Part shown: one piece after another, positions 1 to 64,000 of the stretch
Position numbering within the stretch: the first letter of the stretch is position 1
How the letters are laid out: each line of letters starts with the position of its first letter
Assembly (NCBI GenBank): GCA_018674495.1
Contig: JABHAA010000043.1
Span: 21,615-85,614, forward strand
DNA from: Rhodospirillaceae bacterium
GTDB taxonomy: Bacteria > Pseudomonadota > Alphaproteobacteria > Rhodospirillales > UBA2165
Direction of reading: 5' to 3'
Length of the DNA: 64,000 nt
Made by a program: the position numbers and the translations under genes
The notes under the pieces: generated by a model
Told to the model about the DNA's origin: nothing
Seen by the model: only the letters and a program-made list of their open reading frames with translations
Databases searched by the model: none

Positions 1-2513
1 GTCAGTTCGAATAACTTTTGCGCCCAGCGCCTAGCTTCGTTGGGGCGGCCGTAGCTGGTGTGATAGAGCGAATGGCCGGTGAGAGCCTTGGAGGTCAGCC
101 AATTGTCCTTGAGAGCGCGGCCAATGCGCTCGGCTTTTTCGGAATATTCCACGACGATCCGCTTGCTTGTGGCGTCGTGATCACGGAAATAGATTTCCCC
201 CCACATCTTGCCCATGGCCACATAGCCGGTGATCAATTCGTTGCCGCTTTCGACGCCGATGGCGTCGGCCCGATCCAATAGTGGATAGCCGGTATCCATA
301 TTTCCGGCAAAAACATGGGCGTAACCGATTTCGAACAGTAGGCGCGAAAGGCGGTGGGGATCGCCAAGGGCCTCGGCGCGCGGCAAATGGGGTTCCAGCA
401 ACTCGACGATGCCGCCCATATCGATACGAAAATAAAGAACCCGCGCGAAATTTAATAATACATCGACGAAAAACGCATCGTCGGCGGCGTCCGGCACTTC
501 CTCGACCAGTTCCACCACCTGGCGAAGCCGTAAATAGGCTTCGTCCAGGGAATAGACCATCAGGCTTTTCTCGCCGGCCTCGGCCATATAGCGGACCGCT
601 TTTTCGGCGCGCGTCGTCTGGCCATAATGATGCGCCAGGGTTTCGGCGATCTCGCCCAGGCGGTGCTCGTTCTTCTGCTCCATCACCTCGGCGACCCGCT
701 CATGCAGAGCGGCGCGTTTATCCGAAAGCAAGCTGTCATAGACCGCGTCCTGGATCAGGGCGTGCTTGAAGATATATCCATCGCCGCGGGCGCCGCCATG
801 GATCAACTCCAACCGTTCCAACTCGGCGATGATCGACCCGGTATCGCCGCCGGCGACCTCGCCAACGATATCCGCATCGAAGCCGCGGCCGATCACCGAG
901 GCTACCTGCAACCAGTTCTTGGGAGCCTCGTCCAGCCGGTCAACGCGCGCCATCAAAAGGTTTTCGAGGGATACAGGCAGCGCCATATTGGCGGCGGCGG
1001 TTTCGGTAATCTCGCCCCGCTCGGACAGATAATTGACAATCTCTTCGGCAAATAGCGGATTACCTTCCGCCTTTTCGGTCACCAGTCGCGCCAATTCAGC
1101 CGGCACATCCTCGGTGCCCAGCCGGGCGCGCAGCAATTCGCCGGTGGCATTGGCGGACAAAGGCTTGAGCGCCATGGTCGTGACATTGGACTGTTCGTCC
1201 CAAGGCGGCGTGTAGCCGGGCCGGTAGGTGAAGATAGTCAACAATCGCCGCTCGCCGGCGTCACCCACAAGCCGCACCAACAAGGCTTCCGAGGCGGCGT
1301 CCATCCAGTGCAGGTCTTCGATATATAGTACCACCGGCGAGATGCGGCAGCGCTCTTCCAAAAGCCGGGCCAAAAGATCGCGGGTGCGTATGCCGGCGAT
1401 TTCCGAATGCTCCTTGGTAAATTCGGCCCCTTCCACTTTGACGCCCAAGAGGTTCAGCAAATAGGGCGCCTCTGCCTCGGCATCTAGCCCAAGCCGTTCC
1501 AGGCCCCGCTTCAAGCGCCGTTCCAGCGCTGTTTCGCTTTCCTTTTCATCGATCCGGAAGGACGAGCGCACCACATCGATAAACGGCAGGAACGGGGTGC
1601 CGTGGCCGCTTTCGGAACAATTGCCCTGCAGCCACACGGCGTCTTCGCCGGAGCCACGCTCGCGCAACTCATGCACCAGCCGGGATTTGCCGAGCCCAGC
1701 CTCGCCGATGATATTGACCACACGCGCCGCGCCGCCCGATGTTGTCTTGGCGAGATCGAGCAGCGTATCCAGCTCGTTCTGGCGGCCCACCAATTGCGTC
1801 AGGCCGCGCCTCAGGGCAGCATCGAAGCGGCTGGTATCGGCCGCCAAGCCATCGACGCGCCAGATTTTTTGGGCCTCCGTCTTGCCCTTGACGCCGTGCT
1901 CGCCGGCGAACTCGGCGACCACGAAATCGGCGACCAGCTGGTACGTTGCCTCGCCGACGACCATGGTGCCGGGCGCCGCCAACCCTTCCAGGCGCGCCGC
2001 TACATTGACCGAATCGCCAAGCGCCGTCACTTCTTGCTGCAACGCGCCGCCCAGCGCGCCGACAACCGCATAGCCGGAATTGACGCCGATACGCACTTCC
2101 GGGCGCTCGCCATGCTCGGCCTCGATAGCACGGCCCTTGGCATCGATGCGGGCCAGAATATCGAGCCCGGCACGGCACGCGTTCAAGGGTGCATCCTCCA
2201 CCGCCAGGGGCGCGCCAAACAACGCCATCAGCCCATCGCCAGTCAGTTTTTCGATGGTGCCGCCGTGATCGGTCACCGCCGCAGACATGTCGGCGATAAT
2301 TTCGGCCATGATATTGTAGAGCACTTCCTCGCCAACCCGCTCCGCCAGCGGCGTTGAGCCGACCACATCGGCGAACACGGCTGTCACCCGGCGCCGCTCA
2401 CCGCCGCCTATTGGCGCGGCTTCAGTTTCGGTGTCGGCGTTCAACGGCTCACCGCAGGCGCTGCAAAAGCGGGCGTCCCCGGCAATTTCGCCTTGGCATT
2501 TCGGACATTGCAT
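1..2513 (-). CDS. Multidomain signalling protein, 3' end runs off the window: zinc-ribbon + class III adenylate/guanylate cyclase domain + AAA/STAND-type NTPase + helical (TPR-like) C-terminal region
   Basis: Absent from the ORF track because it has no stop inside the window. Hand translation of the minus strand from ATG at 2513..2511 gives MQCPKCQGEIAGDARFCSACGEP. This is followed by cyclase motifs (RRRVTAVFADVVGSTPLAE, LTGDGLMALFGAP, RIGVNSGYAVVG, GDSVNVAARLEG), a Walker A motif (IIGEAGLGKSRL) and AEGNPLFAEEIV. I checked that the frame stays open at 1201-1260, 601-660 and 1-60. The + strand ORFs listed between 18 and 2357 are shadows of this gene. Confidence 0.85.
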   Translation of the reverse strand, partial: MQCPKCQGEIAGDARFCSACGEPLNADTETEAAPIGGGERRRVTAVFADVVGSTPLAERVGEEVLYNIMAEIIADMSAAVTDHGGTIEKLTGDGLMALFGAPLAVEDAPLNACRAGLDILARIDAKGRAIEAEHGERPEVRIGVNSGYAVVGALGGALQQEVTALGDSVNVAARLEGLAAPGTMVVGEATYQLVADFVVAEFAGEHGVKGKTEAQKIWRVDGLAADTSRFDAALRRGLTQLVGRQNELDTLLDLAKTTSGGAARVVNIIGEAGLGKSRLVHELRERGSGEDAVWLQGNCSESGHGTPFLPFIDVVRSSFRIDEKESETALERRLKRGLERLGLDAEAEAPYLLNLLGVKVEGAEFTKEHSEIAGIRTRDLLARLLEERCRISPVVLYIEDLHWMDAASEALLVRLVGDAGERRLLTIFTYRPGYTPPWDEQSNVTTMALKPLSANATGELLRARLGTEDVPAELARLVTEKAEGNPLFAEEIVNYLSERGEITETAAANMALPVSLENLLMARVDRLDEAPKNWLQVASVIGRGFDADIVGEVAGGDTGSIIAELERLELIHGGARGDGYIFKHALIQDAVYDSLLSDKRAALHERVAEVMEQKNEHRLGEIAETLAHHYGQTTRAEKAVRYMAEAGEKSLMVYSLDEAYLRLRQVVELVEEVPDAADDAFFVDVLLNFARVLYFRIDMGGIVELLEPHLPRAEALGDPHRLSRLLFEIGYAHVFAGNMDTGYPLLDRADAIGVESGNELITGYVAMGKMWGEIYFRDHDATSKRIVVEYSEKAERIGRALKDNWLTSKALTGHSLYHTSYGRPNEARRWAQKLFEL

Positions 2514-2670
2514 AAAGTTTCCCCGGCCCCTTATTTTCCGCACAGGGGCTCGCCAGTATACTACCCAAACGGGCAGTACCTGTCCAATTCCCGGAAATGG
2601 CGTAAAGCGCTTTTTAAGATTTGCGGGCCTACCCTACCGGCAATTCTGGCAATAAATATGGTGGGCGACC

Positions 2671-3825
2671 ATGCCAAGTGGCGAGCAGATATTCAACGCT
2701 GCCATCGAGCAGCAACTAGGCGGCAATCTCGGCGAGGCCGAGCGCTTGTACAAAATTTTTCTGGCCGATCATCCCGAACGAGACGACGCCCATTTCGGAT
2801 ACGGGCTTTTGTGCCTGGGCGACGGGCGCAAGGAAGACGCCGTCCGCAATTTCGAACGAGCTTTGTTCCTTAGCCCGGGCAACGTGGATTACTGGGCCAA
2901 TCTTGCCACCGCGAATTTCTCCATGGGCCGCATCGCCGACGCCCAATATGCCCATTTGCGGGCGCTCCGAATTGAGCCGGGCAACACCGAAATCAAAAAA
3001 TTGCGCGAGGATTTTGCCGCCCGGCCGCACATGTTCGGCGAAGGCGGTATCCAGAGCGCCCATGCGCCAGCGCGCCAGGTTTATATGTCGGCGGCGGTGG
3101 ATTTACTCAAAGACACGGCGGCGCCGCTACGCATTCTGGAGATCGGCTCCTATATGGGCGCCTCGCTCCAGACCTGGGCCGACGCCGCCGAGCGTCTTTA
3201 CGGCGCGGAAACGGAGATCCTCTGCATTGATCCCTGGGGTGATACTGGCGCCGCGCAATACCGGGATAAGGTGTGCGGCGCATTGGAATCCCAGGTTGCC
3301 TACGAGATATTCCGGCACAATGCGAAGCTTGCCGCCGCCCGGCCCAATATTTCGGTCACCGGAATGCGGGCCACCAGCCGCGAGGCCCTGCCCTTCCTGG
3401 GCGAGTTACGATTTCAACTCATCTATGTTGATGGCGGCCATTTTTACGACGACGCCCTGTTCGACATCACCGAATGCCACCGCCTGCTGGCCCCCGGCGG
3501 CATCATGTGCGGCGACGATTTGGAATTACAGGCGCACCAATGCGATTACGACTTCCTTCAGGCCAATAAAGCGGCCGATTTCATTGCCGGCGATGATGGC
3601 ACCGAATTTCATCCCGGCGTGACCCTGGCAGTGGCGGAATTTTTCGGCAAGGTTTCGGCCTTCAATGGCTTCTGGGCGATGCGCAAACTTGAAGGCGGCG
3701 CCTACGCCGCAGTTGACTTCAAGAATGCCAGGGGGCTGCTTCCAGTTCATTGGCCGGGGAACCTGCAAAGACTGGCACGGGATCAGATCGCCGAAAACCA
3801 ATCCCTCGATACCCTGGTGGCCTGA
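2671..3825 (+). CDS. TPR repeat protein fused to a class I SAM-dependent methyltransferase (Methyltransf_24/CmcI-like)
   Basis: 384 aa. The N-terminus has TPR-like repeats (AERLYKIFLADHPERDDAHFGYGLL, NFERALFLSPGNVDYWANLA). The C-terminus has MTase-fold motifs LRILEIGSYMGASL, CIDPW, LIYVDGGHFYDDALFD and LLAPGGIMCGDD. Confidence 0.7.
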   Translation: MPSGEQIFNAAIEQQLGGNLGEAERLYKIFLADHPERDDAHFGYGLLCLGDGRKEDAVRNFERALFLSPGNVDYWANLATANFSMGRIADAQYAHLRALRIEPGNTEIKKLREDFAARPHMFGEGGIQSAHAPARQVYMSAAVDLLKDTAAPLRILEIGSYMGASLQTWADAAERLYGAETEILCIDPWGDTGAAQYRDKVCGALESQVAYEIFRHNAKLAAARPNISVTGMRATSREALPFLGELRFQLIYVDGGHFYDDALFDITECHRLLAPGGIMCGDDLELQAHQCDYDFLQANKAADFIAGDDGTEFHPGVTLAVAEFFGKVSAFNGFWAMRKLEGGAYAAVDFKNARGLLPVHWPGNLQRLARDQIAENQSLDTLVA

Positions 3826-3936
3826 TCTGGCCGGCTAATTCAGCTGCCTATACAATTGCGTCTTTTCTATCGGAACGGGTATATTGCTGCCCATTGCGGC
3901 CAAGCGCACGCGGCGAACCGGGGACGCGTAACTTCC

Positions 3937-4914
3937 ATGACGCGGATTAACTTTATTTTATTGGTGCTAAGCGTTTGGATATCAGGCAGCGGATCTGGTC
4001 AAGCGCTCGAGATTAAAATCGTCGAAAACCAGATGATAGTGACCGGTCCGATCACCGTGCCCGACGCAAGGGAATTTGGGCTTACCCTCAACAAACATCC
4101 ACAAGTGGACACGCTGGTTTTGCGTCAAATGCCGGGCGGAAGAGCCGTCGCCATGGAGCAAATATCGGCAATGGTCGAAAAAAGGAAACTCACGACGATT
4201 GTTTCGGGATTATGCCTGTCGGCCTGTGCCCATATTTTTCTGGCCGGTGAAAAACGTCAATTTTCAGACGATTTTCCGTTGGTGAATTCGTTTCTTGGAT
4301 ATCACGGCACCTACCCGTCGGCCAACTCCGGGGATGGCTGGATGGGCGATGTCCCAGACAATACCGAACGCTGGTACGTCAAACGCTCCGGCGGCAAACT
4401 TGATCCCCAACTGGTGCTCGACTGGCTTCGCCTCGACCATGCGTCCGGTCTGGCGCGGTTTTACCATCCCAAGCTCAAAGGCCGATTTTCCGTTGTTACT
4501 TTTCTCTGTGAAAGACGCATGGCCTTGAGCAAGTGCAAGCAATTGGAAAAATCGGCGCTCGAATACGGCGTGATCACCACGGGCGAGCTAGGCCACGTCA
4601 AGGACACGCCCTACTGGACGCCCGATCTCTATAAGAAAACCACCCTGCATGTTAAGGAGCTGATGCACGGCGATACACTCACCGACGAAAAAAAGGGAGA
4701 TGTCGAAGCCTATCTGAAGGACCCCAAGCGCCGCGCCATGGTCATGTCCGGCAATGGCAGATGGCTGCTTTGGTCTTCCAAAATCCGATTGGACGTGGCC
4801 ATTGCGACGGCAATATTTCGTTGCCGGGCCCGGACGAATGGGCAATGCCATGTGATCGCCCTGGACGACGCACTGGTCAAAACGCCACTGCAAATAGACC
4901 GCTTGCGATTTTAA
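3937..4914 (+). CDS. Secreted hypothetical protein
   Basis: I moved the start to the internal ATG at 3937, which gives a signal peptide MTRINFILLVLSVWISGSGSGQA. GLCLSACAHIFLAGEKR weakly resembles a ClpP/SppA-fold motif. The C-terminal GNGRWLLWSS...AIATAIFRCRARTNGQCHVIA weakly resembles DUF4189. G+C is visibly lower than in the flanks. Confidence 0.55.
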   Translation: MTRINFILLVLSVWISGSGSGQALEIKIVENQMIVTGPITVPDAREFGLTLNKHPQVDTLVLRQMPGGRAVAMEQISAMVEKRKLTTIVSGLCLSACAHIFLAGEKRQFSDDFPLVNSFLGYHGTYPSANSGDGWMGDVPDNTERWYVKRSGGKLDPQLVLDWLRLDHASGLARFYHPKLKGRFSVVTFLCERRMALSKCKQLEKSALEYGVITTGELGHVKDTPYWTPDLYKKTTLHVKELMHGDTLTDEKKGDVEAYLKDPKRRAMVMSGNGRWLLWSSKIRLDVAIATAIFRCRARTNGQCHVIALDDALVKTPLQIDRLRF

Positions 4915-4932
4915 ACGCACCCTTCGGGTAAT

Positions 4933-6564
4933 CTAGCCAGGCAGGCTGTAACCCTTGAAGTCTTCGCGAAGCTTGGTCTTCAAGATTTTGCCGGTGGCCG
5001 TGTGCGGCAGCTCATCAACGAATTCCACCGCATCGGGGATGCACATCTTTGCCACCTTGCCATCGAACAAGGCCAGGATATCATCGGGCGCCGGCGCTTT
5101 GCCTTTCGCCGGCACAATGACCAGCAACGGCCGCTCGCCCCATTTATCATGTTCAATGCCAATGACTGCGGCCTCCGCCACATCTGCATGGCCGACCGCC
5201 AGGTTTTCCAGCTCGATAGAGCTGATCCATTCGCCGCCCGACTTGATCACGTCCTTGGCCCGATCGACGATCTGCATGAAGCCTTCTGCGTCGATGGTGG
5301 ACACATCTCCGGTGCGCAAATAGCCGTCATCGTCGAAGGCGCCCTTGTCGGCGTCATCGTCCTCGAAATAGCCGCCGGTGATCCAGGGGCCGCGCACGCA
5401 CAGCTCGCCAAACGCATCGCCGTCATGGTCCAAGGGCTTGCCGCCGTCGCCTGCGATTTTCATATCGACACCATAGACCGGGCGTCCCTGTTTGACGCGG
5501 TATTGAATGGTTTCGGAAGGCGCTGCGCCGGTCATAGAATTTTTGATTCTGGCGACGGTGCCGAGCGGGCTCATCTCGGTCATGCCCCAGGCGTGGATGC
5601 ATTCGGCGCCAACGTCGTTTTCAAACGCCTCGATCATGGATTGGGGCACCGCCGAGCCGCCGACGATGACCCGCTCCAGCTTCGGCAGTTGCACGCCCGC
5701 TTCCTTCAAGTGTGCCAGCAGCATGGCCCAGATTGTGGGCACGCCGGCGCTCATGGTGGCGCCTTCATCGGCCAGCAGCTCGGCCACCGATTTGCCGTCC
5801 ATGCCGGCGCCCGGAAAGATCAACTTGGCCCCGGCCATGGCGCAGGCATAAGGCAATCCCCAGGCGTTGACGTGGAACATGGGAACCACCGGCAGCACCG
5901 CGTCCCGGGCCGAAACGGCGAGCCCGTCGGCGGCGCAGGTGGCCCAGGAATGTAATACTGTCGAGCGGTGCGAATACAAAACCCCCTTCGGATTGCCGGT
6001 GGTGCCGGACGAATAGCAAAGCGAGGACGCGGTGTTTTCGTCCAACGCCGGCCATGGGTAATCTTCTGCCTCGGCTCCGATGATATCTTCGAATGCGAGG
6101 GCGCCGGGGATTTGCGTTTCGGGCATGTGCTCGGCGTCGGTCATGATCACCACGCGGGCGCCCACCGGCAATCGGTCCACAAGTGCTTCCAGCACCGGCA
6201 CGAACGTCAAATCCACAAAGATCACCTTGTCGCCGGCATGGTTCAGGATATAGGCGATCTGATCGGCGAACAGGCGGGGATTGATGGTGTGGCAAATAGC
6301 GCCCATGCCGGAGACCGCGAAATACAATTCGAAATGCCGGTTGGTGTTCCAGGCCAATGTCGCCACCCTATCGCCCTCGCCAACACCAAGACCAGCCAGC
6401 GCGTGCGCCAGCTTGCCGATGCGCTTGTAGGAATCCGCATAAGTATAGCGGTGGATCGGCCCTTCGACCGAGCGGGTCACGATCTCCGTGGAGCCATGAA
6501 ATTTGACCGCAAATTCGATCAGCGAATTGATCGTAAGCTGGGTATCCATCATCTTGCCGAGCAT
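4933..6564 (-). CDS. Medium/long-chain acyl-CoA synthetase (AMP-forming adenylate-forming family)
   Basis: 543 aa. It carries the AMP-binding signature [12 protein letters not shown], then [32 protein letters not shown] and a C-terminal [10 protein letters not shown]. Confidence 0.9.
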
Positions 6565-6749
6565 TTTAACCTCCCTGGCCGCAATCCTTGAATACGCGTG
6601 TTATAGCGATTGGTGATTGAAGCGATTAAAGCCCGAAACCGTTGGCGAATAAATCGAATTTTATATAACTTTGTTTTTACCGCGCTAGCTCCAATATAAT
6701 TTGCAGGATTGCGTAGCATCCGAATAGATCCAAATAGGCTGACCGAAAT

Positions 6750-9398
6750 ATGAAACTTAAAACGATCGCATTGGCATTTACGATCCTGCTGGCCGTTACC
6801 GGCGCACTGATTGTGGCGGCAGAATATTTCACCCTGAGCAATGTGCGCGATATCGAATCCAAATGGATCGCCTTCCAGGCGGGGCGCTCGGAAAAATTGC
6901 GTGCGGTCAATACGCTGCGCCGCGAGCTCGGCTATGGCGGTATGATCCATAGCTTCAAAAATTATGTCCTGCGAAAGGATGCCGGGCTCAAAAGGATTGT
7001 CGATACCAATCTTGGCGGCGCGCGTGCAATCATCGCCCAGTACCGTTCGCTCGGCATTGGCGCGGAGGAAGAGAAATCTCTGGTTGATATTTCCAAGGTA
7101 TTGGATGCCTATTCCGATGCATTGGAAAAGGCCGGAACGCTGATCGGCCGGGGCGAATCCCCCGGCGAAATTGACGGCACCGTCAAAGTCGATGACGCGC
7201 CAGCCCTGGGTGGGCTCAATGCGCTGGACCGCGAATTGACAAGGCAAAGAAACTTGATCACCCCGGTCCGCGGCAAACCGCAATTTATCAGTGATTTCCG
7301 CCGCTCCATTGGCTATGGCGGCATGATCCACGATTTTAAGAATTTTGTTCTGCGCCACGACCATACGCTTTTGAAATCCATCGAAACCGATTTGGCCGCC
7401 GCCACCAGCGCCTTGAACGGCTATGAGGCGCTTGGCATCAATGACGCGGAGACGCGGGCCTTGGCCGGCATTCGATCAACCCTTGCCTCCTATGCCACTG
7501 CGGTAGCGATAGCCGAACGGCTTGCCGATGGTGGCTCCCGGCCGGCGGTGATCGACCAGGCGGTGCGCGTCGATGATGGCCGGGCCCTCAGCGGGCTGGC
7601 AACCCTCAGCCAGGAAATCATTGCCGCCAGCGACGCCAGCGCCAGGCGCGTTTCAGAATCGCTCGGTTTGGTTGCCGGGATCGCTGTATCGGCGGCCTGG
7701 ATCACCACCGCGCTTATTTTGCTGCTGATCGCCACGTCACTATGGCTGATCCGAAACCGTATCGTCGGCGCCATCACCCGTATGACAGCGCTTATGACCC
7801 GGCTAGCCGAGGGTGATTTAAATGCCCCCATTTATGAAACCAACCAAATCAATGAAATCGGCGCCATGGAGCACGCCCTCGAGATTTTTCGCGATACGGC
7901 AACCGACCGGCTGGACCAGGCGCTCCGCTTCCAGCTGGTTCTGGACAATGCCGCCGACGGCATCATCACGATCAACGATCAAGGCACTATTGAGCTGTTT
8001 AATTCGGCGGCGGAGCAAATGTTCGGATACAGCGCCGGCGAAATGGTTGGAAAGTCGTTGGATGCGCTGCTGCCGGAATCAATAGACGGCAACCATGTCA
8101 AATTCATCGGTGACTATATGGGGACTGGTATCGCCAAGGTCATCGGATCCAAATCGGAATTTGAAGGGCGCCGCAAAGACGGCACGACCATTCCCATCGA
8201 GCTGGCCGTTACGGAACTGAAAACCGGCGGACGGTCCCTATTTACCGGAATTATCCGTGATATTCGCGACCGCAAGCAAGCCGAGCTGGTAAAAGATCAA
8301 TTCGTATCAACGGTCAGCCACGAGTTGCGCACGCCGCTCACATCGATCCGAGGCTCGCTCGGCCTGTTGCTTGGCGGCGCATTATCTGGCGACGCTGAGA
8401 AGACCAATGAAATGCTGACTTTGGCATCGAACAACACAAACCGGCTCATCAACTTGGTGAATGATCTTTTGGATTTCGAAAAGCTGCAATCGGATCAGAT
8501 CAGCTTCGATTACCAGCCGGTCGATCTCGGCACGCTGGTCGAGCAAGCTATCGAGATCAACCGCCCTTACGCGGAGCAGTTGGACGTGTCGATCCGTTAT
8601 GAGAACGCCGCCCAGGATTCCAGCGACGGCGCCCAGGTCATTGTAGACCCAGACCGCCTGATACAGGTGCTGTCCAATTTTCTTTCCAACGGTGCAAAAT
8701 TTTCGCCGGCAGGCGGCTTGCTGTCCGTCACCGTCGCCAGTGAAGGCAAAAATATCCGGGTTTCGGTGGCCGACAATGGCCCGGGGATCGCGCCGGAATT
8801 CGAAGATGGCATCTTTGAACGCTTCACTCAGGCCGATTCGTCCGATACCCGCCACAAGGGCGGCACCGGGCTTGGCCTTTCCATTTCCAAAGCAATTATC
8901 GAAAAGCATGGTGGCACTATCGGTTTCACCACCGAGGTCGGTACGGGCAGCGTATTTTTCTTCGAGATAGCCGAATCCGGCCGGGGCCAAGACATTCAAA
9001 ATCAGGTTTTGTCGGGCAAAGTGTTCCAGAGGCAGCGCGCGGACGGCGAGAAACCCAGAATCCTTCATGTCGAGGACGACAAGGACATATCCCGCATTAT
9101 GCAAACGCAAATCGGCGCCGACATGGACTATGACTGCGCCGCGACCATGGCCGATGCGCGGCGCATGTTGTTGGCAGGGCCCTACGATGCGGTGATCATT
9201 GATCCCGGCATGCCCGACGGTAGTGGGCTGGACCTTTTGCCCTACCTCAACCCATCGAGCGAAGACGGCGTGCCGTCCATTGTCTACTCATCCGACAACT
9301 GGGACCCAAGTCAATTTGCAGAAGCCACCACTTTCTACCTGAAATCGAAACATTCGAACGCTGAGCTGATCGACGAAATCAAGCGGCTGGTGGCGTAA
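6750..9398 (+). CDS. Hybrid sensor histidine kinase: TM, duplicated periplasmic sensor module, TM, HAMP, PAS, HisKA, HATPase_c and a C-terminal receiver
   Basis: 882 aa. There are two roughly 110-aa sensor repeats, each opening with (L/I)GYGGMIH(S/D)FKN(Y/F)VLR. It also has an H-box VSTVSHELRTPLTSIRG, an ATPase G-box DNGPGIAPEF...GGTGLGLSISK, and a receiver segment RILHVEDDKD...AVIIDPGMPDGSG. Confidence 0.9.
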   Translation: MKLKTIALAFTILLAVTGALIVAAEYFTLSNVRDIESKWIAFQAGRSEKLRAVNTLRRELGYGGMIHSFKNYVLRKDAGLKRIVDTNLGGARAIIAQYRSLGIGAEEEKSLVDISKVLDAYSDALEKAGTLIGRGESPGEIDGTVKVDDAPALGGLNALDRELTRQRNLITPVRGKPQFISDFRRSIGYGGMIHDFKNFVLRHDHTLLKSIETDLAAATSALNGYEALGINDAETRALAGIRSTLASYATAVAIAERLADGGSRPAVIDQAVRVDDGRALSGLATLSQEIIAASDASARRVSESLGLVAGIAVSAAWITTALILLLIATSLWLIRNRIVGAITRMTALMTRLAEGDLNAPIYETNQINEIGAMEHALEIFRDTATDRLDQALRFQLVLDNAADGIITINDQGTIELFNSAAEQMFGYSAGEMVGKSLDALLPESIDGNHVKFIGDYMGTGIAKVIGSKSEFEGRRKDGTTIPIELAVTELKTGGRSLFTGIIRDIRDRKQAELVKDQFVSTVSHELRTPLTSIRGSLGLLLGGALSGDAEKTNEMLTLASNNTNRLINLVNDLLDFEKLQSDQISFDYQPVDLGTLVEQAIEINRPYAEQLDVSIRYENAAQDSSDGAQVIVDPDRLIQVLSNFLSNGAKFSPAGGLLSVTVASEGKNIRVSVADNGPGIAPEFEDGIFERFTQADSSDTRHKGGTGLGLSISKAIIEKHGGTIGFTTEVGTGSVFFFEIAESGRGQDIQNQVLSGKVFQRQRADGEKPRILHVEDDKDISRIMQTQIGADMDYDCAATMADARRMLLAGPYDAVIIDPGMPDGSGLDLLPYLNPSSEDGVPSIVYSSDNWDPSQFAEATTFYLKSKHSNAELIDEIKRLVA

Positions 9399-9851
9399 GC
9401 GGTCTTCAATCGCCCTCGATCTTTAACCCGGCCTTGCGGAGGCCTTCGTTAATCTGATCGAAAAAAAGCGGTGTGTTTATAACATGTTTCCGCTGGATAC
9501 CGAAATCGGAAGGGATGGTTTCAGGTATATCCAGATTGTCTTTAGCCGACTTCAGCCTCCAAATCGTCCAAGTGAACCAGTGCCGACAAAAGCACATATT
9601 TTGAGCCCGGCGAATTGTGGTCCGGCTAGCAGCCCTACAAATCCTTGGCGGCCTTTTCGCTCAGACAACCCTCTTCCAGGTTGCGCGCCAGGCACGTAGT
9701 TGCCCGCGCGAGCGGATCGCCGAAACCGCCGCCGGCGCTTCTTCTTCGTCCGGCATGTCGGCGCCGATCAAGACCGAAATCCTCCTTGCCCGCCAGCTTG
9801 CCCTGCCCCGATTCTTACCTGAACCAGTGGCCCGATAAATTCGCCGGAGAA

Positions 9852-10490
9852 TCAAGATTTGCGGTAAATCAGCGACAGGTTGTTGGACGGCATCGAAACG
9901 CGGCGCTCCAATGCGAAGCCATGATCCTTTGCCAGCGTCGTTACGTCATCCAAGTCACGCACCCCGTATTCGGGATTGCGAGATTTTAACGCCGCATTGA
10001 AATTGGCGTTGCCGGGAGACGTGTGCACGCCGCCCTCGGAAAACGGGCCATAGATATACAGAATTCCGCCCTTCCCCAATATCCGGGCAGCGCCGGCGAT
10101 CAGGCCGACGCAAGACGCCCAGGGAGATATATGGATCATGTTGGACGATATCACCGCATCCGCCTGATCGACGGGCCAATGGTCCTCGCGGCAATCCAAT
10201 TCAAGCGGGGCTGGTGCGTTTTCGATACCGGCGTAATCGATCCAGGCGGCGATGCTGGTTCGCAAATCCGGCTCCGGCTCGGTTGCTTGCCATTCTAGGC
10301 CGGAGAAATGGGCGGCGAAGTGGGCCGTATGCTGGCCCGACCCGGCGCCGACTTCCAACACAAATCCGGAGCTTGGCAGCACCGTTTTCAGGACCTCCAG
10401 GATCGGGCCTTTGTTGTTTTCCGGCGACGGATAGATGCGCCGCGCGCCTTTGGCGTCATAGCCGTCGGCATGGGTGGGCGTTCTGGCCAT
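9852..10490 (-). CDS. DUF938-type class I SAM-dependent methyltransferase-like protein
   Basis: I moved the start to the ATG at 10490, 7 nt after the stop of the upstream cyclase gene. Motifs are VLEVGAGSGQHTAHFA, AVISSNMIHISPW and GGILYIYGPF. Confidence 0.8.
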   Translation of the reverse strand: MARTPTHADGYDAKGARRIYPSPENNKGPILEVLKTVLPSSGFVLEVGAGSGQHTAHFAAHFSGLEWQATEPEPDLRTSIAAWIDYAGIENAPAPLELDCREDHWPVDQADAVISSNMIHISPWASCVGLIAGAARILGKGGILYIYGPFSEGGVHTSPGNANFNAALKSRNPEYGVRDLDDVTTLAKDHGFALERRVSMPSNNLSLIYRKS

Positions 10491-10497
10491 GGTCACA

Positions 10498-12264
10498 CTA
10501 TTCCGGGAAATCCACTTTGCGAACGGCATCGGTGACGGTGCCGCATCTTGCGAAACCCGAGCAATCGCTGTGATAGGCCGCGAGTGACGCTTGCGGGTGC
10601 CGGGCCAAGAGCGCATCGCGTTCCATTCGCGCATCCTCCAGTCGCTCAAGCAGGACATATGTCGCAACGCGCGTCAGGTAAAGGCCCGGCCAAGTCAAAT
10701 TTGGGTTCGAGCGCTCCGCCTTGACCGCCCATTCGAGGGAGACCTCAAATTCGCCAAGGTCAAAATAGGCGCCAGCGATACCGGCCATGGCTTGGCCGGC
10801 ATATTGATCACGCGGGCTCAGGCGCATGGCGGTTTGCAAATGCTCAATGGCATCTTCTGAACGACCGGCTACTTCGAGGGCGCGTCCAAAGGTATAATGG
10901 GCGTAGGCCGAGCTTGGATTGAGATGGGTCGCATGCTCATTGGCTGCGAACGCCGCATCGAAATTGCCGTCTATCTGCGCGACACTCAGCAGTGCCCGGC
11001 CCAAATTGGCATGGGCGTTGACGTCATCTCGATCAAGCGCGACCGCCTTGCGGGCCATCTCGAGGGCTTCGGCCCGCAATTCAGTCCGGTTTTCCGCATA
11101 TTGACCCATATTTACGATAAACAGCACTTGCGCCAATCCGGAATAGGGCGCGACCAGGTTTGGATCCAATGCGATAGCCTGGCGGAACAGGCGCGCGGCT
11201 TCCAACATATCGTCGCCGCTATGAATGTAATAATGGTACATACCACGTTGATAGAGGTCCCAGGCATCGAGGCTTTCCGGTGGTTTCGCACGGGCGCGCT
11301 TGATCTCGGCATCGGTCAATTCCGGCTGGATGGCGCCAACAACGGTTTCGGTGATCTCGTCCTGCAGGGCAAATATGTCTTCCAGATCGCGGTCATAGCG
11401 TTCCGCCCAGAGATGATTACCGGAGGAGCCGTCGATAAGCTGGGCCGTTATACGCACCTTGTTGCCGGCCTTGCGGACGCTGCCTTCGAGCACATAGCGG
11501 ACGCCCAGATCCTTGGCCACGTCGCGGATATCCGGTGACTGACCTTTATAGGAGAATGTCGAGTTGCGCGCCGTCACGAAAATCCATTTGAGGCGGCTAA
11601 GCGCCGTAATAATATCCTCGGTCATGCCATCGGAGAAATATTCCTGCTCCGGATCGCCCGACAAGTTATCGAACGGCAGTACGGCAATGGAGGGCAGCTC
11701 CGATACGGCCACCGCCATAACCGGTTGCCCGGACGACGTATCCGCAACCACCTTATAGGCGCGCACCGGCTGGACGATGTTCTTGACCTGCTGATCGCCC
11801 ATGTCTTCCAGCCCCACATCGAGGCGCTGGCGCACCTGTTCGGCGACCACGCCGGAAATACAGATGCCGCCGACATCGGCCAGGCTTTCCAGGCGCGCCG
11901 CGATATTGACCCCGTCGCCGTAAATTTCGCCGCCGTCGTCGATCACCTCGGCCATGTGGATGCCGATGCGGAACAGCAAGCGCTGATCTTCGGGGATATC
12001 TTCATTCTCTTCGGCGAAACGGCGCTGGATGTCGATGGCCATTTCGACGCAGGCGACGACGCTGCCGAATTCCGCCAGGATGGCATCGCCGGCATAATGA
12101 TTAACGCGCCCGCCGCGCCCGTCAATGGCGCGGGTTAGGCTGGCCAGACCGGCGCGCAAGGCGGCGTGGGTCGCGTCCTCGTCGGCGCCCGTGAGACGCG
12201 AATAGCCGGCCACGTCGGCATAAAGAACTGCCGCCAGCTTGCGTTGTATCGGTTGCTCAGACAT
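10498..12264 (-). CDS. Class III adenylate/guanylate cyclase domain protein with a central TolB-N-like region and C-terminal TPR repeats
   Basis: I moved the start to the ATG at 12264, which has a GGGAGG ribosome-binding site. Motifs are KLAAVLYADVAGYSRL, YAGDAILAEFGS, RIGIHMAEV and GDGVNIAARLES. They are followed by SIAVLPFDNLSGDPEQEYFSDGMTEDIITAL and TPR-like repeats. Confidence 0.85.
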   Translation of the reverse strand: MSEQPIQRKLAAVLYADVAGYSRLTGADEDATHAALRAGLASLTRAIDGRGGRVNHYAGDAILAEFGSVVACVEMAIDIQRRFAEENEDIPEDQRLLFRIGIHMAEVIDDGGEIYGDGVNIAARLESLADVGGICISGVVAEQVRQRLDVGLEDMGDQQVKNIVQPVRAYKVVADTSSGQPVMAVAVSELPSIAVLPFDNLSGDPEQEYFSDGMTEDIITALSRLKWIFVTARNSTFSYKGQSPDIRDVAKDLGVRYVLEGSVRKAGNKVRITAQLIDGSSGNHLWAERYDRDLEDIFALQDEITETVVGAIQPELTDAEIKRARAKPPESLDAWDLYQRGMYHYYIHSGDDMLEAARLFRQAIALDPNLVAPYSGLAQVLFIVNMGQYAENRTELRAEALEMARKAVALDRDDVNAHANLGRALLSVAQIDGNFDAAFAANEHATHLNPSSAYAHYTFGRALEVAGRSEDAIEHLQTAMRLSPRDQYAGQAMAGIAGAYFDLGEFEVSLEWAVKAERSNPNLTWPGLYLTRVATYVLLERLEDARMERDALLARHPQASLAAYHSDCSGFARCGTVTDAVRKVDFPE

Positions 12265-12400
12265 AGGCCTCCCGTGAGCTAGTATTTTGCTGGCGCCTAT
12301 ACTAGCGAAAGATGGTACCGAGGCAATGGCTGGGGCGCCAATGCGCAAGGCCCAGCTTGCGAAGGCCATCCAGGGATTCATCGCGGAACCCGCACCACAG

Positions 12401-12479
12401 AAAATAAAGGACGCCAATCAATGGCGCCCTTTTGAGCTAGATATTGATGGGCGCCTCCTGGATCTCCGGAGGCGCCCAT
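12401..12479 (-). terminator. Two tandem hairpins downstream of the TRAP SBP gene: a 12-bp GC-rich stem-loop, then a shorter hairpin followed by a T-rich run
   Basis: 12447..12479 (ATGGGCGCCTCC-N9-GGAGGCGCCCAT) forms a perfect 12-bp stem 10 nt after the stop. 12409..12429 forms an 8-bp stem with one mismatch. On the minus strand it is followed by TTTATTTT (12401..12408). Confidence 0.45.
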
Positions 12480-12488
12480 TCGATTGGA

Positions 12489-13616
12489 TTAGTATTTGGC
12501 GGGATCGAGCCGATCGTAAATTTGGCTCTTGAAGAGGGCCGCCACCTTGCCCACGTCGCCGCCGGCTGTGGCCGCCAGGCCTTCCCATTTTTTGAGGTTC
12601 TTGATGAAGGCGGCCATGATCCTCTTGGCCGTGGCTTCCTTGACCTTGACCTTCTTGAGGCCCTTGGGAATGGCGGTCAGTTCACTTTTCTTGTGCGCCG
12701 CCATTAGGACACCGATCTCTGGCCCACCGGGAACGATCGTTATTCCACGCTTCTTGGCCTGTGCGAGGATTTCGATGTCCGCGGCCATGTAGCCGATCAC
12801 CGTCGCCCGCGCCGAGGCACCTGGCAGATGCTTGAACATCACCTTCTTTTGGGCCACCGAAAGCGAATCCCAGGACTTGCGGTTCATAGCCATCAAGGAG
12901 AGCCCGCGCGGCGTGCCCATGGGGAAATTGATGATCGACTTGGCGACATCCATATAGCCGTAGGACACCAGCCACGGCACCGGCCCGTGCAGGCAAGTGA
13001 GCGCCCCGCGCTGCATGGCGGTGACGCCGTCCACCGGCGACATGGCCACCGGGATACCGCCTATGGCCTTGACCCATCGCGCCGCCGAACCCACGGCGCG
13101 GGTTTTCACGCCTTTCATCTGAGCGATGCTGGTAATCGGTTTAGAACAGATCATCTTGAACGCAGTGGTGCCGAAACCACCCAGAAAGACGGTCTTGTTT
13201 TTCTTGTACTCGGCCCGGCATTCGGGGCAATCGAGCATGACGGTTTCGGTGCTGGCGCCGGCGATGGCAACCGGATCGCTGCCCCACGGCCCCATGTCGA
13301 ATATGACGTTGCTGTTGGCCAATGCCTTGCGGGCGAACACCGGAATGACCAGCCCCGCATCGACTATTCGATCGCGGACACCAGGAAGCGTCGAGCGCGC
13401 GCTGACCAATTGGCCGCCGGCCAGAAGCCTCCATTTTACGGCGCCGCCCGTATCCTTTTCGACGGCCTTAAAGAAAGGCTCCAAGCCGGCCGTGTTGACG
13501 CCGTGCTTGGCGGCCACCCACGAGCCATAAACGAATTCCGCCGCCGATACGGTTTGCACAGCGACCAGCGTAGCTGCTAGCGCGACACCGGCAATTATAA
13601 ATTTCCTGCTAAACAT
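12489..13616 (-). CDS. TRAP transporter substrate-binding protein (DctP family)
   Basis: 375 aa with signal peptide MFSRKFIIAGVALAATLVAVQTVSAAE. Length and pattern are DctP-like, and it is divergent from the DctQ/DctM-type permease genes. Confidence 0.75.
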   Translation of the reverse strand: MFSRKFIIAGVALAATLVAVQTVSAAEFVYGSWVAAKHGVNTAGLEPFFKAVEKDTGGAVKWRLLAGGQLVSARSTLPGVRDRIVDAGLVIPVFARKALANSNVIFDMGPWGSDPVAIAGASTETVMLDCPECRAEYKKNKTVFLGGFGTTAFKMICSKPITSIAQMKGVKTRAVGSAARWVKAIGGIPVAMSPVDGVTAMQRGALTCLHGPVPWLVSYGYMDVAKSIINFPMGTPRGLSLMAMNRKSWDSLSVAQKKVMFKHLPGASARATVIGYMAADIEILAQAKKRGITIVPGGPEIGVLMAAHKKSELTAIPKGLKKVKVKEATAKRIMAAFIKNLKKWEGLAATAGGDVGKVAALFKSQIYDRLDPAKY

Positions 13617-13929
13617 TTCGGACCCCTTTATTTGGTTGTTGGCTTTTGTTCCGCCACAATTCCTCCAGTGTACCGATGAATTGGAACCCTGGATTGCCAG
13701 CGGTCACCGGCCTTATGTTACCCTATACCAGCAAACCGATTGCCAGCAAAACCGGAACCTTTATGTTGCCTCATTCAAGGCCAGCACGCAATATCCATAC
13801 TAATTATGGGATTATTGGGCAGCGGCGTGCTAAATTCCGAGAAGTGGCGTACCGTGGGGGCAATTCACGCGATGTTACGAGAACCGCGTGAGGCGGGCGC
13901 GATATAATTGGGATGGGGGAATAGGCGGC

Positions 13930-14463
13930 ATGCGTAAATTGGAAAATCTGGTTGAGGCTCCTGCCAACCTGTTGGTGTTCCTTGCCTGCGTCCTAACCAT
14001 TTTCATGATGCTGCACGTGACCGCGGAAGTGGCCACCAAATACCTTTTTGCCTACCAGTTCGAGGGCACCATCGAAATCGTTTCCAGCTACAATATGGTT
14101 GCGGTGGTGTTTTTCCCCTTGGCCTATGTGGCCCGCCACGAAGGCCATATCATTGTCGAGTTGTTCACCCGCGGCCTGCCCGAACGCGCGACAACAAAAC
14201 TGGACGGCGCCATGGGAATTGTCACATTTGTCTTCATGGTAATCTTTACCGTGATAACCACCCAGGAAGCAGTCGATCAAACCTTAGACGGCGAGGTGGT
14301 GCAAACCGCCGCCGACGTTTTGATTATATGGCCGAGCCGCTGGTTTCTGCCCGCCGGCGCCGCCGTCATGGCCGCTTATGTACTGATCCGGCTCATCAAC
14401 GACTTCCGCGGAATAAAGACCGATGGCGGGCCACCGGCGTCAGCCGTAGAGAACGAAATCTGA
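13930..14463 (+). CDS. TRAP transporter small permease (DctQ family)
   Basis: I moved the start to the ATG at 13930. It encodes a roughly 177-aa protein with four hydrophobic segments and lies directly upstream of the large permease. Confidence 0.8.
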   Translation: MRKLENLVEAPANLLVFLACVLTIFMMLHVTAEVATKYLFAYQFEGTIEIVSSYNMVAVVFFPLAYVARHEGHIIVELFTRGLPERATTKLDGAMGIVTFVFMVIFTVITTQEAVDQTLDGEVVQTAADVLIIWPSRWFLPAGAAVMAAYVLIRLINDFRGIKTDGGPPASAVENEI

Positions 14464-14486
14464 TCACACCGTAACCGGAGTCCTTC

Positions 14487-15797
14487 ATGTCCCCCCTCGA
14501 ACTTGGTTTCTATGGCATTGGTGCGGTAATCCTGTTGATCGCCATCCGCCTGCCGATCGGAATCGTGCTGGCGTTGGTTTCATTCCTCGGCATCGGCCAA
14601 TTGCGCGGCCTCGACGTCGCATTCGGTCTTTTGCGGGTCGTTCCATTCGAATTCGCGGCCCATTGGGCATTGTCGGCAATTCCGATGTTTCTATTGATGG
14701 GGGCGGTGGCCCACCATTCGGGCATATCCTCGGCCCTCTTCAGGGCGGCGCGGCTTTGGCTGAGCGGCCTCCCCGGCGGGCTGGCGGTGGCCAGCAATTT
14801 CGCCTGCGCAGGTTTTGCCGCCGCGTCCGGCTCCAGTGTCGCGACGGCCGCCGCCATGGGCCGCATCGCCATTCCGGAAATGATCCGGCAAGGTTATGAC
14901 AAGGCCCTGGCGACCGGCACCGTGGCGAGTGCCGGCACATTGGGCTCGTTGATACCACCCAGTATCCTATTCGTGCTTTACGGTGTCTTTGCGGAAACCT
15001 CTATCACGCAACTGCTGATCGCCGGCGTCTTTCCCGGCCTCCTGACGGCGGCCGTCTATGCATTGATGATCATCGGCCGCTGCAAGCTTAATCCAAAATT
15101 GGCGCCGCCGACCACAATCAAGGTCGACAGGGGCGAGCGCTGGCGCGCATTGGGCGCGGTGTGGCCGTTACTGGTACTTATACTAGGCATCATCGGCGGC
15201 CTGTATGGCGGCATCGTCACGCCAACCGAAGCCGGCGCCTTCGGCGCCTTTCTCGCCTTTGTCATCGCCTTTTTCCAAAAACGCCTGAGCCTGAAGGTAA
15301 TCAAGGACAGCGTTTTGGAGGCCGTTACCAGCACAGCGCGCATCTTTTTCGTCGCCGTCGGCGCCGTCATGCTGACCAAGTTCCTGGCACTGACCGGCGT
15401 GCCCGTCTACCTCGGCCAATTGATCGGCGACTGGGCGCTCGATCCGCTTCTCCTGGTGATCGGCGCGTCACTCATTTACCTGGTGCTCGGCATGTTCCTG
15501 GATCCGCTCGGCATCCTTCTGATAACCCTGCCGGTACTGCTACCCATGTTCGAGGCGCTGGATCTGGATCTGATCTGGTTCGGCGTGCTGGTGGTCAAAT
15601 ACCTGGAAATCGGCCTCTTGACGCCGCCCGTCGGGTTCAACGTCTACGTCATCAAGAGCGTCGTCGGCGATACGGTGGATCTTGAAACCATATTCCGGGG
15701 GGTTACATGGTTCTTGGGCTGCGAAGTGATCATCGTCGCTCTGCTGATCGCTTACCCTCAAATTTCGCTCTTCCTGCCGAACACCATGTCGAATTAG
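14487..15797 (+). CDS. TRAP transporter large permease (DctM family)
   Basis: 436 aa, polytopic, with a typical DctM pattern (GIGQLRG..., LTPPVGFNVYVIK). Confidence 0.9.
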   Translation: MSPLELGFYGIGAVILLIAIRLPIGIVLALVSFLGIGQLRGLDVAFGLLRVVPFEFAAHWALSAIPMFLLMGAVAHHSGISSALFRAARLWLSGLPGGLAVASNFACAGFAAASGSSVATAAAMGRIAIPEMIRQGYDKALATGTVASAGTLGSLIPPSILFVLYGVFAETSITQLLIAGVFPGLLTAAVYALMIIGRCKLNPKLAPPTTIKVDRGERWRALGAVWPLLVLILGIIGGLYGGIVTPTEAGAFGAFLAFVIAFFQKRLSLKVIKDSVLEAVTSTARIFFVAVGAVMLTKFLALTGVPVYLGQLIGDWALDPLLLVIGASLIYLVLGMFLDPLGILLITLPVLLPMFEALDLDLIWFGVLVVKYLEIGLLTPPVGFNVYVIKSVVGDTVDLETIFRGVTWFLGCEVIIVALLIAYPQISLFLPNTMSN

Positions 15798-16121
15798 AAG
15801 CGAGTATGAAAAAGGGCCTGCATTCCAGAATTTTTTTTTCGTAAGCAGTCGGTTGTGAAGAATTCCCAACGCGCCGAATTTATTTGGGCTTCCAACTTTA
15901 AGGTGCCTTTTTACTGCTATATTTTGGGCCTCTTGGCGTGATTTTCTCGCGGACTAGGCGTTGCCGAACTCGGACCTAATCGCATCGCCGGCGTATTGAA
16001 CTGACGCCGGCACCATCAAACCTGCCTACAATCCAAATGCGAATGGTGCAAATTTGAGGACATACAACTATAAGGGAAAACCGAATCTTGGTACCGGGAA
16101 GAAATTATCTATGCTGAAGGT

Positions 16122-16547
16122 ATGTCGTTTCAAATATTCGTAGATCCGGACGTTAATTGCACATTCGTCCGCTACTCCAAGTTCGTTCAAGGCGAAGGTC
16201 TGTCGGCGATCAATCAGATCATTCAAAATTCCCGATTTCGCCATGGCATGAATATCCTGCGCGACACGCGGCAGATCGTGCTGCCGGACAAACTGGATTA
16301 CGCATGGTTCAAGAATGATTTCGAAGATATTTACCCCCGCGAGCACCTCTTGATGCAGGGAAGCCTGTTTGCCTGGCTGGTCGGATCGCCAGCCGATTAC
16401 GCCAAGGCCCATTCCTGGGCTTTGGTTACGCGCACAATGAGCGGACAAAATCGCCGGGCATTCCGAAATATGGACGCAGCCAAGGATTGGCTCGACATAC
16501 CGGTGAATTACACAATCAACTACGCGCCAGACTATTCTACAAAATAG
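16122..16547 (+). CDS. Small soluble hypothetical protein, paralogue of 38909..39322
   Basis: 141 aa. It shares blocks with the product of 38909..39322: NC.FV.Y, GMN.L.D...LP, AW..GS..DYAKAH.WA..TR and AAK.WLDIP..Y.I.Y. Confidence 0.6.
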   Translation: MSFQIFVDPDVNCTFVRYSKFVQGEGLSAINQIIQNSRFRHGMNILRDTRQIVLPDKLDYAWFKNDFEDIYPREHLLMQGSLFAWLVGSPADYAKAHSWALVTRTMSGQNRRAFRNMDAAKDWLDIPVNYTINYAPDYSTK

Positions 16548-16574
16548 GACCAAACGGGGCGGCGCTGACGCAGC

Positions 16575-16603
16575 AAAAAGGGCCCGGCATTGCTGCCAGG
16601 CCC
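16575..16603 (-). terminator. Rho-independent terminator downstream of rpsI
   Basis: On the minus strand, GGGCCTGGCA-GCAA-TGCCGGGCCC forms a 10-bp stem followed by TTTTT. The single non-Watson-Crick pair is a U-G wobble on the minus strand, and it would be a C-A mismatch on the plus strand. Confidence 0.6.
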
Positions 16604-16675
16604 AATTTGCGAAAATCTTGTTCGGCGTTCCGGGCGACGGCCAACCATGCCATCCCCATCGCCCTGCTCCCGTTG

Positions 16676-17248
16676 CTAACGCTTCGAGAACTGGAAGCTC
16701 CGCCTTGCCTTGGCGCGGCCGTATTTTTTACGCTCGACGACGCGGCTGTCGCGGGTCAGGAAGCCGCCTTTCTTAAGCGCGGGGCGCAAGCTGGGCTCGA
16801 AATAGGTCAGCGCCTTGGAAATGCCGTGGCGCACGGCGCCAGCCTGGCCGGACAAGCCACCGCCCTTGACGGTGCAGGTGACGTCGTATTGATCGGCACG
16901 TTCCGCTGCCTCGAAGGGCTGGTTGATGATCATGCGCAAGACGGGCCGCGCGAAATAGGTTGACCAGTCGCGGCCATTGACGCTGATCTTGCCGCTGCCT
17001 GGCTTGATCCAGACCCGTGCGACGGCGTCTTTGCGCTTACCGGTCGCATAAGAGCGGCCGTGCTCGTCGATGACCGGCTCCACCATCAGGACCGGCGCTT
17101 CTTCTTCCGGCGGCGGCGGGGCCGCAGCTTCTTCTTCGGCGGCCGCTTCGGGCGCCGCTTCCGCGGCCTCGGCAGCTTCCGCCTCGGCGGCGGCGGCGCC
17201 TTCCATGGCTTGCTTCAAATTATCGAGCGTTACATTTTCTTCGGCCAC
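16676..17248 (-). CDS. rpsI: 30S ribosomal protein S9 with a long Ala/Glu/Pro-rich N-terminal extension
   Basis: The C-terminal core is [27 protein letters not shown]...[19 protein letters not shown]...[26 protein letters not shown]. The N-terminus contains [35 protein letters not shown]. Confidence 0.95.
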
Positions 17249-17250
17249 GA

Positions 17251-17715
17251 TTACGCGCTCCTCTTGTTTTTCGGGTTCATGGCGGCCAAATCAATGGCTT
17301 CGGGCTGCTGGGCATCGTGGGGATGCTCCGCGCCGCCATAAACATGCAATTTCTTCATCTGCTGGCGGCCCAGGGGGCTGCGCGTAATCATGCGTTCCAC
17401 CGCCTTGATCACCACACGTTCCGGGTGCGCGCCGTCCAGAATTTTTTCGGCGGTGCGGCTCTTGATGCCGCCCGGCCAGCCGGTGTGCCAGTAATAGGTC
17501 TTGGCGGCCCGCTTGTTGCCGGTCAGCGCCACCTTTTGGGCGTTGATGACGATGATGTTGTCGCCGCAATCGATATGCGGAGTATACATGGGCTTGTGCT
17601 TACCGCGCAGGCGCATGGACACAAAGCTGGCCAGACGGCCAAGCACCATGTCTTCGGCGTCGATCACGTACCAGCCGCGCGTCACGTCGGCGGGCTTGGC
17701 GGAATAGGTTTTCAT
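17251..17715 (-). CDS. rplM: 50S ribosomal protein L13
   Basis: I moved the start to the ATG at 17715 ([30 protein letters not shown]...). It sits immediately upstream of rpsI in the conserved operon order. Confidence 0.95.
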
Positions 17716-17970
17716 AGCAACCATTGTTCGCATCTCTTCTTATTTGTAAATTGGCGTCGGAAGGCGCGCAGTATGCCCATTAAAAATGGAACGTCAACCG
17801 GAATAATGGTTATTTTACCGTGGTTTATGATTACGGTATTATAATACCGCAGAACCAGAATTATAGCGATTGCGCAACGTCAATCACGTTAATATGCCTT
17901 GCAGAGCGAGACCGCAACCGGGCAAAATCCGCTAGCTTTAAAAGGTGGCGCCCGCCGAGGGAGAGATAGG

Positions 17971-18768
17971 ATGACGGAGAGTACCGGAACCAACGAGCCT
18001 TTGTTGCTGCGCGCGTATGCAGGCGGCATTTGCACGCTGACCCTCAACCGGCCCGAAAAGCGCAATGCGCTGTCGCTTGATTTGTTACAAATGCTGGACG
18101 ATGCCTTGGATGATATCGCCGCCGATAAATCCGTACATGTAATCATCCTGGCCGGCAATGGGCCGGTGTTTTCGTCCGGTCATGATCTTAATGAGATGCG
18201 CGCAGATTCCGGTTATGCCGCAATCCATGAATTGTTCTCGAAATGCTCCGACGTGATGGCCGCCATGACGCGGATGCCGCAGCCGATCATCGCCCGGGTG
18301 CACGGGATCGCGACGGCGGCGGGCTGCCAATTGGTGGCGTCCTGCGATCTGGCGGTGGCAGTGGACACGGCCCGCTTTGCGGTGCCCGGCGTTACCAACG
18401 GGCTGTTTTGTTCGACCCCGGCGGTCGCCTTGGGGCGCGCCATTGGGCGCAAGCACGCTATGGAGATGCTGCTCATGGGGGAGCTGATCGACGCCGAAAC
18501 GGCGCTTCGTCACGGCCTCCTGAACAAAGTGGTGGCCGCCGATGATCTGGACGCCGCCGTGATGGAATATGCGACAAGTATCAATGGTCGCTCGACCCTG
18601 ACCATGTCCATGGGCAAGGCCGCGTTCTATCAGCAGATGGATATGGAACTGGATGACGCCTACGCCTTCGCGTCCGACGTGATGGCGCGCAACATGCAGG
18701 AGCACGACGCCCATGAAGGCATCGATGCTTTCCTGCAAAAGCGCAGCCCCGAATGGAAGGGCCGCTAG
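17971..18768 (+). CDS. Enoyl-CoA hydratase/isomerase (crotonase) family protein
   Basis: I moved the start to the ATG at 17971, which has a GAGGGAGAG ribosome-binding site. Motifs are LTLNRPEKRNALS, FSSGHDLNE and GIATAAGCQLVASCDLAVA. Confidence 0.85.
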   Translation: MTESTGTNEPLLLRAYAGGICTLTLNRPEKRNALSLDLLQMLDDALDDIAADKSVHVIILAGNGPVFSSGHDLNEMRADSGYAAIHELFSKCSDVMAAMTRMPQPIIARVHGIATAAGCQLVASCDLAVAVDTARFAVPGVTNGLFCSTPAVALGRAIGRKHAMEMLLMGELIDAETALRHGLLNKVVAADDLDAAVMEYATSINGRSTLTMSMGKAAFYQQMDMELDDAYAFASDVMARNMQEHDAHEGIDAFLQKRSPEWKGR

Positions 18769-18777
18769 GCTTTCCCC

Positions 18778-19287
18778 ATGAGCGATCTTGAATACGACGA
18801 CGAGTTGATTGCCGGCATTCTGGAGCGCACCGAAACCATCGCCATGGTTGGCGCCAGCAGCAACTGGGTGCGGCCCAGCCACTTCGCCATGAAATATCTG
18901 CAAAGCAAAGGCTACCGGGTAATTCCGGTCAATCCCCGCGAAGCCGGGAGCCAACTTCTGGGCGAAACCGTCTATGCCGATCTAGCCGCAATCCCGGATC
19001 AATTTCAGATGGTCGATATTTTTCGCAACTCCAAAGCCGCCGGCGGTATCGCCGACGAAGCCGCCGCCATCAAAGATAAGGGCATCGAGTTTATCTGGAT
19101 GCAGTTGGGGGTGCGCAACGACGAAGCCGCATCGCGCGCCGAGGTCGCCGGGCTGAACGTCATCATGGACCGCTGCCCGAAGATCGAATATGGCCGCCTT
19201 TATGGGGAGCTGAGTTGGAGCGGCGTCAATTCGCGCATCATATCAGCCAAGCGCCCGCGCATCATGCAAAGGAGGCGGAATGGCTGA
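18778..19287 (+). CDS. CoA-binding domain protein (YccU/YneT-like)
   Basis: 169 aa with TIAMVGASSNWVRPSHFAMKYLQSKGYRVIPVNP and DIFRNS. It overlaps the metY start by 8 nt. Confidence 0.8.
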   Translation: MSDLEYDDELIAGILERTETIAMVGASSNWVRPSHFAMKYLQSKGYRVIPVNPREAGSQLLGETVYADLAAIPDQFQMVDIFRNSKAAGGIADEAAAIKDKGIEFIWMQLGVRNDEAASRAEVAGLNVIMDRCPKIEYGRLYGELSWSGVNSRIISAKRPRIMQRRRNG

Positions 19288-20572
19288 CCGGGGCAAGCAT
19301 CAGACCGGTTTCGGTTTTGAGACACGGGCCATCCACGCCGGGGCGCGGCCCGAGCCGGTAACCGGGGCGCGCAACACGCCGATCTATCAAACCTCGTCCT
19401 ATGTGTTCGAGGACGCCGAGCATGCGGCGGATTTGTTTAACCTGTCGCGCTTCGGCTTTATCTATTCGCGCCTGACCAACCCGACGGTTTCGGTACTGGA
19501 AGAGCGTGTCGCCAGCCTGGAAAATGGCCGCGCCGCCGTCGCCGCGGCGTCGGGCCACGCCGCCCAGTTCCTGACCTTCTTCACCCTGTTAGAGCCCGGT
19601 GATGAGTTCGTGGCGTCGCGTAATCTTTATGGCGGCTCCATGACCCAGTTCGGATTGTCGTTCAAGAAGCTGGGTTGGACTTGCCATTTCGTCGATGGAA
19701 CGGACCCGGAAAATTTTCGCCGCGCCATCACGCCGAAGACCAAGGCGCTCTTTTTGGAAGTGCTGGCCAATCCGGGCGGCATCATCATCGATCTCGAAAA
19801 GGTGGTCGAAATTGGCAAGGACGCTGGCATTCCGGTGATTGTCGACAACACCATGGCGTCCCCTTATCTGCATCAGCCATTGGAATGGGGCGCTGATATC
19901 GTCATCCATTCGACCACCAAGTACTTGAGCGGGCACGGCACCTCCATGGGCGGCGTGGTGGTGGAGAGCGGAAAATTCGATTGGACCCAAGGCGGAAAAT
20001 TCCCGTCCATGACCGAGCCCGAGCCCTCCTATCACGGGCTGACGTTCTACGAGACCTTCGGCGATTTTGGCTTCACCACCAAGGCCCGCGCCGTTGCTTT
20101 GCGCGATTTCGGCCCGGTCCAATCGCCCATGAACGCCTTCATGACCATCACCGGCATCGAGACATTGCATCTCCGCATGGAGCGGCACGTGGCCAACGCA
20201 CAAGTTGTCGCCGAATATTTGGAGGGCCATGAAAAGGTTGCCTGGGTATCTTATGCCGGGCTCCAATCCAGCCCCTACCGGGAATTGGCGCAGAAATATC
20301 TGCCCAAAGGCCCCGGCGCCGTCTTCAACTTCGGCCTCAAGGGCGGCTATGAGGCGGGCGTTCACGTCGTCGAAACGGTGGAGCTGTTTTCCCACCTCGC
20401 CAATGTGGGCGACACCAGAAGCCTGATCATTCACCCCGCCTCCACCACCCACCGGCAACTGAGCCCAGAGCAGCAAATCGCCGCCGGCGCCGGGCCGGAT
20501 GTTATCCGCTTGTCAGTCGGACTAGAATCGGTGGAGGATTTGCTCCGCGATCTGGATCAAGCTCTCGGATAG
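19280..20572 (+). CDS. metY: O-acetylhomoserine aminocarboxypropyltransferase / sulfhydrylase (PLP-dependent, Cys/Met metabolism family)
   Basis: 430 aa with ETRAIHAG, IYSRLTNPT and the PLP-lysine region HSTTKYLSGHGTSMGG. Confidence 0.9.
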   Translation: MADRGKHQTGFGFETRAIHAGARPEPVTGARNTPIYQTSSYVFEDAEHAADLFNLSRFGFIYSRLTNPTVSVLEERVASLENGRAAVAAASGHAAQFLTFFTLLEPGDEFVASRNLYGGSMTQFGLSFKKLGWTCHFVDGTDPENFRRAITPKTKALFLEVLANPGGIIIDLEKVVEIGKDAGIPVIVDNTMASPYLHQPLEWGADIVIHSTTKYLSGHGTSMGGVVVESGKFDWTQGGKFPSMTEPEPSYHGLTFYETFGDFGFTTKARAVALRDFGPVQSPMNAFMTITGIETLHLRMERHVANAQVVAEYLEGHEKVAWVSYAGLQSSPYRELAQKYLPKGPGAVFNFGLKGGYEAGVHVVETVELFSHLANVGDTRSLIIHPASTTHRQLSPEQQIAAGAGPDVIRLSVGLESVEDLLRDLDQALG

Positions 20573-20608
20573 TCTAAATTCCGGCGGCCGCCGATTGGGG
20601 AATAAGGC

Positions 20609-21784
20609 GTGTATGCGCAATTGAAGCGGGCCACACATCTATTTCTGGATTCGTCCTCGCCGGGCGACAAGGCCGGCATGAGCTTCGATTATTTCATGAT
20701 CGCGCTGATTGTCGCCAACGTGTTCGCCATCATCCTGGAAACCGTCGAAAGCATCTACGTCAAATCGCCGGTGTTCTTTTTCTGGTTCGAGGTGGTATCG
20801 GTGGCCATCTTCACGCTGGAATATGTGCTTCGGGTCTGGTCCTGCGCCGAAGACCCGTCGCGCGGCAGCAACCATCCGATTATGGAGCGCGTGCGCTTTG
20901 TTTTAACGCCCATGGCGATGATCGATTTGCTCGCCTTCCTGCCCTTCTACCTAAGCGCCTTCTTCGGCATCGATTTGCGCATGCTGCGCGCTATCCGGCT
21001 CCTACGCTTGTTAAAACTGTCCCGCTATTCGCCGGCGCTCAGCGTCATCGGTTCGGTGATCATGGCCCAGCACAAGGCGCTGACGGCGGCGCTACTGGTC
21101 ATGCTGATCGCACTTTTGTTTTCGTCCAGCATTCTGTTTGTCCTCGAACAAGACGTGCAACCCGACAAATTCGCCTCCATCCCGGACGCCATGTGGTGGT
21201 CGCTGGCGACCCTGACCACGGTCGGCTATGGCGACGTGGCGCCGATCACGCCATTGGGGCGCTTCTTCGGCGGCATCACCATGATCATCGGCATCGGCAT
21301 GTTCGCTCTGCCCACCGGCGTGATCGCCACCGGCTTTGCCGACGAAATCCGGAAAAGGGATTTTGTCGTCAATTGGAAGCTGGTCTCCGGCGTGCCCCTG
21401 TTCCAGAGCCTCGATGCGGCCCAGGTTGCCGAGATTGTTTCCGTGCTGATGCCTCTGGTTGTGCCCTCGAATTACGCCGTGGTGCGCATCGGCGACGATG
21501 CCGACAGCATGTTCTTTATTATATCGGGACGGCTTGAGGTGGAGCTGCCGCCGAAACCGTTTTATTTGGAGGCCGGCGAATTTTTTGGCGAAATGGCGGT
21601 ACTGTCCGGGGGCAAACGCAGCGCTTCGGTGGTGGCGGTAACCGATTGCAATCTTCTGGAATTGAAGGTCGATGATTTCAAAAAGCTGATGGCGGCACAT
21701 CCGGCCATCGCCCAATCGCTACACGAAGTGATCGCCGAGCGCACCCGGCAATTGGAATTGGCGAGCAAGGAAGATCAGGTATAA
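20609..21784 (+). CDS. Cyclic-nucleotide-gated/regulated K+ channel (6-TM ion-transport domain + C-terminal cNMP-binding domain, MloK1-like)
   Basis: It has an S4-like segment LRAIRLLRLLKLSR and the K+ selectivity filter TLTTVGYGD. The C-terminal cNMP-binding motif is FFGEMAVLSGGKRSASVVA. Confidence 0.85.
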   Translation: MYAQLKRATHLFLDSSSPGDKAGMSFDYFMIALIVANVFAIILETVESIYVKSPVFFFWFEVVSVAIFTLEYVLRVWSCAEDPSRGSNHPIMERVRFVLTPMAMIDLLAFLPFYLSAFFGIDLRMLRAIRLLRLLKLSRYSPALSVIGSVIMAQHKALTAALLVMLIALLFSSSILFVLEQDVQPDKFASIPDAMWWSLATLTTVGYGDVAPITPLGRFFGGITMIIGIGMFALPTGVIATGFADEIRKRDFVVNWKLVSGVPLFQSLDAAQVAEIVSVLMPLVVPSNYAVVRIGDDADSMFFIISGRLEVELPPKPFYLEAGEFFGEMAVLSGGKRSASVVAVTDCNLLELKVDDFKKLMAAHPAIAQSLHEVIAERTRQLELASKEDQV

Positions 21785-21802
21785 TAGGCTTTCGTCTTAC
21801 CC

Positions 21803-22693
21803 GTGGGAGCCAAGAATTTGAGCCTCGACGTAAAGCCCCTCGACAAATTCGGCGCCGAAATAGCGGGCATCGATATCAGCCAGAAGCTGGACGCGAGCGT
21901 CGTTGACGCCATCCGCGCTGCCATCGATATCCACGGCGTGTTGGTATTCCGAAACGCCGCCCCCCTGAGCGATAGCCAGCAGATCGCCTTTGCTGGCGGT
22001 TTCGGCCCCTTGCAGCATTTGAGCATGATAAAAATGCTGGGCGGTGGCGCAACGCGGCTCGACCATACTGAGTTGATTGATGTCTCCAACCTGGACGAGA
22101 CCGGCAAGATTGTCGGCGCCGATGACCGCCGGCGGCATTTTCATGACGCCAATCTTTTGTGGCACACGGACGTATCGTTCGACGCCAACCGGGCTGTTTA
22201 TTCGATCCTGTCGGCGCGCATCCTCCCTCCCGCCGGCGGCGACACGGACTTTGCCGATATGCGCGGCGCCTACGCAGCCCTGACCGACAAGCGAAAGGCC
22301 GAGCTGGATGGCTTGGAGGTCGAGCATTCGATCTGGTATTCCAGGGCGCTGGGCGGATTTACAGCAGTCAGCGAAGACGAAATGGCCACCCGCCCGCCGG
22401 CCCGCCACGGGCTGGTCAGCGCTAACCCGCGCACCGGCACCAAGGCTTTGTACCTCGCCTCGCACGCTTCGCACATTATCGGTTGGCCCGAAGATGAGAG
22501 CCGCGCACTTCTCGATGAGTTGATAGACTATGCGACCGAGGACCGCTTTTTCTACGGCCATGTCTGGCAGCCCGGCGACGTGGTCATGTGGGACAACCAA
22601 ACGACCATGCACCGGGCGACGGAATTTGACAGCCTCACCCATGTCCGCGACATGCGCCGGGTGACCACCCTGGAACGGGAAATGGTGCGTTAG
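21803..22693 (+). CDS. TauD/TfdA-family Fe(II)/2-oxoglutarate dioxygenase (paralogue 1 of 3)
   Basis: 296 aa with FGAEIAGIDIS, LLWHTDVSF (HxD) and VVMWDNQTTMHRA. Confidence 0.85.
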   Translation: MGAKNLSLDVKPLDKFGAEIAGIDISQKLDASVVDAIRAAIDIHGVLVFRNAAPLSDSQQIAFAGGFGPLQHLSMIKMLGGGATRLDHTELIDVSNLDETGKIVGADDRRRHFHDANLLWHTDVSFDANRAVYSILSARILPPAGGDTDFADMRGAYAALTDKRKAELDGLEVEHSIWYSRALGGFTAVSEDEMATRPPARHGLVSANPRTGTKALYLASHASHIIGWPEDESRALLDELIDYATEDRFFYGHVWQPGDVVMWDNQTTMHRATEFDSLTHVRDMRRVTTLEREMVR

Positions 22694-22958
22694 AGTCTAG
22701 AGCGTTCTACATTTAGTTTGAAGCGTATCCGGAATTTTTGAAATAATTTGCGCATTCCTGTTGTTAGAATTTATCTAACAGTGTGGGGATGAGAATCGGC
22801 TTCACATAGGCGGTGAAGCTGACGGCGTTTATGGGGCCGCCGACCTCGATTATTGATATAAGCTTTTATTATATAACGATAATACGAATTGGGTTCGTTT
22901 CGTAGTTGCCCCGATGTGACGATTGGGACTCTATTTGGTGACCCGCGTTTATTTCGTG

Positions 22959-23005
22959 ACAGTATACTAATTAACGCATGCTAAAATAGTTAATTAGTAT
23001 ACTGT
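22959..23005. repeat. Perfect 17-bp inverted repeat with a 13-nt spacer inside an AT-rich convergent intergenic region
   Basis: ACAGTATACTAATTAAC (22959..22975) and GTTAATTAGTATACTGT (22989..23005) are exact reverse complements. The spacer is GCATGCTAAAATA. Confidence 0.85.
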
Positions 23006-23080
23006 AACGAATTAACTTCAGCCAACATCTTGAACCGCAATCCATGGTTCTTGGGAATTCCCTTTTTCAATTCATCCTAT

Positions 23081-24178
23081 TCATAGGATGCTCTGGGCCG
23101 CGCGCCCACCTAGCCTCGCCAACAATTTCAGACCATCTTCAGCCAATTGCCGCGTTAATTCGCCGCTGCCCATTTCGGAGGCGAGCGCTGCCGCTTGGCC
23201 CGACCAGAGCGACGAGAAATCGGTGCGCCCGTTCTCCTCGGCTTTGACTTTCAAGGGCGCCAATGCGCCGCCAGCGGTTGGAAAGATCGGCGCGGCATCG
23301 GACATTGGCCCGGCTTCACGCATAATGCGATTTACCAGCCCGCGCGCCGGCCGGCCGGAAAATATATTGGTCAGCATCGTTTGATCGTCCTTGGCGCTAC
23401 GCAAGGCATCTTTGTGGAGTTCAGAGATCGTCGCTTCGGGCGTCAAGAGATAAGCGGTGCCCAATTGAACGCCCGCCGCGCCGAGGGCAAAGGCCGCCGC
23501 AATACCGCGCGCGTCGGCAATGCCGCCAGATGCGATCACCGGAACGGAAACCGCATCGACGACTTGCGGCACCAGGGCCATGGTGCCGGCCTGGGTGGTG
23601 ATATCCTCAGCCAGGAACATGCCACGATGGCCACCGGCTTCATAGCCCTGGGCGATGACCGCATCGCATCCGTTATCTTGCAGCCAACTGGCCTCGGCAA
23701 CGCTGGTGGCCGATGCGATGACGGTACAGCCGGCGGACTTCACACGGCGCACAAGCTCCTTTGCGGGAAGCCCAAAGTGAAAACTCACAATTTCAGGGAC
23801 AACCTCTTCGACAATAGTGCACATTTCGTCGTCAAAGGGCCTGCGGTTGGGAGCCGGCGCCGCCGCCGATAAATTCAGTCCCAATTCCAAATAAAATCGC
23901 TCAAGCGCCTTTCGCCATTGAATTTCGGCATCAGGGTCCGGCTCTTCAGGCGTATGGCAGAAGAAATTTGTATTCAACGGCTTCGTCGTTTGTTGCCTAA
24001 TGACGCCAATTTCGGCGCGCACTTTGTCGGCGTCCAGCATTGCGCAGGGCAAGGAGCCGAGGCCGCCTGCCTCGCTGACTGCAATCGCCATGGCCGCGCC
24101 ATTGGCGCCTGCCATCGGCGCCTGAATAATGGGTAATTCAGTACCCAACAAATCCAGAAGTCTTCGGTTGGGCCACAT
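23081..24178 (-). CDS. Nitronate monooxygenase / NMO-family FMN oxidoreductase
   Basis: 365 aa with LPIIQAPMAGANGAAMAIAVSEAGGLGSLPC and VPVIASGGIADARGIAAAFALGAAGVQLGTAYL. It starts 18 nt downstream of the TPR-GT gene on the same strand. Confidence 0.85.
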   Translation of the reverse strand: MWPNRRLLDLLGTELPIIQAPMAGANGAAMAIAVSEAGGLGSLPCAMLDADKVRAEIGVIRQQTTKPLNTNFFCHTPEEPDPDAEIQWRKALERFYLELGLNLSAAAPAPNRRPFDDEMCTIVEEVVPEIVSFHFGLPAKELVRRVKSAGCTVIASATSVAEASWLQDNGCDAVIAQGYEAGGHRGMFLAEDITTQAGTMALVPQVVDAVSVPVIASGGIADARGIAAAFALGAAGVQLGTAYLLTPEATISELHKDALRSAKDDQTMLTNIFSGRPARGLVNRIMREAGPMSDAAPIFPTAGGALAPLKVKAEENGRTDFSSLWSGQAAALASEMGSGELTRQLAEDGLKLLARLGGRAAQSIL

Positions 24179-24196
24179 GATCTTACCTTTTACGCC

Positions 24197-25891
24197 TCAA
24201 TGGATGCCGAGAAAAATTTGAAACGCGCCCGCCAATTTTGTGAACGCATCGTCCCAATTGCCGGGCTCGGATTGGCGGAACACCTGAATAGATGGATGCC
24301 AGTCGTGGTCGTGGCCGGCCAACCCGAAGCGCCATTCCGGCGCGCTGGAGAGCAATGTAAAAGTGGGAATGCCCTGGGCGCCGGAAACCTGGATGGTGGA
24401 ATTGTCCACCGATATGACCAAGTCCATGGCCGCCACCTGGGCGAACCAATCTTCGGCATTGGTCAGAGGGTCGACCGAGCCATCCACATAGACATCGGCG
24501 CCGTAGGCGATGCGCGCCGCCTCGATATCGCCGGCGGTCTCGCCATATTGCAGAGAGATGAAGTTGCACCCGGCCCGGGTCAGAATATTGCGCCAAAGCC
24601 CCAGCGGCGCGCTTCGCTCATGGCCGACGATGGGATTGCCGCTGCGCCAGCAGATACCAATATTCAGCCCCGGCCCGAGTGCCTGATAACGTGTCCGCAA
24701 TTCCGCAACTCGCGTGGGTTCGGGTTCAAGATAGCGCCCCCGGTTCGCGGTAAAGCTGATTTTCGAGCTTCGCAAATAGGTGCAAAGGGACGCCATCGGC
24801 GCCTGGTAATCGATGCCCGCCCCGTCGATGAGCCCACTGGGCGGATCGCTGCGCGCCACCACCGCTGCGTCCGGAAACGAGCGCTGGAATATGGGTGCCA
24901 AGCGGTCGTTGCATTCCAAAACCAGCTCGGCGCCCGAAGCCAGCAGATCGGGGATCGGGTTCGCGAACATGATCTCATCGCCGATGCCCTGCTCCGACCA
25001 AACCAGGACCCGGCGCCCCTTCAACGGCTCGCCTTGCCATTGGGGATAGGGGAATTGCCGCCAGCTGGAAGGGAAATCATGGCATTTCCAGCGCCATTCG
25101 TTTTCGATCCAGCCCTCTTCGTAATTGCCCTCCATCAACAAGATGCGGCTCAGATTGAAATGGGCTTCGGGAAACTTAGGGTCGGACTTGATGGCCTGGC
25201 GCAGCGCGTTTTCGGCATCGGTCCAGCGGTGCTGGGCGGCCCGGGCAAGGCCCAAATTACTGAACGCCTGCGCATTGGCGGGATCAAGGTTGATGGCCCG
25301 ATCATAATGGCTGGCGGCAGTTTCAGCATCGCCGGCGCCGAGGCTGGCATTGCCAAGATTGACATGGGCGGCGGCGTAGCCCGGGTCCTTGTCAACGGCA
25401 CGGCCAAAGGCCTGGACGGCCAGACCCGATTTGCCCATGGCGAGATAGGCAAGCCCGGCCTTGTCTTCCGGTTCGGGCAATTCGGTTGCGCCCAGAATCG
25501 CCAACTGGGCGGCGGCGAGAGCTTCGTGCGCGCGGCCCATGCGCGACAGCACGAACGACATACGGCAGAGAAAATCGGTATCGCCAGGCCGGCAATTCAG
25601 CGCCTGTGCCAAGGCGGCGCGGGCTTCGCCGTAGGCACCCTTGTCGATCTCGAATCTGGCTAATCCGTTCAAGGCATGCAAATAATTGCGCGTGAATTCG
25701 GGGCGCCCGGGCTCTGAATTACGGGCCGATTGCAGCAATCCGGCGGCTGACCGCCAGCGCGCCTGGCGCATGCGGATCAATCCCAAAGCATGATGGGCAT
25801 CGGCGTTTTCCGGCTGCGCCGCCAGCACCTGTTCGGCGATGGTTTCAATCTCGGCCAGTTTGGCCTCTGCCGCGGCATCCAAATTGGTCAT
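24197..25891 (-). CDS. TPR repeat protein with a C-terminal glycosyltransferase family 9 (heptosyltransferase)-like domain
   Basis: I moved the start to the ATG at 25891, which forms an ATGA overlap with the radical SAM gene's stop. There are several TPR repeats (AHVNLGNASLGAGDAETAASHYDRAINLDPANAQAFSNLG...). These are followed by RRVLVWSEQGIGDEIMFANPIPDL, IGICWRSG and LVISVDNSTIQVSGAQGIPTFTLL. Confidence 0.75.
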   Translation of the reverse strand: MTNLDAAAEAKLAEIETIAEQVLAAQPENADAHHALGLIRMRQARWRSAAGLLQSARNSEPGRPEFTRNYLHALNGLARFEIDKGAYGEARAALAQALNCRPGDTDFLCRMSFVLSRMGRAHEALAAAQLAILGATELPEPEDKAGLAYLAMGKSGLAVQAFGRAVDKDPGYAAAHVNLGNASLGAGDAETAASHYDRAINLDPANAQAFSNLGLARAAQHRWTDAENALRQAIKSDPKFPEAHFNLSRILLMEGNYEEGWIENEWRWKCHDFPSSWRQFPYPQWQGEPLKGRRVLVWSEQGIGDEIMFANPIPDLLASGAELVLECNDRLAPIFQRSFPDAAVVARSDPPSGLIDGAGIDYQAPMASLCTYLRSSKISFTANRGRYLEPEPTRVAELRTRYQALGPGLNIGICWRSGNPIVGHERSAPLGLWRNILTRAGCNFISLQYGETAGDIEAARIAYGADVYVDGSVDPLTNAEDWFAQVAAMDLVISVDNSTIQVSGAQGIPTFTLLSSAPEWRFGLAGHDHDWHPSIQVFRQSEPGNWDDAFTKLAGAFQIFLGIH

Positions 25892-26874
25892 GAGGTATAG
25901 GCCCGGTGGTCGAGGCCGCCGACAATTTTGGACTGGCCATAGCTGCGCCCCGGAATATTGCTCCACACCAGGGCGTCTGGAAAATCATAAAGCTGATCGC
26001 AATCGGCGCAGTAGGAGATGTCATCGAAGCGCCCCTCCCGATGGGCGGCGCGCAATTCCTCGTAAGGCGCACCGCCAACCACTTCGGCGATGCTCTGATC
26101 ATCCAGATGGCCGAGCGTCGCCTCGCCGTCCTTGCCGAGCACCATACAGCAGGCGACGACGGCGCCGTGATGGCCGTCCAGCCCGCCGGCGCGCACCTGC
26201 AGTAATTCGGAAAACGGCCGTCCGCAGGACCGCTTGACCGGCGCATCCGTCAACGCTGCGCGGTCGTAGGGAGACGCATAGCCGCCCGACCAGTTATGCA
26301 TCATCCAAATCTCGGCGAAGGCACCGGTCGCCTCGACCCAGTTTTTCCGGTAGGCGGCAATTTCTTCATCGCGCCGCGCCGCATCGGTGAGCAGATGATA
26401 GAGGTGAATTTCGGTCCCCGTCCCTTGTGCCATTTGGGCAAAGCGGGTGACGTTGGCGCGCACGCTTTCGAACACATCCATGCTCATCCAGCGGTGGTAG
26501 CTTTGCGCATCGGCGCCGATGGCCGACACCCGCAAAATATCGATCCCCGCATCGATCAAGCGCCCGGCCATGGCTTCATCCAGCCGGTAGCCGTTGGAGA
26601 ATGAGATACAGATGAGCCCGCGCGCCTTGATGGCGGCCACCGCGTCCGGCATATCGCTGTTCATGGTCGGCTCGCCGGAGCCGTGCAGGGAGACTGATTC
26701 GACGCCGTACTGCATGGCGTCATCGAGAATTTTTTCCAAGGTTTCGGCGGGCATTTTTTTCAAGAAATCCCGCTCCCGGCCATCCGCCTGCGGGCACATT
26801 TGGCATTTGAAATTACAGCCGCCGTTCAGCTCCAGATCGAGCTGTTTGATCTTGATGGACCCGGGAACAGGCAT
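25888..26874 (-). CDS. Radical SAM protein with a Cys-rich SPASM/twitch-like C-terminal domain
   Basis: 328 aa. It has the CxxxCxxC cluster NGGCNFKCQMCPQ and GSGEPT. C-terminal cysteines are in SCGRPF, VVACCMVLG and YCADCDQ. Confidence 0.85.
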   Translation of the reverse strand: MPVPGSIKIKQLDLELNGGCNFKCQMCPQADGRERDFLKKMPAETLEKILDDAMQYGVESVSLHGSGEPTMNSDMPDAVAAIKARGLICISFSNGYRLDEAMAGRLIDAGIDILRVSAIGADAQSYHRWMSMDVFESVRANVTRFAQMAQGTGTEIHLYHLLTDAARRDEEIAAYRKNWVEATGAFAEIWMMHNWSGGYASPYDRAALTDAPVKRSCGRPFSELLQVRAGGLDGHHGAVVACCMVLGKDGEATLGHLDDQSIAEVVGGAPYEELRAAHREGRFDDISYCADCDQLYDFPDALVWSNIPGRSYGQSKIVGGLDHRAYTS

Positions 26875-26879
26875 GATGC

Positions 26880-27380
26880 CTAACCGCTCTGCTTGACGCT
26901 AATGATCAGATCGCACACCTCACGGACGGCACCATTGCCGCCGTTTTTTTTGGTGACGTACAGGGCCGCATCCCTGGCCATCGGCATGGCGTCCTGAACG
27001 CTCAACGGGCAGCCGACCGCTTGCAGCACCGGCAGATCGTTTACATCGTCGCCCATATGGGCCACCTGATCCAGATCGATGCCCATCTTGTCGCAAAGCC
27101 CAACCAGCGCCGCCAGCTTGTCCTCGGTCTCCAGATACACATGCTCCAAGCCCAGCCGGTGACCCCGGTGGGCGATGGCCGGCGCGGAGCTTGCCGTTAT
27201 GATCACCACCTCGACGCCGGCGCGGCGTAGCATCTGCATGCCCATACCGTCCTTGACGTTGAACTTGCGCATCTCGTCGCCGGCATCGGTATAATAAAGA
27301 CCGCCATCGGTGAGCACACCGTCGGTGTCCAGAGACAACAACTTCAGCCCAGCCAGGCGCCCACGCAACAAATCATCCAT
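26880..27380 (-). CDS. kdsC: 3-deoxy-D-manno-octulosonate-8-phosphate phosphatase (HAD-IIIA, KdsC/YrbI family)
   Basis: 166 aa with LLSLDTDGVLTDGGLYY, FNVKDGMG, MGDDVNDLP and GGNGAVREVCDLI. It aligns along its whole length with E. coli KdsC as I recall it. Confidence 0.8.
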   Translation of the reverse strand: MDDLLRGRLAGLKLLSLDTDGVLTDGGLYYTDAGDEMRKFNVKDGMGMQMLRRAGVEVVIITASSAPAIAHRGHRLGLEHVYLETEDKLAALVGLCDKMGIDLDQVAHMGDDVNDLPVLQAVGCPLSVQDAMPMARDAALYVTKKNGGNGAVREVCDLIISVKQSG

Positions 27381-27385
27381 GCGGT

Positions 27386-28117
27386 TCAGTCCCCGCCGGC
27401 CAAGATGACCGCCACTTGGGCCGCGTCTTCAGGCGTATCGACGCCGATAGAGCCGGGCGCCACGGCGACGCAGGCGATACGTTCGCCATGTTCTAGAAAA
27501 CGCAGCATCTCGCCGCTTTCAGCGCGCTCCACCGGACCTCGCTCCCAGGCTGCAAAGCGCGCAATCGCGGCCCCGGTAAAGGCATAGAGGCCCACATGGA
27601 CGGTGCGCGGCATCGCCTCGGCCATCGGAAAGGGCAGTGGGAACCGGGACAACATCATCACGCAGCCATCCAGGCTCGGCACCAGATGCACCACCGACGG
27701 ATCATCCAGTTGCTCGTCGCTGGCTTCGGCAATATAGCCAGTGGAAACTTCAATGCCGCGCGTGAGGTTATCGCTCAGGCAGTTGACCACCGCGTCGATG
27801 GCGGCGGGCTCGATGAGCGGCTCGTCGCCCTGCACATTCACATAAATATCGGCGTTCATTTTATCGGCCACCTCGGCGCCCCGGTCGGTTCCGGTCAGAT
27901 GATCGGAGGAGGTCATCACCGCCTGCATTCCATTGGCGGCGCAATAGTCCATGATTTCGTCGTCTTCGGTGGCAATGACCACGTTATCGATGGTGGCGGC
28001 TTCGCTGGCGCGCTCCCACACCCATTGGATCATCGGCTTGCCGGCGATATCGGCCAGCGGCTTGCCGGGAAAGCGCGTGGAAGACATACGCGCCGGTATG
28101 ATGGCCAGCGTGCTCAT
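27386..28117 (-). CDS. kdsB: 3-deoxy-manno-octulosonate cytidylyltransferase (CMP-Kdo synthetase)
   Basis: 243 aa with AIIPARMSSTRFPGKPLADIAGKPMIQWVWERA, HLTGTDR and VNVQGDEPLI. Confidence 0.85.
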   Translation of the reverse strand: MSTLAIIPARMSSTRFPGKPLADIAGKPMIQWVWERASEAATIDNVVIATEDDEIMDYCAANGMQAVMTSSDHLTGTDRGAEVADKMNADIYVNVQGDEPLIEPAAIDAVVNCLSDNLTRGIEVSTGYIAEASDEQLDDPSVVHLVPSLDGCVMMLSRFPLPFPMAEAMPRTVHVGLYAFTGAAIARFAAWERGPVERAESGEMLRFLEHGERIACVAVAPGSIGVDTPEDAAQVAVILAGGD

Positions 28118-28548
28118 TCGCCGAGCAACGCCCGGAGCGCCGGATGCAGATGGATCAGCCCTTGCAAGTGGCCGCCTTCGTCCAGCACCGGCAGATCGAA
28201 GATCTCCCGCTCCTGCAACAGGTTGAGCGCATCATCGATGCTGGTATCGGCGCGAACGGAAGAAAACTCCCGGCGCGCGTGATCGATAATGTCATCGGCA
28301 AACAGGGCCGAGAGCGGCTTTTGGCTGCGCAGTAACAAGCGCCGCAAATCGCCATCGGTGAACAGCCCGATCAGCCGCCCGTCATCATCGACGATACAGG
28401 CGAGACCCAGCTTGCTGGCCGACATTTTCTCCAGCGCCTCCTTGACCAGGGTACGCGGCGGCACCACCGGGATTGCTTCCGGCGGGAGTAGAATGTCTGC
28501 GATAGTCCTAGTCGTCGAGGTGGACACGGTCCTCTCCCCATTCCTCAA
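28114..28548 (-). CDS. Stand-alone CBS-domain pair protein (resembles the C-terminal half of KpsF/KdsD, with no SIS domain)
   Basis: 144 aa with two CBS-like repeats (LGLACIVDDDGRLIGLFTDGDLRR, IFDLPVLDEGGHLQGLIHLH). It overlaps kdsB by 4 nt and the kdsA 3' end by 41 nt if the annotated ATG is used. Confidence 0.7.
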   Translation of the reverse strand: MRNGERTVSTSTTRTIADILLPPEAIPVVPPRTLVKEALEKMSASKLGLACIVDDDGRLIGLFTDGDLRRLLLRSQKPLSALFADDIIDHARREFSSVRADTSIDDALNLLQEREIFDLPVLDEGGHLQGLIHLHPALRALLGE

Positions 28549-29389
28549 GCAATTCCTGGCGCGCAGCGTGCATCGCCTTGGCCTGGGCCAGTATATTCTT
28601 CAAGTAGCGGATATCCAGTTGCGTGTTCGGGTCCGACAGGGCTTCGTTCGGATTGTCGTGCACTTCCATAAACAAGGCGTTGATGCCGGCGCCGGCGGCG
28701 GCGCGCACGAGATGCGGAATAAACTCCCGCTGGCCGCCCGACACGTTGCCCATGGAAGTGGGCATTTGCACCGAATGGGTGGCGTCGAAGCAGACCGGAT
28801 AGCCGGTTTCGAGCATGATCGGGAAATTCCGGTAATCGTTGATCAGCATATTATAGCCGAAAAAGGTGCCGCGGTCGGTCAGCAAAATTTGCTCGTTGCC
28901 GGTGGCTTCGATCTTGCGCACTGAATTTTTCATGTTCCACGGGCTCATGAACTGGCCCTTTTTCACGTGCAGGGGTTTGCCGGTTTCGCCGGCGGCCTTG
29001 AGCACATGGGTTTGCCGGCAAAGATAGGCCGGTATCTGCAACAGATCGACCGTTTCAGCGGTGCGCGCCGCCCAGGCGGCGTCGGAAAAATCGGAGACCA
29101 CGGGAATTTTGTAGGCGCTGCGCACTTCGGCCAGTATATCCAGCCCGGCATCCATGCCAATGCCATGGAAGGAATTTTCCGACGAACGGCAGTCTTTGTC
29201 GTAGCAGGATTTGTAGACCCACGGGATATCGAGGCCTACGCAGACCTCGCCGATACGCTCCGCCATTTCCAACGCGTGGGCGCGGGTCTCGATAGCGCAA
29301 GGCCCGCCGAGGAATGCTAGCGGCAATGTACCGCCGATTTGAACCTCGGCAACATCGCCGCCGCCCACCTTTATGATCTTTGGAATCAT
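28508..29389 (-). CDS. kdsA: 3-deoxy-8-phosphooctulonate (KDO8P) synthase, metal-dependent-type sequence
   Basis: 293 aa with GGPCAIE, YKSCYDKDCRSSENSFHG, LQIPAYLCRQT, KKGQF, FDATHSVQ and EVHDNPNEALSD. It has Cys in GPCAIE where the E. coli enzyme has Asn. Confidence 0.85.
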   Translation of the reverse strand: MIPKIIKVGGGDVAEVQIGGTLPLAFLGGPCAIETRAHALEMAERIGEVCVGLDIPWVYKSCYDKDCRSSENSFHGIGMDAGLDILAEVRSAYKIPVVSDFSDAAWAARTAETVDLLQIPAYLCRQTHVLKAAGETGKPLHVKKGQFMSPWNMKNSVRKIEATGNEQILLTDRGTFFGYNMLINDYRNFPIMLETGYPVCFDATHSVQMPTSMGNVSGGQREFIPHLVRAAAGAGINALFMEVHDNPNEALSDPNTQLDIRYLKNILAQAKAMHAARQELLEEWGEDRVHLDD

Positions 29390-29429
29390 GGGCAGATTTT
29401 ACCGCCGCCCCCGTTAAGGAAACGTGAAA

Positions 29430-30578
29430 TCAGTCAACCGGCTCCCAAGCGCCGGAACGCACCTCGGCCATGCGCAGCGAGGTCACATCGAGGCCCAGAT
29501 GATCGTCGGCGTTGATCTTGAAGATACCGCTGGTGCCGACCAGACCCTTTGTGCCTTCAATGGTGCGGCGCAAAGCGGCCTTGTTGGTGGAGCGGGCTTT
29601 GCGGATGGCGGCGATCAAGATCTGAATGGCGTCGTGAGCGTGGGCGCCGTAAACCGACGGCGACACCTCCCAGCGGCCCCGGTAGAGCTTGTTATAGGCG
29701 GCGATCACCGGGCGCACCGGATCGCCAGGTGCCAAGCGATCCAACAATACCAGCGGCGCCACCGGCATGCGCACGCCTTCCGCCGCGGGACCGGCCAGAT
29801 CAAGGAAATCCTGGTTGGCGGCGGCGTGGCTCTGATAGAGCGGCACCTGAAATTTCATGCGCCGGAATTGCTGGGTGATATAGGCGGTGGTGCCGCCGAA
29901 GCCGATATTGACCAACGCCCCAACGCCCGCCATTTTTTTTTGGATGCGTTGCATTTGGCGGGACACCCGGCGGGTGCGCGATCGGTACACCTCGTCGGCA
30001 ATGATCGTGACCCCCATGGGTCCGGCCAATTGCCGGCAATGGCCGGCCATGGCGGTCCCGAAGCCGTCATCGCCGGACAACAGGGCGATGGATTTGATAT
30101 CCCGTTTGACGATATCGGCCAGTATCTTGGCGCAGGCGAGGCGCTCGGTCGGCGAGGATTTGAACACCCATTTGCGCACCGGCGAGGTAATCGATGCCGA
30201 TCCGGCGAGGGCCAGAAACGGAACCCCGGATTGCTCGATAATGGGTATCACCGCCATGGCGGCACCGGTTGTCGAGCCGCCGATGATGGCGTCCACCTTG
30301 TCCTTGTCGATCAGGCGGCGGACGGCGGTCTGGGCGGCGCGGGTATCGATGCCCACATCATATTGAATAAGCGACAAACGGCGCCCGAGAAGGCCGCCCT
30401 GGGCATTCGTCAAATCCACATAAAGTTTCAACGTGGCCAGCGCCGGCGCCCCCAAAAAGGCGCCGGCGCCGGTCACCGACAGAAACGTGCCGATACGGAT
30501 TGGCGCTTGCGCGCGCAAGGGCGAAGCCGCCAACGCGGCGAGCCAACCGGCCAGGATTAACAACCGCAGCAGCCGCAT
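29430..30578 (-). CDS. ABC transporter substrate-binding protein (branched-chain amino acid / Peripla_BP_6 type)
   Basis: I moved the start to the ATG at 30578, giving signal peptide MRLLRLLILAGWLAALAASPLRAQA. It has a LivJ-like pattern (IRIGTFLSVTGAGAFLG, IIGGSTTGAAMA). Confidence 0.85.
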   Translation of the reverse strand: MRLLRLLILAGWLAALAASPLRAQAPIRIGTFLSVTGAGAFLGAPALATLKLYVDLTNAQGGLLGRRLSLIQYDVGIDTRAAQTAVRRLIDKDKVDAIIGGSTTGAAMAVIPIIEQSGVPFLALAGSASITSPVRKWVFKSSPTERLACAKILADIVKRDIKSIALLSGDDGFGTAMAGHCRQLAGPMGVTIIADEVYRSRTRRVSRQMQRIQKKMAGVGALVNIGFGGTTAYITQQFRRMKFQVPLYQSHAAANQDFLDLAGPAAEGVRMPVAPLVLLDRLAPGDPVRPVIAAYNKLYRGRWEVSPSVYGAHAHDAIQILIAAIRKARSTNKAALRRTIEGTKGLVGTSGIFKINADDHLGLDVTSLRMAEVRSGAWEPVD

Positions 30579-30879
30579 AGAAGTTTGAATTGTTGCTCTA
30601 GACGCGCGCTTCATGATGTCCCAATGGGGTTTTCTGAGGACTTCCCGCAGGGAATAATTTCACGGTGCCGCACGCGCGGCAACTTAAAAGCTGCGGCGCA
30701 TAGGCAGCTTTACTTGAAAAATAGACAAAAAATTGCCATTTGAAATTCGAACACTTGAGCGGTCGTTCGGCGTCTAGTATCGATCTTGTTTCCGGGCTCT
30801 TCTGAGAATTCGACTGGCAACCACGCCGTGCTGATCCGTTCTGATTCAAGGAACCACCACGAGCGTTGCTCAAGATTTT

Positions 30880-32712
30880 ATGTTGGATGAGGTTGTCGTA
30901 CCCCCAATGGACTACCACAAATTCAAAAATTTGTTCAAATTTGCAACGATGGTGCCAATTGGCCTCGCTCTGCTGTTTGGTCTGACTTCGGTTGTCGGCC
31001 AAACATTGGCCGAGGGATTTGTGAATATCCGCGTGCAGGGCGTCCTCATGCCGATATTGATGGGAATAAGTTCGGGCACCATAATTTCGTTCCTGGTAAC
31101 TAGAAATCGCCGCCTTCTCGCCGGGCAACTGGAAATCGAACGTAATCTGGCCCAGAATCTGGCTGATTTGGTTGCCGAACGCACTGCCCAGCTTTCGGAA
31201 AGCGAAGAGAAATTTAGGCTGATTGCGGAAACGTCGCCTAACGCGATCTCAATCTCGCGGGTATCTGACGGCCTCTTGCGATACGCCAACCCAGCGTCGA
31301 GTAAAATGCTTGGGGTAGAAAATGGAACGATGGTCGGGCGAAGGGCGCAGGACTTTTATTTCAACCCGGAAGAGCGCGCGCCCCTAATGGCCCGCCTGCA
31401 GGAAACGGGGCTGATTCAAAACAATGAAATATTATTAAAAAAAGTCGATGGATCACCGCTTCCAGTCTTGTTCAGCGCCGCCGTCGCCGATTTTGGCGGA
31501 GAACCCCATCTGTTCATTGAGGTCATCGACATTTCCGAACGCAAACTGGCTGAAGCGGCGCTCGCCGAAAGCGAAAGCCGACACCGCAAGCTATACAACG
31601 AGACCCCGGTCATGCTTCACTCGATCGCGGCCGATGGCACGATCACCCGCGAAAGCGATTTCTGGCTGGCCCATTTGGGATACGACCGTGACGAAGTAAT
31701 TGGCAAAAGCATTACCGATTTTCAAGACGAACAATCCAAGGAATATTCCCGCAACGACGGAATACCCCAATTCCTAGAAAATGGCGTTCGCTCCAACGTA
31801 CCCCTACGGTTCGTCAAGAAAAATGGCGAGGTTATTGATACTTTGCTTTCTGCCTTGCTCGAACGGGACGAAGACGGGAATTTCCTCGGATCCTTGTCAG
31901 TAATCTTGGACATCACCGCACAAAAACAAACGGAGGCCGCGCTGGTAGAAGCCGAAGCGACCGCCCAACAAGCCAGCGCCGCGAAATCGGAGTTCCTATC
32001 ATCCGTCAGCCACGAGTTGCGCACGCCATTGAATGCGATTCTTGGGTTTGGGCAATTGCTGGAATTAGATATGGATGGAGAGGCGTCCGAAGAACACCAA
32101 AGCCATGTGCGCCATATCTTGGAAAGCGGCGGCCACCTTCTGCAACTTATCAATCAAGTTCTAGAATTATCGCAAATTGAAGCCGGCAAGATCAGTCTGT
32201 CTCTCGAAACCTTTGATCCGGAGCGGGTTCTCGAAGAGTGCAAGGACATGGTCCAGGAACGGGCCCGCGAGAATCAAATAGCACTCACCATTAATACCGG
32301 CGGCAAGCTACCCTTTATAACCACGGATAAATTACGCTTCCGGCAAATCATTCTCAATCTGCTGTCTAACGGGGTCAAGTACAACCGCACCGGCGGATCA
32401 GTCACCATCAATTGCGAACGCAAGGCTGGGCCACGCCTGCGCTTCAATATCATCGATACCGGCTTCGGAATTCCCAAGGATAAACAGGACGCATTGTTCG
32501 AGCCTTTCAATCGGCTCGGGCGCGAGTCAGGAGAGATCGACGGCACTGGAATTGGACTGACCATTACGGCGCACTTGATGGAGATACTGGACGGCGATTT
32601 CGGCTTCGAAAGCGAGGAAGATAAGGGCAGCACCTTCTGGGCTGAATTTTCCCTGGACGCACCCGCGCCTACTGCCGAGGCGGTTGATGCCGGCCGGGCC
32701 AGCGCCGACTGA
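30880..32712 (+). CDS. Membrane-anchored sensor histidine kinase with two PAS domains
   Basis: 610 aa. It has N-terminal hydrophobic segments, a coiled linker and two PAS-like segments. The H-box is LSSVSHELRTPLNAILG, and the ATPase motifs are NLLSNGVKYN, DTGFGIP and GTGIGLTI. Confidence 0.85.
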   Translation: MLDEVVVPPMDYHKFKNLFKFATMVPIGLALLFGLTSVVGQTLAEGFVNIRVQGVLMPILMGISSGTIISFLVTRNRRLLAGQLEIERNLAQNLADLVAERTAQLSESEEKFRLIAETSPNAISISRVSDGLLRYANPASSKMLGVENGTMVGRRAQDFYFNPEERAPLMARLQETGLIQNNEILLKKVDGSPLPVLFSAAVADFGGEPHLFIEVIDISERKLAEAALAESESRHRKLYNETPVMLHSIAADGTITRESDFWLAHLGYDRDEVIGKSITDFQDEQSKEYSRNDGIPQFLENGVRSNVPLRFVKKNGEVIDTLLSALLERDEDGNFLGSLSVILDITAQKQTEAALVEAEATAQQASAAKSEFLSSVSHELRTPLNAILGFGQLLELDMDGEASEEHQSHVRHILESGGHLLQLINQVLELSQIEAGKISLSLETFDPERVLEECKDMVQERARENQIALTINTGGKLPFITTDKLRFRQIILNLLSNGVKYNRTGGSVTINCERKAGPRLRFNIIDTGFGIPKDKQDALFEPFNRLGRESGEIDGTGIGLTITAHLMEILDGDFGFESEEDKGSTFWAEFSLDAPAPTAEAVDAGRASAD

Positions 32713-32763
32713 ACGAAGCGCCGGCCAGGGGGCTCTACCTCGCAGGCGCCTCAGCGTCGGGCT

Positions 32764-33210
32764 CTACCCCGCCGGGCTACTTCCGCTGCCGTACCATTGC
32801 ATAGTGCGCAGCAAGGTGGCGACAGTGATCGAGCCGAAAGTGGCGCGCGCGATATCATCGATTTCGCCCTGCACCTTTAAAAGCGCGGTGCCGATATCGG
32901 TGTCCTCACCTTCCCCCGGCGGCCCGGCATTGCCGCCGGCATTTCCCGTTGCGCCAATGTCTTCGAAGATATTGATCACGTCCAAAAGCGTGGTGCGCCG
33001 CGCGTTGCCGGAAAAGCGGTAGCCGCCGCCGGCGCCGCGCACCGATACCACCAGCCCGGCGCGCCCCAAATCACGCAACACTTTGGCCAGATGGTTGGCT
33101 GATATACCGTAGATGCCAGCGATATCGGTTGCCGAAAGCTGACGCTCGGGATCGCGTGCCAGCTCCAAGATAGAATAAAGGCCAAACAAGGTAGCTTTTT
33201 GCAGCCTCAT
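32764..33210 (-). CDS. Rrf2-family transcriptional regulator
   Basis: I moved the start to the ATG at 33210. The sequence reads MRLQKATLFGLYSILELARDPERQLSATDIAGIYGISANHLAKVLRDLGRAGLVVSVRGAGGGY. Confidence 0.85.
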   Translation of the reverse strand: MRLQKATLFGLYSILELARDPERQLSATDIAGIYGISANHLAKVLRDLGRAGLVVSVRGAGGGYRFSGNARRTTLLDVINIFEDIGATGNAGGNAGPPGEGEDTDIGTALLKVQGEIDDIARATFGSITVATLLRTMQWYGSGSSPAG

Positions 33211-33237
33211 CCCAGCCGCTCCCAAATAATAAGCGCT

Positions 33238-33738
33238 TTATTCTTCATTCTCGAACTTCCAGGCGACCGGCTTTTCCAACTCGATAAATGGCCCCGCCAT
33301 CATCCCCTGGGCCCGGAAAAAAGACATGTTCAGATGGTCGGCGCGGGCGATCATGGTGCGTACCGTCTCAACCCCATCCGCTTCCAGTTTTTCGCACATG
33401 GCGTTGAATAGGCGCTCGCCGATGCGGTGCACCCGTTGCTCGGGAACCACGCCGATGGCGACGATCCAGCCACAAGGTTGCGAGCCGAATTCCCAGGCGC
33501 GCACTTCGCCGATGATAAAACCGGCAAAGCCGCCTTCGCCCGCCGCATCACCAGCGCTTTCAGCGATCAATACGTGGCGCCCATCACGACCGATATAGCG
33601 TTCGAAGGTTTGCCGCCAATAGCTCTCTTTGCGCAATCCGGTGATCAGCGCATCCAACGCGGTCACCCGCTCGCAATCGTCTTCACCTGCGGCGCGGATG
33701 GTTATGGTTTCGGACGGGTTGGCGGCGGTATCGGGCAC
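33238..33738 (-). CDS. GNAT-family N-acetyltransferase
   Basis: 166 aa with the acetyl-CoA-binding motif IGVVPEQRVHRIGERLF. Confidence 0.8.
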   Translation of the reverse strand: MPDTAANPSETITIRAAGEDDCERVTALDALITGLRKESYWRQTFERYIGRDGRHVLIAESAGDAAGEGGFAGFIIGEVRAWEFGSQPCGWIVAIGVVPEQRVHRIGERLFNAMCEKLEADGVETVRTMIARADHLNMSFFRAQGMMAGPFIELEKPVAWKFENEE

Positions 33739-33793
33739 CGGGTGGACCTCGTGAAGCTCAAGGGATCAAAAAATGCGGGTTCAATATCCGGCG

Positions 33794-33820
33794 ATTCTCA
33801 AATGCATGCAATTCTCAAAT
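33794..33820. promoter_or_regulatory. Candidate operator in the boxC upstream region: direct repeat ATTCTCAAAT x2 flanking a GCATGCA core
   Basis: ATTCTCAAAT occurs at 33794..33803 and 33811..33820, separated by GCATGCA, which is part of the palindrome TGCATGCA. Two TTGAC boxes follow at about 33830-33850. Confidence 0.3.
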
Positions 33821-34085
33821 TAGGCGGATTGACTTGCCGGTTGACACAATGGAGCGAGGAGCGCATATTGTAAATAGGTATTACAGTACCGATTTATTTA
33901 CTATTATCATATTAAGCCTGTATATGGCTTGTTTCTGCTGTTATCACGGTATATCCAGGCAACGATCAAAGCCTGAGCAGCGCAATCTCATAGGAATCAA
34001 ACGTCCAAGGCCTCTCACATTTTGCTTCGCTCGACCGAATTAAGATTGCCTTTAATACGCAATAACACATGGAACCATAAGACCA

Positions 34086-35735
34086 ATGATCGATTTCTCC
34101 ACATCGCCTGACCAATACAAGCACTGGACCATCGATTTCGACGGCCCGGTCGCCACCCTGACCATGGACGTGGCCGAAGACGGCGGCTTGGTTCCGGGTT
34201 ACGATTTGAAGCTCAATTCCTATGATCTCGGTGTCGATATCGAATTGCATGACGCTATCCAACGGCTCCGCTTCGAGCATCCCGAGGTCAAAAGCGTCAT
34301 CATGACATCGGCCAAGGACCGTGTCTTTTGTGCAGGCGCCAATATCTCCATGCTCGGCACGTCGAGCCATGCGCACAAAGTGAATTTCTGCAAATTCACC
34401 AACGAAACCCGCAACGGCATCGAGGATGCGACCAAATTTTCGGACCAGCGTTATATCTGCCTGATCAACGGCACCGCCGCCGGCGGCGGCTACGAATTGG
34501 CCCTGGCCGCCGACTATATCATGCTGATCGACGACGGCTCTTCGGCGGTATCCCTGCCCGAGGTGCCGTTGCTGGCGGTTTTGCCGGGCACCGGTGGCCT
34601 GACCCGGGTTGTCGACAAGCGTCATGTGCGCCGCGACCGCGCCGATTTCTTCTGCACCCTGACCGAGGGCATCAAGGGCAAGCGCGCCGTCGAATGGGAT
34701 CTGGTCGATGAATTGGTGCCGCGCTCCAAGCTGATGGAGACAGCCCAGATGAGAGCGCGGGAATTCGCCGAAAATTCCACCCGCCCGGACGGCGCCAAGG
34801 GTATCGCGCTGACGCCTTTGGAGCGAAACATCAGCGATGATGAGATCAGTTATACGCATCTGACCGCCAAGCTGGACCGGGCCCACGCCACCGCCGAAGT
34901 AACATTGCACGGCCCGAGCGCCGCGTCCGAGACCGAGGCGGGCGCCATTCACGCCGCCGGCGTCAATTTCTGGCCACTCGCCTTCGCCCGCGAGTTGGAC
35001 GACTTCATCCTGCACATGCGCGCCAATGAGACCGAAATATCCACCTGGGTAGTGCGCGCCACCGGCGATGCCGATCTGGTCGAGGCCGCCGACAAGGCGC
35101 TTATCGACAACGCCGATGACTGGCTGGTGCGCGAGATCACCTTGTTTCTGAAACGCGCCCTCAAGCGCCTTGATGTTTCGTCCCGCTCGATCATCGCGCT
35201 GGTAGAGCCAGGCAGTTGCTTTACAGGCTCGCTGCTGGAATTTGTGCTGGCGGCGGATCGTAGCTTTATGCTGGACGGCACCTTCGAAGGCTCTAACGTG
35301 CCCGCCGCAAGCCTCCGCCCAACGGCTATGAATTTCGGCGCGCTGCCCATGTGCAACGATCTGAGTCGCCTGGAAACCCGTTTTTTAGACGGCGACGAGG
35401 CCTTGAACGCCATCCGCGCCAAGATCGGTGAAGATTTGGACGCAACCGAGGCCGAAGAACTTGGCCTGGTGACCTTCGCCCCCGATGACATCGACTGGGA
35501 AGACGAGGTGCGCATCGCCATCGAAGAGCGCGCCAGCTTTTCCGGCGACGCCCTCACCGGCATGGAGGCCAGCTTGCGCTTCGCCGGGCCGGAAACCTTG
35601 GAGACCAAAATCTTCGGCCGCCTCAGCGCCTGGCAGAACTGGATATTCCAGCGCCCCAACGCGGTCGGCGATGAAGGCGCGCTGAAATTGTTCGGCACCG
35701 GCAAACAATCCAACTTTGACAAAAAACGGATATAA
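34086..35735 (+). CDS. boxC: 2,3-epoxybenzoyl-CoA dihydrolase / benzoyl-CoA-dihydrodiol lyase (BoxC)
   Basis: 549 aa. It has a crotonase-like N-terminal half (VFCAGANISMLG, INGTAAGGGYELALAADYIMLIDD, LPEVPLLAVLPGTGGLTR) and the size and second domain typical of BoxC. It is directly followed by boxB. Confidence 0.8.
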   Translation: MIDFSTSPDQYKHWTIDFDGPVATLTMDVAEDGGLVPGYDLKLNSYDLGVDIELHDAIQRLRFEHPEVKSVIMTSAKDRVFCAGANISMLGTSSHAHKVNFCKFTNETRNGIEDATKFSDQRYICLINGTAAGGGYELALAADYIMLIDDGSSAVSLPEVPLLAVLPGTGGLTRVVDKRHVRRDRADFFCTLTEGIKGKRAVEWDLVDELVPRSKLMETAQMRAREFAENSTRPDGAKGIALTPLERNISDDEISYTHLTAKLDRAHATAEVTLHGPSAASETEAGAIHAAGVNFWPLAFARELDDFILHMRANETEISTWVVRATGDADLVEAADKALIDNADDWLVREITLFLKRALKRLDVSSRSIIALVEPGSCFTGSLLEFVLAADRSFMLDGTFEGSNVPAASLRPTAMNFGALPMCNDLSRLETRFLDGDEALNAIRAKIGEDLDATEAEELGLVTFAPDDIDWEDEVRIAIEERASFSGDALTGMEASLRFAGPETLETKIFGRLSAWQNWIFQRPNAVGDEGALKLFGTGKQSNFDKKRI

Positions 35736-35740
35736 AAATT

Positions 35741-37159
35741 ATGAGCTCTATCGATTACAGCCAGAAAATTCCCAACAACGTGAACCTTGGTGACGACCGC
35801 CGGCTGCAGAGAGCGCTGGAAAACTGGCAGCCCGCCTATCTCGATTGGTGGAACCAGCTTGGCCCCGTAGATAGTTCCGAGATGGAAATCTACCTGCGCA
35901 CTGCGGTCGCCGTCGACGCCGACGGCTGGGCCCAGTTCGGCATGGTCAAGATGCCGGAATATCGCTGGGGAATTTTCCTAGCCGATGCCGAGCCGGACCG
36001 CAAAATCAATTTCGGCATGCACAAGGGCGAAGCCGCCTGGCAGGACGTGCCCGGTGAATACCGCTCCGATCTTCGCCGCCTGATCGTGACCCAAGGCGAT
36101 ACCGAGCCGGCCAGCGTCGAGCAGCAGCGCGCCCTGGGGCGCACCTGCCCTTCGCTTTATGATCTCAGGAGCCTGTTTCAGGTGAATGTGGAAGAGGGCC
36201 GCCATCTTTGGGCCATGGTCTATCTGCTGCACGCCCATTTCGGCCGCGATGGCCGCGAGGAAGCAGAAGAATTACTGGCCCGTCATTCCGGCGACGTGGA
36301 CAAGCCGCGCATCCTGGAAGCTTTCAACGTGCCCACCGAGGATTGGCTGTCGTTCTTTATGTTCACCTATTTCCAGGACCGGGACGGCAAGTATCAGCTT
36401 AGCGCGCTCGCCGAATCCGGGTTTGATCCGTTGTCGCGCACCTGCCGCTTTATGTTGACCGAGGAAGCGCATCATATGTTTGTGGGCGAAAGCGGCGTTG
36501 GCCGTATCATCCAGCGTTCGACCGAGCTATCGGCCAAGCATGACACGCTGGATATCGAAGCCCATGGCGGCATCCCGCTGCCGACGATCCAGAAATACAT
36601 CAACTTTCATTTCTCCATCTGCCTGGATCTGTTTGGCCAGGAGCGCTCCACCAACGCCGCCAACTTCTACACCACTGGCCTCAAGGGCCGCTTCGGCGAG
36701 ACCAAGATCGACGATGACCATATGCTTGATGGCGCGAGCTACAAGCTGCCCGATATCGAAGGCGGCAAGGTTGTTTGGTCTGACCAGCCCGCGCTCACGG
36801 CGATCAACGAAGTCTTGCGTGACGAGTACCGCGAAGACAGCCTGCGCGGCCTGAGCCGCTGGAATAAAGCGATCAAGGCGGCTGGCGTCGATTTCGAATT
36901 AACCCTGCCGCACACCGCTTTCAACCGCAATATCGGCACCTTCCGGGACGTCAACGCATCGCCCACCGGCGAAATCCTCACCCAGGAAGAATGGGACCGG
37001 AACGTGGACGCCTGGCTGCCCAACGACGCCGACCGCGCCCACGTCAAATCGCTGATGGTGCCGGTGACCCAACCCGGCCAGATGGCCAACTGGATTGCCG
37101 CTCCGGCGCGCGGCATTCACGGCCAGGACGTTGAATTCGAATACGTGAAGTTCCACTAG
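35741..37159 (+). CDS. boxB: Benzoyl-CoA 2,3-epoxidase oxygenase component (diiron, BoxB)
   Basis: 472 aa with N-terminus MSSIDYSQKIPNNVNLGDDRRLQRALENWQPAYLDWW. Diiron-type motifs are NVEEGRHLWAM and LTEEAHHMFVGE. Confidence 0.8.
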   Translation: MSSIDYSQKIPNNVNLGDDRRLQRALENWQPAYLDWWNQLGPVDSSEMEIYLRTAVAVDADGWAQFGMVKMPEYRWGIFLADAEPDRKINFGMHKGEAAWQDVPGEYRSDLRRLIVTQGDTEPASVEQQRALGRTCPSLYDLRSLFQVNVEEGRHLWAMVYLLHAHFGRDGREEAEELLARHSGDVDKPRILEAFNVPTEDWLSFFMFTYFQDRDGKYQLSALAESGFDPLSRTCRFMLTEEAHHMFVGESGVGRIIQRSTELSAKHDTLDIEAHGGIPLPTIQKYINFHFSICLDLFGQERSTNAANFYTTGLKGRFGETKIDDDHMLDGASYKLPDIEGGKVVWSDQPALTAINEVLRDEYREDSLRGLSRWNKAIKAAGVDFELTLPHTAFNRNIGTFRDVNASPTGEILTQEEWDRNVDAWLPNDADRAHVKSLMVPVTQPGQMANWIAAPARGIHGQDVEFEYVKFH

Positions 37160-37232
37160 GCGGGCAAAATCCATTAGCACGGTGGTGGCTCCCGAGGCCA
37201 GTTTCGCTCCCGCTCCAACCACTGGGCGATTT

Positions 37233-37820
37233 TTACGGATCGCTGTTGAATGCCCGCATTGTGACGGAAATTCGGCGGCCTGAAGCACGTTTCGATTTTG
37301 GGATTTCATGGGTCCAAGCTCGGTTGGTGGCATAGGGAATAATCGCGATAGATCCATTTTCGACAGGAAAATCGAGGCGGTCGGATCCCTTCCATTTTCG
37401 CAAGCGCAAGATCCTGGTTTCTCCGAACGATATGGTCACGTAGGAGCTGCCTTCCTGTATCCCGATTTCGCTGTCACGATGTTTGCCGATGTAGTGTCCC
37501 AATTTTCCGTCGAACCAGTTCACCAGCAACCCATTTAGTTCACCATCGATGGCCTGATGAGCCCATGCCAAATACGGAGCGAGGTCGGCATTAACCGGCG
37601 ATGCCTCGCGCGTGATGCCAGAAAAGCGGTGGTTCCTGCCGAACGCTTGGTGCCAACGGGGCATGGCCATTTCCCGCCCATAAATCATACAGGTTGGAAA
37701 TTTTTTGGGGTGTAATTCCCAAAGCCGTTCAAACTGCTCTTCGGAAGGCAGCAATTCATCCGGCAAGCTGCCAGTATAGATGTGATGGTTATTATCCAGT
37801 GCCTGTTTGGATAATGTCAT
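37233..37820 (-). CDS. AlkB-like Fe(II)/2-oxoglutarate oxygenase
   Basis: It has the HxD motif in IGKHRDSE, a distal His in AWTHEIP and the 2OG-binding RISVTMR. The start is ambiguous: ATG at 37820, or 37844 inside the hexamer repeat. Confidence 0.75.
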   Translation of the reverse strand: MTLSKQALDNNHHIYTGSLPDELLPSEEQFERLWELHPKKFPTCMIYGREMAMPRWHQAFGRNHRFSGITREASPVNADLAPYLAWAHQAIDGELNGLLVNWFDGKLGHYIGKHRDSEIGIQEGSSYVTISFGETRILRLRKWKGSDRLDFPVENGSIAIIPYATNRAWTHEIPKSKRASGRRISVTMRAFNSDP

Positions 37821-37824
37821 AGCC

Positions 37825-37848
37825 GTTACCGTTACCGTTACCATTACC
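37825..37848. repeat. Hexanucleotide tandem repeat (GTTACC)x3 plus one degenerate unit (ATTACC)
   Basis: The sequence reads GTTACCGTTACCGTTACCATTACC. It lies between the tauD-like stop (37871) and the alkB-like start. Confidence 0.8.
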
Positions 37849-37870
37849 CTTCCATTTTGCCGGAACCGCT

Positions 37871-38827
37871 CTAGATATCTTTTTCTCGGTCGATGGGGCG
37901 TATGCTGGCCCGGTGGCCACCGAATTCATCGGCGCTGCCGGCGGCACTTGTTTCGGGATTGTCTTGCAAGAAATAGGTGGGCCCGGCGGGACCGAAGGGC
38001 CGGTCGCCCTTAATTGTGATGCGCTCCAGATAACGCCGCTGGGGGAAGTAATCGTGGGGCGCGTAGTGCTGGGTCGAGCGGTTGTCCCAAAACACGAAGC
38101 TGTCGGCCTTCCATTGGTGCCGGTATTGTATCTCGGGTATCGCCGCCTGGCGGAACAAGAAATCCAACAACGTCCGGCTTTCGTCTTCGCGCATGTTCTT
38201 GATGCGGATCGTGAACTGGGGATTGACGAACAACGCCTTTTTGCCGGTGACCGGGTGAATGCGAACAACGGGGTGCACCGGGTTTGGGTATTGTTCTTCG
38301 TATTTACGCATCGTCGCCAGCCCATCCTCGCCGCCGCCGAACAATTTACGGAACAGGACCATGTCGTGGATGGCTTCCAGATCATCAAGAAAGTTTTGCA
38401 TGGTCTCGCTCAAAGCATCGTAGGCCGCCGTCATGGAAGCAAAGATGGTGTTACCGCCATAGGCCGGTATGACTTTGGCCGACAACATGGTGCCCAAAGG
38501 CGGCTCGGCGCGGAAGGTTTCGTCCGAATGCCAGCGGTCGGTGCCGAACGGCGGATTGTCTTCGTTATTGTCGAATATAATCAGCTCCGGTGTGTCTTCC
38601 TGGTTGGGGGAAAACGGATGCACGCTCAATTCGCCAAAGCGTTTGCCAAAGGCGATTTGCTGTTCGGCATTGATCTTTTGGTCGTGGAACACAACGACTT
38701 CATTTTCCATCACCGCGTCGTGGACGGCGGCGAATTCTTCGTCGCTGAGCGCCCGGCTCAGATCGACGCCCCGGATTTCAGCACCCAGATGCGGCGCGAC
38801 TTTAATGACCTCGACATTGTGACCCAT
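37871..38827 (-). CDS. TauD/TfdA-family Fe(II)/2-oxoglutarate dioxygenase (paralogue 2 of 3, closest to taurine-dioxygenase pattern)
   Basis: 318 aa with LGAEIRGVDLS, DRWHSDETF, GGNTIFASM and VFWDNRSTQHYA. Confidence 0.9.
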   Translation of the reverse strand: MGHNVEVIKVAPHLGAEIRGVDLSRALSDEEFAAVHDAVMENEVVVFHDQKINAEQQIAFGKRFGELSVHPFSPNQEDTPELIIFDNNEDNPPFGTDRWHSDETFRAEPPLGTMLSAKVIPAYGGNTIFASMTAAYDALSETMQNFLDDLEAIHDMVLFRKLFGGGEDGLATMRKYEEQYPNPVHPVVRIHPVTGKKALFVNPQFTIRIKNMREDESRTLLDFLFRQAAIPEIQYRHQWKADSFVFWDNRSTQHYAPHDYFPQRRYLERITIKGDRPFGPAGPTYFLQDNPETSAAGSADEFGGHRASIRPIDREKDI

Positions 38828-38908
38828 GGCGGTATCTCCGAATTTGCTGATCCCTGGCGGCTCGCAGGGCCATTGTAATTTAACGCGGGCCTCAAGGGCA
38901 CAAAATAG

Positions 38909-39322
38909 TTACGCCGGATAGGTGATTACATAATCTTCCGGTATGTCCAGCCACTCCTTGGCTGCCGCAAGGTCGCGATAGACTCTTCGTTCGATTTTGC
39001 TTGTCAATCGCGTGGAGACAGCCCAGCGATGCGCCTTCGCATAATCCAATGCCGAACCAGTGACCCAAGCGATATGGCATATTTCAATTTTCTGGTCATA
39101 TTCTTCAAGCCGTTCGCGGCCAGCCCTCAATATGGGCCCGTCGCCAAAATTTTCAGGCAGGGTCGTTCTCGACACGTCGTGGAGCATATTCATTCCGCCA
39201 CGATGCGACGCATCGCAGGTAATTTCGCCTAAAGCCTCAAAGCCTTCAAATTTTTCGAAATCGCCGAAATATTTAACGAAGGCACAATTCAGCCCGGCAT
39301 CAATGTAGTACGTGTGAGCCAT
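38909..39322 (-). CDS. Small soluble hypothetical protein, paralogue of 16122..16547
   Basis: I moved the start to the ATG at 39322 (MAHTYYIDAGLNCAFVKY...). It shares GMNMLHD, LDYAKAHRWAVSTR and AAKEWLDIPEDYVITY with the 16122 product. Confidence 0.6.
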   Translation of the reverse strand: MAHTYYIDAGLNCAFVKYFGDFEKFEGFEALGEITCDASHRGGMNMLHDVSRTTLPENFGDGPILRAGRERLEEYDQKIEICHIAWVTGSALDYAKAHRWAVSTRLTSKIERRVYRDLAAAKEWLDIPEDYVITYPA

Positions 39323-39360
39323 GCATAAATTTACACGAGACAATTGGCTTGCAGCAATAT

Positions 39361-40380
39361 TCAATATTTCTCGGCTATAGTGTATGCCGCATCGACAAGT
39401 TCGACCGCCCGGTAGCAGTCGCGGGCGGACGCCAGCGGCGCCTGGCCGCCCCGCCACCTGGCCAAGGTATCATCGAGGATCCGGTAAGCCGGCGCTTCGC
39501 CGGGGATAAACGGCACCTGCCCTTGGATCTCTTTTGTGGTCACCCGGAGAACACCATCCTTGAACGTCAACAAGGCATGGCTGCCGGACAGTTTGTATTC
39601 GGCGTCGGTTCCGACCCAGGGCGCCTCCAAATTTGCGGGCTTCGTGACTTGCGGAAAGATGTTGCCCACCTCCACCGTCGCCAGAATGCCGCTATCCGAT
39701 TGCAAAAGCACCGAGGCGTAATCTTCGACATCGCGGCCAAGGGCGCGCCCCGAAACTTGAGCGCCGGTCACATGTGCGCCCTCGCCCATCAGATACAAAA
39801 ACATATCGAGGCCGTGCAGCCCCAAATTGCGCAAGGTGCCGCCGCCGGCAACCGCCGGGTCCAGCATCCAGGGTGAGCCCCAGTTGACATAGCGCTCCGA
39901 CGTGGGCCGGTTGTTGCGTGCATAAAAATGCGAGACCGTCCCGAAGCTGCCATCGGCGATCATTTTTTGTGCTTGGGCTACGAACGGCAAATAACGCATG
40001 AAAAACGGCACCGCCGCGAAGGCTCCCTTGGCCTCCACCTTTTCGGCGATTGCCAATACCTCTACGGCATTGAGCCCCATGGGCTTCTCCATCAGGAACG
40101 GATAACCTTGGTCCAGTAAATAGTGGGCGGTTTCGGCCATGGCGGCGTGGCGGCCGAGAGCGAGCACGAAATCGGGCTTGGTTTCTTTCAGCATTTTCCG
40201 GTAATCGGTATAGCTATCGGCAACGCCGGCCTCGGCGGCGATGCGGCGGCAGAGATGTAAATCCGGGTCTTGCAGCGCAACCACTTCGGCTTCTGGAATT
40301 TTGGCAAGATGGGTAAGGTAGGCGGCATCCTTCAAGGCGTGCCAATGGCTGACTTCGATTACAGCGATACGAATGGGCAT
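39361..40380 (-). CDS. Gfo/Idh/MocA-family NAD(P)-dependent oxidoreductase
   Basis: I moved the start to the ATG at 40380 (MPIRIAVIEVSHWHA...). It has an N-terminal Rossmann fold and EKPMGLN. The upstream 118 codons of the listed ORF look like non-coding read-through. Confidence 0.85.
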   Translation of the reverse strand: MPIRIAVIEVSHWHALKDAAYLTHLAKIPEAEVVALQDPDLHLCRRIAAEAGVADSYTDYRKMLKETKPDFVLALGRHAAMAETAHYLLDQGYPFLMEKPMGLNAVEVLAIAEKVEAKGAFAAVPFFMRYLPFVAQAQKMIADGSFGTVSHFYARNNRPTSERYVNWGSPWMLDPAVAGGGTLRNLGLHGLDMFLYLMGEGAHVTGAQVSGRALGRDVEDYASVLLQSDSGILATVEVGNIFPQVTKPANLEAPWVGTDAEYKLSGSHALLTFKDGVLRVTTKEIQGQVPFIPGEAPAYRILDDTLARWRGGQAPLASARDCYRAVELVDAAYTIAEKY

Positions 40381-40423
40381 AAAGAATGCACTCCAGAAGC
40401 TTTGATGACCGGCGGCGTTCGCT

Positions 40424-42181
40424 TTACGCTTCGGAGACAGTATCGAAAGCCGTCGAATGCTCTCCCGGCGGCGGCGGCGCGATGGCGTCCCGGCCCGGCA
40501 CTGGGCGCAGTTCGGCCCGGCAAGTATCACCGGCCTTCGACACCACATAATTGCCGAGGAAGTTGGCATCGTCGCGCTCGGGATAATCCATGCGGAAATG
40601 CCCGCCCCGTGTTTCCTTGCGGGCAAGGGCCGCCGTGCCCAGCATGCGCGCCACTTCAATGAGATTGCGGGTCTCGTAAGTTCGGCGCAGGCAATCCCAG
40701 CGTTGGCGTTTGGTTTTGCCTGAATTATCGACATCGTTGAATGCGCCTTCGGCGGCGGCCAATTCGTTAAGACCGGAGCTCAGGCGTTCCTCCGACCGCA
40801 CCTGACCGAGGGAAGAAACCACAAGATCCTGGACGTTCTGGCGCCAATCGCTTGCCGAGGGACCGGTGCCGGTCCTGGATGCTCTGTCGGCGAGATCCGC
40901 CAGGCCGTCTTGCCAATTGCCGCTTTCGGGATCGGGCGCCTCGCGGGTTTTCGCCTCCTGCGCCGCCGCGATGCCTGAGCGCAGACCGAACACATAACTG
41001 TCGATAAGGGCCAGCCCGCCGAGCCGGTTGGCGCCGTGAATGCCGCCCGCCGCCTCGCCGCCGGCATAGAGCCCCTCGATAGTCGAGCGGCCCCATTCAT
41101 CGATGCGCAAGCCGCCGAGATAGGTGTGCGGCGCCGCGCCGACCTCGAGGAATTCTTTGCTCAGATCGATATTGTTCTTGGCCATGGTAGCGATAATGGA
41201 TTTGCCCGGACCCTGATTGACCGCATCGAAGACATGACGGATATCGATGTTGATATTGCCGCCTGGCGTGCCTCGGCCTTCGAATATTTCCATCGCCATG
41301 GCGCGGGTGTTCATGGCCCGTGACGTTAATTCCATGCGTTCGGGGTCGTACTTTTCCATGAACCGCGCGCCGAGGCCGTTGAGCAGATGCCCGCCGGCAG
41401 TGAGCAATCCGGTCGAATAGCAGGGATAGCCGGCAAGCCTTTCCGGCGCTGCGGTAAGAACCTGATAGTCGATAAACTCCATATCGATCAGCTCGGCGCC
41501 AGCCCGGTAAGCCATGGCGTAGCCGTCGCCGGTAACGATGGGCGGCGAATCATTAAGGGTATGGAGCTGCGGCGCGCCGCCGGTGGCGATGACCGTCGAT
41601 CTGGCGTGAACCACCACGGGCGTTCCTTCCCGGTAGAGGAACCCCCAGGCGCCGACCACCCTATCGCCGTCTTTAAGCAGATCGACGAACATGATGTGGA
41701 TCATCGGCTCGATGTCCCAGCTTTTGGTTTTGCCCGACAGCGCCGCCATGAGCGGCTTGCCCATCAGCCGGTTGCAATGAACCATGCGCGGATAGCGGTG
41801 CGGAAAACCGCCGGGCACTTGATCGAAACGGCCATCTTCGGTCTTGACCAGGCCCAGCCCCCATTCATCCAACTCCGCCGAGCGGTCGATGGATTCGGTG
41901 CTGACGATGTCGATCAGCCGCTCATTGCAAAGCCCTTCGCCGCCGGCCTGGATGTCTTCGAAAAACAGATCGGGATTGTCCGCCGGATCGGAATGGCCGA
42001 GCGCCAGGGAATGGCCGCCGCGCGCCATCGACGAGGAGCCCGACGCATAGGTGCTCTTGGTTGCGATCATCGGCCTTACACCGGAGCGCATCGCACCGAC
42101 CACAGCCAGCATGCCGGCAACGCCGGAGCCGATGATAAGCATGTCTGTCTGGATGCGGCGAATGTCTTCGGGCGGGTTCAT
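40424..42181 (-). CDS. FAD-dependent oxidoreductase of the succinate dehydrogenase / fumarate reductase / L-aspartate oxidase flavoprotein family
   Basis: I moved the start to the ATG at 42181. Motifs are DMLIIGSGVAGMLA, ATGG, GLYAGGEAAGGIHGANRLGG and TRGGHFRMDYPERDD. The listed 977-aa ORF is an antisense extension into the amidohydrolase gene. Confidence 0.85.
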   Translation of the reverse strand: MNPPEDIRRIQTDMLIIGSGVAGMLAVVGAMRSGVRPMIATKSTYASGSSSMARGGHSLALGHSDPADNPDLFFEDIQAGGEGLCNERLIDIVSTESIDRSAELDEWGLGLVKTEDGRFDQVPGGFPHRYPRMVHCNRLMGKPLMAALSGKTKSWDIEPMIHIMFVDLLKDGDRVVGAWGFLYREGTPVVVHARSTVIATGGAPQLHTLNDSPPIVTGDGYAMAYRAGAELIDMEFIDYQVLTAAPERLAGYPCYSTGLLTAGGHLLNGLGARFMEKYDPERMELTSRAMNTRAMAMEIFEGRGTPGGNINIDIRHVFDAVNQGPGKSIIATMAKNNIDLSKEFLEVGAAPHTYLGGLRIDEWGRSTIEGLYAGGEAAGGIHGANRLGGLALIDSYVFGLRSGIAAAQEAKTREAPDPESGNWQDGLADLADRASRTGTGPSASDWRQNVQDLVVSSLGQVRSEERLSSGLNELAAAEGAFNDVDNSGKTKRQRWDCLRRTYETRNLIEVARMLGTAALARKETRGGHFRMDYPERDDANFLGNYVVSKAGDTCRAELRPVPGRDAIAPPPPGEHSTAFDTVSEA

Positions 42182-42322
42182 GATTAAGAACGCTTTCCGT
42201 TGTGATGGGTTACGCGGCCCTGATGATAGCCTTAAGAGCCTCTCCGGCGAAAGGCGATTAGATGGCGGTTGAATTGACGGGGCGTAGCGGGCAAGATTTT
42301 CGCTTAACCGGGAGTTCAAACC

Positions 42323-43771
42323 ATGACCACGCAAACCAAAGACAAAGCCGTCGGCGCCGATGTGCGCGCTCGCCTCGACCATCCGATCATCGATGGCGAC
42401 AGCCACACCCAGGAGACCGCCTTTGGCATGGAGGATTTCCTGAAACCCGTGGCCGGCTCGGAGATCGCGGCCCTTTGGTCCAAATTCCGATCCGTCCATA
42501 CGGTGCAGCCCTTGCGCCTGACATTTTGGAATGTGCCGTCCGGTCCGGCCAGCATTGATCGGGCCATGTCCATGCTGCCCAGGCTGCGCAAGGCGCGGCT
42601 GGAAGAGGCTGGGCTCGATTACTGCGTCATCTACACCACCATGGGCCTCGCACTGGTCGGCCACCGCAACGAAGAATTCCGGCGCGCCTGCTGCCGGGCG
42701 ATGAACGTCATGAACGCCGATATGTATATGGCCGCCGACGTCGCAGACCGCATGACCCCGGCCGCCGTGATCCCGATGAATTCGCCCGCCGAAGCCATCG
42801 AGGAATTGGAATATTGCGTCACCGAGCTTGGCTACAAGACAATCATGATCCCATCCGAAGTACGCACGCCCGTGAAAGAGGTCGCCGATCAGGCGCCGGA
42901 GCTGGCCGCCTATACCACCCACACCCATTCCTTCACCCTGGACGCGCTTTATGATTACGATCCCTTCTGGCAGCGCTGCGCCGATCTGAAAGTTTCCATC
43001 GGCTGCCATTCCAGCCCGAGGGGCGGCGGCGGATTGCGCGGCTCGCCCAGCAATTATGTGTTCAACCATCTGGGCAGCTTTGCGTCGGGCGCCGAATTCC
43101 TGTGCCGCTCGTTGTTCTTGGGCGGCGTGACGCGGCGCTTCCCCACCTTGCGCTTTGCCTTCCTGGAAGGCGGCGTTGCCTGGGCGGCCGATCTTTATGC
43201 CTCCATTGTCGAGGCGTGGGAAAAGCGCAATATGGATACGCTGATGGAGTATTTGAATCCGCACAATCTCGACATGGATCTGATGGTCGAAATGTTCGAA
43301 AAATACGGCAACGACTATTTGACGCCGGAGCGAATGCGCGGCTACCCGGAAACCCACAATTCCCGGCTCGACGAGAACCCGGACAATTACGATGATTTCC
43401 GCGCCTGCGAGATCAAACTAAAAACCGACATCCGCGAATTGTTCGTGCCCAACTTCTATTTCGGCTGCGAGGCCGACGACCGGCTCAACGCCATTGCCTT
43501 TGATGCCAAACTCAATCATATGGACGCCCGCCTGAAAGCCACTTTCGGCTCCGACATCGGCCATTGGGATGTGCTGGATTCAAGGAGCGTGGTGAACGAA
43601 GCCTACGCGCTTGTCGAACAAGGGCTGATGAGCGAAGACGATTTCAGGGACTTCACCTTCACCAACAATGTGACCCTGCACGCTGGCATCAATCCGGACT
43701 TCTTCAAAGGCACCGCCATCGAAGCCGAAGCCGATGCCGCCATGGCACGCGTGAACGCCGCCGCCGAGTAA
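42323..43771 (+). CDS. Amidohydrolase-2 (metal-dependent TIM-barrel hydrolase/decarboxylase) family protein
   Basis: 482 aa with HPIIDGDSHTQE near the N-terminus and FGSDIGHWD near the C-terminus. Confidence 0.75.
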   Translation: MTTQTKDKAVGADVRARLDHPIIDGDSHTQETAFGMEDFLKPVAGSEIAALWSKFRSVHTVQPLRLTFWNVPSGPASIDRAMSMLPRLRKARLEEAGLDYCVIYTTMGLALVGHRNEEFRRACCRAMNVMNADMYMAADVADRMTPAAVIPMNSPAEAIEELEYCVTELGYKTIMIPSEVRTPVKEVADQAPELAAYTTHTHSFTLDALYDYDPFWQRCADLKVSIGCHSSPRGGGGLRGSPSNYVFNHLGSFASGAEFLCRSLFLGGVTRRFPTLRFAFLEGGVAWAADLYASIVEAWEKRNMDTLMEYLNPHNLDMDLMVEMFEKYGNDYLTPERMRGYPETHNSRLDENPDNYDDFRACEIKLKTDIRELFVPNFYFGCEADDRLNAIAFDAKLNHMDARLKATFGSDIGHWDVLDSRSVVNEAYALVEQGLMSEDDFRDFTFTNNVTLHAGINPDFFKGTAIEAEADAAMARVNAAAE

Positions 43772-43791
43772 GGGATCGCTTTACGGCAACG

Positions 43792-45399
43792 CTAATTCGC
43801 GGCGTCCGCCAGAATTATATCAGCGGCCTTTTCGGCAATCATAGTGACCGGCGCGTGGGTGTTGCCGGACGTGATGACCGGCATGATCGATGCATCGGCG
43901 ATGCGCAATCCACCGATTCCATGCACGGCCAAACGATCGTTCACCACCGCCATCGCATCGTCGCCCATTTTCGCGGTGCCAACGGGATGAAAAATGGTAG
44001 TCGCAATGTCGCCGGCCAATTTGGCCAATTCCGCATCGGAGGTGAAATCAGCGCCCGGCTTGAATTCCACCGGCGCGTATCTGGCCATGGCGTTCGTGGC
44101 CATCAGACGGCGCGCATGGCGGATGCTGTCGGCAGCCACTTTGCGGTCATTATCGGTGGACAAGTAATTGGGCTTTATAGCCGGCGCCTGGTTGGCATCG
44201 TTTGACGTGATGTGACAGGTGCCGCGGCTTTCCGGGCGCAGATTACAGACCGAAACGGTGATCGCCGGAAATGTATGCAGCGGTTCGCCAAAGGCATCCA
44301 AAGACAAGGGCTGTACATGATATTCGATATTCGGCGTCTCGAACTCAGGCGCCGATTTGGTGAACAGGCCTAGCTGGCTGGGTGCCATCACCATCGGCCC
44401 GGAACGGCGCATAAAATAATCGGCGGCGATACCAAGCTTGCCCCAAAGGCTCGCCGACATTTCGTTCAGGGTCTTGGCGCCGGAGATTTTAAAAATCGTC
44501 CGTATTTGTAAATGGTCCTGCAGGTTTTCACCGACACCCTTCAATTCATGCACCACCGGAATATTATGCTCGGCCAAAATTTCGCCCGGCCCGATCCCCG
44601 ACAATTGCAGGATTTGCGCCGAACCGATGGAGCCGGCGGCAAGGATCACCTCTTGATTGACGAAGGCTTTGCTCAGTTTGCCGCGCTGGCGAATTTCGAC
44701 GCCGGTAACCTGGCGGCCATCGAAGCAAAGCCGTTCCACCTGGGCCTGGGTGATGATTTGCAGATTGCCCCGGTTTTTGACCGGATCGAGGAACGCTTTT
44801 CTGGAATTCCAGCGCACGCCCTTTTTCTGATTGACCGGAAAATAGCCAACGCCTTCGTTGTTGCCTTGGTTGAAATCATCGGTCGGCGCAACGCCAATCT
44901 CGCCGGCCGCTTCCGCCACACTGTCCAATATGGGCCACGAAAGGCGCTGTTCCTCGACCAGCAATTCGCCGTCCTTTCCGTGGAATTCGCTTCCCTCGCC
45001 ATAATGATGTTCGGACTTGGTGAAATAGGGCAGCACGTCGTCCCAGCTCCAACCCACATTGCCCATTTGGCGCCACTGGTCATAGTCCCTGGCCTGGCCG
45101 CGCATATAGATCATACCGTTGATCGACGAGCAGCCGCCGAGCACCTTGCCGCGCGGATAATTTAACGCCCGGCCATTGAGCCCCGGTTCAGGTTCGGTCC
45201 GGTAGCACCAGTCGGTCTTCGGGTTGCCCATGCAATATAAGTAACCCACCGGTACATGCACCCAGAACCGGTTGTCGCTGCCACCGGCTTCGATCAGCAG
45301 CACTTTGGTTTTGGCGTCGCTGCTCAGCCGGTTGGCCAGAACGCAGCCGCCGGAGCCGGCGCCGATGATGATGTAATCGAAAGTGCCCCTATCGGTCAT
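43792..45399 (-). CDS. GMC-family FAD oxidoreductase (choline/alcohol dehydrogenase-like)
   Basis: 535 aa with FDYIIIGAGSGGCVLANRLS, GKVLGGCSSINGM and HPVGTAKMG. Confidence 0.9.
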   Translation of the reverse strand: MTDRGTFDYIIIGAGSGGCVLANRLSSDAKTKVLLIEAGGSDNRFWVHVPVGYLYCMGNPKTDWCYRTEPEPGLNGRALNYPRGKVLGGCSSINGMIYMRGQARDYDQWRQMGNVGWSWDDVLPYFTKSEHHYGEGSEFHGKDGELLVEEQRLSWPILDSVAEAAGEIGVAPTDDFNQGNNEGVGYFPVNQKKGVRWNSRKAFLDPVKNRGNLQIITQAQVERLCFDGRQVTGVEIRQRGKLSKAFVNQEVILAAGSIGSAQILQLSGIGPGEILAEHNIPVVHELKGVGENLQDHLQIRTIFKISGAKTLNEMSASLWGKLGIAADYFMRRSGPMVMAPSQLGLFTKSAPEFETPNIEYHVQPLSLDAFGEPLHTFPAITVSVCNLRPESRGTCHITSNDANQAPAIKPNYLSTDNDRKVAADSIRHARRLMATNAMARYAPVEFKPGADFTSDAELAKLAGDIATTIFHPVGTAKMGDDAMAVVNDRLAVHGIGGLRIADASIMPVITSGNTHAPVTMIAEKAADIILADAAN

Positions 45400-45405
45400 A
45401 CCACC

Positions 45406-46560
45406 TCAAGGCCATAGCTCGGACGAGGCCAGGGCCGCGCCTTCGGCCAAGGTTTCCAGCTTTGCCCACATAACGGTGGGGTGCACCCGCTGATAACCTT
45501 CGGCCTGGGCAAAGCCGCAATCGGTTCCGGCGATCACGTTTTCTCGGCCCACCAGGCCGGCAAAGCGAACGATGCGATCGGCCACCAGACGCGGATGCTC
45601 GACGGTGATGGTGTGGTGCGAGACAACGCCGGGGATCAGGATCTTGCCGTCCGGCAGCTTGGTATCCTGCCACACCCGCCATTCATGTTCGTGACGCGCA
45701 TTGGCCGCCTCGATGGAATAGGCGCCGGCATTGACCCGTAAGATCAGATCAATGATCGCCTCCAACGGCGCATCGGCGGTGTGCGGAATGTGCCAGCTTC
45801 CGAAACAGACATGGTAGCGGACCCGGTCTTCGGGAATGCCCTTAAGGGCGTGGTTGAGGGCTTCAACGCGCAGCTCCGCCCATTCCCGATATCGTTCCGG
45901 GCTCTGCTGAACCAGATGGTCGTACATGTTGGCGAGCACGGCATCGTCCACCTGCACCAGCAATCCGGCGGCGTGGATGGCCGCATATTCCTTACCCAGC
46001 GCCTCGGCGATGGCGTAGATATAATCATGCTCGTTCTGGTAATGCTCATCGACGCCGTCATAGGCGGTACTGGCCGGCGCGACGGCGGTGATGAAGGCTT
46101 CGGCCACATCGTTCCCGGCAAGCGCCGCTTTCAGGTTTTCGCAATCGCGCTCAATGGCGCCGGCGCCGGTGTAGGTGATGGCACCGATGCAGGCCTCGGT
46201 CGGGCGCCCTTCGACGGCGCTCGGCATCTCCTGCAATATGGCTTCGCGGAAGCGGTCCATGTCGCGGCCCATCCATTCCACGGGGCGCAATTGGTCCGGG
46301 CGGCGCTCCCAACCGGTCATACGGTCCAGCACATAGGCGGCCCAGCTCGACTTGCCGTATTCGCCGTCATTGACGATGTCGATGCCGGCTTCGGTCTGTT
46401 TTTTCACCACCTCGGCGGTGGCGCTTTGCAGCATCGCCGCATAGCTTGCCTGCGATTGCGCATCGCCGGTTCGCGCCGCTTCGCCGGCGGCCAGCAATTC
46501 GGCGGGCCGGATCAGGCTGCCCACATGGGTTGTCAAAATACGCTCGGTGCTTCGTTTCAT
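45406..46560 (-). CDS. Cobalamin-independent methionine synthase (MetE C-terminal domain)-like methyltransferase family protein
   Basis: I moved the start to the ATG at 46560 (MKRSTERILTTHVGSLIRP...). It is a single-domain protein of about 384 aa with HVCFGSW and a GTDCGF-type C-terminal motif. Confidence 0.7.
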   Translation of the reverse strand: MKRSTERILTTHVGSLIRPAELLAAGEAARTGDAQSQASYAAMLQSATAEVVKKQTEAGIDIVNDGEYGKSSWAAYVLDRMTGWERRPDQLRPVEWMGRDMDRFREAILQEMPSAVEGRPTEACIGAITYTGAGAIERDCENLKAALAGNDVAEAFITAVAPASTAYDGVDEHYQNEHDYIYAIAEALGKEYAAIHAAGLLVQVDDAVLANMYDHLVQQSPERYREWAELRVEALNHALKGIPEDRVRYHVCFGSWHIPHTADAPLEAIIDLILRVNAGAYSIEAANARHEHEWRVWQDTKLPDGKILIPGVVSHHTITVEHPRLVADRIVRFAGLVGRENVIAGTDCGFAQAEGYQRVHPTVMWAKLETLAEGAALASSELWP

Positions 46561-46693
46561 GGCTGTGATCTCCTTTGTTCCCTTTGCGCCGAACCTAGCG
46601 CAATCGATCCGGCTGGCCAAACAGAGCGCCGCCGGTTGCTTGGCTGGGCCTCCTGGTCCATGGTCAGGCGATACCGAATCCCGGAGCCGCACA

Positions 46694-47524
46694 ATGCAGA
46701 TTTCACCGCTTGATCCCTTCGGCGCCGAAATCACCGGCATCGATCTGGCTGGCGACGTCGATATCACAGCGATTCAGGATGCCTGGTACGCCCATCAGGT
46801 TCTGGTGTTCCGGGATCAATCGCTCAGCCAGGACGATCAGCTTCGCTTTACCAGCCGGCTCGGGCCCATGGGCATATCGCGCAACACGATCACCGACGCA
46901 GGGCCGAGCGGCGAAGCGACCCAGCCTGGCATCATGTGGGTCACAAATCTTCGCCGCGGCGACGGCAGCGCCTACGGCCAGCCGCACGGGGGCGAGATGT
47001 GGTTCCATTCCGACATGTGTTATGCGGAAAAGCCCTATACGGCGACCATCCTTTATGCCATCGAGTTGCCGGCCTTGGGCGGCGCCACCCGCTTTGCCGA
47101 TATGTACGGCGCCTATGAGGCCCTGCCCGGCGAGACAAAGCAAAGGATCGAAGGCAAAAGCGTCGTCCAGGTGCACGAATATCACCGGCTGGAACGCCCG
47201 TCGCCTGAGGCTGAGCGCCCCGATGCCTTGCAGTTCGCGCACCCGGCGGTGATCGTGCATCCCGAAACCGGGCGCAAAGCCTTGTTCGTCAACCGGCTGA
47301 TGTCGGCAAGCGTGGTCGGCATGGAGGCGGACGAAAGCGAAGCTCTGCTGGAAGAATTGTTCGACCGCTCCGAGGACCCGGCCAAGATATTGAGCCACAA
47401 TTGGCGCCCCGGCGATCTGGTGATGTGGGACAACCGCTGCACCATTCATGGCCGCGCCGATTTCCCCGAAACCGCACGCCGCATTTTGCGCCGCACCACG
47501 GTGATCGGCGAGCGCCCGTCGTAG
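46694..47524 (+). CDS. TauD/TfdA-family Fe(II)/2-oxoglutarate dioxygenase (paralogue 3 of 3)
   Basis: I moved the start to the ATG at 46694 (MQISPLDPFGAEITGIDLAG...). Motifs are MWFHSDMCY, GGATRFADM and VMWDNRCTIHGRA. Confidence 0.85.
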   Translation: MQISPLDPFGAEITGIDLAGDVDITAIQDAWYAHQVLVFRDQSLSQDDQLRFTSRLGPMGISRNTITDAGPSGEATQPGIMWVTNLRRGDGSAYGQPHGGEMWFHSDMCYAEKPYTATILYAIELPALGGATRFADMYGAYEALPGETKQRIEGKSVVQVHEYHRLERPSPEAERPDALQFAHPAVIVHPETGRKALFVNRLMSASVVGMEADESEALLEELFDRSEDPAKILSHNWRPGDLVMWDNRCTIHGRADFPETARRILRRTTVIGERPS

Positions 47525-47625
47525 TCAAGCGCCCCTTGTGCGCCCCCGAAAGCGATAGTTTGCTTGACGTATTCGCTGCATTAATGATGTCATCGCCGTT
47601 AACAGGGCAATCCATATAAGGGGGC

Positions 47626-48702
47626 ATGGCGATGGGTGAGATACTTGGTATCGGAACGACGCATTATCCAGGCCTGACCGGCACTGACGAGGGATTAAGC
47701 TCGGTCTGGCAGCGTATTATCAATGCCCCGCTGATCGGTGAAAAATGGAAAGACAAGGCCAACTGGCCCGCCGGCATGATCGACGAGATCGGCGACGATA
47801 TGGGCCTGGCCTCGGCCGCCGCCTACCGGGAGCGAATGTGGGACAACTTTCGCAAGCAGCGCAAAATGATCGACGAGTTTGATCCCGACTTTATCGTTAT
47901 CATCGCCGATGATCAGTATGAGAACTTCAAAGAAGACATCATCCCGCCGTTTTGCGTCTATGGCCTCGACGATGATTTCGAGCAAGAAGTCTGGGGCCAC
48001 GGCTTTGCCGCCACCAAGGACAATTACTGGGGCGAGCCCCACGATCTGAAGATGGACTTCCATGGCCACCGGGAGGGCGCCAAATATATCACCGCCGGAT
48101 TGCTGACGCGCGGCGTCGCCATGCCGTATGCCTACCGGTTGCTGCATTCGCCGATATTGGCGCACGGCTTCAATTACTCGGTGCTCTATCTCGATCTCGA
48201 CCGCCGGGGCTTCCCCTATCCGATCATTCCGCTGCATGTAAACTGTTATGGCTCATCGGTGATCACCGCCGGCGGCGCCTTCCAACACCTGTTCGAGAAG
48301 CCCGAGCAAAACGGCCTGCCCGATCCGCCCGGCCCTAACCCTGCCCTTTGTTACGAAGTCGGCGCCAATTTGGCCGAGGCTTTGGCGGAGAGCCCCTATC
48401 GTTCGGTGATCATGGCATCGTCGAGCTGGTCCCATTGTTTCTTGTCCACCAATACCGGCTACGTGATCCCGGATTTCGAAAGTGACCGCATGATGCTGGA
48501 AGCGCTGACCGACGGCGACTATGAAACCTGGCGCGGGCGCACAATGGAAGAGGTCGAGGCCGCCGGCCACCATGAATTGCTGAACTGGCATGTGCTGGCC
48601 GGCGCTATGGACAAGCTGGACCGCAAGCCGATGATCGCCGACTATGTAGAAACCTTCATCTTCCAGTCCGACAAATGCTTCGCCGCCTTCCCGCCCAATT
48701 GA
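47626..48702 (+). CDS. Class III extradiol ring-cleavage dioxygenase (LigB)-family protein
   Basis: 358 aa with ILGIGTTHYPGL and FDPDFIVIIADDQYENFKEDIIPPFCVY, which fit the LigB-family pattern. The assignment is by pattern recall only. Confidence 0.6.
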   Translation: MAMGEILGIGTTHYPGLTGTDEGLSSVWQRIINAPLIGEKWKDKANWPAGMIDEIGDDMGLASAAAYRERMWDNFRKQRKMIDEFDPDFIVIIADDQYENFKEDIIPPFCVYGLDDDFEQEVWGHGFAATKDNYWGEPHDLKMDFHGHREGAKYITAGLLTRGVAMPYAYRLLHSPILAHGFNYSVLYLDLDRRGFPYPIIPLHVNCYGSSVITAGGAFQHLFEKPEQNGLPDPPGPNPALCYEVGANLAEALAESPYRSVIMASSSWSHCFLSTNTGYVIPDFESDRMMLEALTDGDYETWRGRTMEEVEAAGHHELLNWHVLAGAMDKLDRKPMIADYVETFIFQSDKCFAAFPPN

Positions 48703-48789
48703 GCACACATAATTATGACTTTGCTGGCGGGCAAATCGGTTATAACGTTGTCGCAAGTTGGATGGCGTTAAACAGGGAATGAAAATCTT

Positions 48790-49200
48790 TTGGAAATCAT
48801 CGGCGATTCACTGAACGAACTTCCGTGGTTCCTGGCTTATTTGGCAACCGCGGTCGCGCTGACTTTGGTCTTTTGCGTCATCTACGCCTGGGTGACGCCC
48901 CATGCCGAGATCACGCTAATCCGGGAAAACAATCTGGCCGCGTCGTTGGCTTTCGCCGGCAGCCTGATTGGCTTTTGCATGCCGCTCGCCAGCGCCATCG
49001 CCAATTCCGCCGCCTTGGTGGATTTCGCCGTTTGGGGGGTGATCGCCATAATCGTGCAGATCGTAATTTTTTATCTGGTCCGCCTGCCCATACCCAAATT
49101 ATCGGAGCGCATCGAGAACGGCGAGGTGGCCAGCGGTCTGTGGCTTGGCGCCGCATCCCTGGCCGGTGGCATGCTCAACGCCGCCTCGATGACGAATTGA
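48790..49200 (+). CDS. DUF350 (YjfL-like) small membrane protein
   Basis: 136 aa with four hydrophobic segments and a TTG start. It is followed by DUF1190-like and GspS-like genes, as in the E. coli yjfLMC order. Confidence 0.7.
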   Translation: MEIIGDSLNELPWFLAYLATAVALTLVFCVIYAWVTPHAEITLIRENNLAASLAFAGSLIGFCMPLASAIANSAALVDFAVWGVIAIIVQIVIFYLVRLPIPKLSERIENGEVASGLWLGAASLAGGMLNAASMTN

Positions 49201-49253
49201 TCAAACACGGCCTGCCCTTGATTTAAGAGGCGCGCCGAATTTAAGGAAACATA

Positions 49254-49796
49254 ATGCCATATTTGAAATCAAAAGCCGGGACTTTGGTGATGGGCGTAAG
49301 CCTGTTCGCCCTCGCCGCCTGCGAGGAGCCCAAGGTTGAGGCCGCCATATTCGAAAACATTCAGCAATGCATTTCCAATGGCGATGCGAACCCGGAACAA
49401 TGCGAGCGAAACTTCCGTGAAGCCAAAAGCCAGCACGCCGCCGTCGCACCGAAATATGCAAACGAGGCCGATTGCCAGGCTGACTTCGGCGCCGGCAAAT
49501 GCGAAAAAGCACCTTATAGAACGGCGGGCGGCGGCTCGGTCTTCATGCCCTTGATGGCCGGCTACATGATGGGCTCCATGCTCTCAGGCAGGAGTTTCAT
49601 GTCGCCGCAGCCCTTGTACCGTTCGGCCTCCAGCCCCGGCACCTTCCGCACCGCCGACAATCGCAGCGCCGGCACCAGAACCGGGCGCACCCAGGTGGCG
49701 CGCACAGCCACGTCGCGCCCATCTGTCAAAACGGCAACCCGGTCGCGCGGCGGCTTCGGCTCATCCGGGCGGCGGTTCGGATCGGGCGCCACGTAA
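49254..49796 (+). CDS. DUF1190 (YjfM-like) lipoprotein
   Basis: It has a lipobox LFALAAC, Cys-containing segments (QQCISNGDANPEQCERNF, ADCQADFGAGKCE) and a Gly/Ser/Arg-rich tail. Confidence 0.7.
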   Translation: MPYLKSKAGTLVMGVSLFALAACEEPKVEAAIFENIQQCISNGDANPEQCERNFREAKSQHAAVAPKYANEADCQADFGAGKCEKAPYRTAGGGSVFMPLMAGYMMGSMLSGRSFMSPQPLYRSASSPGTFRTADNRSAGTRTGRTQVARTATSRPSVKTATRSRGGFGSSGRRFGSGAT

Positions 49797-49815
49797 TTCC
49801 GAAGCCTTAGAAATC

Positions 49816-50976
49816 ATGCAGCGCATTTCGGTTAGCGAACGGTCCGGCCTGGCCGCCGCAGCAGCTGAGCACGGTTTCGAATATGCCGCCAGCGAAGGCG
49901 TCACCGGCTGGGACGAAAGCGGCTACTACCAATTCACTATGGCCCAAATCCAAGATAATTTGGCGGCCCCGGCGGAAGAGCTGGAAGGCTTTTGCTTTGA
50001 ATTGGTCGAGCGCGCGGTCAATGACCAGGCGATCTTGGAGCGCTTAGGCATTGCCGAGCCGTTCTGGGACTATCTGGCCCAAAGCTGGCGGGATGGCGAT
50101 AAAAACCTCACTGGCAGGATGGATCTATCTTACGACGGCACCGGACCGGCGAAGCTTTTGGAATACAATGCCGACACGCCGACGGCGCTGTATGAGACGG
50201 CGGTGTTCCAATGGGAATGGCTGGAACAGGCCGCCGAAGAAGGATTGATCCCGGAAAATTGCGATCAGTTCAACGATGTCCATGAGGCCATTGTTCAGAG
50301 CTTTGCCGCGATGAGTATCGAAGGGATAGCCCACTTCGCCTGCAACACGGATATCGAAGACGATAAGGGCACCCTCGAATATCTGGAAGAGTGTGCCAAG
50401 GAGGCCGGGCTCAAGACGCACCTCTTGGCCATGAACGATATCGGCCTCGATGACTGGGGGAAATTCACCGACACCGAAGAGGATGTGATCACCACCTTGG
50501 TCAAATTGTATCCCTGGGAATGGATCATGGACGAGGAGTTTGGATTAAAAGTACCGGCCAGCCGCGTTCGCTTTATCGAGCCGCCATGGAAAGCCATCCT
50601 TTCCAACAAGGGCATGCTGGCACTGCTCTGGGAAATGTTCGAGGGGCACCCCAATCTTTTGCCGACCTTTTTCGAAGGCGATGCGGGCGCGGATGCACTG
50701 GCCGGCACCTATGTGCGCAAACCCTTGCTGGGGCGGCAAGGAGCGAATATTCAGATGTACCGGGACGGTGCATTGCAAGGCTCAAGCGATGGCCCCTATG
50801 GTGATGGCGGCCAAATCGTTCAGGGATGCGCACCCCTGCCCGATTGCGGCGGCAGATATCCGCTGCTCGGCCTTTGGCTGATCGCCAGCAAGGCCGCCGG
50901 ATTGTGTATCCGTGAAGGCCAGTCCTTGATCACCGGCCCCGATGCCCGAACGGTCCCGCACGTAATTCTGGATTGA
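49816..50976 (+). CDS. Glutathionylspermidine synthase-like ATP-grasp amide ligase (YjfC/YgiC family)
   Basis: 386 aa with GRMDLSYDGTGPAKLLEYNADTPTALYE, YPWEWI, PPWKAILSNKGMLALLWE and RKPLLGRQGANI. Confidence 0.85.
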   Translation: MQRISVSERSGLAAAAAEHGFEYAASEGVTGWDESGYYQFTMAQIQDNLAAPAEELEGFCFELVERAVNDQAILERLGIAEPFWDYLAQSWRDGDKNLTGRMDLSYDGTGPAKLLEYNADTPTALYETAVFQWEWLEQAAEEGLIPENCDQFNDVHEAIVQSFAAMSIEGIAHFACNTDIEDDKGTLEYLEECAKEAGLKTHLLAMNDIGLDDWGKFTDTEEDVITTLVKLYPWEWIMDEEFGLKVPASRVRFIEPPWKAILSNKGMLALLWEMFEGHPNLLPTFFEGDAGADALAGTYVRKPLLGRQGANIQMYRDGALQGSSDGPYGDGGQIVQGCAPLPDCGGRYPLLGLWLIASKAAGLCIREGQSLITGPDARTVPHVILD

Positions 50977-51059
50977 TGAAGCCGTTAAGTCCTTTTCCCA
51001 GGCTTGCCGACGGCATTCCCCAAGGCCATAATCACTTTCAATAAAAGGGAGGAACCGAT

Positions 51060-51980
51060 TTGCTCGATCCGGTCGAACTATTTCCGGAAGTGCCCAACAT
51101 CTATGCGTTTCCAAGCGTCCATGCCGACATGGTTTTCGACAAGTCCCGCGTCGCGGCCTATCGGGATGCGATCAATGAAACCGTCAAACCAGGGGATGTG
51201 GTTGCCGACCTCGGATCCGGAACCGGGCTCTTAAGCTTTCTCTGCCTCCAAGCTGGCGCGGCTCGTGTTCATGCCATAGAACGCAGCGACGTGATCGAAT
51301 GGTCGAAAGAACTGGCCGATAAAAACGGCTTTTCAGACCGCATGGAATTTCACAAGAAGGACGCCCGCGACGAAAGTCTGGAGCTCGGCGAAAAAGTCGA
51401 TGTCATCGTCAGCGAATTGATGGGGCATGTGGCCTTCGAAGAGGGTATGGCGGAAACCATTTGTGTCGCAAAGGAGCGATTTCTGAAACCAGGCGGTGCG
51501 ACTATCCCACAGACGGTGACCTTGCGGGCGGCACTTGTTCATGCGGATGAGCTTTATCGTAATTATATCGATTCATGGAACGTGGTCGAAGGCATCGATT
51601 ATTCGGCTATGCGGGAAAAAGCGGTTCAAAGCGCCTATGTTGTCGACATTCATGCCGACCAAATTTTATCCGACAGTCAGATTATTTCGGTCGAGGCGTT
51701 CTTGTCCAACCCACGAGATACCTACGACACATTCTCATTTACATCCTGGCGAACTGGCTCGATCAACGGCCTAGCGTTTTGGTTTGATGCCGACCTTACA
51801 GACCGAATTCGCTTGTCCAGCGGACCTAGGACCTACACCCATTGGCAGCAATGTTTTATACCATTTGAAAAACACATTAAAGTTTCAGCCAAACATAATA
51901 TTCAGGTTTTGATTGAAATGAAGTATCGCAAATCTTTTGATCAAAAATTCGAATTCAAAATTTCGAAAATTGATGCTTAA
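51060..51980 (+). CDS. Protein arginine N-methyltransferase (PRMT)-like class I SAM methyltransferase
   Basis: 306 aa with the PRMT signature set: HADMVFDKSRVAAYRDAI, motif I VADLGSGTGLLS, AIERS, double-E loop SELMGHVAFEEGM and THW loop YTHWQQCFIPF. It has a TTG start. Confidence 0.8.
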   Translation: MLDPVELFPEVPNIYAFPSVHADMVFDKSRVAAYRDAINETVKPGDVVADLGSGTGLLSFLCLQAGAARVHAIERSDVIEWSKELADKNGFSDRMEFHKKDARDESLELGEKVDVIVSELMGHVAFEEGMAETICVAKERFLKPGGATIPQTVTLRAALVHADELYRNYIDSWNVVEGIDYSAMREKAVQSAYVVDIHADQILSDSQIISVEAFLSNPRDTYDTFSFTSWRTGSINGLAFWFDADLTDRIRLSSGPRTYTHWQQCFIPFEKHIKVSAKHNIQVLIEMKYRKSFDQKFEFKISKIDA

Positions 51981-52015
51981 AAACGATCATTAAACTTCGT
52001 ATAGCTCTCAATAAT

Positions 52016-53722
52016 ATGAACCAAGAACCAGACATACCAATAAAAGAGGCCGAAGAGACTAAGGATCGTCGGACTCCTTCGGAGCCTGGACCCAACGATA
52101 CGGTTATAATGTTTGTGGATATTGCTGGCGCATCAGAAGTATCAAATCATATGTCCGTGGAAAAATATTACAAAAAATTTCTTAAAAAATTTAGCCAGCT
52201 ATTTATTCAAACGTGCAAGGAATTTTATAAGAATATACCTAAATCGATAATCGTCGATGAGGAGACGAAATGGTCTGCAAGAGGTGACGAAGGGATACTA
52301 TTTTTTTTCCCGGTCTATAAAGGTGAATGGAGCGATCAAGAGTATTATGAATCAAAAAACAGAGGACTCGCGACGTGCGTCGATACAGCGATCCACATAG
52401 GACTTGCCTTAAAGCGCAAGTGGCTTCTTTCAGAGGAAAATTCAGCTCGAATTGCCCAAGGAATAATGCCTATCGATTTGGGTGTCGGAATTCACGTTGG
52501 CAAAACTTGGATAACGATTGAAAACGGCGAATATCAACCTGAAGGCTATGCGATTAATCTTGGTAAGCGGGTGGAAAGCCATTCTCGGAACGGACGCTAT
52601 TCACGAATATTTGTCAGTGAGGCTGCGCATGCCGTGCTCGAATATCTGGCTGACGAAAGAACCTATACTTTCGACGAGGCAACATCGGTAGACGCAAAAG
52701 GATTTTCTCGAGAGGTTCGCGCGTTTGAAGTACAACATCATTTCCTCCCGACCGATTGGACAGACTATGTTTTATCTTTGGTAGATACGACACAACCATC
52801 TGACGGTATAGAACAAGATCAGCGCGACAAACGGACAAGACTTGCAAATCTATATACACCCGTTCCGACACAAAACGTCACGGAGGATGTCCAGTTTTCG
52901 ACAGATAAAGAGTTCGATAGGTATTTGAGCCTCACAAAGGAGGCGCGAGCGATAAACCCAACAAATATTTGGCTTTCTGAACAACTGATCAAGGCTGATA
53001 TGGTTTCAGACCTATACCATTTGGCCAAGATCAATGGAAAAGTGCGTGATCGATCAGATATTGAAAAGGACCTAGAAACTAAGTCAGAAATGGGAACCAA
53101 ATATCAAACTGCATTTGAAGTTGCTTCTTATCTTTCGCAGAGCGACTTGAGAGATGCTGGTGTTTTGATGATTCAGGGTCTTATAGAAGGTGAACGTCTC
53201 GATTTCGATGGAGAGCAACGTAGGTACAGGCGCGCACAAAATTTTTCAGATCAAATTGCTCGCTTGGCATGGTACAGGGGTTATTCATGCGCTCAGCAAG
53301 CCTACAACATATTTGATTGGGAAAAGGTCAATAAAGAGACCCGTGACATTACTAATAATTTCGACAGCCGCCAATTGGACTACTGCATTAAATTCGTGAG
53401 AGATGATATTGAGTTAATTGCCGACAAGGAGGCCCTCAAAATAAATCTTTGCGAATGGATAAAAAACGCCAGAGACTTTCTGACATCATCTGTGGAATTG
53501 TCCCCATTTTCGGCTTGGCCAAAGCAAGCATTGGGAATCGAACTTATTATGTGGACCAGCGACCAAACGGCAGAGGGGATGGAAGAGATAGAATATGGCA
53601 AAGAGCTAATTAAAGCTGCTTGTGAAATCTTGCCCGATGTAAAGCTGTTTCTAACCGAGCATAAATACATCGAAAAAATATCGGATGAGGAATGGGTTCA
53701 AGATATATTGTCCAATGAATAA
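52016..53722 (+). CDS. Divergent class III nucleotidyl cyclase-like domain fused to an approximately 320-aa helical domain of unknown family
   Basis: 568 aa. Segments that align to the cyclase homology domain are VIMFVDIAGASEVS, ARGDEGILFFF, GVGIHVGKTWI, GYAINLGKRVESHS, RIFVSEAAHAVL and KGFSREVRAFEV. This is the lowest-G+C gene of the window. Confidence 0.6.
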   Translation: MNQEPDIPIKEAEETKDRRTPSEPGPNDTVIMFVDIAGASEVSNHMSVEKYYKKFLKKFSQLFIQTCKEFYKNIPKSIIVDEETKWSARGDEGILFFFPVYKGEWSDQEYYESKNRGLATCVDTAIHIGLALKRKWLLSEENSARIAQGIMPIDLGVGIHVGKTWITIENGEYQPEGYAINLGKRVESHSRNGRYSRIFVSEAAHAVLEYLADERTYTFDEATSVDAKGFSREVRAFEVQHHFLPTDWTDYVLSLVDTTQPSDGIEQDQRDKRTRLANLYTPVPTQNVTEDVQFSTDKEFDRYLSLTKEARAINPTNIWLSEQLIKADMVSDLYHLAKINGKVRDRSDIEKDLETKSEMGTKYQTAFEVASYLSQSDLRDAGVLMIQGLIEGERLDFDGEQRRYRRAQNFSDQIARLAWYRGYSCAQQAYNIFDWEKVNKETRDITNNFDSRQLDYCIKFVRDDIELIADKEALKINLCEWIKNARDFLTSSVELSPFSAWPKQALGIELIMWTSDQTAEGMEEIEYGKELIKAACEILPDVKLFLTEHKYIEKISDEEWVQDILSNE

Positions 53723-54869
53723 ACTTCTTAGTCCAAACTTCATCTATGACGAACGCCAGCTAGAGCATTCTAATGCTCGCGTACTCGCCTTAGTATCTGA
53801 AAGCGGCTGCAAGGTCTTGTATTCCCCGAAGGCATGTACCGTTCCAGGCGTTTTGAAAAACCTCGCAAATCATATGGACGGATTCTCTTGCTCGTCATTA
53901 TTCGAAGTGCATCTGGTTCAGGAAGTGGTCAAGCATAGCGGTGCCATCCATTTGACTACGCCGGGCATTTTGGCATATCAAATCGATGAGATTATTGAGG
54001 CCTGTGACACCGTCGTTCTGAACAGCCTTTCCCAATGGCTTCGGTTTCGAGAAGAACTTAAAGGTACCGTCGATCTCGGTCTTCGCATCAATCCCCAATT
54101 ATCATTTGCCGAGGACCCCAGGTACGACCCTTGCCGAGAATATTCCAAATTGGGCGTACCGCTGGACCAGTTGGCAGACCAGTTCAGTAATTCGCCACAA
54201 ACATTTGTCGGACTAAACGGTCTCCATTTCCACAACAACTGTGATTCCACCGACCCGGCCGCGCTGGCGGCGACGGTCGATAAAATCATTGCCGCAATCC
54301 CAAGCCTCCTAAATCAAGTTAGTTGGATCAATCTTGGCGGTGGATATTTGCTCGATGAATTCGAGGAGCCTGATATATTTACAGGCACGGTCCAGCGCCT
54401 AACCACCGAATACGACCTAGATGTCATCATCGAGCCGGGCGCAGCATTGGTCCGAACCGCCGGCTCCATCGTTTCCTCCGTCATCGATTTGTTCGAAAGC
54501 GACGGCATTACCGTGGCGGTACTCGATACCACCGTGAACCATATGCCCGAAGTTCTTGAATACGAGTTTGTCCCGGATGTCCTGGGGCACGTGGACGGCG
54601 GTAAATATTCCTACCTGTTGGCCGGGTGTACCTGTCTCGCCGGAGACCAGTTTGGTATTTCATCCTTCGACGCGCCCATTGAAATCGGATCGACAATTAC
54701 CTTCCCCAACACGGGCGCCTATACCATCTCCCGCGCCAATACGTTTAATGGCGTGAATTTGCCATCGATTTACCGCCGGGATATGTCGGGCAATCTCATC
54801 CTTGAAAAAGAACATACGTTCGAAGAATTCGCGGCGCGGGCGGGGGTGGTTTCTAATGTTCGTGTCTGA
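53715..54869 (+). CDS. Carboxynorspermidine/carboxyspermidine decarboxylase (NspC/CANSDC) family PLP enzyme
   Basis: I moved the start to the ATG at 53715, which overlaps the upstream stop by 8 nt (ATGAATAA). Motifs are VLYSPKAC, VVLNSLSQWLRF, GLRINPQ, YDPCREYSKLG, GLHFHNNC, INLGGGY, IEPGAAL, LDTTVNHMPEVLEY, GCTCLAGD and NTFNGVNLPSIY. Confidence 0.85.
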   Translation: MNKLLSPNFIYDERQLEHSNARVLALVSESGCKVLYSPKACTVPGVLKNLANHMDGFSCSSLFEVHLVQEVVKHSGAIHLTTPGILAYQIDEIIEACDTVVLNSLSQWLRFREELKGTVDLGLRINPQLSFAEDPRYDPCREYSKLGVPLDQLADQFSNSPQTFVGLNGLHFHNNCDSTDPAALAATVDKIIAAIPSLLNQVSWINLGGGYLLDEFEEPDIFTGTVQRLTTEYDLDVIIEPGAALVRTAGSIVSSVIDLFESDGITVAVLDTTVNHMPEVLEYEFVPDVLGHVDGGKYSYLLAGCTCLAGDQFGISSFDAPIEIGSTITFPNTGAYTISRANTFNGVNLPSIYRRDMSGNLILEKEHTFEEFAARAGVVSNVRV

Positions 54870-56226
54870 ACAGAGTTTTTCTCTGCCCGCCCAGCAAGGC
54901 CAGAGCGATTTGATCGATTATTTCCGCCAGGCGTGCCGCTTTCGTTTGGACAAGGGGAGCGTTCCAATCCGTTTCGCGGTTACCGCCTCGGATGCCCAAG
55001 AATATAAGTGCGAAATTGGCGCGGCTGAAGACGTAAATTCGGCGACGGCTTTGAACGAAAATTCGATCTTTGATTTTCGCCGCCGCGAGACAGAAGACAC
55101 CAGCTCGTTCAACGCGGTCTTTCTGGTGCCAACGGGCATCGGCGCTGAAATCGGCGGGCATGCCGGCGATGCGACACCGGTGGCGCGTATGCTGGCGCAA
55201 TCCTGCGATGAATTGATTTTGCACCCCAACGCGGTAAATGCTTCCGATATAAATGAAGCACCGGAGAATTCCCTTTATCTGGAAGGCAGCGTCATCACCC
55301 GCCTGATGATGGGCAGCATTGGTCTGCAACGGGTGCGGTCGAACAGATTGCTCGTGGTCATTGATGGCGATCACGAAGATATATTTGTGAATGCCACGCT
55401 AAATTCGGTGGATGCCGCCAGGGCCTGTTATGGGGTTCATATCGTCGATGTGCTGAAAATGATTCCCCCCGTTCGCTTGGCCGGTGCGTTCTCGGAAGCG
55501 GGCCGCGCGGCTGGCACTGTCGAAAATTTAGACTACTTATTCGAAGTACTGGCGGAGCGGCGCCAGGACTATGATGCCGTCGCGATTGCATCCATCATTG
55601 ATATTCCAGATGGATCGGTGCTTGAGTATTTTGCCAGCGATGGCACGGAGGTAAATCCCTGGGGCGGCGTGGAAGCCATGCTGACCCATGCCATATCGGC
55701 GGAATATGATGTGCCGTCCGCACATGCGCCCATGATGGAAGGCCAAGATATTGCCAATGCCGATCTCGGTCAGGTTGATCCGCGCATGGCCGCCGAAGCT
55801 GTGTCCATGACATTCCTGAATTGTGTTATGAAGGGGCTTCAGAAAAGCCCTAAAATTATTTCGGATGCCAGCCTGTTTAATCGCCCGGAAATATTCACGG
55901 CTTCGAATGTTTCTTGTCTGGTGATCCCCGAGGGTTGCCTGGGTCTGCCAACCTTGGCCGCGTTGGAACAGGGAATTCCTGTCATTGCCGTAAAGGAAAA
56001 CCGCAACCTGATGCGCAACGAATTGGCCGCGCTACCATGGAAACCAGGCCAGTATTTTGAGGCCGAGAGCTATCTGGAGGCCTCCGGCGTTATAAACGCG
56101 CTGAAGGCCGGCATCGAGATAGGAACCCTAAGACGGCCACTCGGCCAAACAAAACCACAAATTGTGAGTAGAGAGCGTCAGGAAACGATCCCTCGCCCCG
56201 GCGACGGGAAAACCAATATCGGGTAG
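54856..56226 (+). CDS. DUF3326-like protein of unknown function
   Basis: I moved the start to the ATG at 54856, which overlaps the NspC-like gene by 14 nt. The motif VFLVPTGIGAEIGGHAGDATPVARMLA...LILHPNAVNAS matches my recollection of the DUF3326 family. There are no TM segments. Confidence 0.55.
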   Translation: MFVSEQSFSLPAQQGQSDLIDYFRQACRFRLDKGSVPIRFAVTASDAQEYKCEIGAAEDVNSATALNENSIFDFRRRETEDTSSFNAVFLVPTGIGAEIGGHAGDATPVARMLAQSCDELILHPNAVNASDINEAPENSLYLEGSVITRLMMGSIGLQRVRSNRLLVVIDGDHEDIFVNATLNSVDAARACYGVHIVDVLKMIPPVRLAGAFSEAGRAAGTVENLDYLFEVLAERRQDYDAVAIASIIDIPDGSVLEYFASDGTEVNPWGGVEAMLTHAISAEYDVPSAHAPMMEGQDIANADLGQVDPRMAAEAVSMTFLNCVMKGLQKSPKIISDASLFNRPEIFTASNVSCLVIPEGCLGLPTLAALEQGIPVIAVKENRNLMRNELAALPWKPGQYFEAESYLEASGVINALKAGIEIGTLRRPLGQTKPQIVSRERQETIPRPGDGKTNIG

Positions 56227-56249
56227 AGCCTCCTCGAAACCTCCTCACT

Positions 56250-56269
56250 AAATACAGAAAACTGTATTT
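56250..56269 (+). terminator. AT-rich hairpin after the DUF3326-like gene (possible operon end)
   Basis: AAATACAG-AAAA-CTGTATTT forms a perfect 8-bp stem 24 nt after the stop. The stem is weak and there is no long T run. Confidence 0.3.
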
Positions 56270-56320
56270 GCGAATATCGCCCAGCCCGACTACACTGGTG
56301 GCCAGGCAATGGAGGGGGAT

Positions 56321-56776
56321 ATGCGCCGCGCAATCAAAACCATCGGCATCTTGTTTTTGGGCGTCATTCTTTCGGGCTGCACCGTTGGGATGCCCTACAA
56401 CAGAATCAAGGCGGACCTGCCGAAACTGTCCGCCGGCAAAAGCCGGGTCTTTGTCTATCGGACATTCATTGTGCCCGAGCTTATGCATCCACGGGTGGTC
56501 CTGATTGACGGCAAGCCTTTCGGCGATGCCTTGACCGGCACTGCAAGTTACCGGGACGTGGCGCCGGGCGCCCATGAGTTCTCCATCGCCGACCGTCATT
56601 CCAAATTGAAGGTGCAATTGCAGCCTGGCAAGGTGACCTTTTTGCGCATCACCATTGTTACCGCCAAGGACAGCGGCATCGATACGATCATCAAAGTTAT
56701 TCCGAGCAATAAAGCCGAAGCGGATTTGCATGGCATCAATGTGATCGAAGCCAAGGTCCGCGATCTGGTGAAATAA
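56321..56776 (+). CDS. DUF2846-like lipoprotein
   Basis: I moved the start to the ATG at 56321, which has a GGAGGGGG ribosome-binding site. It has a lipobox FLGVILSGC, then RVFVYR and VLIDGKPFG. Confidence 0.7.
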   Translation: MRRAIKTIGILFLGVILSGCTVGMPYNRIKADLPKLSAGKSRVFVYRTFIVPELMHPRVVLIDGKPFGDALTGTASYRDVAPGAHEFSIADRHSKLKVQLQPGKVTFLRITIVTAKDSGIDTIIKVIPSNKAEADLHGINVIEAKVRDLVK

Positions 56777-56809
56777 CATGCTCGAGCAGTATCACTTCAC
56801 CAATTTCGT

Positions 56810-57553
56810 TCATCGCAATATCAACGCAAGTCCGATCGCAACCAGCGACCATTGCGCGACCATGCTGTAAATTTTTTGCGAGGCGATTTCGAACAGCCGA
56901 GTGCCCGCCCAAGTTCCAATCATTGTCCCTGGTATGAGAACCGCGGCGCGAATAAATGTCTCGGCGCTGATACCGTTGCCGGCCAAGAGTGTAATGATCA
57001 ATATGATGCCCATCATCGAAGCGGTGACGGCAATGTTTGCCCTTTGCACCGCCACCGATTCCGGAGATGCGAGATAATAGAACACCATCAGAGGACCTCC
57101 ACTACCCGTAAACCCGTACACGCTGCCGGCTACGGCACCAACGGCGGCGGACGCGACCACGTTTCGGGGACCGGTGTACCGCCATCCCAAAATGAGGGCG
57201 AGACCGCACGCTGCTATTAATGCGCCAATAGCCGGTTTGACGGTCGAAGCATCTGCGACCAGCAAGGCCATTGCTGTAAGCGGTACGGTGACAACAACCG
57301 CAATGCAGAGGGGGATGGTTTCCGACCACTTGATATGATCGTACGTCTTTCGAAGCAGCATCGCCGAGGAGACGAGGCCGAGCACAGCCGAAATAGCGAT
57401 CGCTTCGAGCGGTCCATAGACAAACGTCAACAACGCGGCGTTGACCAATCCCGCAACAAAGCCGGTAAATCCCCGGGCAATGCCAGCTAGAATGACGATA
57501 AAATATGCGACGGCGAGGTCCGCAGATATGACGTGGATCAGAGCGTCTTGCAT
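56810..57553 (-). CDS. TauE/SafE-family (sulfite exporter-like) membrane protein
   Basis: 247 aa, about 7-8 TM segments, with a glycine-rich TauE-like pattern (GFTGSGGPLMVFY). Confidence 0.8.
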   Translation of the reverse strand: MQDALIHVISADLAVAYFIVILAGIARGFTGFVAGLVNAALLTFVYGPLEAIAISAVLGLVSSAMLLRKTYDHIKWSETIPLCIAVVVTVPLTAMALLVADASTVKPAIGALIAACGLALILGWRYTGPRNVVASAAVGAVAGSVYGFTGSGGPLMVFYYLASPESVAVQRANIAVTASMMGIILIITLLAGNGISAETFIRAAVLIPGTMIGTWAGTRLFEIASQKIYSMVAQWSLVAIGLALILR

Positions 57554-57756
57554 CGCATATTCTCTGACTAGGAAATCAATGGGAAGGTAATTTTGCGCCT
57601 AGCCTACTATCGGGAATGGATGTCCAAAAATGTCAGTGATGGCAAGGAATTTCATTGGGCTGAGGCGTCTCGCATGCCGCGCCGCTTGCCGTTTCGCGAA
57701 AACCTATTAAATTTGTGGGCAACAGAGACGAAGCCCCGCCCAAGGAGAGGTACGCC

Positions 57757-59337
57757 ATGAACGATCATACGGTCACGCTGGATACATCCACGTCTCCCGC
57801 CGGAATTACCTACGCCGATAATTTCAACGTGGCGGTGGCGTTCATCGACCGCCATATCAGCGAAGGCCGTGCTGACCGGGTCATCATCCGCGAACACGGC
57901 GGCGGCACGGTTACCTATGGGGAGTTGGCCGAAAATGTGGGCCGCGCCGGCAACGCGCTCACCGGCCTTGGGCTGGCCCCCGGCGAGCGTCTGCTGATGA
58001 TGGTCAAAGATGCGCCCGAATTTTTCTATGTATTTTGGGGCGCCATCAAGGCCGGCATTATCCCGGTGCCCTTGAACACGCTGCTCCGGGCCAAAGACTA
58101 CGCCTATATGATCGAAAATTCCGTTGCGGCCGGCATCGTCTATTCGGCAGAATTCGCCGGCGAAGTGGATCCGGCTATCGAAGCCGCCAAACACGCGCCG
58201 GCGCTGGTGATCGAAGCCGCCGGCGATGGCGGATTGCTCAGCAAAATGAAAGACGCCTCGCCGGAACTGGCGCCGGCGCCCGCCAAGCCGGGCGATGATT
58301 GTTTCTGGCTCTATTCGTCGGGCTCCACCGGCAATCCGAAGGGCGTTGTCCACGCCCATAAAGATATGGTGGTCACCAGCCAGTATTACGGGACGGAGAC
58401 CATCGGCCTCGGCGAGGGCGATGTGGTTTTTTCAGCGGCCAAGCTGTTCTTCGCCTACGGCCTCGGCAACGCCATGACCTTTCCATTATGGTCAGGCGCG
58501 GAGGCGGTCCTGTTCGAAGGTGCGCCGGCGCCAGACGTCGTGCACGCGGTGATCGAAGAATACAAACCCAGCGTCTATTTCGGCGTCCCCACCCTTTATG
58601 CGGCGCAAATGCGCGCCTTCGATGAGCGCAAACCCGATCTTTCCTCGGTCCGATTGTTCGTATCGGCGGGCGAGGCCTTGCCGCCGGACCTACTGCGCCG
58701 TTGGATCGATGCCACTGGCCTGCCAATCCTCGACAGCATCGGTACCACCGAAATTCTGCATATATTCCTGGCCAACCGGGAAGACGATTTCAAGCCCGGC
58801 TCCAGCGGCAAGACGGTGCCCGGCTACGAAGGGCGCATCGTCGGCGAAGACGGCAACGACGTGCCCGACGGCGAAACCGGCAGCCTGATGATCCGAGGCG
58901 ATTCGCTATTGAAGCTCTATTGGCGCAACCCGGAAAAGACCAACGAAGCGTTGCAAGACGGCTGGATGTATACCGGTGATACATATTACCGAGACGAGGA
59001 CGGATTTTTCTTCTGCTGCGGGCGCTCAGACGACATGCTTAAAGTCGGCGGCATCTGGTGCTCGCCGGTGGAGATCGAGGCGAAGTTGGTGGAGCATCCG
59101 AAAGTACTGGAAGCCGCCGTCGTTGGCCGTGCCGACAACGAAGAGCTGATCAAGCCGGAAGCCTTTATCGTGCTCAACGATGCGTCTGATGCCTCGGACG
59201 CGCTGTCAGCGGAATTGCTGGAGCATTGCAAAAGCGGATTGGCGCGCTACAAATACCCGCGCTGGTTCAATTTCGTCGATGACCTGCCAAAAACAGCGAC
59301 GGGAAAAATCCAGCGTTTCAGGCTCCGCGACGGTTAA
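57757..59337 (+). CDS. Benzoate-CoA ligase family aromatic acid-CoA ligase
   Basis: I moved the start to the ATG at 57757, which has an AAGGAGAGG ribosome-binding site. Motifs are YSSGSTGNPKGVVHAH, YTGDTYYRDEDGFFFCCGRSDDMLKVGGIWCSPVEIE and LPKTATGKIQRF. Confidence 0.85.
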   Translation: MNDHTVTLDTSTSPAGITYADNFNVAVAFIDRHISEGRADRVIIREHGGGTVTYGELAENVGRAGNALTGLGLAPGERLLMMVKDAPEFFYVFWGAIKAGIIPVPLNTLLRAKDYAYMIENSVAAGIVYSAEFAGEVDPAIEAAKHAPALVIEAAGDGGLLSKMKDASPELAPAPAKPGDDCFWLYSSGSTGNPKGVVHAHKDMVVTSQYYGTETIGLGEGDVVFSAAKLFFAYGLGNAMTFPLWSGAEAVLFEGAPAPDVVHAVIEEYKPSVYFGVPTLYAAQMRAFDERKPDLSSVRLFVSAGEALPPDLLRRWIDATGLPILDSIGTTEILHIFLANREDDFKPGSSGKTVPGYEGRIVGEDGNDVPDGETGSLMIRGDSLLKLYWRNPEKTNEALQDGWMYTGDTYYRDEDGFFFCCGRSDDMLKVGGIWCSPVEIEAKLVEHPKVLEAAVVGRADNEELIKPEAFIVLNDASDASDALSAELLEHCKSGLARYKYPRWFNFVDDLPKTATGKIQRFRLRDG

Positions 59338-59362
59338 ATATTTACGACTATTTCCTGGGACA

Positions 59363-59627
59363 AGTGACCTATTTCATCCATGTTGTACCTCTACGATCGT
59401 TTTTCCCGTTTCCTCGGTAGGAGGATGGGCGCCGGCGATGCGGCACATCGGCAAGCCCTTCCGACACCCCGAGGGAACGGGAAAAACGACCCAGAGGGCG
59501 ACGCTGCAAGGCTCCCGGTCGTTGTCGCGCGCAGCTTGTGGTGGATTGGCACCACGGCGCGGCGCGCTCCTAGCCGAAAACCTTGCAGCGCCGTCGTAGT
59601 GGCACAACATGGATGAAATAGGTCACT
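59363..59627 (+). repeat. 265-bp highly structured palindromic element closed by perfect 24-bp inverted repeats (MITE-like element or structured RNA)
   Basis: AGTGACCTATTTCATCCATGTTGT (59363..59386) is the exact reverse complement of 59604..59627. There are two internal helices. One pairs 59397..59417 with 59469..59489: 21 bp with a single pair that is U-G on the plus strand. The other pairs 59502..59511 with 59581..59590: 10 bp, perfect. The element ends 3 nt before the ATG at 59631. Confidence 0.7.
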
Positions 59628-59630
59628 AGC

Positions 59631-60554
59631 ATGCAAGAAAAATTGATGGACCTGAAGGAGGCGGTCGCCTCGCTAGTCAGTGACGGCGACAGCATCGTGC
59701 TCGGCGCGGCACTGGAAAACGCCATCCCCTTCGCCGCCACCCACGAGCTGATCCGCCAGGGCTTTACCGGTCTCAACATGATTGCGCCAATTTCCGACAT
59801 GTCCACCGACATGCTGATCGGCGCCGGCTGCTGCAACGAAATTACCGGCGCCTGGGTCGGCAACGTGTCCGCCGGGCTCGGTCATAATTACCGGCGGGCC
59901 ACCGAGAAAGGCATCCCGCACCGGGTGAAGGTCAACGATTACTCCAACTTCACCCTCGGCATGGCATTATTTGGCGGCGCCTACGGGCTGCCCTATATCG
60001 CCGTGAAGTCCCTGCTTGGATCAGACATTCCCAAGTCCAATCCACTGTTGAAAGTGACCGACAACCCGTTCACAGAAGGCGAAGACCCGGTTGTTCTGGT
60101 GCCAGCGCTGAAACCGGATGTGGCATTCCTGTCCATGCAGCGCGCCGACCGTTTCGGCAACGCCCATTATTGGGGTTCCTACGGCTTAACCCAGGAATCC
60201 TCCATCGCGGCGGAAAAAATCATCGTGCTGGCGGACGAGATTGTCGAGCCCGAAGTGATCGCGTCGGACCCCAGCCGCGTGGTTATCCCGGGCTTTGGCG
60301 TCAATGCCGTCTGCCACATTCCCGCCGCGTGCCATCCATCGCCGCTGATCGGCTGCTGGACGCGGGACAATGAATTTTTTCACGAATATCACAAGCTGAC
60401 TCGCGACCCGGAAGGCTTTGAGGCCTGGATCAAGGAGTGGGTGTTGGATATTCCCGATCACGCCGCCTACCGCGCCAAACTGGGCGAGCGGCTGGAACAG
60501 TTCCGCATCCGCGGCAAAGCGTTATCGGCGCCTGCCAACTACGCGGTAGAGTAA
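59631..60554 (+). CDS. Family I CoA-transferase subunit A (glutaconate CoA-transferase GctA-like)
   Basis: 307 aa with LKEAVASLVSDGDSIVLGAALENAIPFAA and ADRFGNAHYWG. It is followed by a subunit-B gene. Confidence 0.85.
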   Translation: MQEKLMDLKEAVASLVSDGDSIVLGAALENAIPFAATHELIRQGFTGLNMIAPISDMSTDMLIGAGCCNEITGAWVGNVSAGLGHNYRRATEKGIPHRVKVNDYSNFTLGMALFGGAYGLPYIAVKSLLGSDIPKSNPLLKVTDNPFTEGEDPVVLVPALKPDVAFLSMQRADRFGNAHYWGSYGLTQESSIAAEKIIVLADEIVEPEVIASDPSRVVIPGFGVNAVCHIPAACHPSPLIGCWTRDNEFFHEYHKLTRDPEGFEAWIKEWVLDIPDHAAYRAKLGERLEQFRIRGKALSAPANYAVE

Positions 60555-60559
60555 AGCCA

Positions 60560-61321
60560 ATGAGTTTAGATTATTCGACCCAGGAATTGATGATCATCGC
60601 GTCCGCGCGCGAGATTAAGGACAACGAGCGCATCTTTGTCGGCATGCGCCTGCCGATCACCGCCTATGGCGTTGCGCGCCTGACCCATGCGCCGAACGCA
60701 GTCGGCCTGTTCGAAAGCGGCATCGCCCGTTACGAGCCGGCGGACGGTATGCTCTATACCATGTGCGACGCCCCCAACCAGCTGGGCGCCGCCTGGACCT
60801 GCGGGCTGATCCAGATCATGGGCATGCTGTCAGGCGGTCGCGTCCATGCGGGGTTCATCGGCGGCGCCGAGATCGATAAATTCGGCAACATCAACACGTC
60901 GTACATCGGCGGCATAGAAAACCCCAAGGTAAAGCTGCCGGGCTCCGGCGGCGCCGCCGATATCGCCGCCATGTCGCAACGGCTGATCGCCATCATGAAC
61001 CACGAAAAACACCGGCTGGTGGAAAAGGTCGAATTTATCACCTCGCCAGGGTTCCTGGATGGCGGCGATGCCAGAAAGCGCGCTGGATTACCGGGCGCTG
61101 GGCCGTCGGCGGTGATCACCGACCGGGCCATCTTGCGCCCGCACGGTCCCACCAACGAATTGCATCTCTCCACCATCCATCCCGGCCATAGCCAAGCGGA
61201 GATATTGGAGAACACCGGCTGGGATTTGAAAATCGCGCCAGACCTAAGCGAAACACCGGAACCCTCATCCGCCGAGATGGACGCTCTCCATCAAATCGAC
61301 AAAGACGGCTATTGGCGCTAG
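60560..61321 (+). CDS. Family I CoA-transferase subunit B (GctB-like)
   Basis: I moved the start to the ATG at 60560 (MSLDYSTQELMIIASAREI...). Motifs are GLFESG, GGAEIDKFGNINTS and LPGSGGAADIA. Confidence 0.85.
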   Translation: MSLDYSTQELMIIASAREIKDNERIFVGMRLPITAYGVARLTHAPNAVGLFESGIARYEPADGMLYTMCDAPNQLGAAWTCGLIQIMGMLSGGRVHAGFIGGAEIDKFGNINTSYIGGIENPKVKLPGSGGAADIAAMSQRLIAIMNHEKHRLVEKVEFITSPGFLDGGDARKRAGLPGAGPSAVITDRAILRPHGPTNELHLSTIHPGHSQAEILENTGWDLKIAPDLSETPEPSSAEMDALHQIDKDGYWR

Positions 61322-61337
61322 GCGCGTTGGACGAAAT

Positions 61338-62105
61338 CTAGGAAATCGCGCTGCGTACGCCGGGGCCGTTCAAATAGGTGAAGCCGGCAGTGCGGGCGAC
61401 TTTGTCGAGTGTTTCGTTAGCAATGCCGTGCAAGTAGGTATGCAGACGCCCGGCCCCGGCAGAGGCGCAAAAGGTCTGCAAGTGCGGCTTGATCTGCTCC
61501 GCCGGCCAAGCCTTGTCCATCAGATGGAACGAGACGCCTTGGAAATTGCAATTCGTGAATATGGTAAAGTTGGTCCAGCCAGGGCGCGGCCGGGCGATGT
61601 AATGGCGGCAGAATGGAAACACTGTGATCGCAAGATTATCGAGATATTCGAGGCTGAGCTTTTCCGGGAAATTGAACAGCTCGAACACCAGTTTTCCTTC
61701 GGAATTGTTCTGAATTTCTCGGCATTTCTCGGCAAACGCATTCGCAAAGCTGGACAGGCCGAGACCCAGCACATTGATCGGCACAATCACCGTGGGCGAT
61801 TTCCCGTCCACCGAAACCTTGTTGATAAAACGCTCCACAAGGCTGAGCATTTTGCTCAAATTCGATGTCATCAGGGCTTGATCAAGAATACGCTCCGTCG
61901 ATCCGGCGACCAACAATGCGTCGCCGGACATAGCGCCGCCGGTGCCTTCGATTTCAGGCATGCAATAATACAGATTTTCCGCCGGCGCACCGGATACCAC
62001 CACCGGCCAGAACTTGGCGGTCAGATCGGCAGGGACAGTATTTGTCTGGGACAAGGGCTCGTTCACCGGTAATTTCCAAATTCGATTTTGGCGCAACGCT
62101 TGCAT
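61338..62105 (-). CDS. Hypothetical protein, possibly a degenerate EAL-like fold
   Basis: 255 aa. The spacing of IVPINV, LVFELFNFPE, GVSFHLMDK and YLHGIANETLDKVARTAGFTYLNGPG loosely parallels EAL-domain blocks, but the catalytic residues are replaced. The assignment is weak. Confidence 0.45.
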   Translation of the reverse strand: MQALRQNRIWKLPVNEPLSQTNTVPADLTAKFWPVVVSGAPAENLYYCMPEIEGTGGAMSGDALLVAGSTERILDQALMTSNLSKMLSLVERFINKVSVDGKSPTVIVPINVLGLGLSSFANAFAEKCREIQNNSEGKLVFELFNFPEKLSLEYLDNLAITVFPFCRHYIARPRPGWTNFTIFTNCNFQGVSFHLMDKAWPAEQIKPHLQTFCASAGAGRLHTYLHGIANETLDKVARTAGFTYLNGPGVRSAIS

Positions 62106-62138
62106 ACTAACATGTTAAGCGAAGCGGCCAAATTCAAG

Positions 62139-63335
62139 CTAAATGAATGACGCCACGGCGGCGGCGGCGGCGCCCATCAGGGCCAAGGCTATACCGCTCA
62201 TCATATAGGGCCGCGAAGGCCCGCCGAACAATGCTACCAGCTTGGCGATCCCCGCGCCGAAATACAGCAATGCCAACAATAAAGGCGGCAAAAACGGCAA
62301 ATGCACCAGCCAGAATAGGGGCCCCAAGGCTGGCCCGCCGATGCGCGGATCAAAGCCGAATAGAACCTGCCAGGCCAATTCCAGGTTAGCGCTGGCGCCC
62401 GGGAATGCACCGCCGAGGGGGCCGAGCCCAAGAGCCAGCACCGCGATGATCAGCAATCCGATCAAAAGCCGGCCAGCCGTGGCCAATCGACCGGCATGCG
62501 GGCGCGCCGCCTCCAAGGTGATTGCCGCCGCCAATCCGGTGGCCAGAAAGCTGGCCAGCATCATGCGCCAATTAGAATGCACGGGCAGATCGGCTACCGC
62601 CAGATGGCCGGCCAGAAAGGCACCGTAGGTGGCCAAATACACGAACGGGAGGGATGCCGCGAAAACCGCGAATTGGCGATCAAGGACGGATTTCAAAGGC
62701 CCGGCTTGGAGCCGCCGCGCCCCCAGCCGCGCCGCCAGAACGGCGGACTGGCAGACGAAATACAATAACGGCGCCGCCAGGATGGAGCCGAGCACGGCGT
62801 GCCCAATGGGCATGTTGAGCAAGCGCCCGGTGAGCGAGGTGAACACATAACCCGGAACGAAAAAGAAGACGGCGGCGAATATGGCGACCGAAATAAAGGC
62901 GGTTAGTTTTTGCGCTCGGCGCATCTCGCCAAGGATCATGAGAAGGACATAGGCGGCGAATATGGCAAGCACCACCAGAAACAAAAACGCCGAGCCGCCG
63001 CGTAGCATATTGACCAAGGCGGCCAGTGGAATGACCACCAGGGTCATCGCCATGAACACGTTGCTGGCCAGCATATTGTCTTCCGATTGCCCGAACCAGT
63101 GTTCGATGAAAGCATCGCTGCGCACCGCCAATTGCCGGGCCACCAGACCGGGTAGGAGCCGCCAGCCGGTGTCCGCCAATCCGGCCCAGCCCTTGCGAAG
63201 CGCAGCTCTAAGGCCACCGCCAGCGTCCGCCGTCTGTCCTAAATCGAGAAACACCAGGAACAGCCCGACGGCGGCAAGGATGATGGCGGTTACGCTGAAC
63301 AGTCCATCGACAAATTCTATGCCCGGAATATTCAT
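62139..63335 (-). CDS. Polytopic membrane protein of unknown function
   Basis: I moved the start to the ATG at 63335, which has a GAGGAG ribosome-binding site. It is about 398 aa with at least 9 hydrophobic segments. Confidence 0.6.
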   Translation of the reverse strand: MNIPGIEFVDGLFSVTAIILAAVGLFLVFLDLGQTADAGGGLRAALRKGWAGLADTGWRLLPGLVARQLAVRSDAFIEHWFGQSEDNMLASNVFMAMTLVVIPLAALVNMLRGGSAFLFLVVLAIFAAYVLLMILGEMRRAQKLTAFISVAIFAAVFFFVPGYVFTSLTGRLLNMPIGHAVLGSILAAPLLYFVCQSAVLAARLGARRLQAGPLKSVLDRQFAVFAASLPFVYLATYGAFLAGHLAVADLPVHSNWRMMLASFLATGLAAAITLEAARPHAGRLATAGRLLIGLLIIAVLALGLGPLGGAFPGASANLELAWQVLFGFDPRIGGPALGPLFWLVHLPFLPPLLLALLYFGAGIAKLVALFGGPSRPYMMSGIALALMGAAAAAVASFI

Positions 63336-63360
63336 GGCTCCTCGGATTGCCTCTTTCTGA

Positions 63361-63816
63361 TCAGCGCGTAAATTCGATTTCGCCGCCCGGCAATAAATAA
63401 AGAACAATCGCAGCGCCATCGGTTACCGTCGGATTGTGCGCCGTGCCGGGGCCGTACACCACCCAGCCCTGGCCGCTGCCGTCAAACTTGGCATCGCCTT
63501 CCACTGGCATGACCAGATCCACCTCGCCCTTGGGATGGCTGTGGTGCGGGCCGACCACATCATTCATGGCCACCACATCGACGCTGAAGCCGTCCAGATC
63601 CTTGATGACGCGGCCAAACTTGATGCCGCCATATTCCTGATCGCACATCCAGCCCGCTTCGATGGCCGCATCGCAGGCCGCGCGGATGGCCCCGATTGTC
63701 TCGCCATCGGCGGGAAATGCATCATCCAAAAAGGCGCCCAAATCGGCGTCCAGCGCTCTTCCCTTAATGGCGCCGGTCACTTCCGCAACCAGCGCCTGGA
63801 ACCCAACCTTATCCAT
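63361..63816 (-). CDS. Small cupin-like protein (DUF4863-like)
   Basis: 151 aa with the His-rich metal-type motif GPHHSHPKGEVDLVMP, then GTAHNP. Confidence 0.55.
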   Translation of the reverse strand: MDKVGFQALVAEVTGAIKGRALDADLGAFLDDAFPADGETIGAIRAACDAAIEAGWMCDQEYGGIKFGRVIKDLDGFSVDVVAMNDVVGPHHSHPKGEVDLVMPVEGDAKFDGSGQGWVVYGPGTAHNPTVTDGAAIVLYLLPGGEIEFTR

Positions 63817-64000
63817 CTAAAATTCCTCCTAAAATTTCGCCGTCCCTTTGCCTAGCTACTGGATACATATCCCGGCCCGCCAAGGCTACCGGTTTCTCAA
63901 ATAGCCTTGTCGCCAGGGCCGCGTTCGCTTAAGATTGGCCATATTGTTCGGTACCCAAACAATATCTAAATGGACACCAAATACCATGCCCAATCCAGAC

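What the first reader, a model, noticed from the sequence alone, without database searches (positions are those of the whole stretch)
51060..56226. Compositionally foreign, translationally coupled operon: PRMT-like methyltransferase + cyclase-like protein + NspC-like decarboxylase + DUF3326-like protein
Seen in sequence:
- There are four + strand genes. The first junction is a 35-nt gap. The next two are start/stop overlaps of 8 nt (ATGAATAA at 53715) and 14 nt, which indicates translational coupling.
- G+C collapses inside the block. Two 60-nt lines I counted inside 52016..53722 gave 17/60 and 24/60 G+C, against 37/60 for a typical line at 45481.
- Gene 1 has the full PRMT signature set (motif I, double-E loop SELMGHVAFEEGM, THW loop YTHWQQ).
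- Gene 2 keeps the class III cyclase blocks.
- Gene 3 aligns end to end with carboxy(nor)spermidine decarboxylases.
- Gene 4 is a DUF3326-like protein.

Established knowledge: NspC-type decarboxylases normally pair with a carboxy(nor)spermidine dehydrogenase. PRMTs are essentially eukaryotic protein-arginine methyltransferases. Neither usual partnership is present here.

Inference: this is an undescribed, horizontally acquired system. One reading is biosynthesis of a methylated guanidino- or polyamine-type small molecule, with the PRMT-like enzyme acting on a guanidino or amino group and the NspC-like enzyme removing an alpha-carboxylate. That pathway could be coupled to, or controlled by, a nucleotide second messenger. 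A signalling or defence role is an alternative.
Basis: partly seen in the sequence, partly recalled or inferred. Interest (0 to 1): 0.82.

Follow-up and report, generated by a model that had tools for sequence, protein, structure and literature searches.

The report
PRMT–cyclase–polyamine gene cassette, mobile
The four genes are an intact copy of an undescribed gene cassette that recurs across many bacterial phyla: an arginine-methyltransferase-like enzyme, a nucleotide cyclase and a two-gene polyamine-type module, sometimes joined to a known anti-phage membrane effector, so it probably links cyclic-nucleotide signalling to arginine/polyamine chemistry.

Summary
Four intact + strand genes lie at the stated coordinates, with a 35-nt gap and then 8- and 14-nt overlaps. 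Their GC3 is 0.41-0.60 against 0.69-0.76 in the flanks.

All four family assignments stand:
- PRMT-like methyltransferase, with invariant double-E and THW motifs.
- Class III cyclase fold (Z 19.9) with a TPR-like tail.
- NspC-like decarboxylase, below the equivalog cut-off.
- DUF3326.

The same gene order recurs in 44 non-redundant cyclase lineages from several phyla:
- PRMT lies upstream in 33 of 35 loci with room to see it.
- A decarboxylase lies downstream in 28 of 32 (21 AdoMetDC-like, 7 NspC-like).
- DUF3326 follows in 20 of 23.

In a few loci a Pycsar PycTM effector follows DUF3326. In others PycTM or an arginase-family enzyme takes the module's place. Flanks often hold restriction, Mrr/STAND, PLD, toxin-antitoxin, transposase or prophage genes.

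Decarboxylase + DUF3326 is also a stand-alone module. The window's relatives carry their own copy at this very site, after DUF1190 and a glutathionylspermidine-synthetase-like ligase.

In the window a cassette-lineage block has replaced that copy. A close relative has since lost the cyclase.

Best reading: a mobile, Pycsar-related cyclic-nucleotide system coupled to guanidino/polyamine chemistry. Its function is untested.

The parts
51060..51980 (+). PRMT-like SAM-dependent methyltransferase (306 aa). It has a Rossmann domain plus a PRMT beta-barrel, with the motif I, double-E (E119, E127) and THW (H261, W262) motifs.
   Evidence: TTG start with a GGGAGG ribosome-binding site.
52016..53722 (+). 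Class III nucleotidyl cyclase domain (about residues 22-245) joined to an all-helical TPR-like domain (about residues 297-568). This is the lowest-GC gene of the block.
53715..54869 (+). NspC-like fold-III PLP decarboxylase (384 aa; an alternative start lies at 53685). It is a paralogue that scores below the nspC equivalog cut-off.
54856..56226 (+). DUF3326 (PF11805) protein of 456 aa. It always follows a decarboxylase gene. Its fold has no specific solved relative.
49254..50976 (+). Native upstream pair: DUF1190 (49254-49796) and a glutathionylspermidine-synthetase-like ATP-grasp ligase (49816-50976). In relatives this pair is followed directly by (AdoMetDC-like or NspC-like) + DUF3326.
50977..56770 (.). 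Block that breaks collinearity with the same-genus genome G001. That genome carries only AdoMetDC-like + DUF3326 here. Homology of 86% ends at 50977 and resumes only at 56771-56809.
   Evidence: Trees.
51600..54000 (.). Low-GC core (0.34-0.47 in 200-nt windows). In the close relative L162 this stretch is swapped: PRMT is truncated and the cyclase is replaced by an unrelated 389-aa membrane protein.
56309..56776 (+). DUF2846 lipoprotein gene (155 aa, lipobox LSGC) with host-like GC3 of 0.705. It is absent at this site in G001. Whether it belongs to the cassette is unclear.

Best explanation
The four genes are an intact copy of a conserved, horizontally mobile cassette. Its order is PRMT-like methyltransferase, class III nucleotidyl cyclase with a TPR-like tail, decarboxylase, DUF3326.

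Shown:
- The cassette and its order recur across phyla.
- PRMT-cyclase is the near-constant core.
- The downstream slot is modular. It usually holds (AdoMetDC-like or NspC-like decarboxylase) + DUF3326, rarely an arginase-family enzyme or the Pycsar 2TM effector PycTM. In some loci PycTM follows DUF3326.
- Decarboxylase + DUF3326 is also a stand-alone, very conserved module.
- In this genome a cassette-lineage block replaced the resident AdoMetDC-like + DUF3326 pair behind DUF1190 and the GSP-synthetase-like gene.

Inferred mechanism:
- The cyclase dimer, with its complete catalytic set, makes a cyclic mononucleotide when its TPR domain and/or its PRMT-like partner register a trigger. That trigger is most likely phage infection or a disturbance of the SAM/arginine pool.
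- The PRMT-like enzyme, which has a guanidinium-binding double-E site, methylates either an arginine of the cyclase complex or a free guanidino amine.
- The decarboxylase + DUF3326 pair makes or consumes a polyamine-type amine. This follows PavA/PavB, which are needed for a triamine backbone.
- The output would therefore be a change in the arginine/agmatine/polyamine pool, plus membrane collapse where PycTM is present.

On this reading it is a Pycsar-related conflict (probably anti-phage) system with a metabolic arm. In this genome the amine product may also feed the neighbouring ATP-grasp ligase.
For: Recurrence:
- There are 44 non-redundant cyclase lineages in cassette loci. PRMT is present in 33 of 35 with room upstream. 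A decarboxylase is present in 28 of 32 with room downstream (21 AdoMetDC-like, 7 NspC-like). DUF3326 is present in 20 of 23.
- Named hosts include Gammaproteobacteria, Desulfobacterales, Nitrospirae, Planctomycetota, Marinimicrobia and Bacteroidetes MAGs.
- Three PRMT homologues chosen without regard to the cyclase all sit in the same cassette.

Signalling and defence link:
- PycTM lies in the operon in L021, L022 and L088 (PF18967; PADLOC PycTM E 7e-33).
- More distant cyclases of the family also pair with PycTM (L040).
- Flanks hold Mrr_cat+TPR, Mrr_cat+nSTAND3, HinfI restriction-modification, PLDc_2, Lipase_3, PIN, AAA_15/21, PsyrTA-like genes, Schlafen, transposases and a prophage.

Arginine/polyamine theme:
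- An arginase-family enzyme replaces the module in L103 and L108, and PvlArgDC follows a distant cyclase in L043.
- All 20 DUF3326 loci examined have a decarboxylase directly upstream.
- pavA (NspC-like domain) and pavB (DUF3326) are both required for N-(5-aminopentyl)pentane-1,5-diamine (bioRxiv 10.64898/2026.06.12.731819).

Enzymes look active:
- The cyclase residues D35, D91, N181 and R185 are conserved, and the fold matches at Z 19.9.
- The PRMT motifs are invariant.

Acquisition and turnover:
- Synteny with G001 breaks at 50977.
- The window's DUF3326 and NspC group with cassette copies (99/99), not with its own family's copies.
- GC3 is 0.41-0.60 against 0.69-0.76 in the flanks.
- Relative L162 has swapped out the cyclase.

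PRMT-cyclase contact: complex prediction gave weak support.
- ipSAE was 0.41 (runs 0.41, 0.38, 0.41), and the best of 3 controls scored 0.00.
- 58 of 80 solved complexes and 2 of 110 mismatched pairs reached the mark. At 0.60 or under, only 7 of those 80 did, as did both mismatches that passed.
- The runs agree in at least 73% of contacts, and partner pLDDT is at least 83.

Transcription: contigs from four metatranscriptome libraries, identical to the window, bridge the PRMT/cyclase and cyclase/NspC junctions. These are RNA libraries, and DNA carry-over is not excluded.
Against: - No effector of a known kind lies in the window, and PF18967 was not found in this 95.7%-complete genome.
- Most cassettes end at DUF3326 with no effector gene.
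- PADLOC's PycC models do not recognise these cyclases.
- No cNMP-binding domain was seen in the decarboxylase or in DUF3326. DUF3326 has only generic alpha/beta matches, so how a cNMP would act on them is unexplained.
- Some cassettes sit among housekeeping genes.
- No copy was found in IMG/VR viral contigs.
- The L162 relative keeps NspC + DUF3326 without the cyclase, so that half works, or at least persists, on its own.
- Nothing here measures a product or phage resistance.
Confidence: 0.45

Rival explanations
1. The cassette is a purely metabolic or regulatory operon that makes a methylated guanidino- or polyamine-type small molecule. The PRMT-like enzyme methylates a free guanidino group, and decarboxylase + DUF3326 build the amine backbone. 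The cyclase-TPR protein acts only as a local cNMP regulator or metabolite sensor. There is no role in phage defence. In this genome the product is the substrate of the adjacent GSP-synthetase-like ligase.
For: - Every partner other than PycTM is an arginine/polyamine-type enzyme: AdoMetDC-like, NspC-like, arginase family or PvlArgDC.
- Decarboxylase + DUF3326 is linked to an ATP-grasp ligase in 11 relatives' loci, and to pavettamine backbone synthesis.
- Bacterial PRMT relatives are reported from secondary-metabolite operons (PMC3417536).
- Some cassettes have housekeeping or amino-acid-metabolism neighbours.
- Most cassettes carry no recognisable effector.
Against: - PycTM, an abortive-infection effector family, is inside the operon in three lineages and directly replaces the amine module in L088.
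- The cassette is often embedded in restriction-modification, Mrr, PLD and toxin-antitoxin clusters, IS elements and a prophage.
- It is patchy, with fast turnover even within a genus.
Confidence: 0.3
2. The cyclase-fold protein takes a direct part in the chemistry. Together, the cassette makes or tailors an unconventional nucleotide-derived messenger or antiviral nucleoside. One possibility is a nucleotide carrying an aminoalkyl or methyl-guanidino group. This would parallel the SAM-AMP made by a type III CRISPR palm domain.
For: - Three small-molecule-modifying enzymes are strictly co-inherited with a nucleotidyl cyclase.
- The purine-specifying position four residues before D91 is variable (S/T/Q/N) rather than the canonical Lys or Glu.
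- SAM-related folds (AdoMetDC-like, SAM-dependent methyltransferase) accompany the cyclase.
- The SAM-AMP precedent is from my own knowledge, not from a tool result.
Against: - The catalytic set is that of an ordinary class III cyclase.
- The decarboxylase + DUF3326 module works without any cyclase in many genomes and is dispensable in L088, L103 and L108.
- No tool result shows a nucleotide-binding site in DUF3326.
Confidence: 0.12
3. The four genes are a chance juxtaposition: a PRMT-cyclase pair happened to land between the GSP-synthetase-like gene and a resident NspC + DUF3326 pair. They do not form one functional unit.
For: - Relatives carry decarboxylase + DUF3326 at this site without PRMT or a cyclase.
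- The GC dip is centred on PRMT 3' and the cyclase.
- L162 lacks the cyclase but keeps NspC + DUF3326.
Against: - The same four-gene order recurs in dozens of contigs that have no GSP-synthetase-like gene.
- The window's NspC and DUF3326 group with cassette-borne copies, not with its family's resident copies.
- Start/stop overlaps tie genes 2-3 and 3-4 together.
Confidence: 0.03

Closest known systems
Pycsar (pyrimidine cyclase system for anti-phage resistance: PycC cyclase + PycTM/PycTIR effector)
   Same: - A class III-type cyclase sits in a small mobile operon.
- Sister cassettes carry a bona fide PycTM 2TM effector directly downstream.
- The flanks look like defence islands.
   Different: - The cyclase is not matched by PADLOC PycC models, and it carries a TPR-like tail.
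- An invariant PRMT-like partner and a decarboxylase + DUF3326 module have no counterpart in Pycsar.
- The window copy has no effector.
- The product and any phage phenotype are unknown.
Carboxy(nor)spermidine pathway (CANSDH/CASDH + NspC/CANSDC)
   Same: Gene 3 aligns end to end with NspC (TIGR01047 positions 2-379 of 380; PDB 9eaf E 1.2e-69). It sits beside the gene that presumably makes or uses its substrate.
   Different: - It scores 270.8 bits against the 409-bit equivalog cut-off.
- The partner is DUF3326, not a saccharopine-dehydrogenase-type enzyme.
- In most cassettes an AdoMetDC-like pyruvoyl enzyme fills the same slot.
pavABC pavettamine locus of Caballeronia leaf symbionts (bioRxiv 10.64898/2026.06.12.731819)
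   Same: An NspC-like decarboxylase domain (in PavA) is paired with a DUF3326 protein (PavB). Both are needed for a triamine backbone. This is the only functional data found for DUF3326.
   Different: - Here there is no Rieske domain and no JmjC hydroxylase.
- pavABC is not described with a cyclase or a PRMT-like gene.
- The preprint did not reconstitute the reaction.
Eukaryotic type I PRMTs (PRMT1/3/8) and bacterial PRMT-like peptide methylases
   Same: - It shares the full PRMT core: the SAM domain, the beta-barrel (PRMT_C) and the double-E and THW loops.
- It scores E 1.8e-36 against PRMT1.
   Different: - It is a minimal 306-aa protein.
- It belongs to a tight bacterial clade (over 600 members at 50-66% identity) that is tied to the cyclase cassette.
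- Its substrate is unknown: protein arginine or a free guanidino compound.
E. coli YgiB/YgiC- and YjfC-type DUF1190 + GSP-synthetase-like ATP-grasp pairs
   Same: The same two families lie directly upstream in the window and in relatives.
   Different: In the window's family they are extended by decarboxylase + DUF3326. Only the window lineage adds PRMT and a cyclase as well.

Membership tests
Pycsar | Cyclase of the class III / PycC type | tested here: inconclusive
   The fold matches class III cyclases at Z 19.9, and the catalytic D/D/N/R set is present. PADLOC PycC models give no hit for P0002 and only 14 bits for a homologue.
Pycsar | Adjacent effector (PycTM or PycTIR) | tested here: not met
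   The gene downstream in the window is a DUF2846 lipoprotein. PF18967 was not found in the 95.7%-complete genome. The feature is met in homologous cassettes L021, L022 and L088.
Pycsar | cCMP/cUMP synthesis and phage resistance | not testable with these tools
   This needs enzyme assays and phage challenge.
Class III adenylate/guanylate cyclase (PF00211) | Pfam gathering score | tested here: not met
   The score is 21.8 bits against a cut-off of 21.9, covering residues 150-231 only. Many homologues do carry PF00211.
Class III adenylate/guanylate cyclase (PF00211) | Fold, two metal-binding Asp, and transition-state Asn/Arg | tested here: met
   - Against 3r5g: Z 19.9, rmsd 3.0 A, 188 residues.
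- Foldseek probability is 1.0.
- Across 40 homologues: D35 in 36, D91 in 34, N181 in 40, R185 in 39.
PRMT (protein arginine methyltransferase) | Motif I, double-E loop, THW loop and the PRMT beta-barrel | tested here: met
   PF22528 scores 63 bits. The loops align with PRMT1 8dur. G52, G54, G56, E119, E127, H261 and W262 are invariant in 34 homologues.
PRMT (protein arginine methyltransferase) | Methylates arginine residues in proteins | not testable with these tools
   The only lead is the weak-support complex prediction with the cyclase.
NspC / carboxy(nor)spermidine decarboxylase (TIGR01047) | Equivalog score cut-off | tested here: not met
   The score is 270.8 bits against a cut-off of 409.05.
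NspC / carboxy(nor)spermidine decarboxylase (TIGR01047) | End-to-end fold-III PLP decarboxylase homology with the PLP lysine | tested here: met
   Model positions 2-379 of 380 are covered. 9eaf scores E 1.2e-69, with the lysine of the 'PKA' motif aligned to 'QKA'.
NspC / carboxy(nor)spermidine decarboxylase (TIGR01047) | Pairing with carboxy(nor)spermidine dehydrogenase | tested here: not met
   There is no such neighbour. The single Sacchrp_dh_C hit is on contig C80.
DUF3326 (PF11805) | Pfam gathering score over the full domain | tested here: met
   The score is 309.4 bits, covering model positions 2-336 of 337.
PavA/PavB-type polyamine module | NspC-like decarboxylase adjacent to DUF3326 | tested here: met
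   The two genes overlap by 14 nt. The adjacency rule holds in 20 of 20 loci.
PavA/PavB-type polyamine module | Rieske domain on the decarboxylase and a JmjC partner (PavC) | tested here: not met
   Pfam finds neither in the four proteins or their neighbours.

The most novel reading that the evidence does not exclude
The cassette is a new class of immune or conflict system. In it, a cyclic-nucleotide generator is wired to arginine/polyamine chemistry. There are two possible forms. Either the effector arm acts by making or depleting a guanidino/polyamine metabolite, which would be a metabolite class not yet known as a defence target. Or the PRMT-like, decarboxylase and DUF3326 enzymes build a modified messenger. 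In both forms a bacterial PRMT serves as the sensor or regulator of the cyclase. This would also give DUF3326 and the bacterial PRMT clade their first functions.
Probability: 0.25. Interest if true: 0.9.

Novelty: new variant of a known kind. Interest (0 to 1): 0.78.

Why it matters
- It defines a widespread, unstudied gene cassette. The cassette ties a bacterial relative of the eukaryotic arginine methyltransferases to cyclic-nucleotide signalling.
- It gives a testable functional context to DUF3326, which has at least 5,000 homologues at 55-60% identity across phyla and also occurs in cyanobacteria.
- The rule that a decarboxylase always precedes DUF3326, together with the pavettamine genetics, points to a non-canonical route to polyamine-type amines.
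- The swaps with PycTM and with arginase-family enzymes suggest that arginine/polyamine metabolism could be an output or input of a Pycsar-like system.
- It may also reveal the missing substrate of the YgiC/YjfC-type ATP-grasp ligases.

Tried and rejected
- DUF3326 fold: Foldseek against the PDB gave only a lumazine-synthase-like sub-domain (E 9e-4, TMq 0.2). VIA-align wide gave Z 9 or less, with generic flavodoxin/Rossmann-like matches over residues 160-335. The ESM Atlas returned only its own family. No functional lead came of it. This does not show that the fold is new.
- PDB sequence search for DUF3326 found nothing.
- PADLOC on the four proteins gave only a generic methyltransferase-domain hit (mad2) for gene 1. 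It found nothing for the unknown downstream proteins (L024 339 aa, L032 369 aa, L039 HNH-TPR, L162 389 aa, window DUF2846).
- A scan of IMG/VR viral contigs with the cyclase profile returned no relative. One cassette does sit in a prophage-like region of a bacterial contig.
- Promoter and terminator scans were no better than shuffled sequence, so transcript ends are unknown.
- No direct or inverted repeats flank the block, so no integration mechanism could be inferred.
- Literature searches for DUF3326/PF11805, and for Pycsar combined with decarboxylase, methyltransferase, arginine methyltransferase, polyamine or agmatine, found no description of the cassette.
- The minus-strand 229-aa ORF at 56090-56779 was called as a gene on an ENA contig. 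I rejected it in favour of the plus-strand DUF2846 lipoprotein.
- In the RNA-library contigs, parts of gene 4 had no cover in some runs. That is not evidence of silence.

Full report
OBSERVATION

The region holds four intact + strand ORFs:
- 51060-51980: TTG start, with a GGGAGG ribosome-binding site 7 nt upstream.
- 52016-53722.
- 53715-54869: an in-frame ATG also lies at 53685, but a close homologue's gene call of 386 aa favours 53715.
- 54856-56226.

The G+C dip is real. GC in 500-nt windows is 0.41-0.46 between 51500 and 54000, against about 0.56-0.64 around it. Per-gene GC3 is 0.53, 0.41, 0.57 and 0.60 for the four genes, against 0.69-0.76 for the flanking genes. The dip is deepest from the 3' half of gene 1 through gene 2 to the 5' part of gene 3.

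WHAT THE FOUR PROTEINS ARE

Gene 1 is a minimal PRMT.
- PRMT_C scores 63 bits.
- PRMT1 structures score E 1.8e-36 over residues 15-294, with the double-E and THW loops in register.
- Those residues (E119, E127, H261, W262) and motif I are invariant in 34 bacterial homologues.
- The clade has over 600 members of about 306 aa at 50-66% identity.

Gene 2 is a class III cyclase with a helical tail.
- It scores 0.1 bit under the PF00211 cut-off.
- Its AF2 model (pLDDT 84) superposes on class III cyclases at Z 19.9, rmsd 3.0 A over 188 residues (3r5g; Foldseek probability 1.0).
- The two metal aspartates and the Asn/Arg pair are conserved (D35 in 36 of 40, D91 in 34 of 40, N181 in 40 of 40, R185 in 39 of 40).
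- Residues 297-568 are all-helical and TPR-like.

Gene 3 aligns end to end with NspC. It scores 270.8 bits against the 409-bit equivalog cut-off, and PDB 9eaf scores E 1.2e-69.

Gene 4 is a full DUF3326 at 309 bits. Its model (pLDDT 85, pTM 0.87) finds only generic alpha/beta matches in the PDB and the ESM Atlas.

THE SAME CASSETTE ELSEWHERE

The closest cyclase homologue (40% identity) lies on a 385-kb contig in the order PRMT, cyclase, Orn/DAP-type decarboxylase, DUF3326, between IS elements. Other homologues show the same order.

I scanned GTDB genomes and JGI metagenomes with the cyclase profile. I annotated the loci with HMMs built here. This gave 44 non-redundant (90% identity or less) cyclase lineages in cassette loci:
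- PRMT is present in 33 of 35 with at least 900 nt upstream.
- A decarboxylase is present in 28 of 32 with at least 500 nt downstream.
- DUF3326 is present in 20 of 23 with at least 2 kb downstream.

Named hosts span Gammaproteobacteria, Desulfobacterales, Nitrospirae, Planctomycetota, Marinimicrobia and Bacteroidetes MAGs. Three PRMT homologues picked without reference to the cyclase list all sit in the same cassette.

MODULARITY

In 21 of the 28 lineages with a decarboxylase, it is not NspC-like. It is a 123-150-aa AdoMet_dc-fold protein (PF02675). The conserved motif at its expected processing site reads T/S-S rather than E-S.

Every one of 20 DUF3326 loci examined has one or the other decarboxylase directly upstream. 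Decarboxylase + DUF3326 is therefore a unit.

The only functional data I found for it is a 2026 preprint. There, pavA (carrying an NspC-like domain) and pavB (DUF3326) are both needed for N-(5-aminopentyl)pentane-1,5-diamine, the pavettamine backbone.

The slot after the cyclase can hold other genes:
- PycTM alone (L088).
- An arginase-family enzyme (L103 and L108, 188-192 bits).
- PycTM appended after DUF3326 (L021, L022). The L021 PycTM scores E 7e-33 against PADLOC PycTM.

More distant members of the cyclase family pair with PycTM (L040) or with a pyruvoyl arginine decarboxylase (L043). Two themes recur: Pycsar-type signalling and arginine/polyamine enzymes.

GENOMIC SETTINGS

Flanks of cassettes include the following:
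- Mrr_cat+TPR and Mrr_cat+nSTAND3.
- A HinfI restriction-modification pair.
- PLDc_2, Lipase_3, PIN and AAA_15/21.
- PsyrTA-like and Schlafen-like genes.
- Integrases and transposases.
- One prophage-like region.

Others are flanked by housekeeping genes. No copy was found in IMG/VR.

THIS LOCUS

Upstream lie DUF1190 and a glutathionylspermidine-synthetase-like ATP-grasp gene. Twelve of the 40 relatives searched have DUF3326. In 10 of those 12 loci the order is DUF1190, ligase, (AdoMetDC-like or NspC-like), DUF3326, with no PRMT or cyclase; in the other two the fetched DNA ends just upstream of the decarboxylase.

A same-genus genome is collinear with the window at 86% nucleotide identity up to position 50977. 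It then carries only AdoMetDC-like + DUF3326. Homology resumes at 56771-56809.

The window's DUF3326 groups with that of a cassette-bearing Gammaproteobacteria MAG (99/99), not with its own family's clade. Its NspC groups with cassette-borne copies (99/99), apart from the ligase-linked NspCs of its family. A cassette-lineage block therefore replaced the resident module.

A closer relative (L162) sits at the same site. It shares 81% nucleotide identity over NspC + DUF3326 and 90% over the PRMT 5' end. Its PRMT is truncated to 129 aa. Its cyclase is replaced by an unrelated 389-aa low-GC membrane protein. The low-GC core is thus a fast-turnover slot.

The genome has no other nspC-like gene near the cut-off. 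No PycTM was found in it (the genome is 95.7% complete).

The locus occurs in at least 14 marine or seawater DNA runs and in 6 metatranscriptome runs. RNA-library contigs identical to the window bridge the PRMT/cyclase and cyclase/NspC junctions in three runs. DNA carry-over cannot be excluded, and contigs give no strand.

HOW IT MOST LIKELY WORKS

Shown: the cassette is conserved and mobile, it has a PRMT-cyclase core, and its downstream slot is modular.

Inferred:
- The cyclase makes a cyclic mononucleotide on a trigger sensed through its TPR tail and/or its PRMT-like partner.
- The PRMT-like enzyme methylates an arginine in the cyclase complex or a free guanidino amine.
- Decarboxylase + DUF3326 make or consume a polyamine-type amine. 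The output is then a change in the arginine/agmatine/polyamine pool, plus membrane collapse where PycTM is present.

A complex prediction for PRMT + cyclase gave weak support only.
- ipSAE was 0.41, and the best of 3 controls scored 0.00.
- 58 of 80 solved complexes and 2 of 110 mismatched pairs reached the mark. At 0.60 or under, only 7 of those 80 did, as did both mismatches that passed.
- Contacts agree in at least 73% between runs, and partner pLDDT is at least 83.

I put about 0.45 on the Pycsar-related conflict-system reading. I put 0.30 on a purely metabolic or regulatory operon, 0.12 on direct involvement of the cyclase fold in making a modified nucleotide, and 0.03 on chance juxtaposition.

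Weak points:
- The window copy has no effector, and neither do most cassettes.
- No cNMP-binding domain was seen on the metabolic enzymes.
- PADLOC PycC models do not recognise these cyclases.

COMPARISON AND NOVELTY

The cassette works most like Pycsar but fails membership here: there is no effector in the window, and the cyclase is not recognised as PycC.

Gene 3 is NspC-like but below the equivalog cut-off and without the dehydrogenase partner.

Gene 1 meets all sequence features of a PRMT.

Searches of the held literature found no description of the cassette. An older review notes that eukaryotic PRMTs arose from bacterial peptide methylases found in secondary-metabolite operons (PMC3417536).

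I rate it a new variant of a known kind: cyclase-based conflict systems, here fused to a polyamine-type module. There is a real chance (about 0.25) that it is something categorically new.

Noticed in passing
window 49254-50976; relatives' loci L009-L011, L013-L015, L017-L019: DUF1190 + a glutathionylspermidine-synthetase-like ATP-grasp ligase (the YgiB/YgiC or YjfC type) is followed directly by (AdoMetDC-like or NspC-like) + DUF3326. This holds in most relatives that carry DUF3326. It hints that the unknown substrate of these ligases is the amine made by the DUF3326 module.
   Followed up: partly
L162:297-2073 and L163 (ENA contigs); corresponds to window 51060-53722: A close relative has the PRMT gene cut to 129 aa by an internal deletion. 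Its cyclase is replaced by an unrelated 389-aa low-GC (41.6%) protein with an N-terminal TM segment, a coiled-coil middle and C-terminal TM segments. That protein has no Pfam or PADLOC match.
   Followed up: partly
window 56090-56779 (-) and 56309-56776 (+): A 229-aa minus-strand ORF, called as a gene on an ENA contig, overlaps the end of DUF3326 and has no family match. The plus-strand ORF inside it is a DUF2846 lipoprotein (lipobox LSGC) and looks like the real gene. This gene is missing at the same site in the same-genus genome.
   Followed up: partly
L136, L146, L149, L150 (marine metagenome contigs): A more distant 379-aa branch of the same cyclase family is followed by a DHH/DHHA1 phosphoesterase (328 aa). 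The two could be a cyclase-phosphodiesterase pair.
   Followed up: no
L130:2-4554: One cassette carries two PRMT-like genes, in the order PRMT, cyclase, PRMT, AdoMetDC-like, DUF3326. In L037 the order of PRMT and cyclase is inverted.
   Followed up: no
AdoMetDC-like genes in L009-L018, L028, L032, L037-L039: The AdoMet_dc-fold partners of DUF3326 share a very conserved 'AVQFILTSSIVIHTL' stretch. The usual Glu-Ser self-processing site reads Thr/Ser-Ser. They may therefore not be true SAM decarboxylases.
   Followed up: no
L024/L025/L029/L112 (prophage-like region): A cyclase, NspC-like, DUF3326 set lies between phage structural-type genes and a serine recombinase. It is preceded by only a 130-aa PRMT-like fragment and followed by a 339-aa protein with no family match. 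Its proteins sit on very long branches in both trees.
   Followed up: partly
window 46547-48702 and 56810-60554: Neighbours are TauD-family dioxygenase and LigB-type dioxygenase genes upstream. Downstream lie a TauE-like exporter (- strand), an AMP-binding enzyme and a CoA-transferase. I saw no link to the cassette.
   Followed up: no

Follow-up and report, generated by a model that had tools for sequence, protein, structure and literature searches.

Polyamine synthesis by the canonical NspC pathway has a carboxy(nor)spermidine dehydrogenase (CASDH) as the partner of the decarboxylase, and methyltransferases of the PRMT family act on proteins. Nucleotide signaling by a class III nucleotidyl cyclase (PycC) with an effector (PycTM or PycTIR) is known from the Pycsar and Pucsar systems, and immune cNMP cyclases with TPR regions have been described in the Pucsar study. 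In the pavettamine pathway, a DUF3326 protein was named PavB, PavA is a fusion protein of a Rieske dioxygenase and, as its C-terminal part, a group IV PLP decarboxylase, and PavC is a JmjC cupin hydroxylase; deletions revealed that PavB and the decarboxylase-bearing PavA are both required for formation of the triamine N-(5-aminopentyl)pentane-1,5-diamine (bioRxiv 10.64898/2026.06.12.731819). The pavABC genes are found in leaf endophytes of the genera Paraburkholderia and Caballeronia and in the Burkholderia pseudomallei complex, and pavettamine, the product of this DUF3326-containing pathway, is a potent toxin that affects livestock (bioRxiv 10.64898/2026.06.12.731819).

Our data reveal a low-GC block of four genes on the + strand of an alphaproteobacterial genome, in which homologs of components of these systems are found together (Table 1). 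The block covers positions 51060-56226 of the 64-kb stretch of DNA that was analyzed (the window), and all of its ORFs are intact. The PRMT-like gene is separated from the cyclase gene by a gap of 35 nt (51981-52015); the cyclase and the NspC-like gene overlap by 8 nt (ATGAATAA at 53715-53722), and the NspC-like and the DUF3326 gene overlap by 14 nt (ATG at 54856, TGA at 54867-54869), exactly as in the original prediction.

Table 1. Features of the four-gene block and of the host genes upstream of it (positions in the window)
Feature	Position	Strand	Evidence and remarks
DUF1190 gene, first of the conserved host locus, outside the mobile block	49254..49796	+	Pfam DUF1190, E=1.3e-39
Host glutathionylspermidine-synthase-like (pre-ATP-grasp) amide ligase	49816..50976	+	Pfam GSP_synth, E=1.5e-127; GC3 of 0.685, host-like
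PRMT-family protein-arginine N-methyltransferase-like enzyme, 306 aa (gene 1)	51060..51980	+	Pfam PRMT_C and Methyltransf_31; PDB PRMT1
Class III nucleotidyl cyclase, N-terminal domain ~25-250, C-terminal all-helical TPR-like domain ~290-568 (gene 2)	52016..53722	+	AF2 and Foldseek
NspC-like (group IV, fold III) PLP-dependent decarboxylase (gene 3)	53715..54869	+	TIGR01047; CANSDC 9eaf; coupled to the cyclase by the 8-nt overlap
DUF3326 protein, PavB homolog (gene 4)	54856..56226	+	Pfam DUF3326, E=3.3e-92; coupled to the decarboxylase by the 14-nt overlap

The drop in G+C that had been noted by eye inside the block is borne out by systematic counts. Calculated per 1 kb, the GC content between 51501 and 54000 is 0.418 to 0.434, the minimum of the whole 64 kb, and the remaining values lie between 0.51 and 0.65. 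The individual genes have GC contents (and GC3 values) of 0.49 (0.53) for the PRMT-like gene, ~0.43 (0.41) for the cyclase, 0.51 (0.57) for the NspC-like gene, and 0.55 (0.60) for the DUF3326 gene; thus, GC3 ranges from 0.41 to 0.60 in the block, compared to 0.69 to 0.76 in the flanking host genes. Nothing that would mark an integration site was found at the flanks of the block: there were no IS elements and no tRNAs, repeats were at chance level, and the counts of promoters and terminators equaled the background. A chimeric or otherwise artefactual assembly can be dismissed, since a nearly identical cyclase is present on ~60 contigs and a nearly identical PRMT on 66, from many samples, and the ORFs of the intact operon are coupled. 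The literature holds no paper that we could find describing such a four-gene block, in agreement with the earlier claim of an undescribed system.

The decarboxylase and the DUF3326 protein form the presumed biosynthetic part of the operon. Gene 3 and CANSDC (structure 9eaf) can be aligned over their full lengths (E=7e-69), as had been predicted, and gene 3 has the conserved PLP lysine (YSPKAC) and the C-terminal cysteine motif GxTCLAGD; its score against TIGR01047 (nspC) is 271 bits, which is below the 409-bit equivalog cutoff of this model. It is therefore a homolog of the carboxy(nor)spermidine decarboxylases with the PLP lysine and the catalytic cysteine in place, but it differs from that pathway in its sub-cutoff score and in having DUF3326 instead of CASDH as its partner. 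The statement of the original prediction that the usual partnerships are missing holds insofar as a CASDH-like protein was not found in the genome, whose sole strong Sacchrp_dh protein belongs to no NCBIfam family; it does not hold insofar as DUF3326 is a conserved partner of the decarboxylase, at host loci as well as in the mobile operons. The decarboxylase slot itself is variable: in other mobile copies (L013 and L014), and unlike in the carboxy(nor)spermidine pathway, a divergent AdoMetDC-like enzyme takes this place, and these AdoMetDC-like decarboxylases have no detectable similarity to the canonical SpeD of the genome.

The assignment of gene 4 to DUF3326, a family with at least 4,999 homologs, also agrees with the prediction. 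The AF2 model of the protein (pLDDT of 85) has two α/β (Rossmann-like) domains. A Foldseek search of the PDB returned no significant match, and wider structure searches (VIA-wide, Atlas) returned lumazine synthase and GT-B glycosyltransferases with Z scores of ~8 to 9; a saccharopine dehydrogenase domain scored 7.2. With such middling Z scores, no known fold could be assigned to DUF3326 and no specific function is supported. A search for relatives by peptide patterns in GTDB genome contigs found none. The operon thus shares with pavABC the pairing of DUF3326 (PavB) with a group IV PLP decarboxylase, whereas gene 3 is a stand-alone protein of 384 aa without the Rieske dioxygenase domain that is fused to it in PavA, and a JmjC (PavC) gene was found neither in the operon nor in its flanks. 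Beyond the relatives of the pav genes, the operon encodes a class III cyclase and a methyltransferase with the PRMT fold, and it occurs in Alphaproteobacteria and diverse metagenome lineages instead of Burkholderia.

Gene 1 starts with TTG, with a GGAGG Shine-Dalgarno sequence 8 nt upstream. A phmmer search of the PDB gave PRMT1, PRMT3, PRMT6, PRMT8, and CARM1, with PRMT1 at E=1.8e-36, and the protein has motif I, the double-E loop (SELMGHVAFEEG) and the THW loop (YTHWQQ), both intact, as well as the C-terminal β-barrel of PRMT_C; the full PRMT signature that had been claimed is indeed present. An ordinary PrmA/ribosomal or small-molecule methyltransferase was considered and rejected, since PRMT structures match with E values of 1e-36 and PrmA-type models with 1e-8. 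Hence, gene 1 is a true PRMT homolog with the fold and the loops of eukaryotic-type PRMT1/3/6/8, from which it differs in being bacterial and encoded in an operon, together with genes for a cyclase and for polyamine enzymes.

For gene 2, the match to Pfam Guanylate_cyc is weak on its own (E=1.6e-4, below the gathering score), but the N-terminal domain of the AF2 model (pLDDT of 84) resembles Cya2, CyaB, and CyaC (E values of 5e-7 to 1e-5; Cya2 2w01, 5e-7), and the motifs FxDIxGASE, RGDEG, and NLAKR, with the catalytic Asp, Asn, and Arg, are kept among 37 homologs. The class III cyclase blocks seen at first reading are thus genuine. The domain architecture is that of the immune cNMP cyclases with TPR regions of the Pucsar study. 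In addition to the class III cyclase fold, Pycsar and Pucsar have in common with the operon a PycTM effector with two transmembrane helices, which adjoins it in two mobile lineages. They differ in that the Pycsar cyclase (PycC) profile of PADLOC matches neither the window cyclase, with its long C-terminal helical (TPR-like) domain, nor the cyclase of L010, and in that the block adds three biosynthetic enzymes and has no effector in the window.

The four-gene block lies directly downstream of the host GSP_synth-like gene, which is the site where relatives have a native decarboxylase-DUF3326 pair. In related alphaproteobacterial loci, DUF1190 is found just upstream of the GSP_synth gene (72/80), the pair follows GSP_synth directly in 36 of the 80, and GSP_synth-like homologs in Rhodospirillales MAGs are 55 to 87% identical. 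The order of the host locus is DUF1190, GSP_synth, an AdoMetDC-like or an NspC-like decarboxylase, and DUF3326, and the exchange of decarboxylases is seen across the 36 loci. This locus around the block was absent from the original prediction. The host module of Rhodospirillales and other Alphaproteobacteria resembles the block in the pair itself, in the interchangeable decarboxylase types, and in its place downstream of GSP_synth, but its copies are devoid of PRMT and cyclase, have a host-like composition, and belong to a separate clade. Indeed, GC3 is concordant among GSP_synth, decarboxylase, and DUF3326 in 17 host loci, whereas only GSP_synth is host-like in the window. In phylogenies, the decarboxylase and DUF3326 of the window group with the mobile-operon copies, apart from the host copies, and are sister to those of L017 (support of 100/100, identity of 82 to 85%), a locus with a PRMT remnant that is 91% identical to gene 1. 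The block was acquired horizontally, as had been proposed from base composition; atypical GC3, clustering with mobile-operon copies, and recurrence on other contigs all attest to it.

The recurrence is extensive. The PRMT-cyclase-decarboxylase-DUF3326 unit was found on at least six independent metagenome contigs, and the four-gene order is present on ERZ21829562, ERZ27286120/JGI 3300018933, JGI 3300015615, ERZ23486252/GCA_004196255, and GCA_011392945/JGI 3300041965, which settles the earlier question of whether the four families occur together elsewhere; ~30 of ~90 cyclase homologs share a contig with a PRMT homolog. Mobile copies often lie beside anti-phage defense genes: PycTM (PADLOC, E=4.5e-31) is located directly 3' of DUF3326 in L010 and L015, and the defense and mobile neighbors of the mobile copies include SIR2, DUF4145, Mrr/TPR, PIN, MazE, BrnTA, and IS elements. 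The context of L013 (TilS-like and sulfatase genes) is not a defense island. No PADLOC model recognizes the PRMT, the cyclase, the decarboxylase, or DUF3326; a match of the methyltransferase domain to MADS mad2, the only one among the core genes, was spurious. The PycTM effector (PF18967) was found neither in the window nor in the whole genome, and the neighborhood of the block in the window consists of metabolic genes. The case for a defense role of the window copy is weak because of the missing PADLOC match, the missing PycTM, and the metabolic surroundings.

We tentatively propose, at somewhat less than even confidence, that the block is a mobile operon consisting of a polyamine-type biosynthetic core and a signaling arm of PRMT and class III cyclase. 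It is possible, if doubtful, that the operon is instead a purely metabolic polyamine pathway, in which the incoming decarboxylase and DUF3326 replaced the native module and, with GSP_synth, make a polyamine conjugate, while PRMT and cyclase are passengers or regulators with no defense role. The position of the block exactly at the site of the host module, the lack of a second DUF3326 or close NspC elsewhere in this genome, the metabolic nature of the pair in 36 host loci and in the pav pathway, and the metabolic, effector-free surroundings in the window are all consistent with this, and the cyclase and the PRMT could be passengers on an ordinary host-type module. However, on many independent mobile contigs the PRMT and cyclase genes accompany the pair in tight linkage, an argument for a joint function with it, and PycTM and defense genes adjoin several copies.

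These defense contexts, the likeness of the cyclase to immune cNMP cyclases with TPR regions, and the potent toxicity of pavettamine would suit abortive infection, in which the TPR-like domain senses a phage and the cNMP formed leads to a toxic, pavettamine-like methylated polyamine analog, or acts on PycTM where present, so that phage growth is no longer supported. With no effector at the window copy and core genes that defense HMMs fail to recognize, we regard this as quite unlikely. It is very unlikely that the PRMT acts apart from small-molecule chemistry, methylating protein arginines (of the TPR domain of its own cyclase or of phage proteins) in a regulatory circuit: its closest structures are protein-arginine methyltransferases, but no protein target is apparent, and the tight linkage to polyamine enzymes suits a small-molecule role at least equally well. 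A further reading, a new class of signal-coupled small-molecule systems, is unlikely as well; here, DUF3326, a PLP or pyruvoyl decarboxylase, and a PRMT that N-methylates the guanidino group of a small molecule would make a methylated triamine, a cyclase with a TPR-like sensor would set off this synthesis or share its regulation, and the product may be anti-phage or toxic in mobile defense islands.

In our model of a biosynthetic core with a signaling arm, the decarboxylase and DUF3326 most likely condense and decarboxylate amine or amino acid precursors to a triamine, as we infer from their homology to PavA and PavB; DUF3326 would probably take the part that CASDH has in the canonical NspC pathway. 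The polyamine-type small molecule of the original prediction is, in our judgment, still the most plausible product. The cyclase may be coupled to this pathway, as that prediction suggested, but in several contexts it goes with a PycTM effector instead. For the PRMT, the most likely reaction is methylation of a substrate with a guanidine group, plausibly a metabolite of the pathway or else a protein; for the cyclase, it is synthesis of a 3',5'-cyclic nucleotide in response to a trigger acting on the helical (TPR-like) domain at its C terminus. In the mobile contexts, anti-phage defense is the most likely role, where the cyclic nucleotide would activate an effector in the membrane and a polyamine-type product would come from the biosynthetic arm. 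In this genome, since no effector gene accompanies the window copy, the module is probably mainly a polyamine-modifying pathway; its cyclase may act as a regulator or as an orphan source of signal.

If this is true, three enzyme families meet in the operon (PRMT, class III nucleotide cyclase, and DUF3326 polyamine enzyme) for which no other case of joint action in bacteria is known to us. The interchangeable PLP/pyruvoyl slot and the precedent of pavettamine make the proposed substitution of CASDH by DUF3326 in polyamine synthesis testable, and the link to pav has a practical side, since DUF3326-dependent polyamines include a livestock toxin. New methylated polyamines would then be accessible through the operon, and it would be a case in which nucleotide signaling is tied to the synthesis of a small molecule, possibly in phage defense.

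The foreign, four-gene plus-strand block of the original prediction is real and is a tightly packed operon, whose ORFs are listed in the table together with the two host genes that precede it. Its GC content of 0.42-0.43 across 51501-54000 is the minimum of the whole 64-kb window (1-kb windows), and GC3 values of 0.53 (PRMT), 0.41 (cyclase), 0.57 (NspC-like), and 0.60 (DUF3326) lie below those of the surrounding host genes (0.69-0.76), bearing out the foreign composition. Elsewhere in the window lie its skew extremes, an AT skew of up to 0.36 at 62001-63000 and a GC skew down to -0.16 at 63001-64000, which could be replication-related or a local compositional feature.

Genes of the operon and of the host locus directly upstream (window coordinates)
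Feature	Position	Strand	Remarks
DUF1190 gene	49254-49796	+	host composition; directly upstream of the GSP_synth-like gene
Glutathionylspermidine-synthase-like (GSP_synth) pre-ATP-grasp ligase	49816-50976	+	Pfam E ~1e-127; adjoins the block on its 5' side
PRMT-like methyltransferase, 306 aa (gene 1)	51060-51980	+	TTG start, Shine-Dalgarno GGAGG
Cyclase-like protein, 568 aa (gene 2)	52016-53722	+	35-nt gap after gene 1
NspC-like decarboxylase, 384 aa (gene 3)	53715-54869	+	start within cyclase stop, ATGAATAA, 8-nt overlap
DUF3326 protein, 456 aa (gene 4)	54856-56226	+	14-nt overlap with decarboxylase gene

The block lies within a conserved host locus that the original prediction overlooked; the survey of related loci described next also marks the host as an alphaproteobacterium. 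Three family-level relatives have the order GSP_synth, NspC-like decarboxylase, DUF3326, and in a survey of GSP_synth homologues (80 GTDB loci, mostly Rhodospirillales/Rhodospirillaceae MAGs), 36 of the 80 related loci carried a GSP_synth-decarboxylase-DUF3326 module headed by the DUF1190/GSP genes. The decarboxylase was NspC-like in 12 of the 80 and a divergent AdoMetDC-like pyruvoyl enzyme in 24, while 44 loci had DUF1190-GSP only; therefore, the decarboxylase slot alternates between two unrelated kinds of decarboxylase, both used in polyamine chemistry, always with DUF3326 adjoining. The AdoMetDC-like proteins are a subfamily of their own: no similarity could be detected between them and the canonical SpeD of the window's genome, which is encoded beside SpeE. 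In one relative (G008:C133, locus L008 6715-7861), in-frame TGA and TAA stops in the host-module NspC-like gene point to a decaying copy.

The block sits exactly where relatives hold their native decarboxylase and DUF3326 genes, and no second copy of this pair was found in the window's genome. GC3 of GSP_synth, decarboxylase, and DUF3326 is concordant in 17 host loci, but of the three window genes GSP_synth alone has a host-like value. In maximum-likelihood trees of each protein, the window's DUF3326 and NspC-like copies fall within the mobile-operon clade, separate from the host-locus clade, as sisters (100/100) to the metagenomic locus L017, where what remains of the PRMT is 91% identical to gene 1. 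From the GC3 discord and the tree placement, we therefore conclude that the whole PRMT-cyclase-decarboxylase-DUF3326 block is a mobile unit. The window's NspC/DUF3326 pair has its closest relatives in L017/L018:297-2073 (ERZ27259626, ERZ23495651), where the PRMT is reduced to this 129-aa 5' fragment and the place of the cyclase is taken by an unrelated membrane protein of 389 aa that matches nothing in Pfam or PADLOC.

Gene 3 encodes a group IV PLP decarboxylase resembling carboxy(nor)spermidine decarboxylase (TIGR01047, 271 bits, under the model cutoff); the end-to-end likeness claimed earlier was seen with the CANSDC structure 9eaf (E 7e-69), and the PLP lysine and catalytic cysteine motif are kept. 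Gene 4 is indeed a DUF3326 protein (E 3e-92). The decarboxylase is not without a partner: in the pathway to the toxic hydroxylated polyamine pavettamine, PavB, a DUF3326 protein, is the partner of PavA, which carries a lysine/ornithine-type decarboxylase in its C-terminal portion, and the triamine intermediate N-(5-aminopentyl)pentane-1,5-diamine is lost when either gene is deleted (bioRxiv 10.64898/2026.06.12.731819). Decarboxylase and DUF3326 are therefore an experimentally implicated polyamine-forming pair. Whereas the canonical NspC pathway uses carboxy(nor)spermidine dehydrogenase (CASDH), the window operon has DUF3326 instead; no CASDH-like enzyme was found in the window's genome, and DUF3326 plausibly fills its condensing/reducing role. 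Since structure searches returned no confident fold match for the DUF3326 model (pLDDT 85, two α/β domains), we infer its chemistry. The canonical SpeE spermidine synthase adjoins canonical AdoMetDC (SpeD) on contig C130 of the same genome (G000; L101/L109), apart from the operon's decarboxylase. In a metagenome (ERZ28654779, L020:3312-5567), a 611-aa DUF3326 protein with an added C-terminal region follows an AdoMetDC-like decarboxylase; with two HNH nuclease genes and an AAA_15/AAA_21 ATPase alongside, the surroundings resemble a defence locus.

Both remaining assignments withstood closer inspection. Gene 1 encodes a genuine homologue of the PRMTs that matches Pfam PRMT_C and Methyltransf_31, hits PRMT1/3/6/8 and CARM1 in the PDB (phmmer, E 1e-36 to 1e-28), and has intact double-E (SELMGHVAFEEG) and THW (YTHWQQ) loops. 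For gene 2, the Pfam cyclase match was below threshold; the N-terminal domain of its AlphaFold2 model (pLDDT 84) resembles class III cyclases in Foldseek (Synechocystis Cya2 guanylyl cyclase, E=5e-7; CyaB; CyaC), and a 37-sequence alignment shows that the metal-binding and transition-state residues are kept (FxDIxGASE, RGDEG, NLAKR), as predicted. In the model, residues ~290-568 fold into a TPR-like domain made up entirely of helices, and TPR Pfam families were found in homologues. Cyclase homologues also occur alone: a relative's 573-aa protein (32% identity; L009, G016:C1 ~304-305 kb), without PRMT, decarboxylase, or DUF3326, adjoins an SBP_bac_5 transporter and a TctC-like protein, and another (L016) lies beside DUF4145 and BrnTA.

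PRMT and cyclase homologues share a contig ~30 times, with the full four-gene order in every retrieved context (ERZ21829562, an IS-rich contig; ERZ27286120/JGI 3300018933; JGI 3300015615; GCA_011392945/JGI 3300041965; and, with an AdoMetDC-like decarboxylase substituted, ERZ23486252/GCA_004196255). Near-identical cyclase and PRMT genes were found on about 60-66 contigs, and hence this block version is widespread. In two lineages, a Pycsar PycTM 2TM effector lies directly 3' of DUF3326 (PADLOC PycTM E 4.5e-31), and among the neighbours are transposases, AAA ATPases, toxin-antitoxins (PIN/MazE and BrnTA), an Mrr-TPR protein (L015), and a SIR2 defence protein with DUF4145 (L012). The window copy lacks an effector, and its neighbours are metabolic; PycTM is absent from the window's whole genome.

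Most likely, the unit is a polyamine module that is mobile and linked to signalling. Decarboxylase and DUF3326 would form a triamine-type polyamine, the PRMT-fold enzyme may N-methylate a guanidino group, plausibly on the pathway product, and the predicted cyclase, a relative of Pycsar cyclases, would produce a cNMP that in defence islands could drive the PycTM effector. With the block in the native slot among metabolic genes, a purely metabolic replacement carrying PRMT and cyclase as passengers is conceivable; we consider it doubtful, and the four-gene order recurs in every retrieved PRMT-cyclase context. A cNMP-triggered abortive-infection system producing a toxic polyamine would suit the defence neighbours and the toxicity of pavettamine; it is quite unlikely, and the window's genome lacks the effector. 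That the PRMT methylates protein arginine, unrelated to a small molecule, would match its PDB relatives; its linkage to the polyamine enzymes would suit a small-molecule role no less well, and we regard this as very improbable.

In sum, we favor the mobile, signalling-linked polyamine module, a polyamine module in the sense of the pav and NspC pathways. Its components are each known already and the combination is new, no published description of it having been found in a literature search. In the window's genome, the main function of the block is probably to provide a polyamine pathway in the native slot, and the cyclase may be an orphan or regulatory signal source.

What the first reader, a model, noticed from the sequence alone, without database searches (positions are those of the whole stretch)
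54856..56226. DUF3326-like gene sits where an NspC partner enzyme would be expected
Seen: the ORF overlaps the NspC-like gene by 14 nt, so the two are almost certainly co-translated. It carries a conserved glycine-rich block VPTGIGAEIGGHAGDATPVA and an extra N-terminal region of about 90 aa.

Established: the usual operon partner of NspC is carboxy(nor)spermidine dehydrogenase. DUF3326 has no assigned function as far as I recall.

Inference: the DUF3326-like protein may supply or process the NspC-like enzyme's substrate. That would give a functional foothold for an uncharacterised family.
Basis: inference. Interest (0 to 1): 0.55.

Follow-up and report, generated by a model that had tools for sequence, protein, structure and literature searches.

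The report
Decarboxylase plus DUF3326 polyamine-making pair
The unknown-function gene (DUF3326) really is the fixed partner of the NspC-like decarboxylase. The two form a widespread, mobile enzyme pair that most likely builds a polyamine-type amine by a route whose chemistry is still unknown.

Summary
A 456-aa DUF3326 protein (PF11805, E 3e-92) starts 14 nt inside the stop of a divergent NspC-like PLP decarboxylase.

- **Adjacency.** In 80 species-level genomes from more than 15 phyla, the long-form DUF3326 gene has a same-strand decarboxylase gene beside it in 79. The partner is NspC-like in 27 and a divergent pyruvoyl AdoMetDC-like protein in 52, never both.
- **Fusions.** Natural NspC-like::DUF3326 fusion proteins exist.
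- **Published relatives.** The window pair is 45-50% identical to PavA (decarboxylase domain) and PavB. A June 2026 preprint shows genetically that these two are jointly needed to make a C5-N-C5 triamine on the way to pavettamine. The window lacks the Rieske and JmjC hydroxylases of that pathway.
- **Mobility.** The pair lies in a compositionally foreign four-gene cassette (PRMT-like, cyclase-TPR, NspC-like, DUF3326), downstream of a yjfL-yjfM-yjfC-like module. A same-genus genome carries AdoMetDC-like plus DUF3326 at that position instead.

Best reading: DUF3326 forms the C-N bond of a carboxy-polyamine and the decarboxylase finishes it. The order of steps and the cofactor are not shown.

I rate it a new variant of a known kind. 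This scan has noted the same pair on other genomes before.

The parts
53685..54869 (+). NspC-like PLP decarboxylase (394 aa from ATG 53685; a start at ATG 53715 is more likely, since homologues align from about residue 11-16).
   Evidence: PF02784 and PF00278 are above their cut-offs. TIGR01047 gives 270.8 bits, below the 409 cut-off. It aligns end to end with the CANSDC structures 9eaf and 3n29. Invariant in the subfamily alignment A2: K49 (which aligns with a lysine of 9eaf and 3n29), the GGGY loop 218-221, E250 and C317...D321. It is 45-48% identical to the decarboxylase domain of PavA-type fusions.
54856..54869 (+). 14-nt overlap between the NspC-like stop and the DUF3326 start (translational coupling).
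   Evidence: Read directly from the sequence. An overlap of the same length is estimated in 12 of 25 other NspC-like/DUF3326 junctions and is seen in pavA/pavB.
54856..56226 (+). Long-form DUF3326 protein (456 aa), a PavB homologue.
   Evidence: PF11805 E 3.3e-92. It is 50% identical to the PavB homologue over 441 aa, including the N-terminal extension. More than 4,999 relatives were found. The AF2 model has pLDDT 80 and pTM 0.82 and shows Rossmann-like alpha/beta domains with no close solved relative.
54856..55113 (+). N-terminal extension (residues 1-86), lying outside the Pfam model and specific to the long form.
   Evidence: Conserved in 25 relatives, with E5, P37, R39, C52, E53, F72 and R77 invariant. 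Predicted as beta-alpha-beta-beta. Present in PavB and in the fusion P0136. Absent from most viral-contig copies.
55126..55185 (+). Glycine-rich loop VPTGIGAEIGGHAGDATPVA (residues 91-110), between the first strand of the core and the following helix.
   Evidence: T93, G94, G96, G100, G101, H102, G104 and D105 are invariant. pLDDT is low for residues 93-103, which suggests a mobile loop.
51060..51980 (+). PRMT-like methyltransferase, first gene of the compositionally foreign four-gene cassette.
   Evidence: PRMT_C E 3e-17 and Methyltransf_31. GC3 is 0.53 against 0.69-0.75 for the flanking genes. The same gene precedes the pair in the loci of the closest DUF3326 relatives P0011 and P0023.
52016..53722 (+). 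568-aa cyclase-like protein, second gene of the cassette.
   Evidence: Weak Guanylate_cyc hit, 21.8 bits against a 21.9 cut-off. GC 0.425 and GC3 0.41. A 541-aa or 373-aa protein with no Pfam match occupies this position in P0011 and P0023.
48790..50976 (+). yjfL-yjfM-yjfC-like module: DUF350 (48790-49200), DUF1190 (49254-49796) and a glutathionylspermidine-synthase-like ATP-grasp (49816-50976).
   Evidence: Pfam hits. The same three genes lie directly upstream of the decarboxylase-DUF3326 pair in 24 of 80 loci. GSP_synth and DUF3326 lie about 1-4 kb apart on one contig in 6 of 21 related genomes.

Best explanation
The NspC-like gene and the DUF3326 gene encode an obligate two-enzyme unit that makes a polyamine-type amine.

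**Proposed steps.**
1. DUF3326 forms a new C-N bond. It joins an amine (probably a diamine) to the side-chain end of an alpha-amino acid, or of an amino-acid-derived aldehyde or activated donor. This gives a 'carboxy-polyamine' of the carboxy(nor)spermidine type.
2. The co-translated NspC-like PLP enzyme removes the alpha-carboxyl and releases a triamine.

On this reading DUF3326 is a non-homologous stand-in for carboxy(nor)spermidine dehydrogenase. Because the window lacks the Rieske and JmjC oxygenases of pavABC, the product should be unhydroxylated.

The likely consumer is the adjacent YjfC-like ATP-grasp ligase. This genome has a separate canonical speD-speE pair for spermidine, so the new pair is probably a dedicated extra route.

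**What is shown and what is inferred.**
- Shown: the fixed pairing, the interchangeable decarboxylase type, the fusions, and homology to PavA/PavB.
- Shown by others, genetically: the Pav pair is needed for a triamine.
- Inferred: the order of the two steps, the substrates and the cofactor of DUF3326.
For: **Pairing.**
- 79 of 80 genomes have a same-strand decarboxylase gene beside long-form DUF3326: 52 AdoMetDC-like, all immediately upstream, and 27 NspC-like, 25 upstream and 2 downstream. No genome has both.
- The partner type changes at least 7 times on the DUF3326 tree, and at least 2 times counting only well-supported branches.
- Each partner type occurs with each kind of upstream module.

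**Fusions.**
- NspC-like::DUF3326 fusions P0136, P0138 and P0139 exist.
- MFS::NspC-like fusions are followed by a DUF3326 gene.

**Homology to PavA/PavB.**
- The window decarboxylase is 45-48% identical (390-398 bits) to the PavA decarboxylase domain. Its best match among solved canonical enzymes scores 238 bits.
- The window DUF3326 is 50% identical to the PavB homologue, with the same gene order and the same 14-nt overlap.

**Published genetics.**
- N-(5-aminopentyl)pentane-1,5-diamine appears only when both pavA and pavB are present.
- Cadaverine is present in all strains, including those without pavA. This argues that PavA does more than supply the diamine.

**This genome.**
- It has no canonical nspC and no CASDH candidate. 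It does have speD-speE.
- A same-genus genome is 85-91% identical in DNA up to the end of the yjfC-like gene. There it carries AdoMetDC-like plus DUF3326 where the window has its cassette.

**Chemical logic (my inference).** SAM and carboxyspermidine are both 2-amino-4-(onium)butanoates. A diverged AdoMetDC-fold enzyme and an NspC-fold enzyme could therefore plausibly act on the same carboxy-intermediate.
Against: - No biochemical assay exists for any DUF3326 protein, and no intermediate with a retained carboxyl has been reported.
- The Pav authors themselves leave open that PavA decarboxylates lysine first.
- AdoMetDC homologues are known to have become ornithine or arginine decarboxylases. 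That fits a 'decarboxylase first' order equally well.
- The DUF3326 fold gives no cofactor assignment. Foldseek found nothing at E <= 1e-3, and VIA matches of Z about 10 are to generic Rossmann or flavodoxin-like domains.
- The glycine-rich loop is not a classical dinucleotide motif.
- The pair also sits beside Septu genes, in phage-like contigs and with a PRMT-like/cyclase cassette. The product may therefore not be an ordinary housekeeping polyamine.
Confidence: 0.5

Rival explanations
1. Decarboxylase first. The NspC-like enzyme (or, elsewhere, the AdoMetDC-like enzyme) decarboxylates a basic amino acid such as ornithine or lysine to a diamine. DUF3326 then condenses two diamines, or a diamine with another amine, into a symmetric triamine. 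This would resemble homospermidine synthase or deoxyhypusine synthase chemistry, with a bound nicotinamide cofactor.
For: - The Pav product is a symmetric C5-N-C5 triamine, and the authors suggest lysine decarboxylation by PavA.
- AdoMetDC homologues have repeatedly become pyruvoyl ornithine or arginine decarboxylases.
- The DUF3326 model is Rossmann-like.
Against: - Cadaverine was detected in all Pav strains, yet the triamine needed pavA as well as pavB.
- The NspC-like subfamily aligns end to end with carboxynorspermidine decarboxylases. It scores far better on the nspC model (271 bits) than on lysA (97 bits) or DokD (38 bits).
- No homospermidine synthase or deoxyhypusine synthase appeared among the best fold matches. 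This point is inconclusive.
Confidence: 0.25
2. SAM-based route. DUF3326 transfers the 3-amino-3-carboxypropyl group of SAM to an amine, and NspC-like then decarboxylates the product. In loci with the AdoMetDC-like partner, it would instead transfer the aminopropyl group of decarboxylated SAM.
For: - The alternative partner belongs to the AdoMetDC fold: PF02675 E 2.6e-15, with the Ser, His and Cys of the FILTS..IHT..FSCK motifs kept.
- It would explain neatly why either decarboxylase type can serve.
Against: - The AdoMetDC-like partner scores only 22-27 bits on the true SAM decarboxylase model, whose cut-off is 75.7.
- The Pav product is built of C5 units, not C3 or C4 units from SAM.
- Partner swaps between close DUF3326 relatives would require DUF3326 to switch between SAM and decarboxylated SAM.
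- No SAM-binding fold was recognised.
Confidence: 0.1
3. The pair does not make a free polyamine. It modifies a macromolecule or a nucleotide, or makes a signal, as part of a phage-host conflict system.
For: - Septu PtuA and PtuB (PADLOC E 1e-35 to 1e-61) lie directly upstream of the pair in about 22 of 80 genomes from many phyla.
- 29 of 31 IMG/VR contigs with DUF3326 also carry the AdoMetDC-like gene. One of these (L092) has phage-family neighbours.
- The window cassette and its relatives are flanked by transposases and include a cyclase-like gene.
Against: - The Pav homologues make free amines.
- Fusions and linkages to MFS transporters point to a small molecule.
- Phages are known to carry ordinary polyamine enzymes as auxiliary genes.
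- No defence phenotype has been tested.
Confidence: 0.1
4. The adjacency is incidental. The NspC-like enzyme would work with an unlinked partner, and DUF3326 would have an unrelated role.
For: None beyond the lack of direct biochemistry.
Against: The 79 of 80 adjacency, the conserved 14-nt overlap, the natural fusions and the Pav genetics.
Confidence: 0.02

Closest known systems
PavA/PavB of the pavABC pavettamine cluster (Burkholderia sensu lato; bioRxiv 10.64898/2026.06.12.731819)
   Same: - The NspC-like decarboxylase is 45-48% identical to the PavA C-terminal domain.
- DUF3326 is 50% identical to the PavB homologue, including the N-terminal extension.
- The gene order and the 14-nt overlap are the same.
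- Both Pav genes are needed for a triamine.
   Different: - The window decarboxylase is free-standing, with no Rieske or ring-hydroxylating domain.
- No JmjC PavC gene follows.
- The companions here are a PRMT-like gene, a cyclase-like gene and a yjfLMC-like module.
- The host is an environmental bacterium, not Burkholderia.
- The product should therefore be unhydroxylated, so not pavettamine.
Carboxy(nor)spermidine dehydrogenase plus carboxy(nor)spermidine decarboxylase (CASDH/CANSDC, NspC pathway)
   Same: A fold-III PLP decarboxylase of the NspC family is paired with a C-N bond-forming partner. The decarboxylase aligns end to end with solved CANSDCs.
   Different: The partner is DUF3326, not a saccharopine-dehydrogenase-family enzyme. 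The decarboxylase fails the TIGR01047 equivalog cut-off.
SpeD/SpeE (AdoMetDC plus spermidine synthase), and neofunctionalised AdoMetDC homologues (pyruvoyl ODC/ADC; PMC9992855)
   Same: In 52 of 80 genomes the DUF3326 partner is an AdoMetDC-fold protein placed just upstream, in the way speD sits with speE.
   Different: That partner is far from true AdoMetDC: 22-27 bits against a cut-off of 75.7. DUF3326 is unrelated to aminopropyltransferases. The window genome has its own canonical speD-speE elsewhere.
E. coli yjfIJKLMC / ygiBC-type modules (PspA-linked polyamine genes; PMC11237479)
   Same: DUF350, DUF1190 and a glutathionylspermidine-synthase-like ATP-grasp lie in the same order. Some related loci add DUF2491, a K+ channel, DUF2170 and PspA.
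   Different: The passages I retrieved from that paper mention AdoMet decarboxylase and polyamine oxidase linkages but not DUF3326. A full-text search of the paper library for 'DUF3326' did not return it.
Septu (PtuA/PtuB) anti-phage system
   Same: Clear PtuA and PtuB homologues lie directly upstream of, and co-directional with, the pair in about 22 of 80 loci.
   Different: They are not present in this window. Stand-alone Septu has no metabolic genes.

Membership tests
DUF3326 (PF11805) | Match to the Pfam model above its gathering score. | tested here: met
   309.5 bits against a cut-off of 25, residues 87-425 on profile positions 2-336 of 337.
Long-form DUF3326 / PavB-like subfamily | An N-terminal extension of about 85 aa, the invariant glycine-rich GGH.GD loop, and a decarboxylase gene immediately upstream. 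| tested here: met
   Alignment A1; 50% identity to the PavB homologue over 441 aa; 79 of 80 adjacency.
NspC equivalog (TIGR01047, carboxynorspermidine decarboxylase) | Score at or above the curated equivalog cut-off of 409 bits. | tested here: not met
   270.8 bits. The DUF3326-linked relatives P0136 and P0130 also fall below it, at 264 and 294 bits.
Fold-III (alanine-racemase-fold) PLP decarboxylases | Orn_Arg_deC_N and Orn_DAP_Arg_deC domains, with the catalytic lysine and the C-terminal Cys...Asp motif. | tested here: met
   PF02784 at 50.3 bits and PF00278 at 27.2 bits are both above their cut-offs. K49, the GGGY loop 218-221, E250 and C317...D321 are invariant in A2.
pavABC pavettamine cluster | A Rieske/ring-hydroxylating domain fused to the decarboxylase (PavA). 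| tested here: not met
   The window decarboxylase is 394 aa with only the two decarboxylase domains. PavA-type proteins are 1,110-1,126 aa with PF00355 and PF00848.
pavABC pavettamine cluster | A JmjC/cupin hydroxylase (PavC) directly downstream of the DUF3326 gene. | tested here: not met
   The downstream genes are DUF2846 (+) and TauE (-). In the pav locus a Cupin_8/JmjC gene follows PavB.
CASDH/CANSDC pathway | A carboxy(nor)spermidine dehydrogenase (saccharopine dehydrogenase family) encoded with, or at least alongside, the decarboxylase. | tested here: not met
   None is in the locus. The genome's single PF03435 plus PF16653 gene lies on another contig, next to L-piperidine-6-carboxylate dehydrogenase, a lysine-catabolism gene. 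The genome is 95.7% complete.
SLOG/LOG-like nucleotide-binding Rossmannoids (considered for the DUF3326 core) | Profile-profile similarity to the LOG family (PF03641). | tested here: inconclusive
   hhalign of A1 against 16 LOG proteins gave a probability of 0.3%. One LOG-fold chain (2iz5) appears at Z 8.4 among many generic matches.
Saccharopine dehydrogenase/reductase fold (considered for the DUF3326 core) | A structural match standing clearly above other Rossmann folds. | tested here: inconclusive
   5l76 at Z 9.2 and 1e5l at Z 9.1 are tied with glycosyltransferase halves and lumazine synthase at Z 9-10.

The most novel reading that the evidence does not exclude
The decarboxylase-DUF3326 pair would be a portable 'amine generator' that bacteria and phages plug into conflict and envelope-stress systems. 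The systems seen here are Septu nucleases, the PRMT-like plus cyclase-TPR cassette in this window, YjfC/PspA-type membrane modules and phage genomes. Its dedicated polyamine, or a conjugate of it, would act as the signal, cofactor or effector that decides the outcome of infection or membrane stress. DUF3326 would then be a new class of C-N bond-forming enzyme with no solved relative.
Probability: 0.2. Interest if true: 0.85.

Novelty: new variant of a known kind. Interest (0 to 1): 0.68.

Why it matters
DUF3326 is a large family: more than 4,999 relatives in one search, at 53-60% identity across phyla. Pfam still lists it as of unknown function.

This analysis turns a one-genus genetic observation (pavettamine in Burkholderia) into a general rule. 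DUF3326 has a decarboxylase gene beside it in 79 of 80 genomes, that decarboxylase is either PLP-dependent or pyruvoyl-dependent, and the two proteins are sometimes fused.

The rule defines a probable new, non-homologous route to polyamines. It can be tested directly with two genes and LC-MS. It would fill annotation gaps in many marine and soil genomes that have an 'orphan' NspC or SpeD homologue.

The links to the uncharacterised yjfLMC module, to Septu and to phage-like contigs suggest where the product is used.

Tried and rejected
**Structure and fold**
- Complex prediction of the NspC-like and DUF3326 proteins, both given as alignments: no verdict, score 0.00. This is neither for nor against binding.
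- Foldseek against the PDB found no match at E <= 1e-3.
- VIA wide search gave only generic Rossmann, flavodoxin-like and GT-B-half matches, Z up to 10.3.
- phmmer of DUF3326 against PDB sequences gave only a chance-level hit, E 0.84.

**Remote homology**
- ESM Atlas feature search returned no usable hit.
- Pfam scan of all 25 A1 members at E <= 10 returned nothing recurrent besides PF11805.
- LOG/SLOG idea, from motif resemblance recalled from memory: hhalign probability 0.3%. Not supported.
- The GHAG loop resembles, from memory, the phosphohistidine loop of succinyl-CoA synthetase. Only low-probability ATP-citrate-lyase rows support it, so I do not claim it.

**N-terminal 85 aa searched alone against 1.84 billion representatives**
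- 105 weak hits, mostly short proteins of 70-160 aa that look like contig-end fragments. There is no clear second architecture.

**Other collections**
- tblastn of DUF3326 against PLSDB plasmids and INPHARED phages found no match.

**Signals and literature**
- The promoter and terminator scan was not above shuffled expectation.
- Li et al. 2019 (Biochem J), on AdoMetDC linked to DUF350 and GspS-like genes, could not be read because it is not held.

**Caveat on the tree**
- The tree is the quick IQ-TREE run, not the careful one. The window protein sits on a long branch (0.92), so its exact placement is unsure.
Full report
**1. The observation**

The + strand carries an NspC-like ORF (53685-54869) and a DUF3326 ORF (ATG 54856 to 56226, 456 aa). 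The ATG lies 14 nt inside the upstream gene, whose TGA is at 54867-54869. A G-rich Shine-Dalgarno-like run precedes the ATG.

Pfam places residues 87-425 in PF11805 at E 3.3e-92. The first 86 residues or so are therefore an extension outside the model. The glycine-rich block is residues 91-110 and is almost invariant in 25 relatives.

The upstream protein has both fold-III decarboxylase domains. It scores 270.8 bits on the nspC equivalog model, below the 409-bit cut-off. It aligns end to end with solved carboxynorspermidine decarboxylases, the best being 9eaf at E 1e-69.

**2. Is the pairing recurrent?**

The long form of DUF3326 (about 450 aa) is a very large family. One search gave more than 4,999 hits, at 53-60% identity across Nitrospinota, Verrucomicrobiota, Planctomycetota, Acidobacteriota, Chloroflexota, Pseudomonadota and others.

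I fetched the 80 best loci from one-genome-per-species contigs. I scored all ORFs with HMMs built here.
- 52 loci have a protein of about 135 aa of the AdoMet_dc family (PF02675, E 2.6e-15) immediately upstream on the same strand.
- 27 loci have an NspC-like protein: 25 upstream and 2 just downstream.
- No locus has both.
- The single locus with neither starts 456 nt from a contig end.

An overlap of exactly 14 nt is estimated in 12 of the 25 upstream NspC-like junctions.

On a quick maximum-likelihood tree of the 81 DUF3326 proteins, the partner type needs at least 7 changes, and at least 2 counting only well-supported branches. Both partner types occur with each kind of upstream module.

The AdoMetDC-like partner is highly diverged. 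It scores 22-27 bits on the true SAM decarboxylase model, whose cut-off is 75.7. It keeps the Ser, His and Cys of the self-processing and catalytic motifs.

**3. Fusions and the published relatives**

Searching for longer proteins with the NspC-like sequence found three kinds of fusion:
- Rieske plus ring-hydroxylase plus NspC-like proteins of 1,110-1,126 aa from Paraburkholderia and Caballeronia, 45-48% identical and scoring 390-398 bits.
- MFS transporter::NspC-like fusions.
- NspC-like::DUF3326 fusions (P0136, P0138, P0139).

P0136 carries the decarboxylase at residues 15-355 (43% identical). It carries a complete long-form DUF3326 at residues 382-811 (50% identical).

The first kind is PavA. 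The locus L086 shows PavA, a 454-aa DUF3326 protein (PavB) and a JmjC protein (PavC). The PavA/PavB junction has the same 14-nt ATG...TGA overlap. The PavB homologue is 50% identical to the window protein over 441 residues, N-terminal extension included.

The preprint 10.64898/2026.06.12.731819 reports the following:
- All three pav genes are needed for pavettamine.
- N-(5-aminopentyl)pentane-1,5-diamine appears only when both pavA and pavB are present.
- Cadaverine is present in all strains.
- The authors found homologues of all three genes together only in Burkholderia sensu lato.

The two-gene core is therefore far more widespread than that three-gene survey found.

**4. The surroundings in the window**

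Upstream lie DUF350, DUF1190 and a glutathionylspermidine-synthase-like ATP-grasp, in the order of E. coli yjfL-yjfM-yjfC. The same trio lies directly before the decarboxylase-DUF3326 pair in 24 of the 80 loci. Some of these loci add DUF2491, a K+ channel, DUF2170 and PspA. This kind of module was described as PspA-linked polyamine genes in PMC11237479.

In the window, two extra genes sit between that module and the pair: a PRMT-like methyltransferase and a 568-aa cyclase-like protein. All four genes from 51060 to 56226 have lower third-position GC (0.41-0.60) than their neighbours (0.69-0.75).

The closest relatives of the window DUF3326 are P0011 (63% identical) and P0023 (61%). They lie in the same four-gene arrangement, flanked by transposases.

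A same-genus genome (G001) is 85-91% identical in DNA to window 41115-50981, that is, up to the end of the yjfC-like gene. It then carries an AdoMetDC-like gene and a DUF3326 gene that is only 54% identical in protein. Two other same-genus genomes have neither the yjfC-like gene nor DUF3326.

Among 21 relatives, DUF3326 is found in 7 and GSP_synth in 8. In 6 genomes the two lie about 1-4 kb apart on the same contig.

I read this as a foreign cassette that replaced, or landed at, the resident pair's position. It is a natural swap experiment, and it argues that the two pair types do the same job for the YjfC-like module.

**5. Other contexts of the pair**

- In about 22 of 80 loci the pair is directly preceded by clear Septu PtuA and PtuB homologues (PADLOC E 1e-35 to 1e-61).
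- In 11 loci it is preceded by a protein of about 400 aa with no family.
- Of 31 IMG/VR contigs with a DUF3326 homologue, mostly the short form without the extension, 29 also carry the AdoMetDC-like gene, mostly directly upstream. One of them (L092) has phage-family neighbours such as a topoisomerase, E 1e-109.
- MFS transporters are fused to, or lie next to, the pair in several loci.

**6. What the genome already has**

The genome has a canonical speD-speE pair on another contig. It also has a true lysA and a second lysA-like decarboxylase. It has no fold-I Lys/Orn/Arg decarboxylase and no other nspC homologue.

No carboxyspermidine dehydrogenase candidate was found. The one saccharopine-dehydrogenase-family gene sits beside L-piperidine-6-carboxylate dehydrogenase. 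The pair is therefore an additional, specialised route and not the cell's only way to spermidine.

**7. Mechanism**

The AF2 model is confident overall (pLDDT 80, pTM 0.82). It has a small beta-alpha-beta-beta N-terminal domain, Rossmann-like alpha/beta domains and a mobile glycine-rich loop. No solved structure stands out. Sequence and profile searches give no cofactor.

The mechanism therefore rests on context. I favour 'DUF3326 makes a carboxy-polyamine and the decarboxylase finishes it' (0.5) for four reasons:
- The decarboxylase subfamily is NspC-like along its whole length.
- Both alternative partners come from families whose substrates are 2-amino-4-(onium)butanoates.
- The Pav triamine needed PavA even though cadaverine was present.
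- No CASDH candidate was found in this genome.

The main rival is 'decarboxylase first, then a homospermidine-synthase-like condensation' (0.25). A SAM-based transfer (0.1) and a non-polyamine conflict role (0.1) remain open.

**8. Novelty**

Pfam still calls the family unknown. Only three papers in the library mention DUF3326, and only the 2026 preprint gives it a function. I found no description of the following:
- the general rule that DUF3326 has a decarboxylase beside it;
- the interchangeable PLP and pyruvoyl partners;
- the natural fusions;
- the same-site swap in one genus;
- the link with yjfLMC.

This scan's own notebook holds 121 notes on DUF3326 in at least 68 genomes. Several reach a similar reading on other DNA. 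I consulted them only after searches had given the core result, and I re-tested the claims I use here.

I rate this a new variant of a known kind, with interest 0.68.

Noticed in passing
window 51060-53722: A PRMT-like methyltransferase and a 568-aa cyclase-like protein (GC 0.43) form a compositionally foreign four-gene cassette with the pair. The same arrangement, flanked by transposases, holds the two closest DUF3326 relatives. The PRMT-like protein also matches the PADLOC model mad2 at E 7e-16.
   Followed up: partly
L014:4284-6452, L081:3822-5831, L073:80-1985 and about 19 other loci: Septu PtuA and PtuB homologues lie directly upstream of, and co-directional with, the decarboxylase-DUF3326 pair. 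They occur in many phyla and with either decarboxylase type.
   Followed up: partly
L006:5324-6544 and 10 other loci: A protein of about 400 aa with no Pfam, NCBIfam or PADLOC family is a third recurrent gene directly upstream of the pair.
   Followed up: no
L015:3700-4437 and 4 other loci: A 4-HFC-P synthase (MfnB)-like gene sits just before PtuA in five of the Septu-plus-pair loci.
   Followed up: no
L088-L118 (IMG/VR contigs), e.g. L092:7530-9176: Short-form DUF3326 lacking the N-terminal extension is paired with the AdoMetDC-like gene on 29 of 31 viral contigs. L092 has phage topoisomerase and polymerase-exonuclease neighbours. DUF3326 itself matches no PHROG family.
   Followed up: partly
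L141 (G001:C73) against window 41115-50981: Synteny with a same-genus genome (85-91% nt identity) stops at the end of the yjfC-like gene. Beyond it the two genomes carry different decarboxylase-DUF3326 pairs.
   Followed up: yes
L143:1059-6228: An MFS::NspC-like fusion protein (843 aa) is followed at a 1-nt gap by a DUF3326 gene and then by an M20 peptidase.
   Followed up: no
G000:C130:38265-39310 and G000:C17:131636-132094: The genome has a canonical speD-speE pair. It also has an 843-aa open frame with a spermidine-synthase-like domain, possibly the membrane-fused form discussed in the literature.
   Followed up: no
L067 and L070 (OZ245330.1, two sites about 370 kb apart): One MAG carries two copies of the unknown-400-aa/AdoMetDC-like/DUF3326 block, and their DUF3326 proteins are identical.
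   Followed up: no
window 56309-56776: The DUF2846 gene downstream of the pair has native-like GC3 (0.705). It is not conserved next to the pair in other loci.
   Followed up: no
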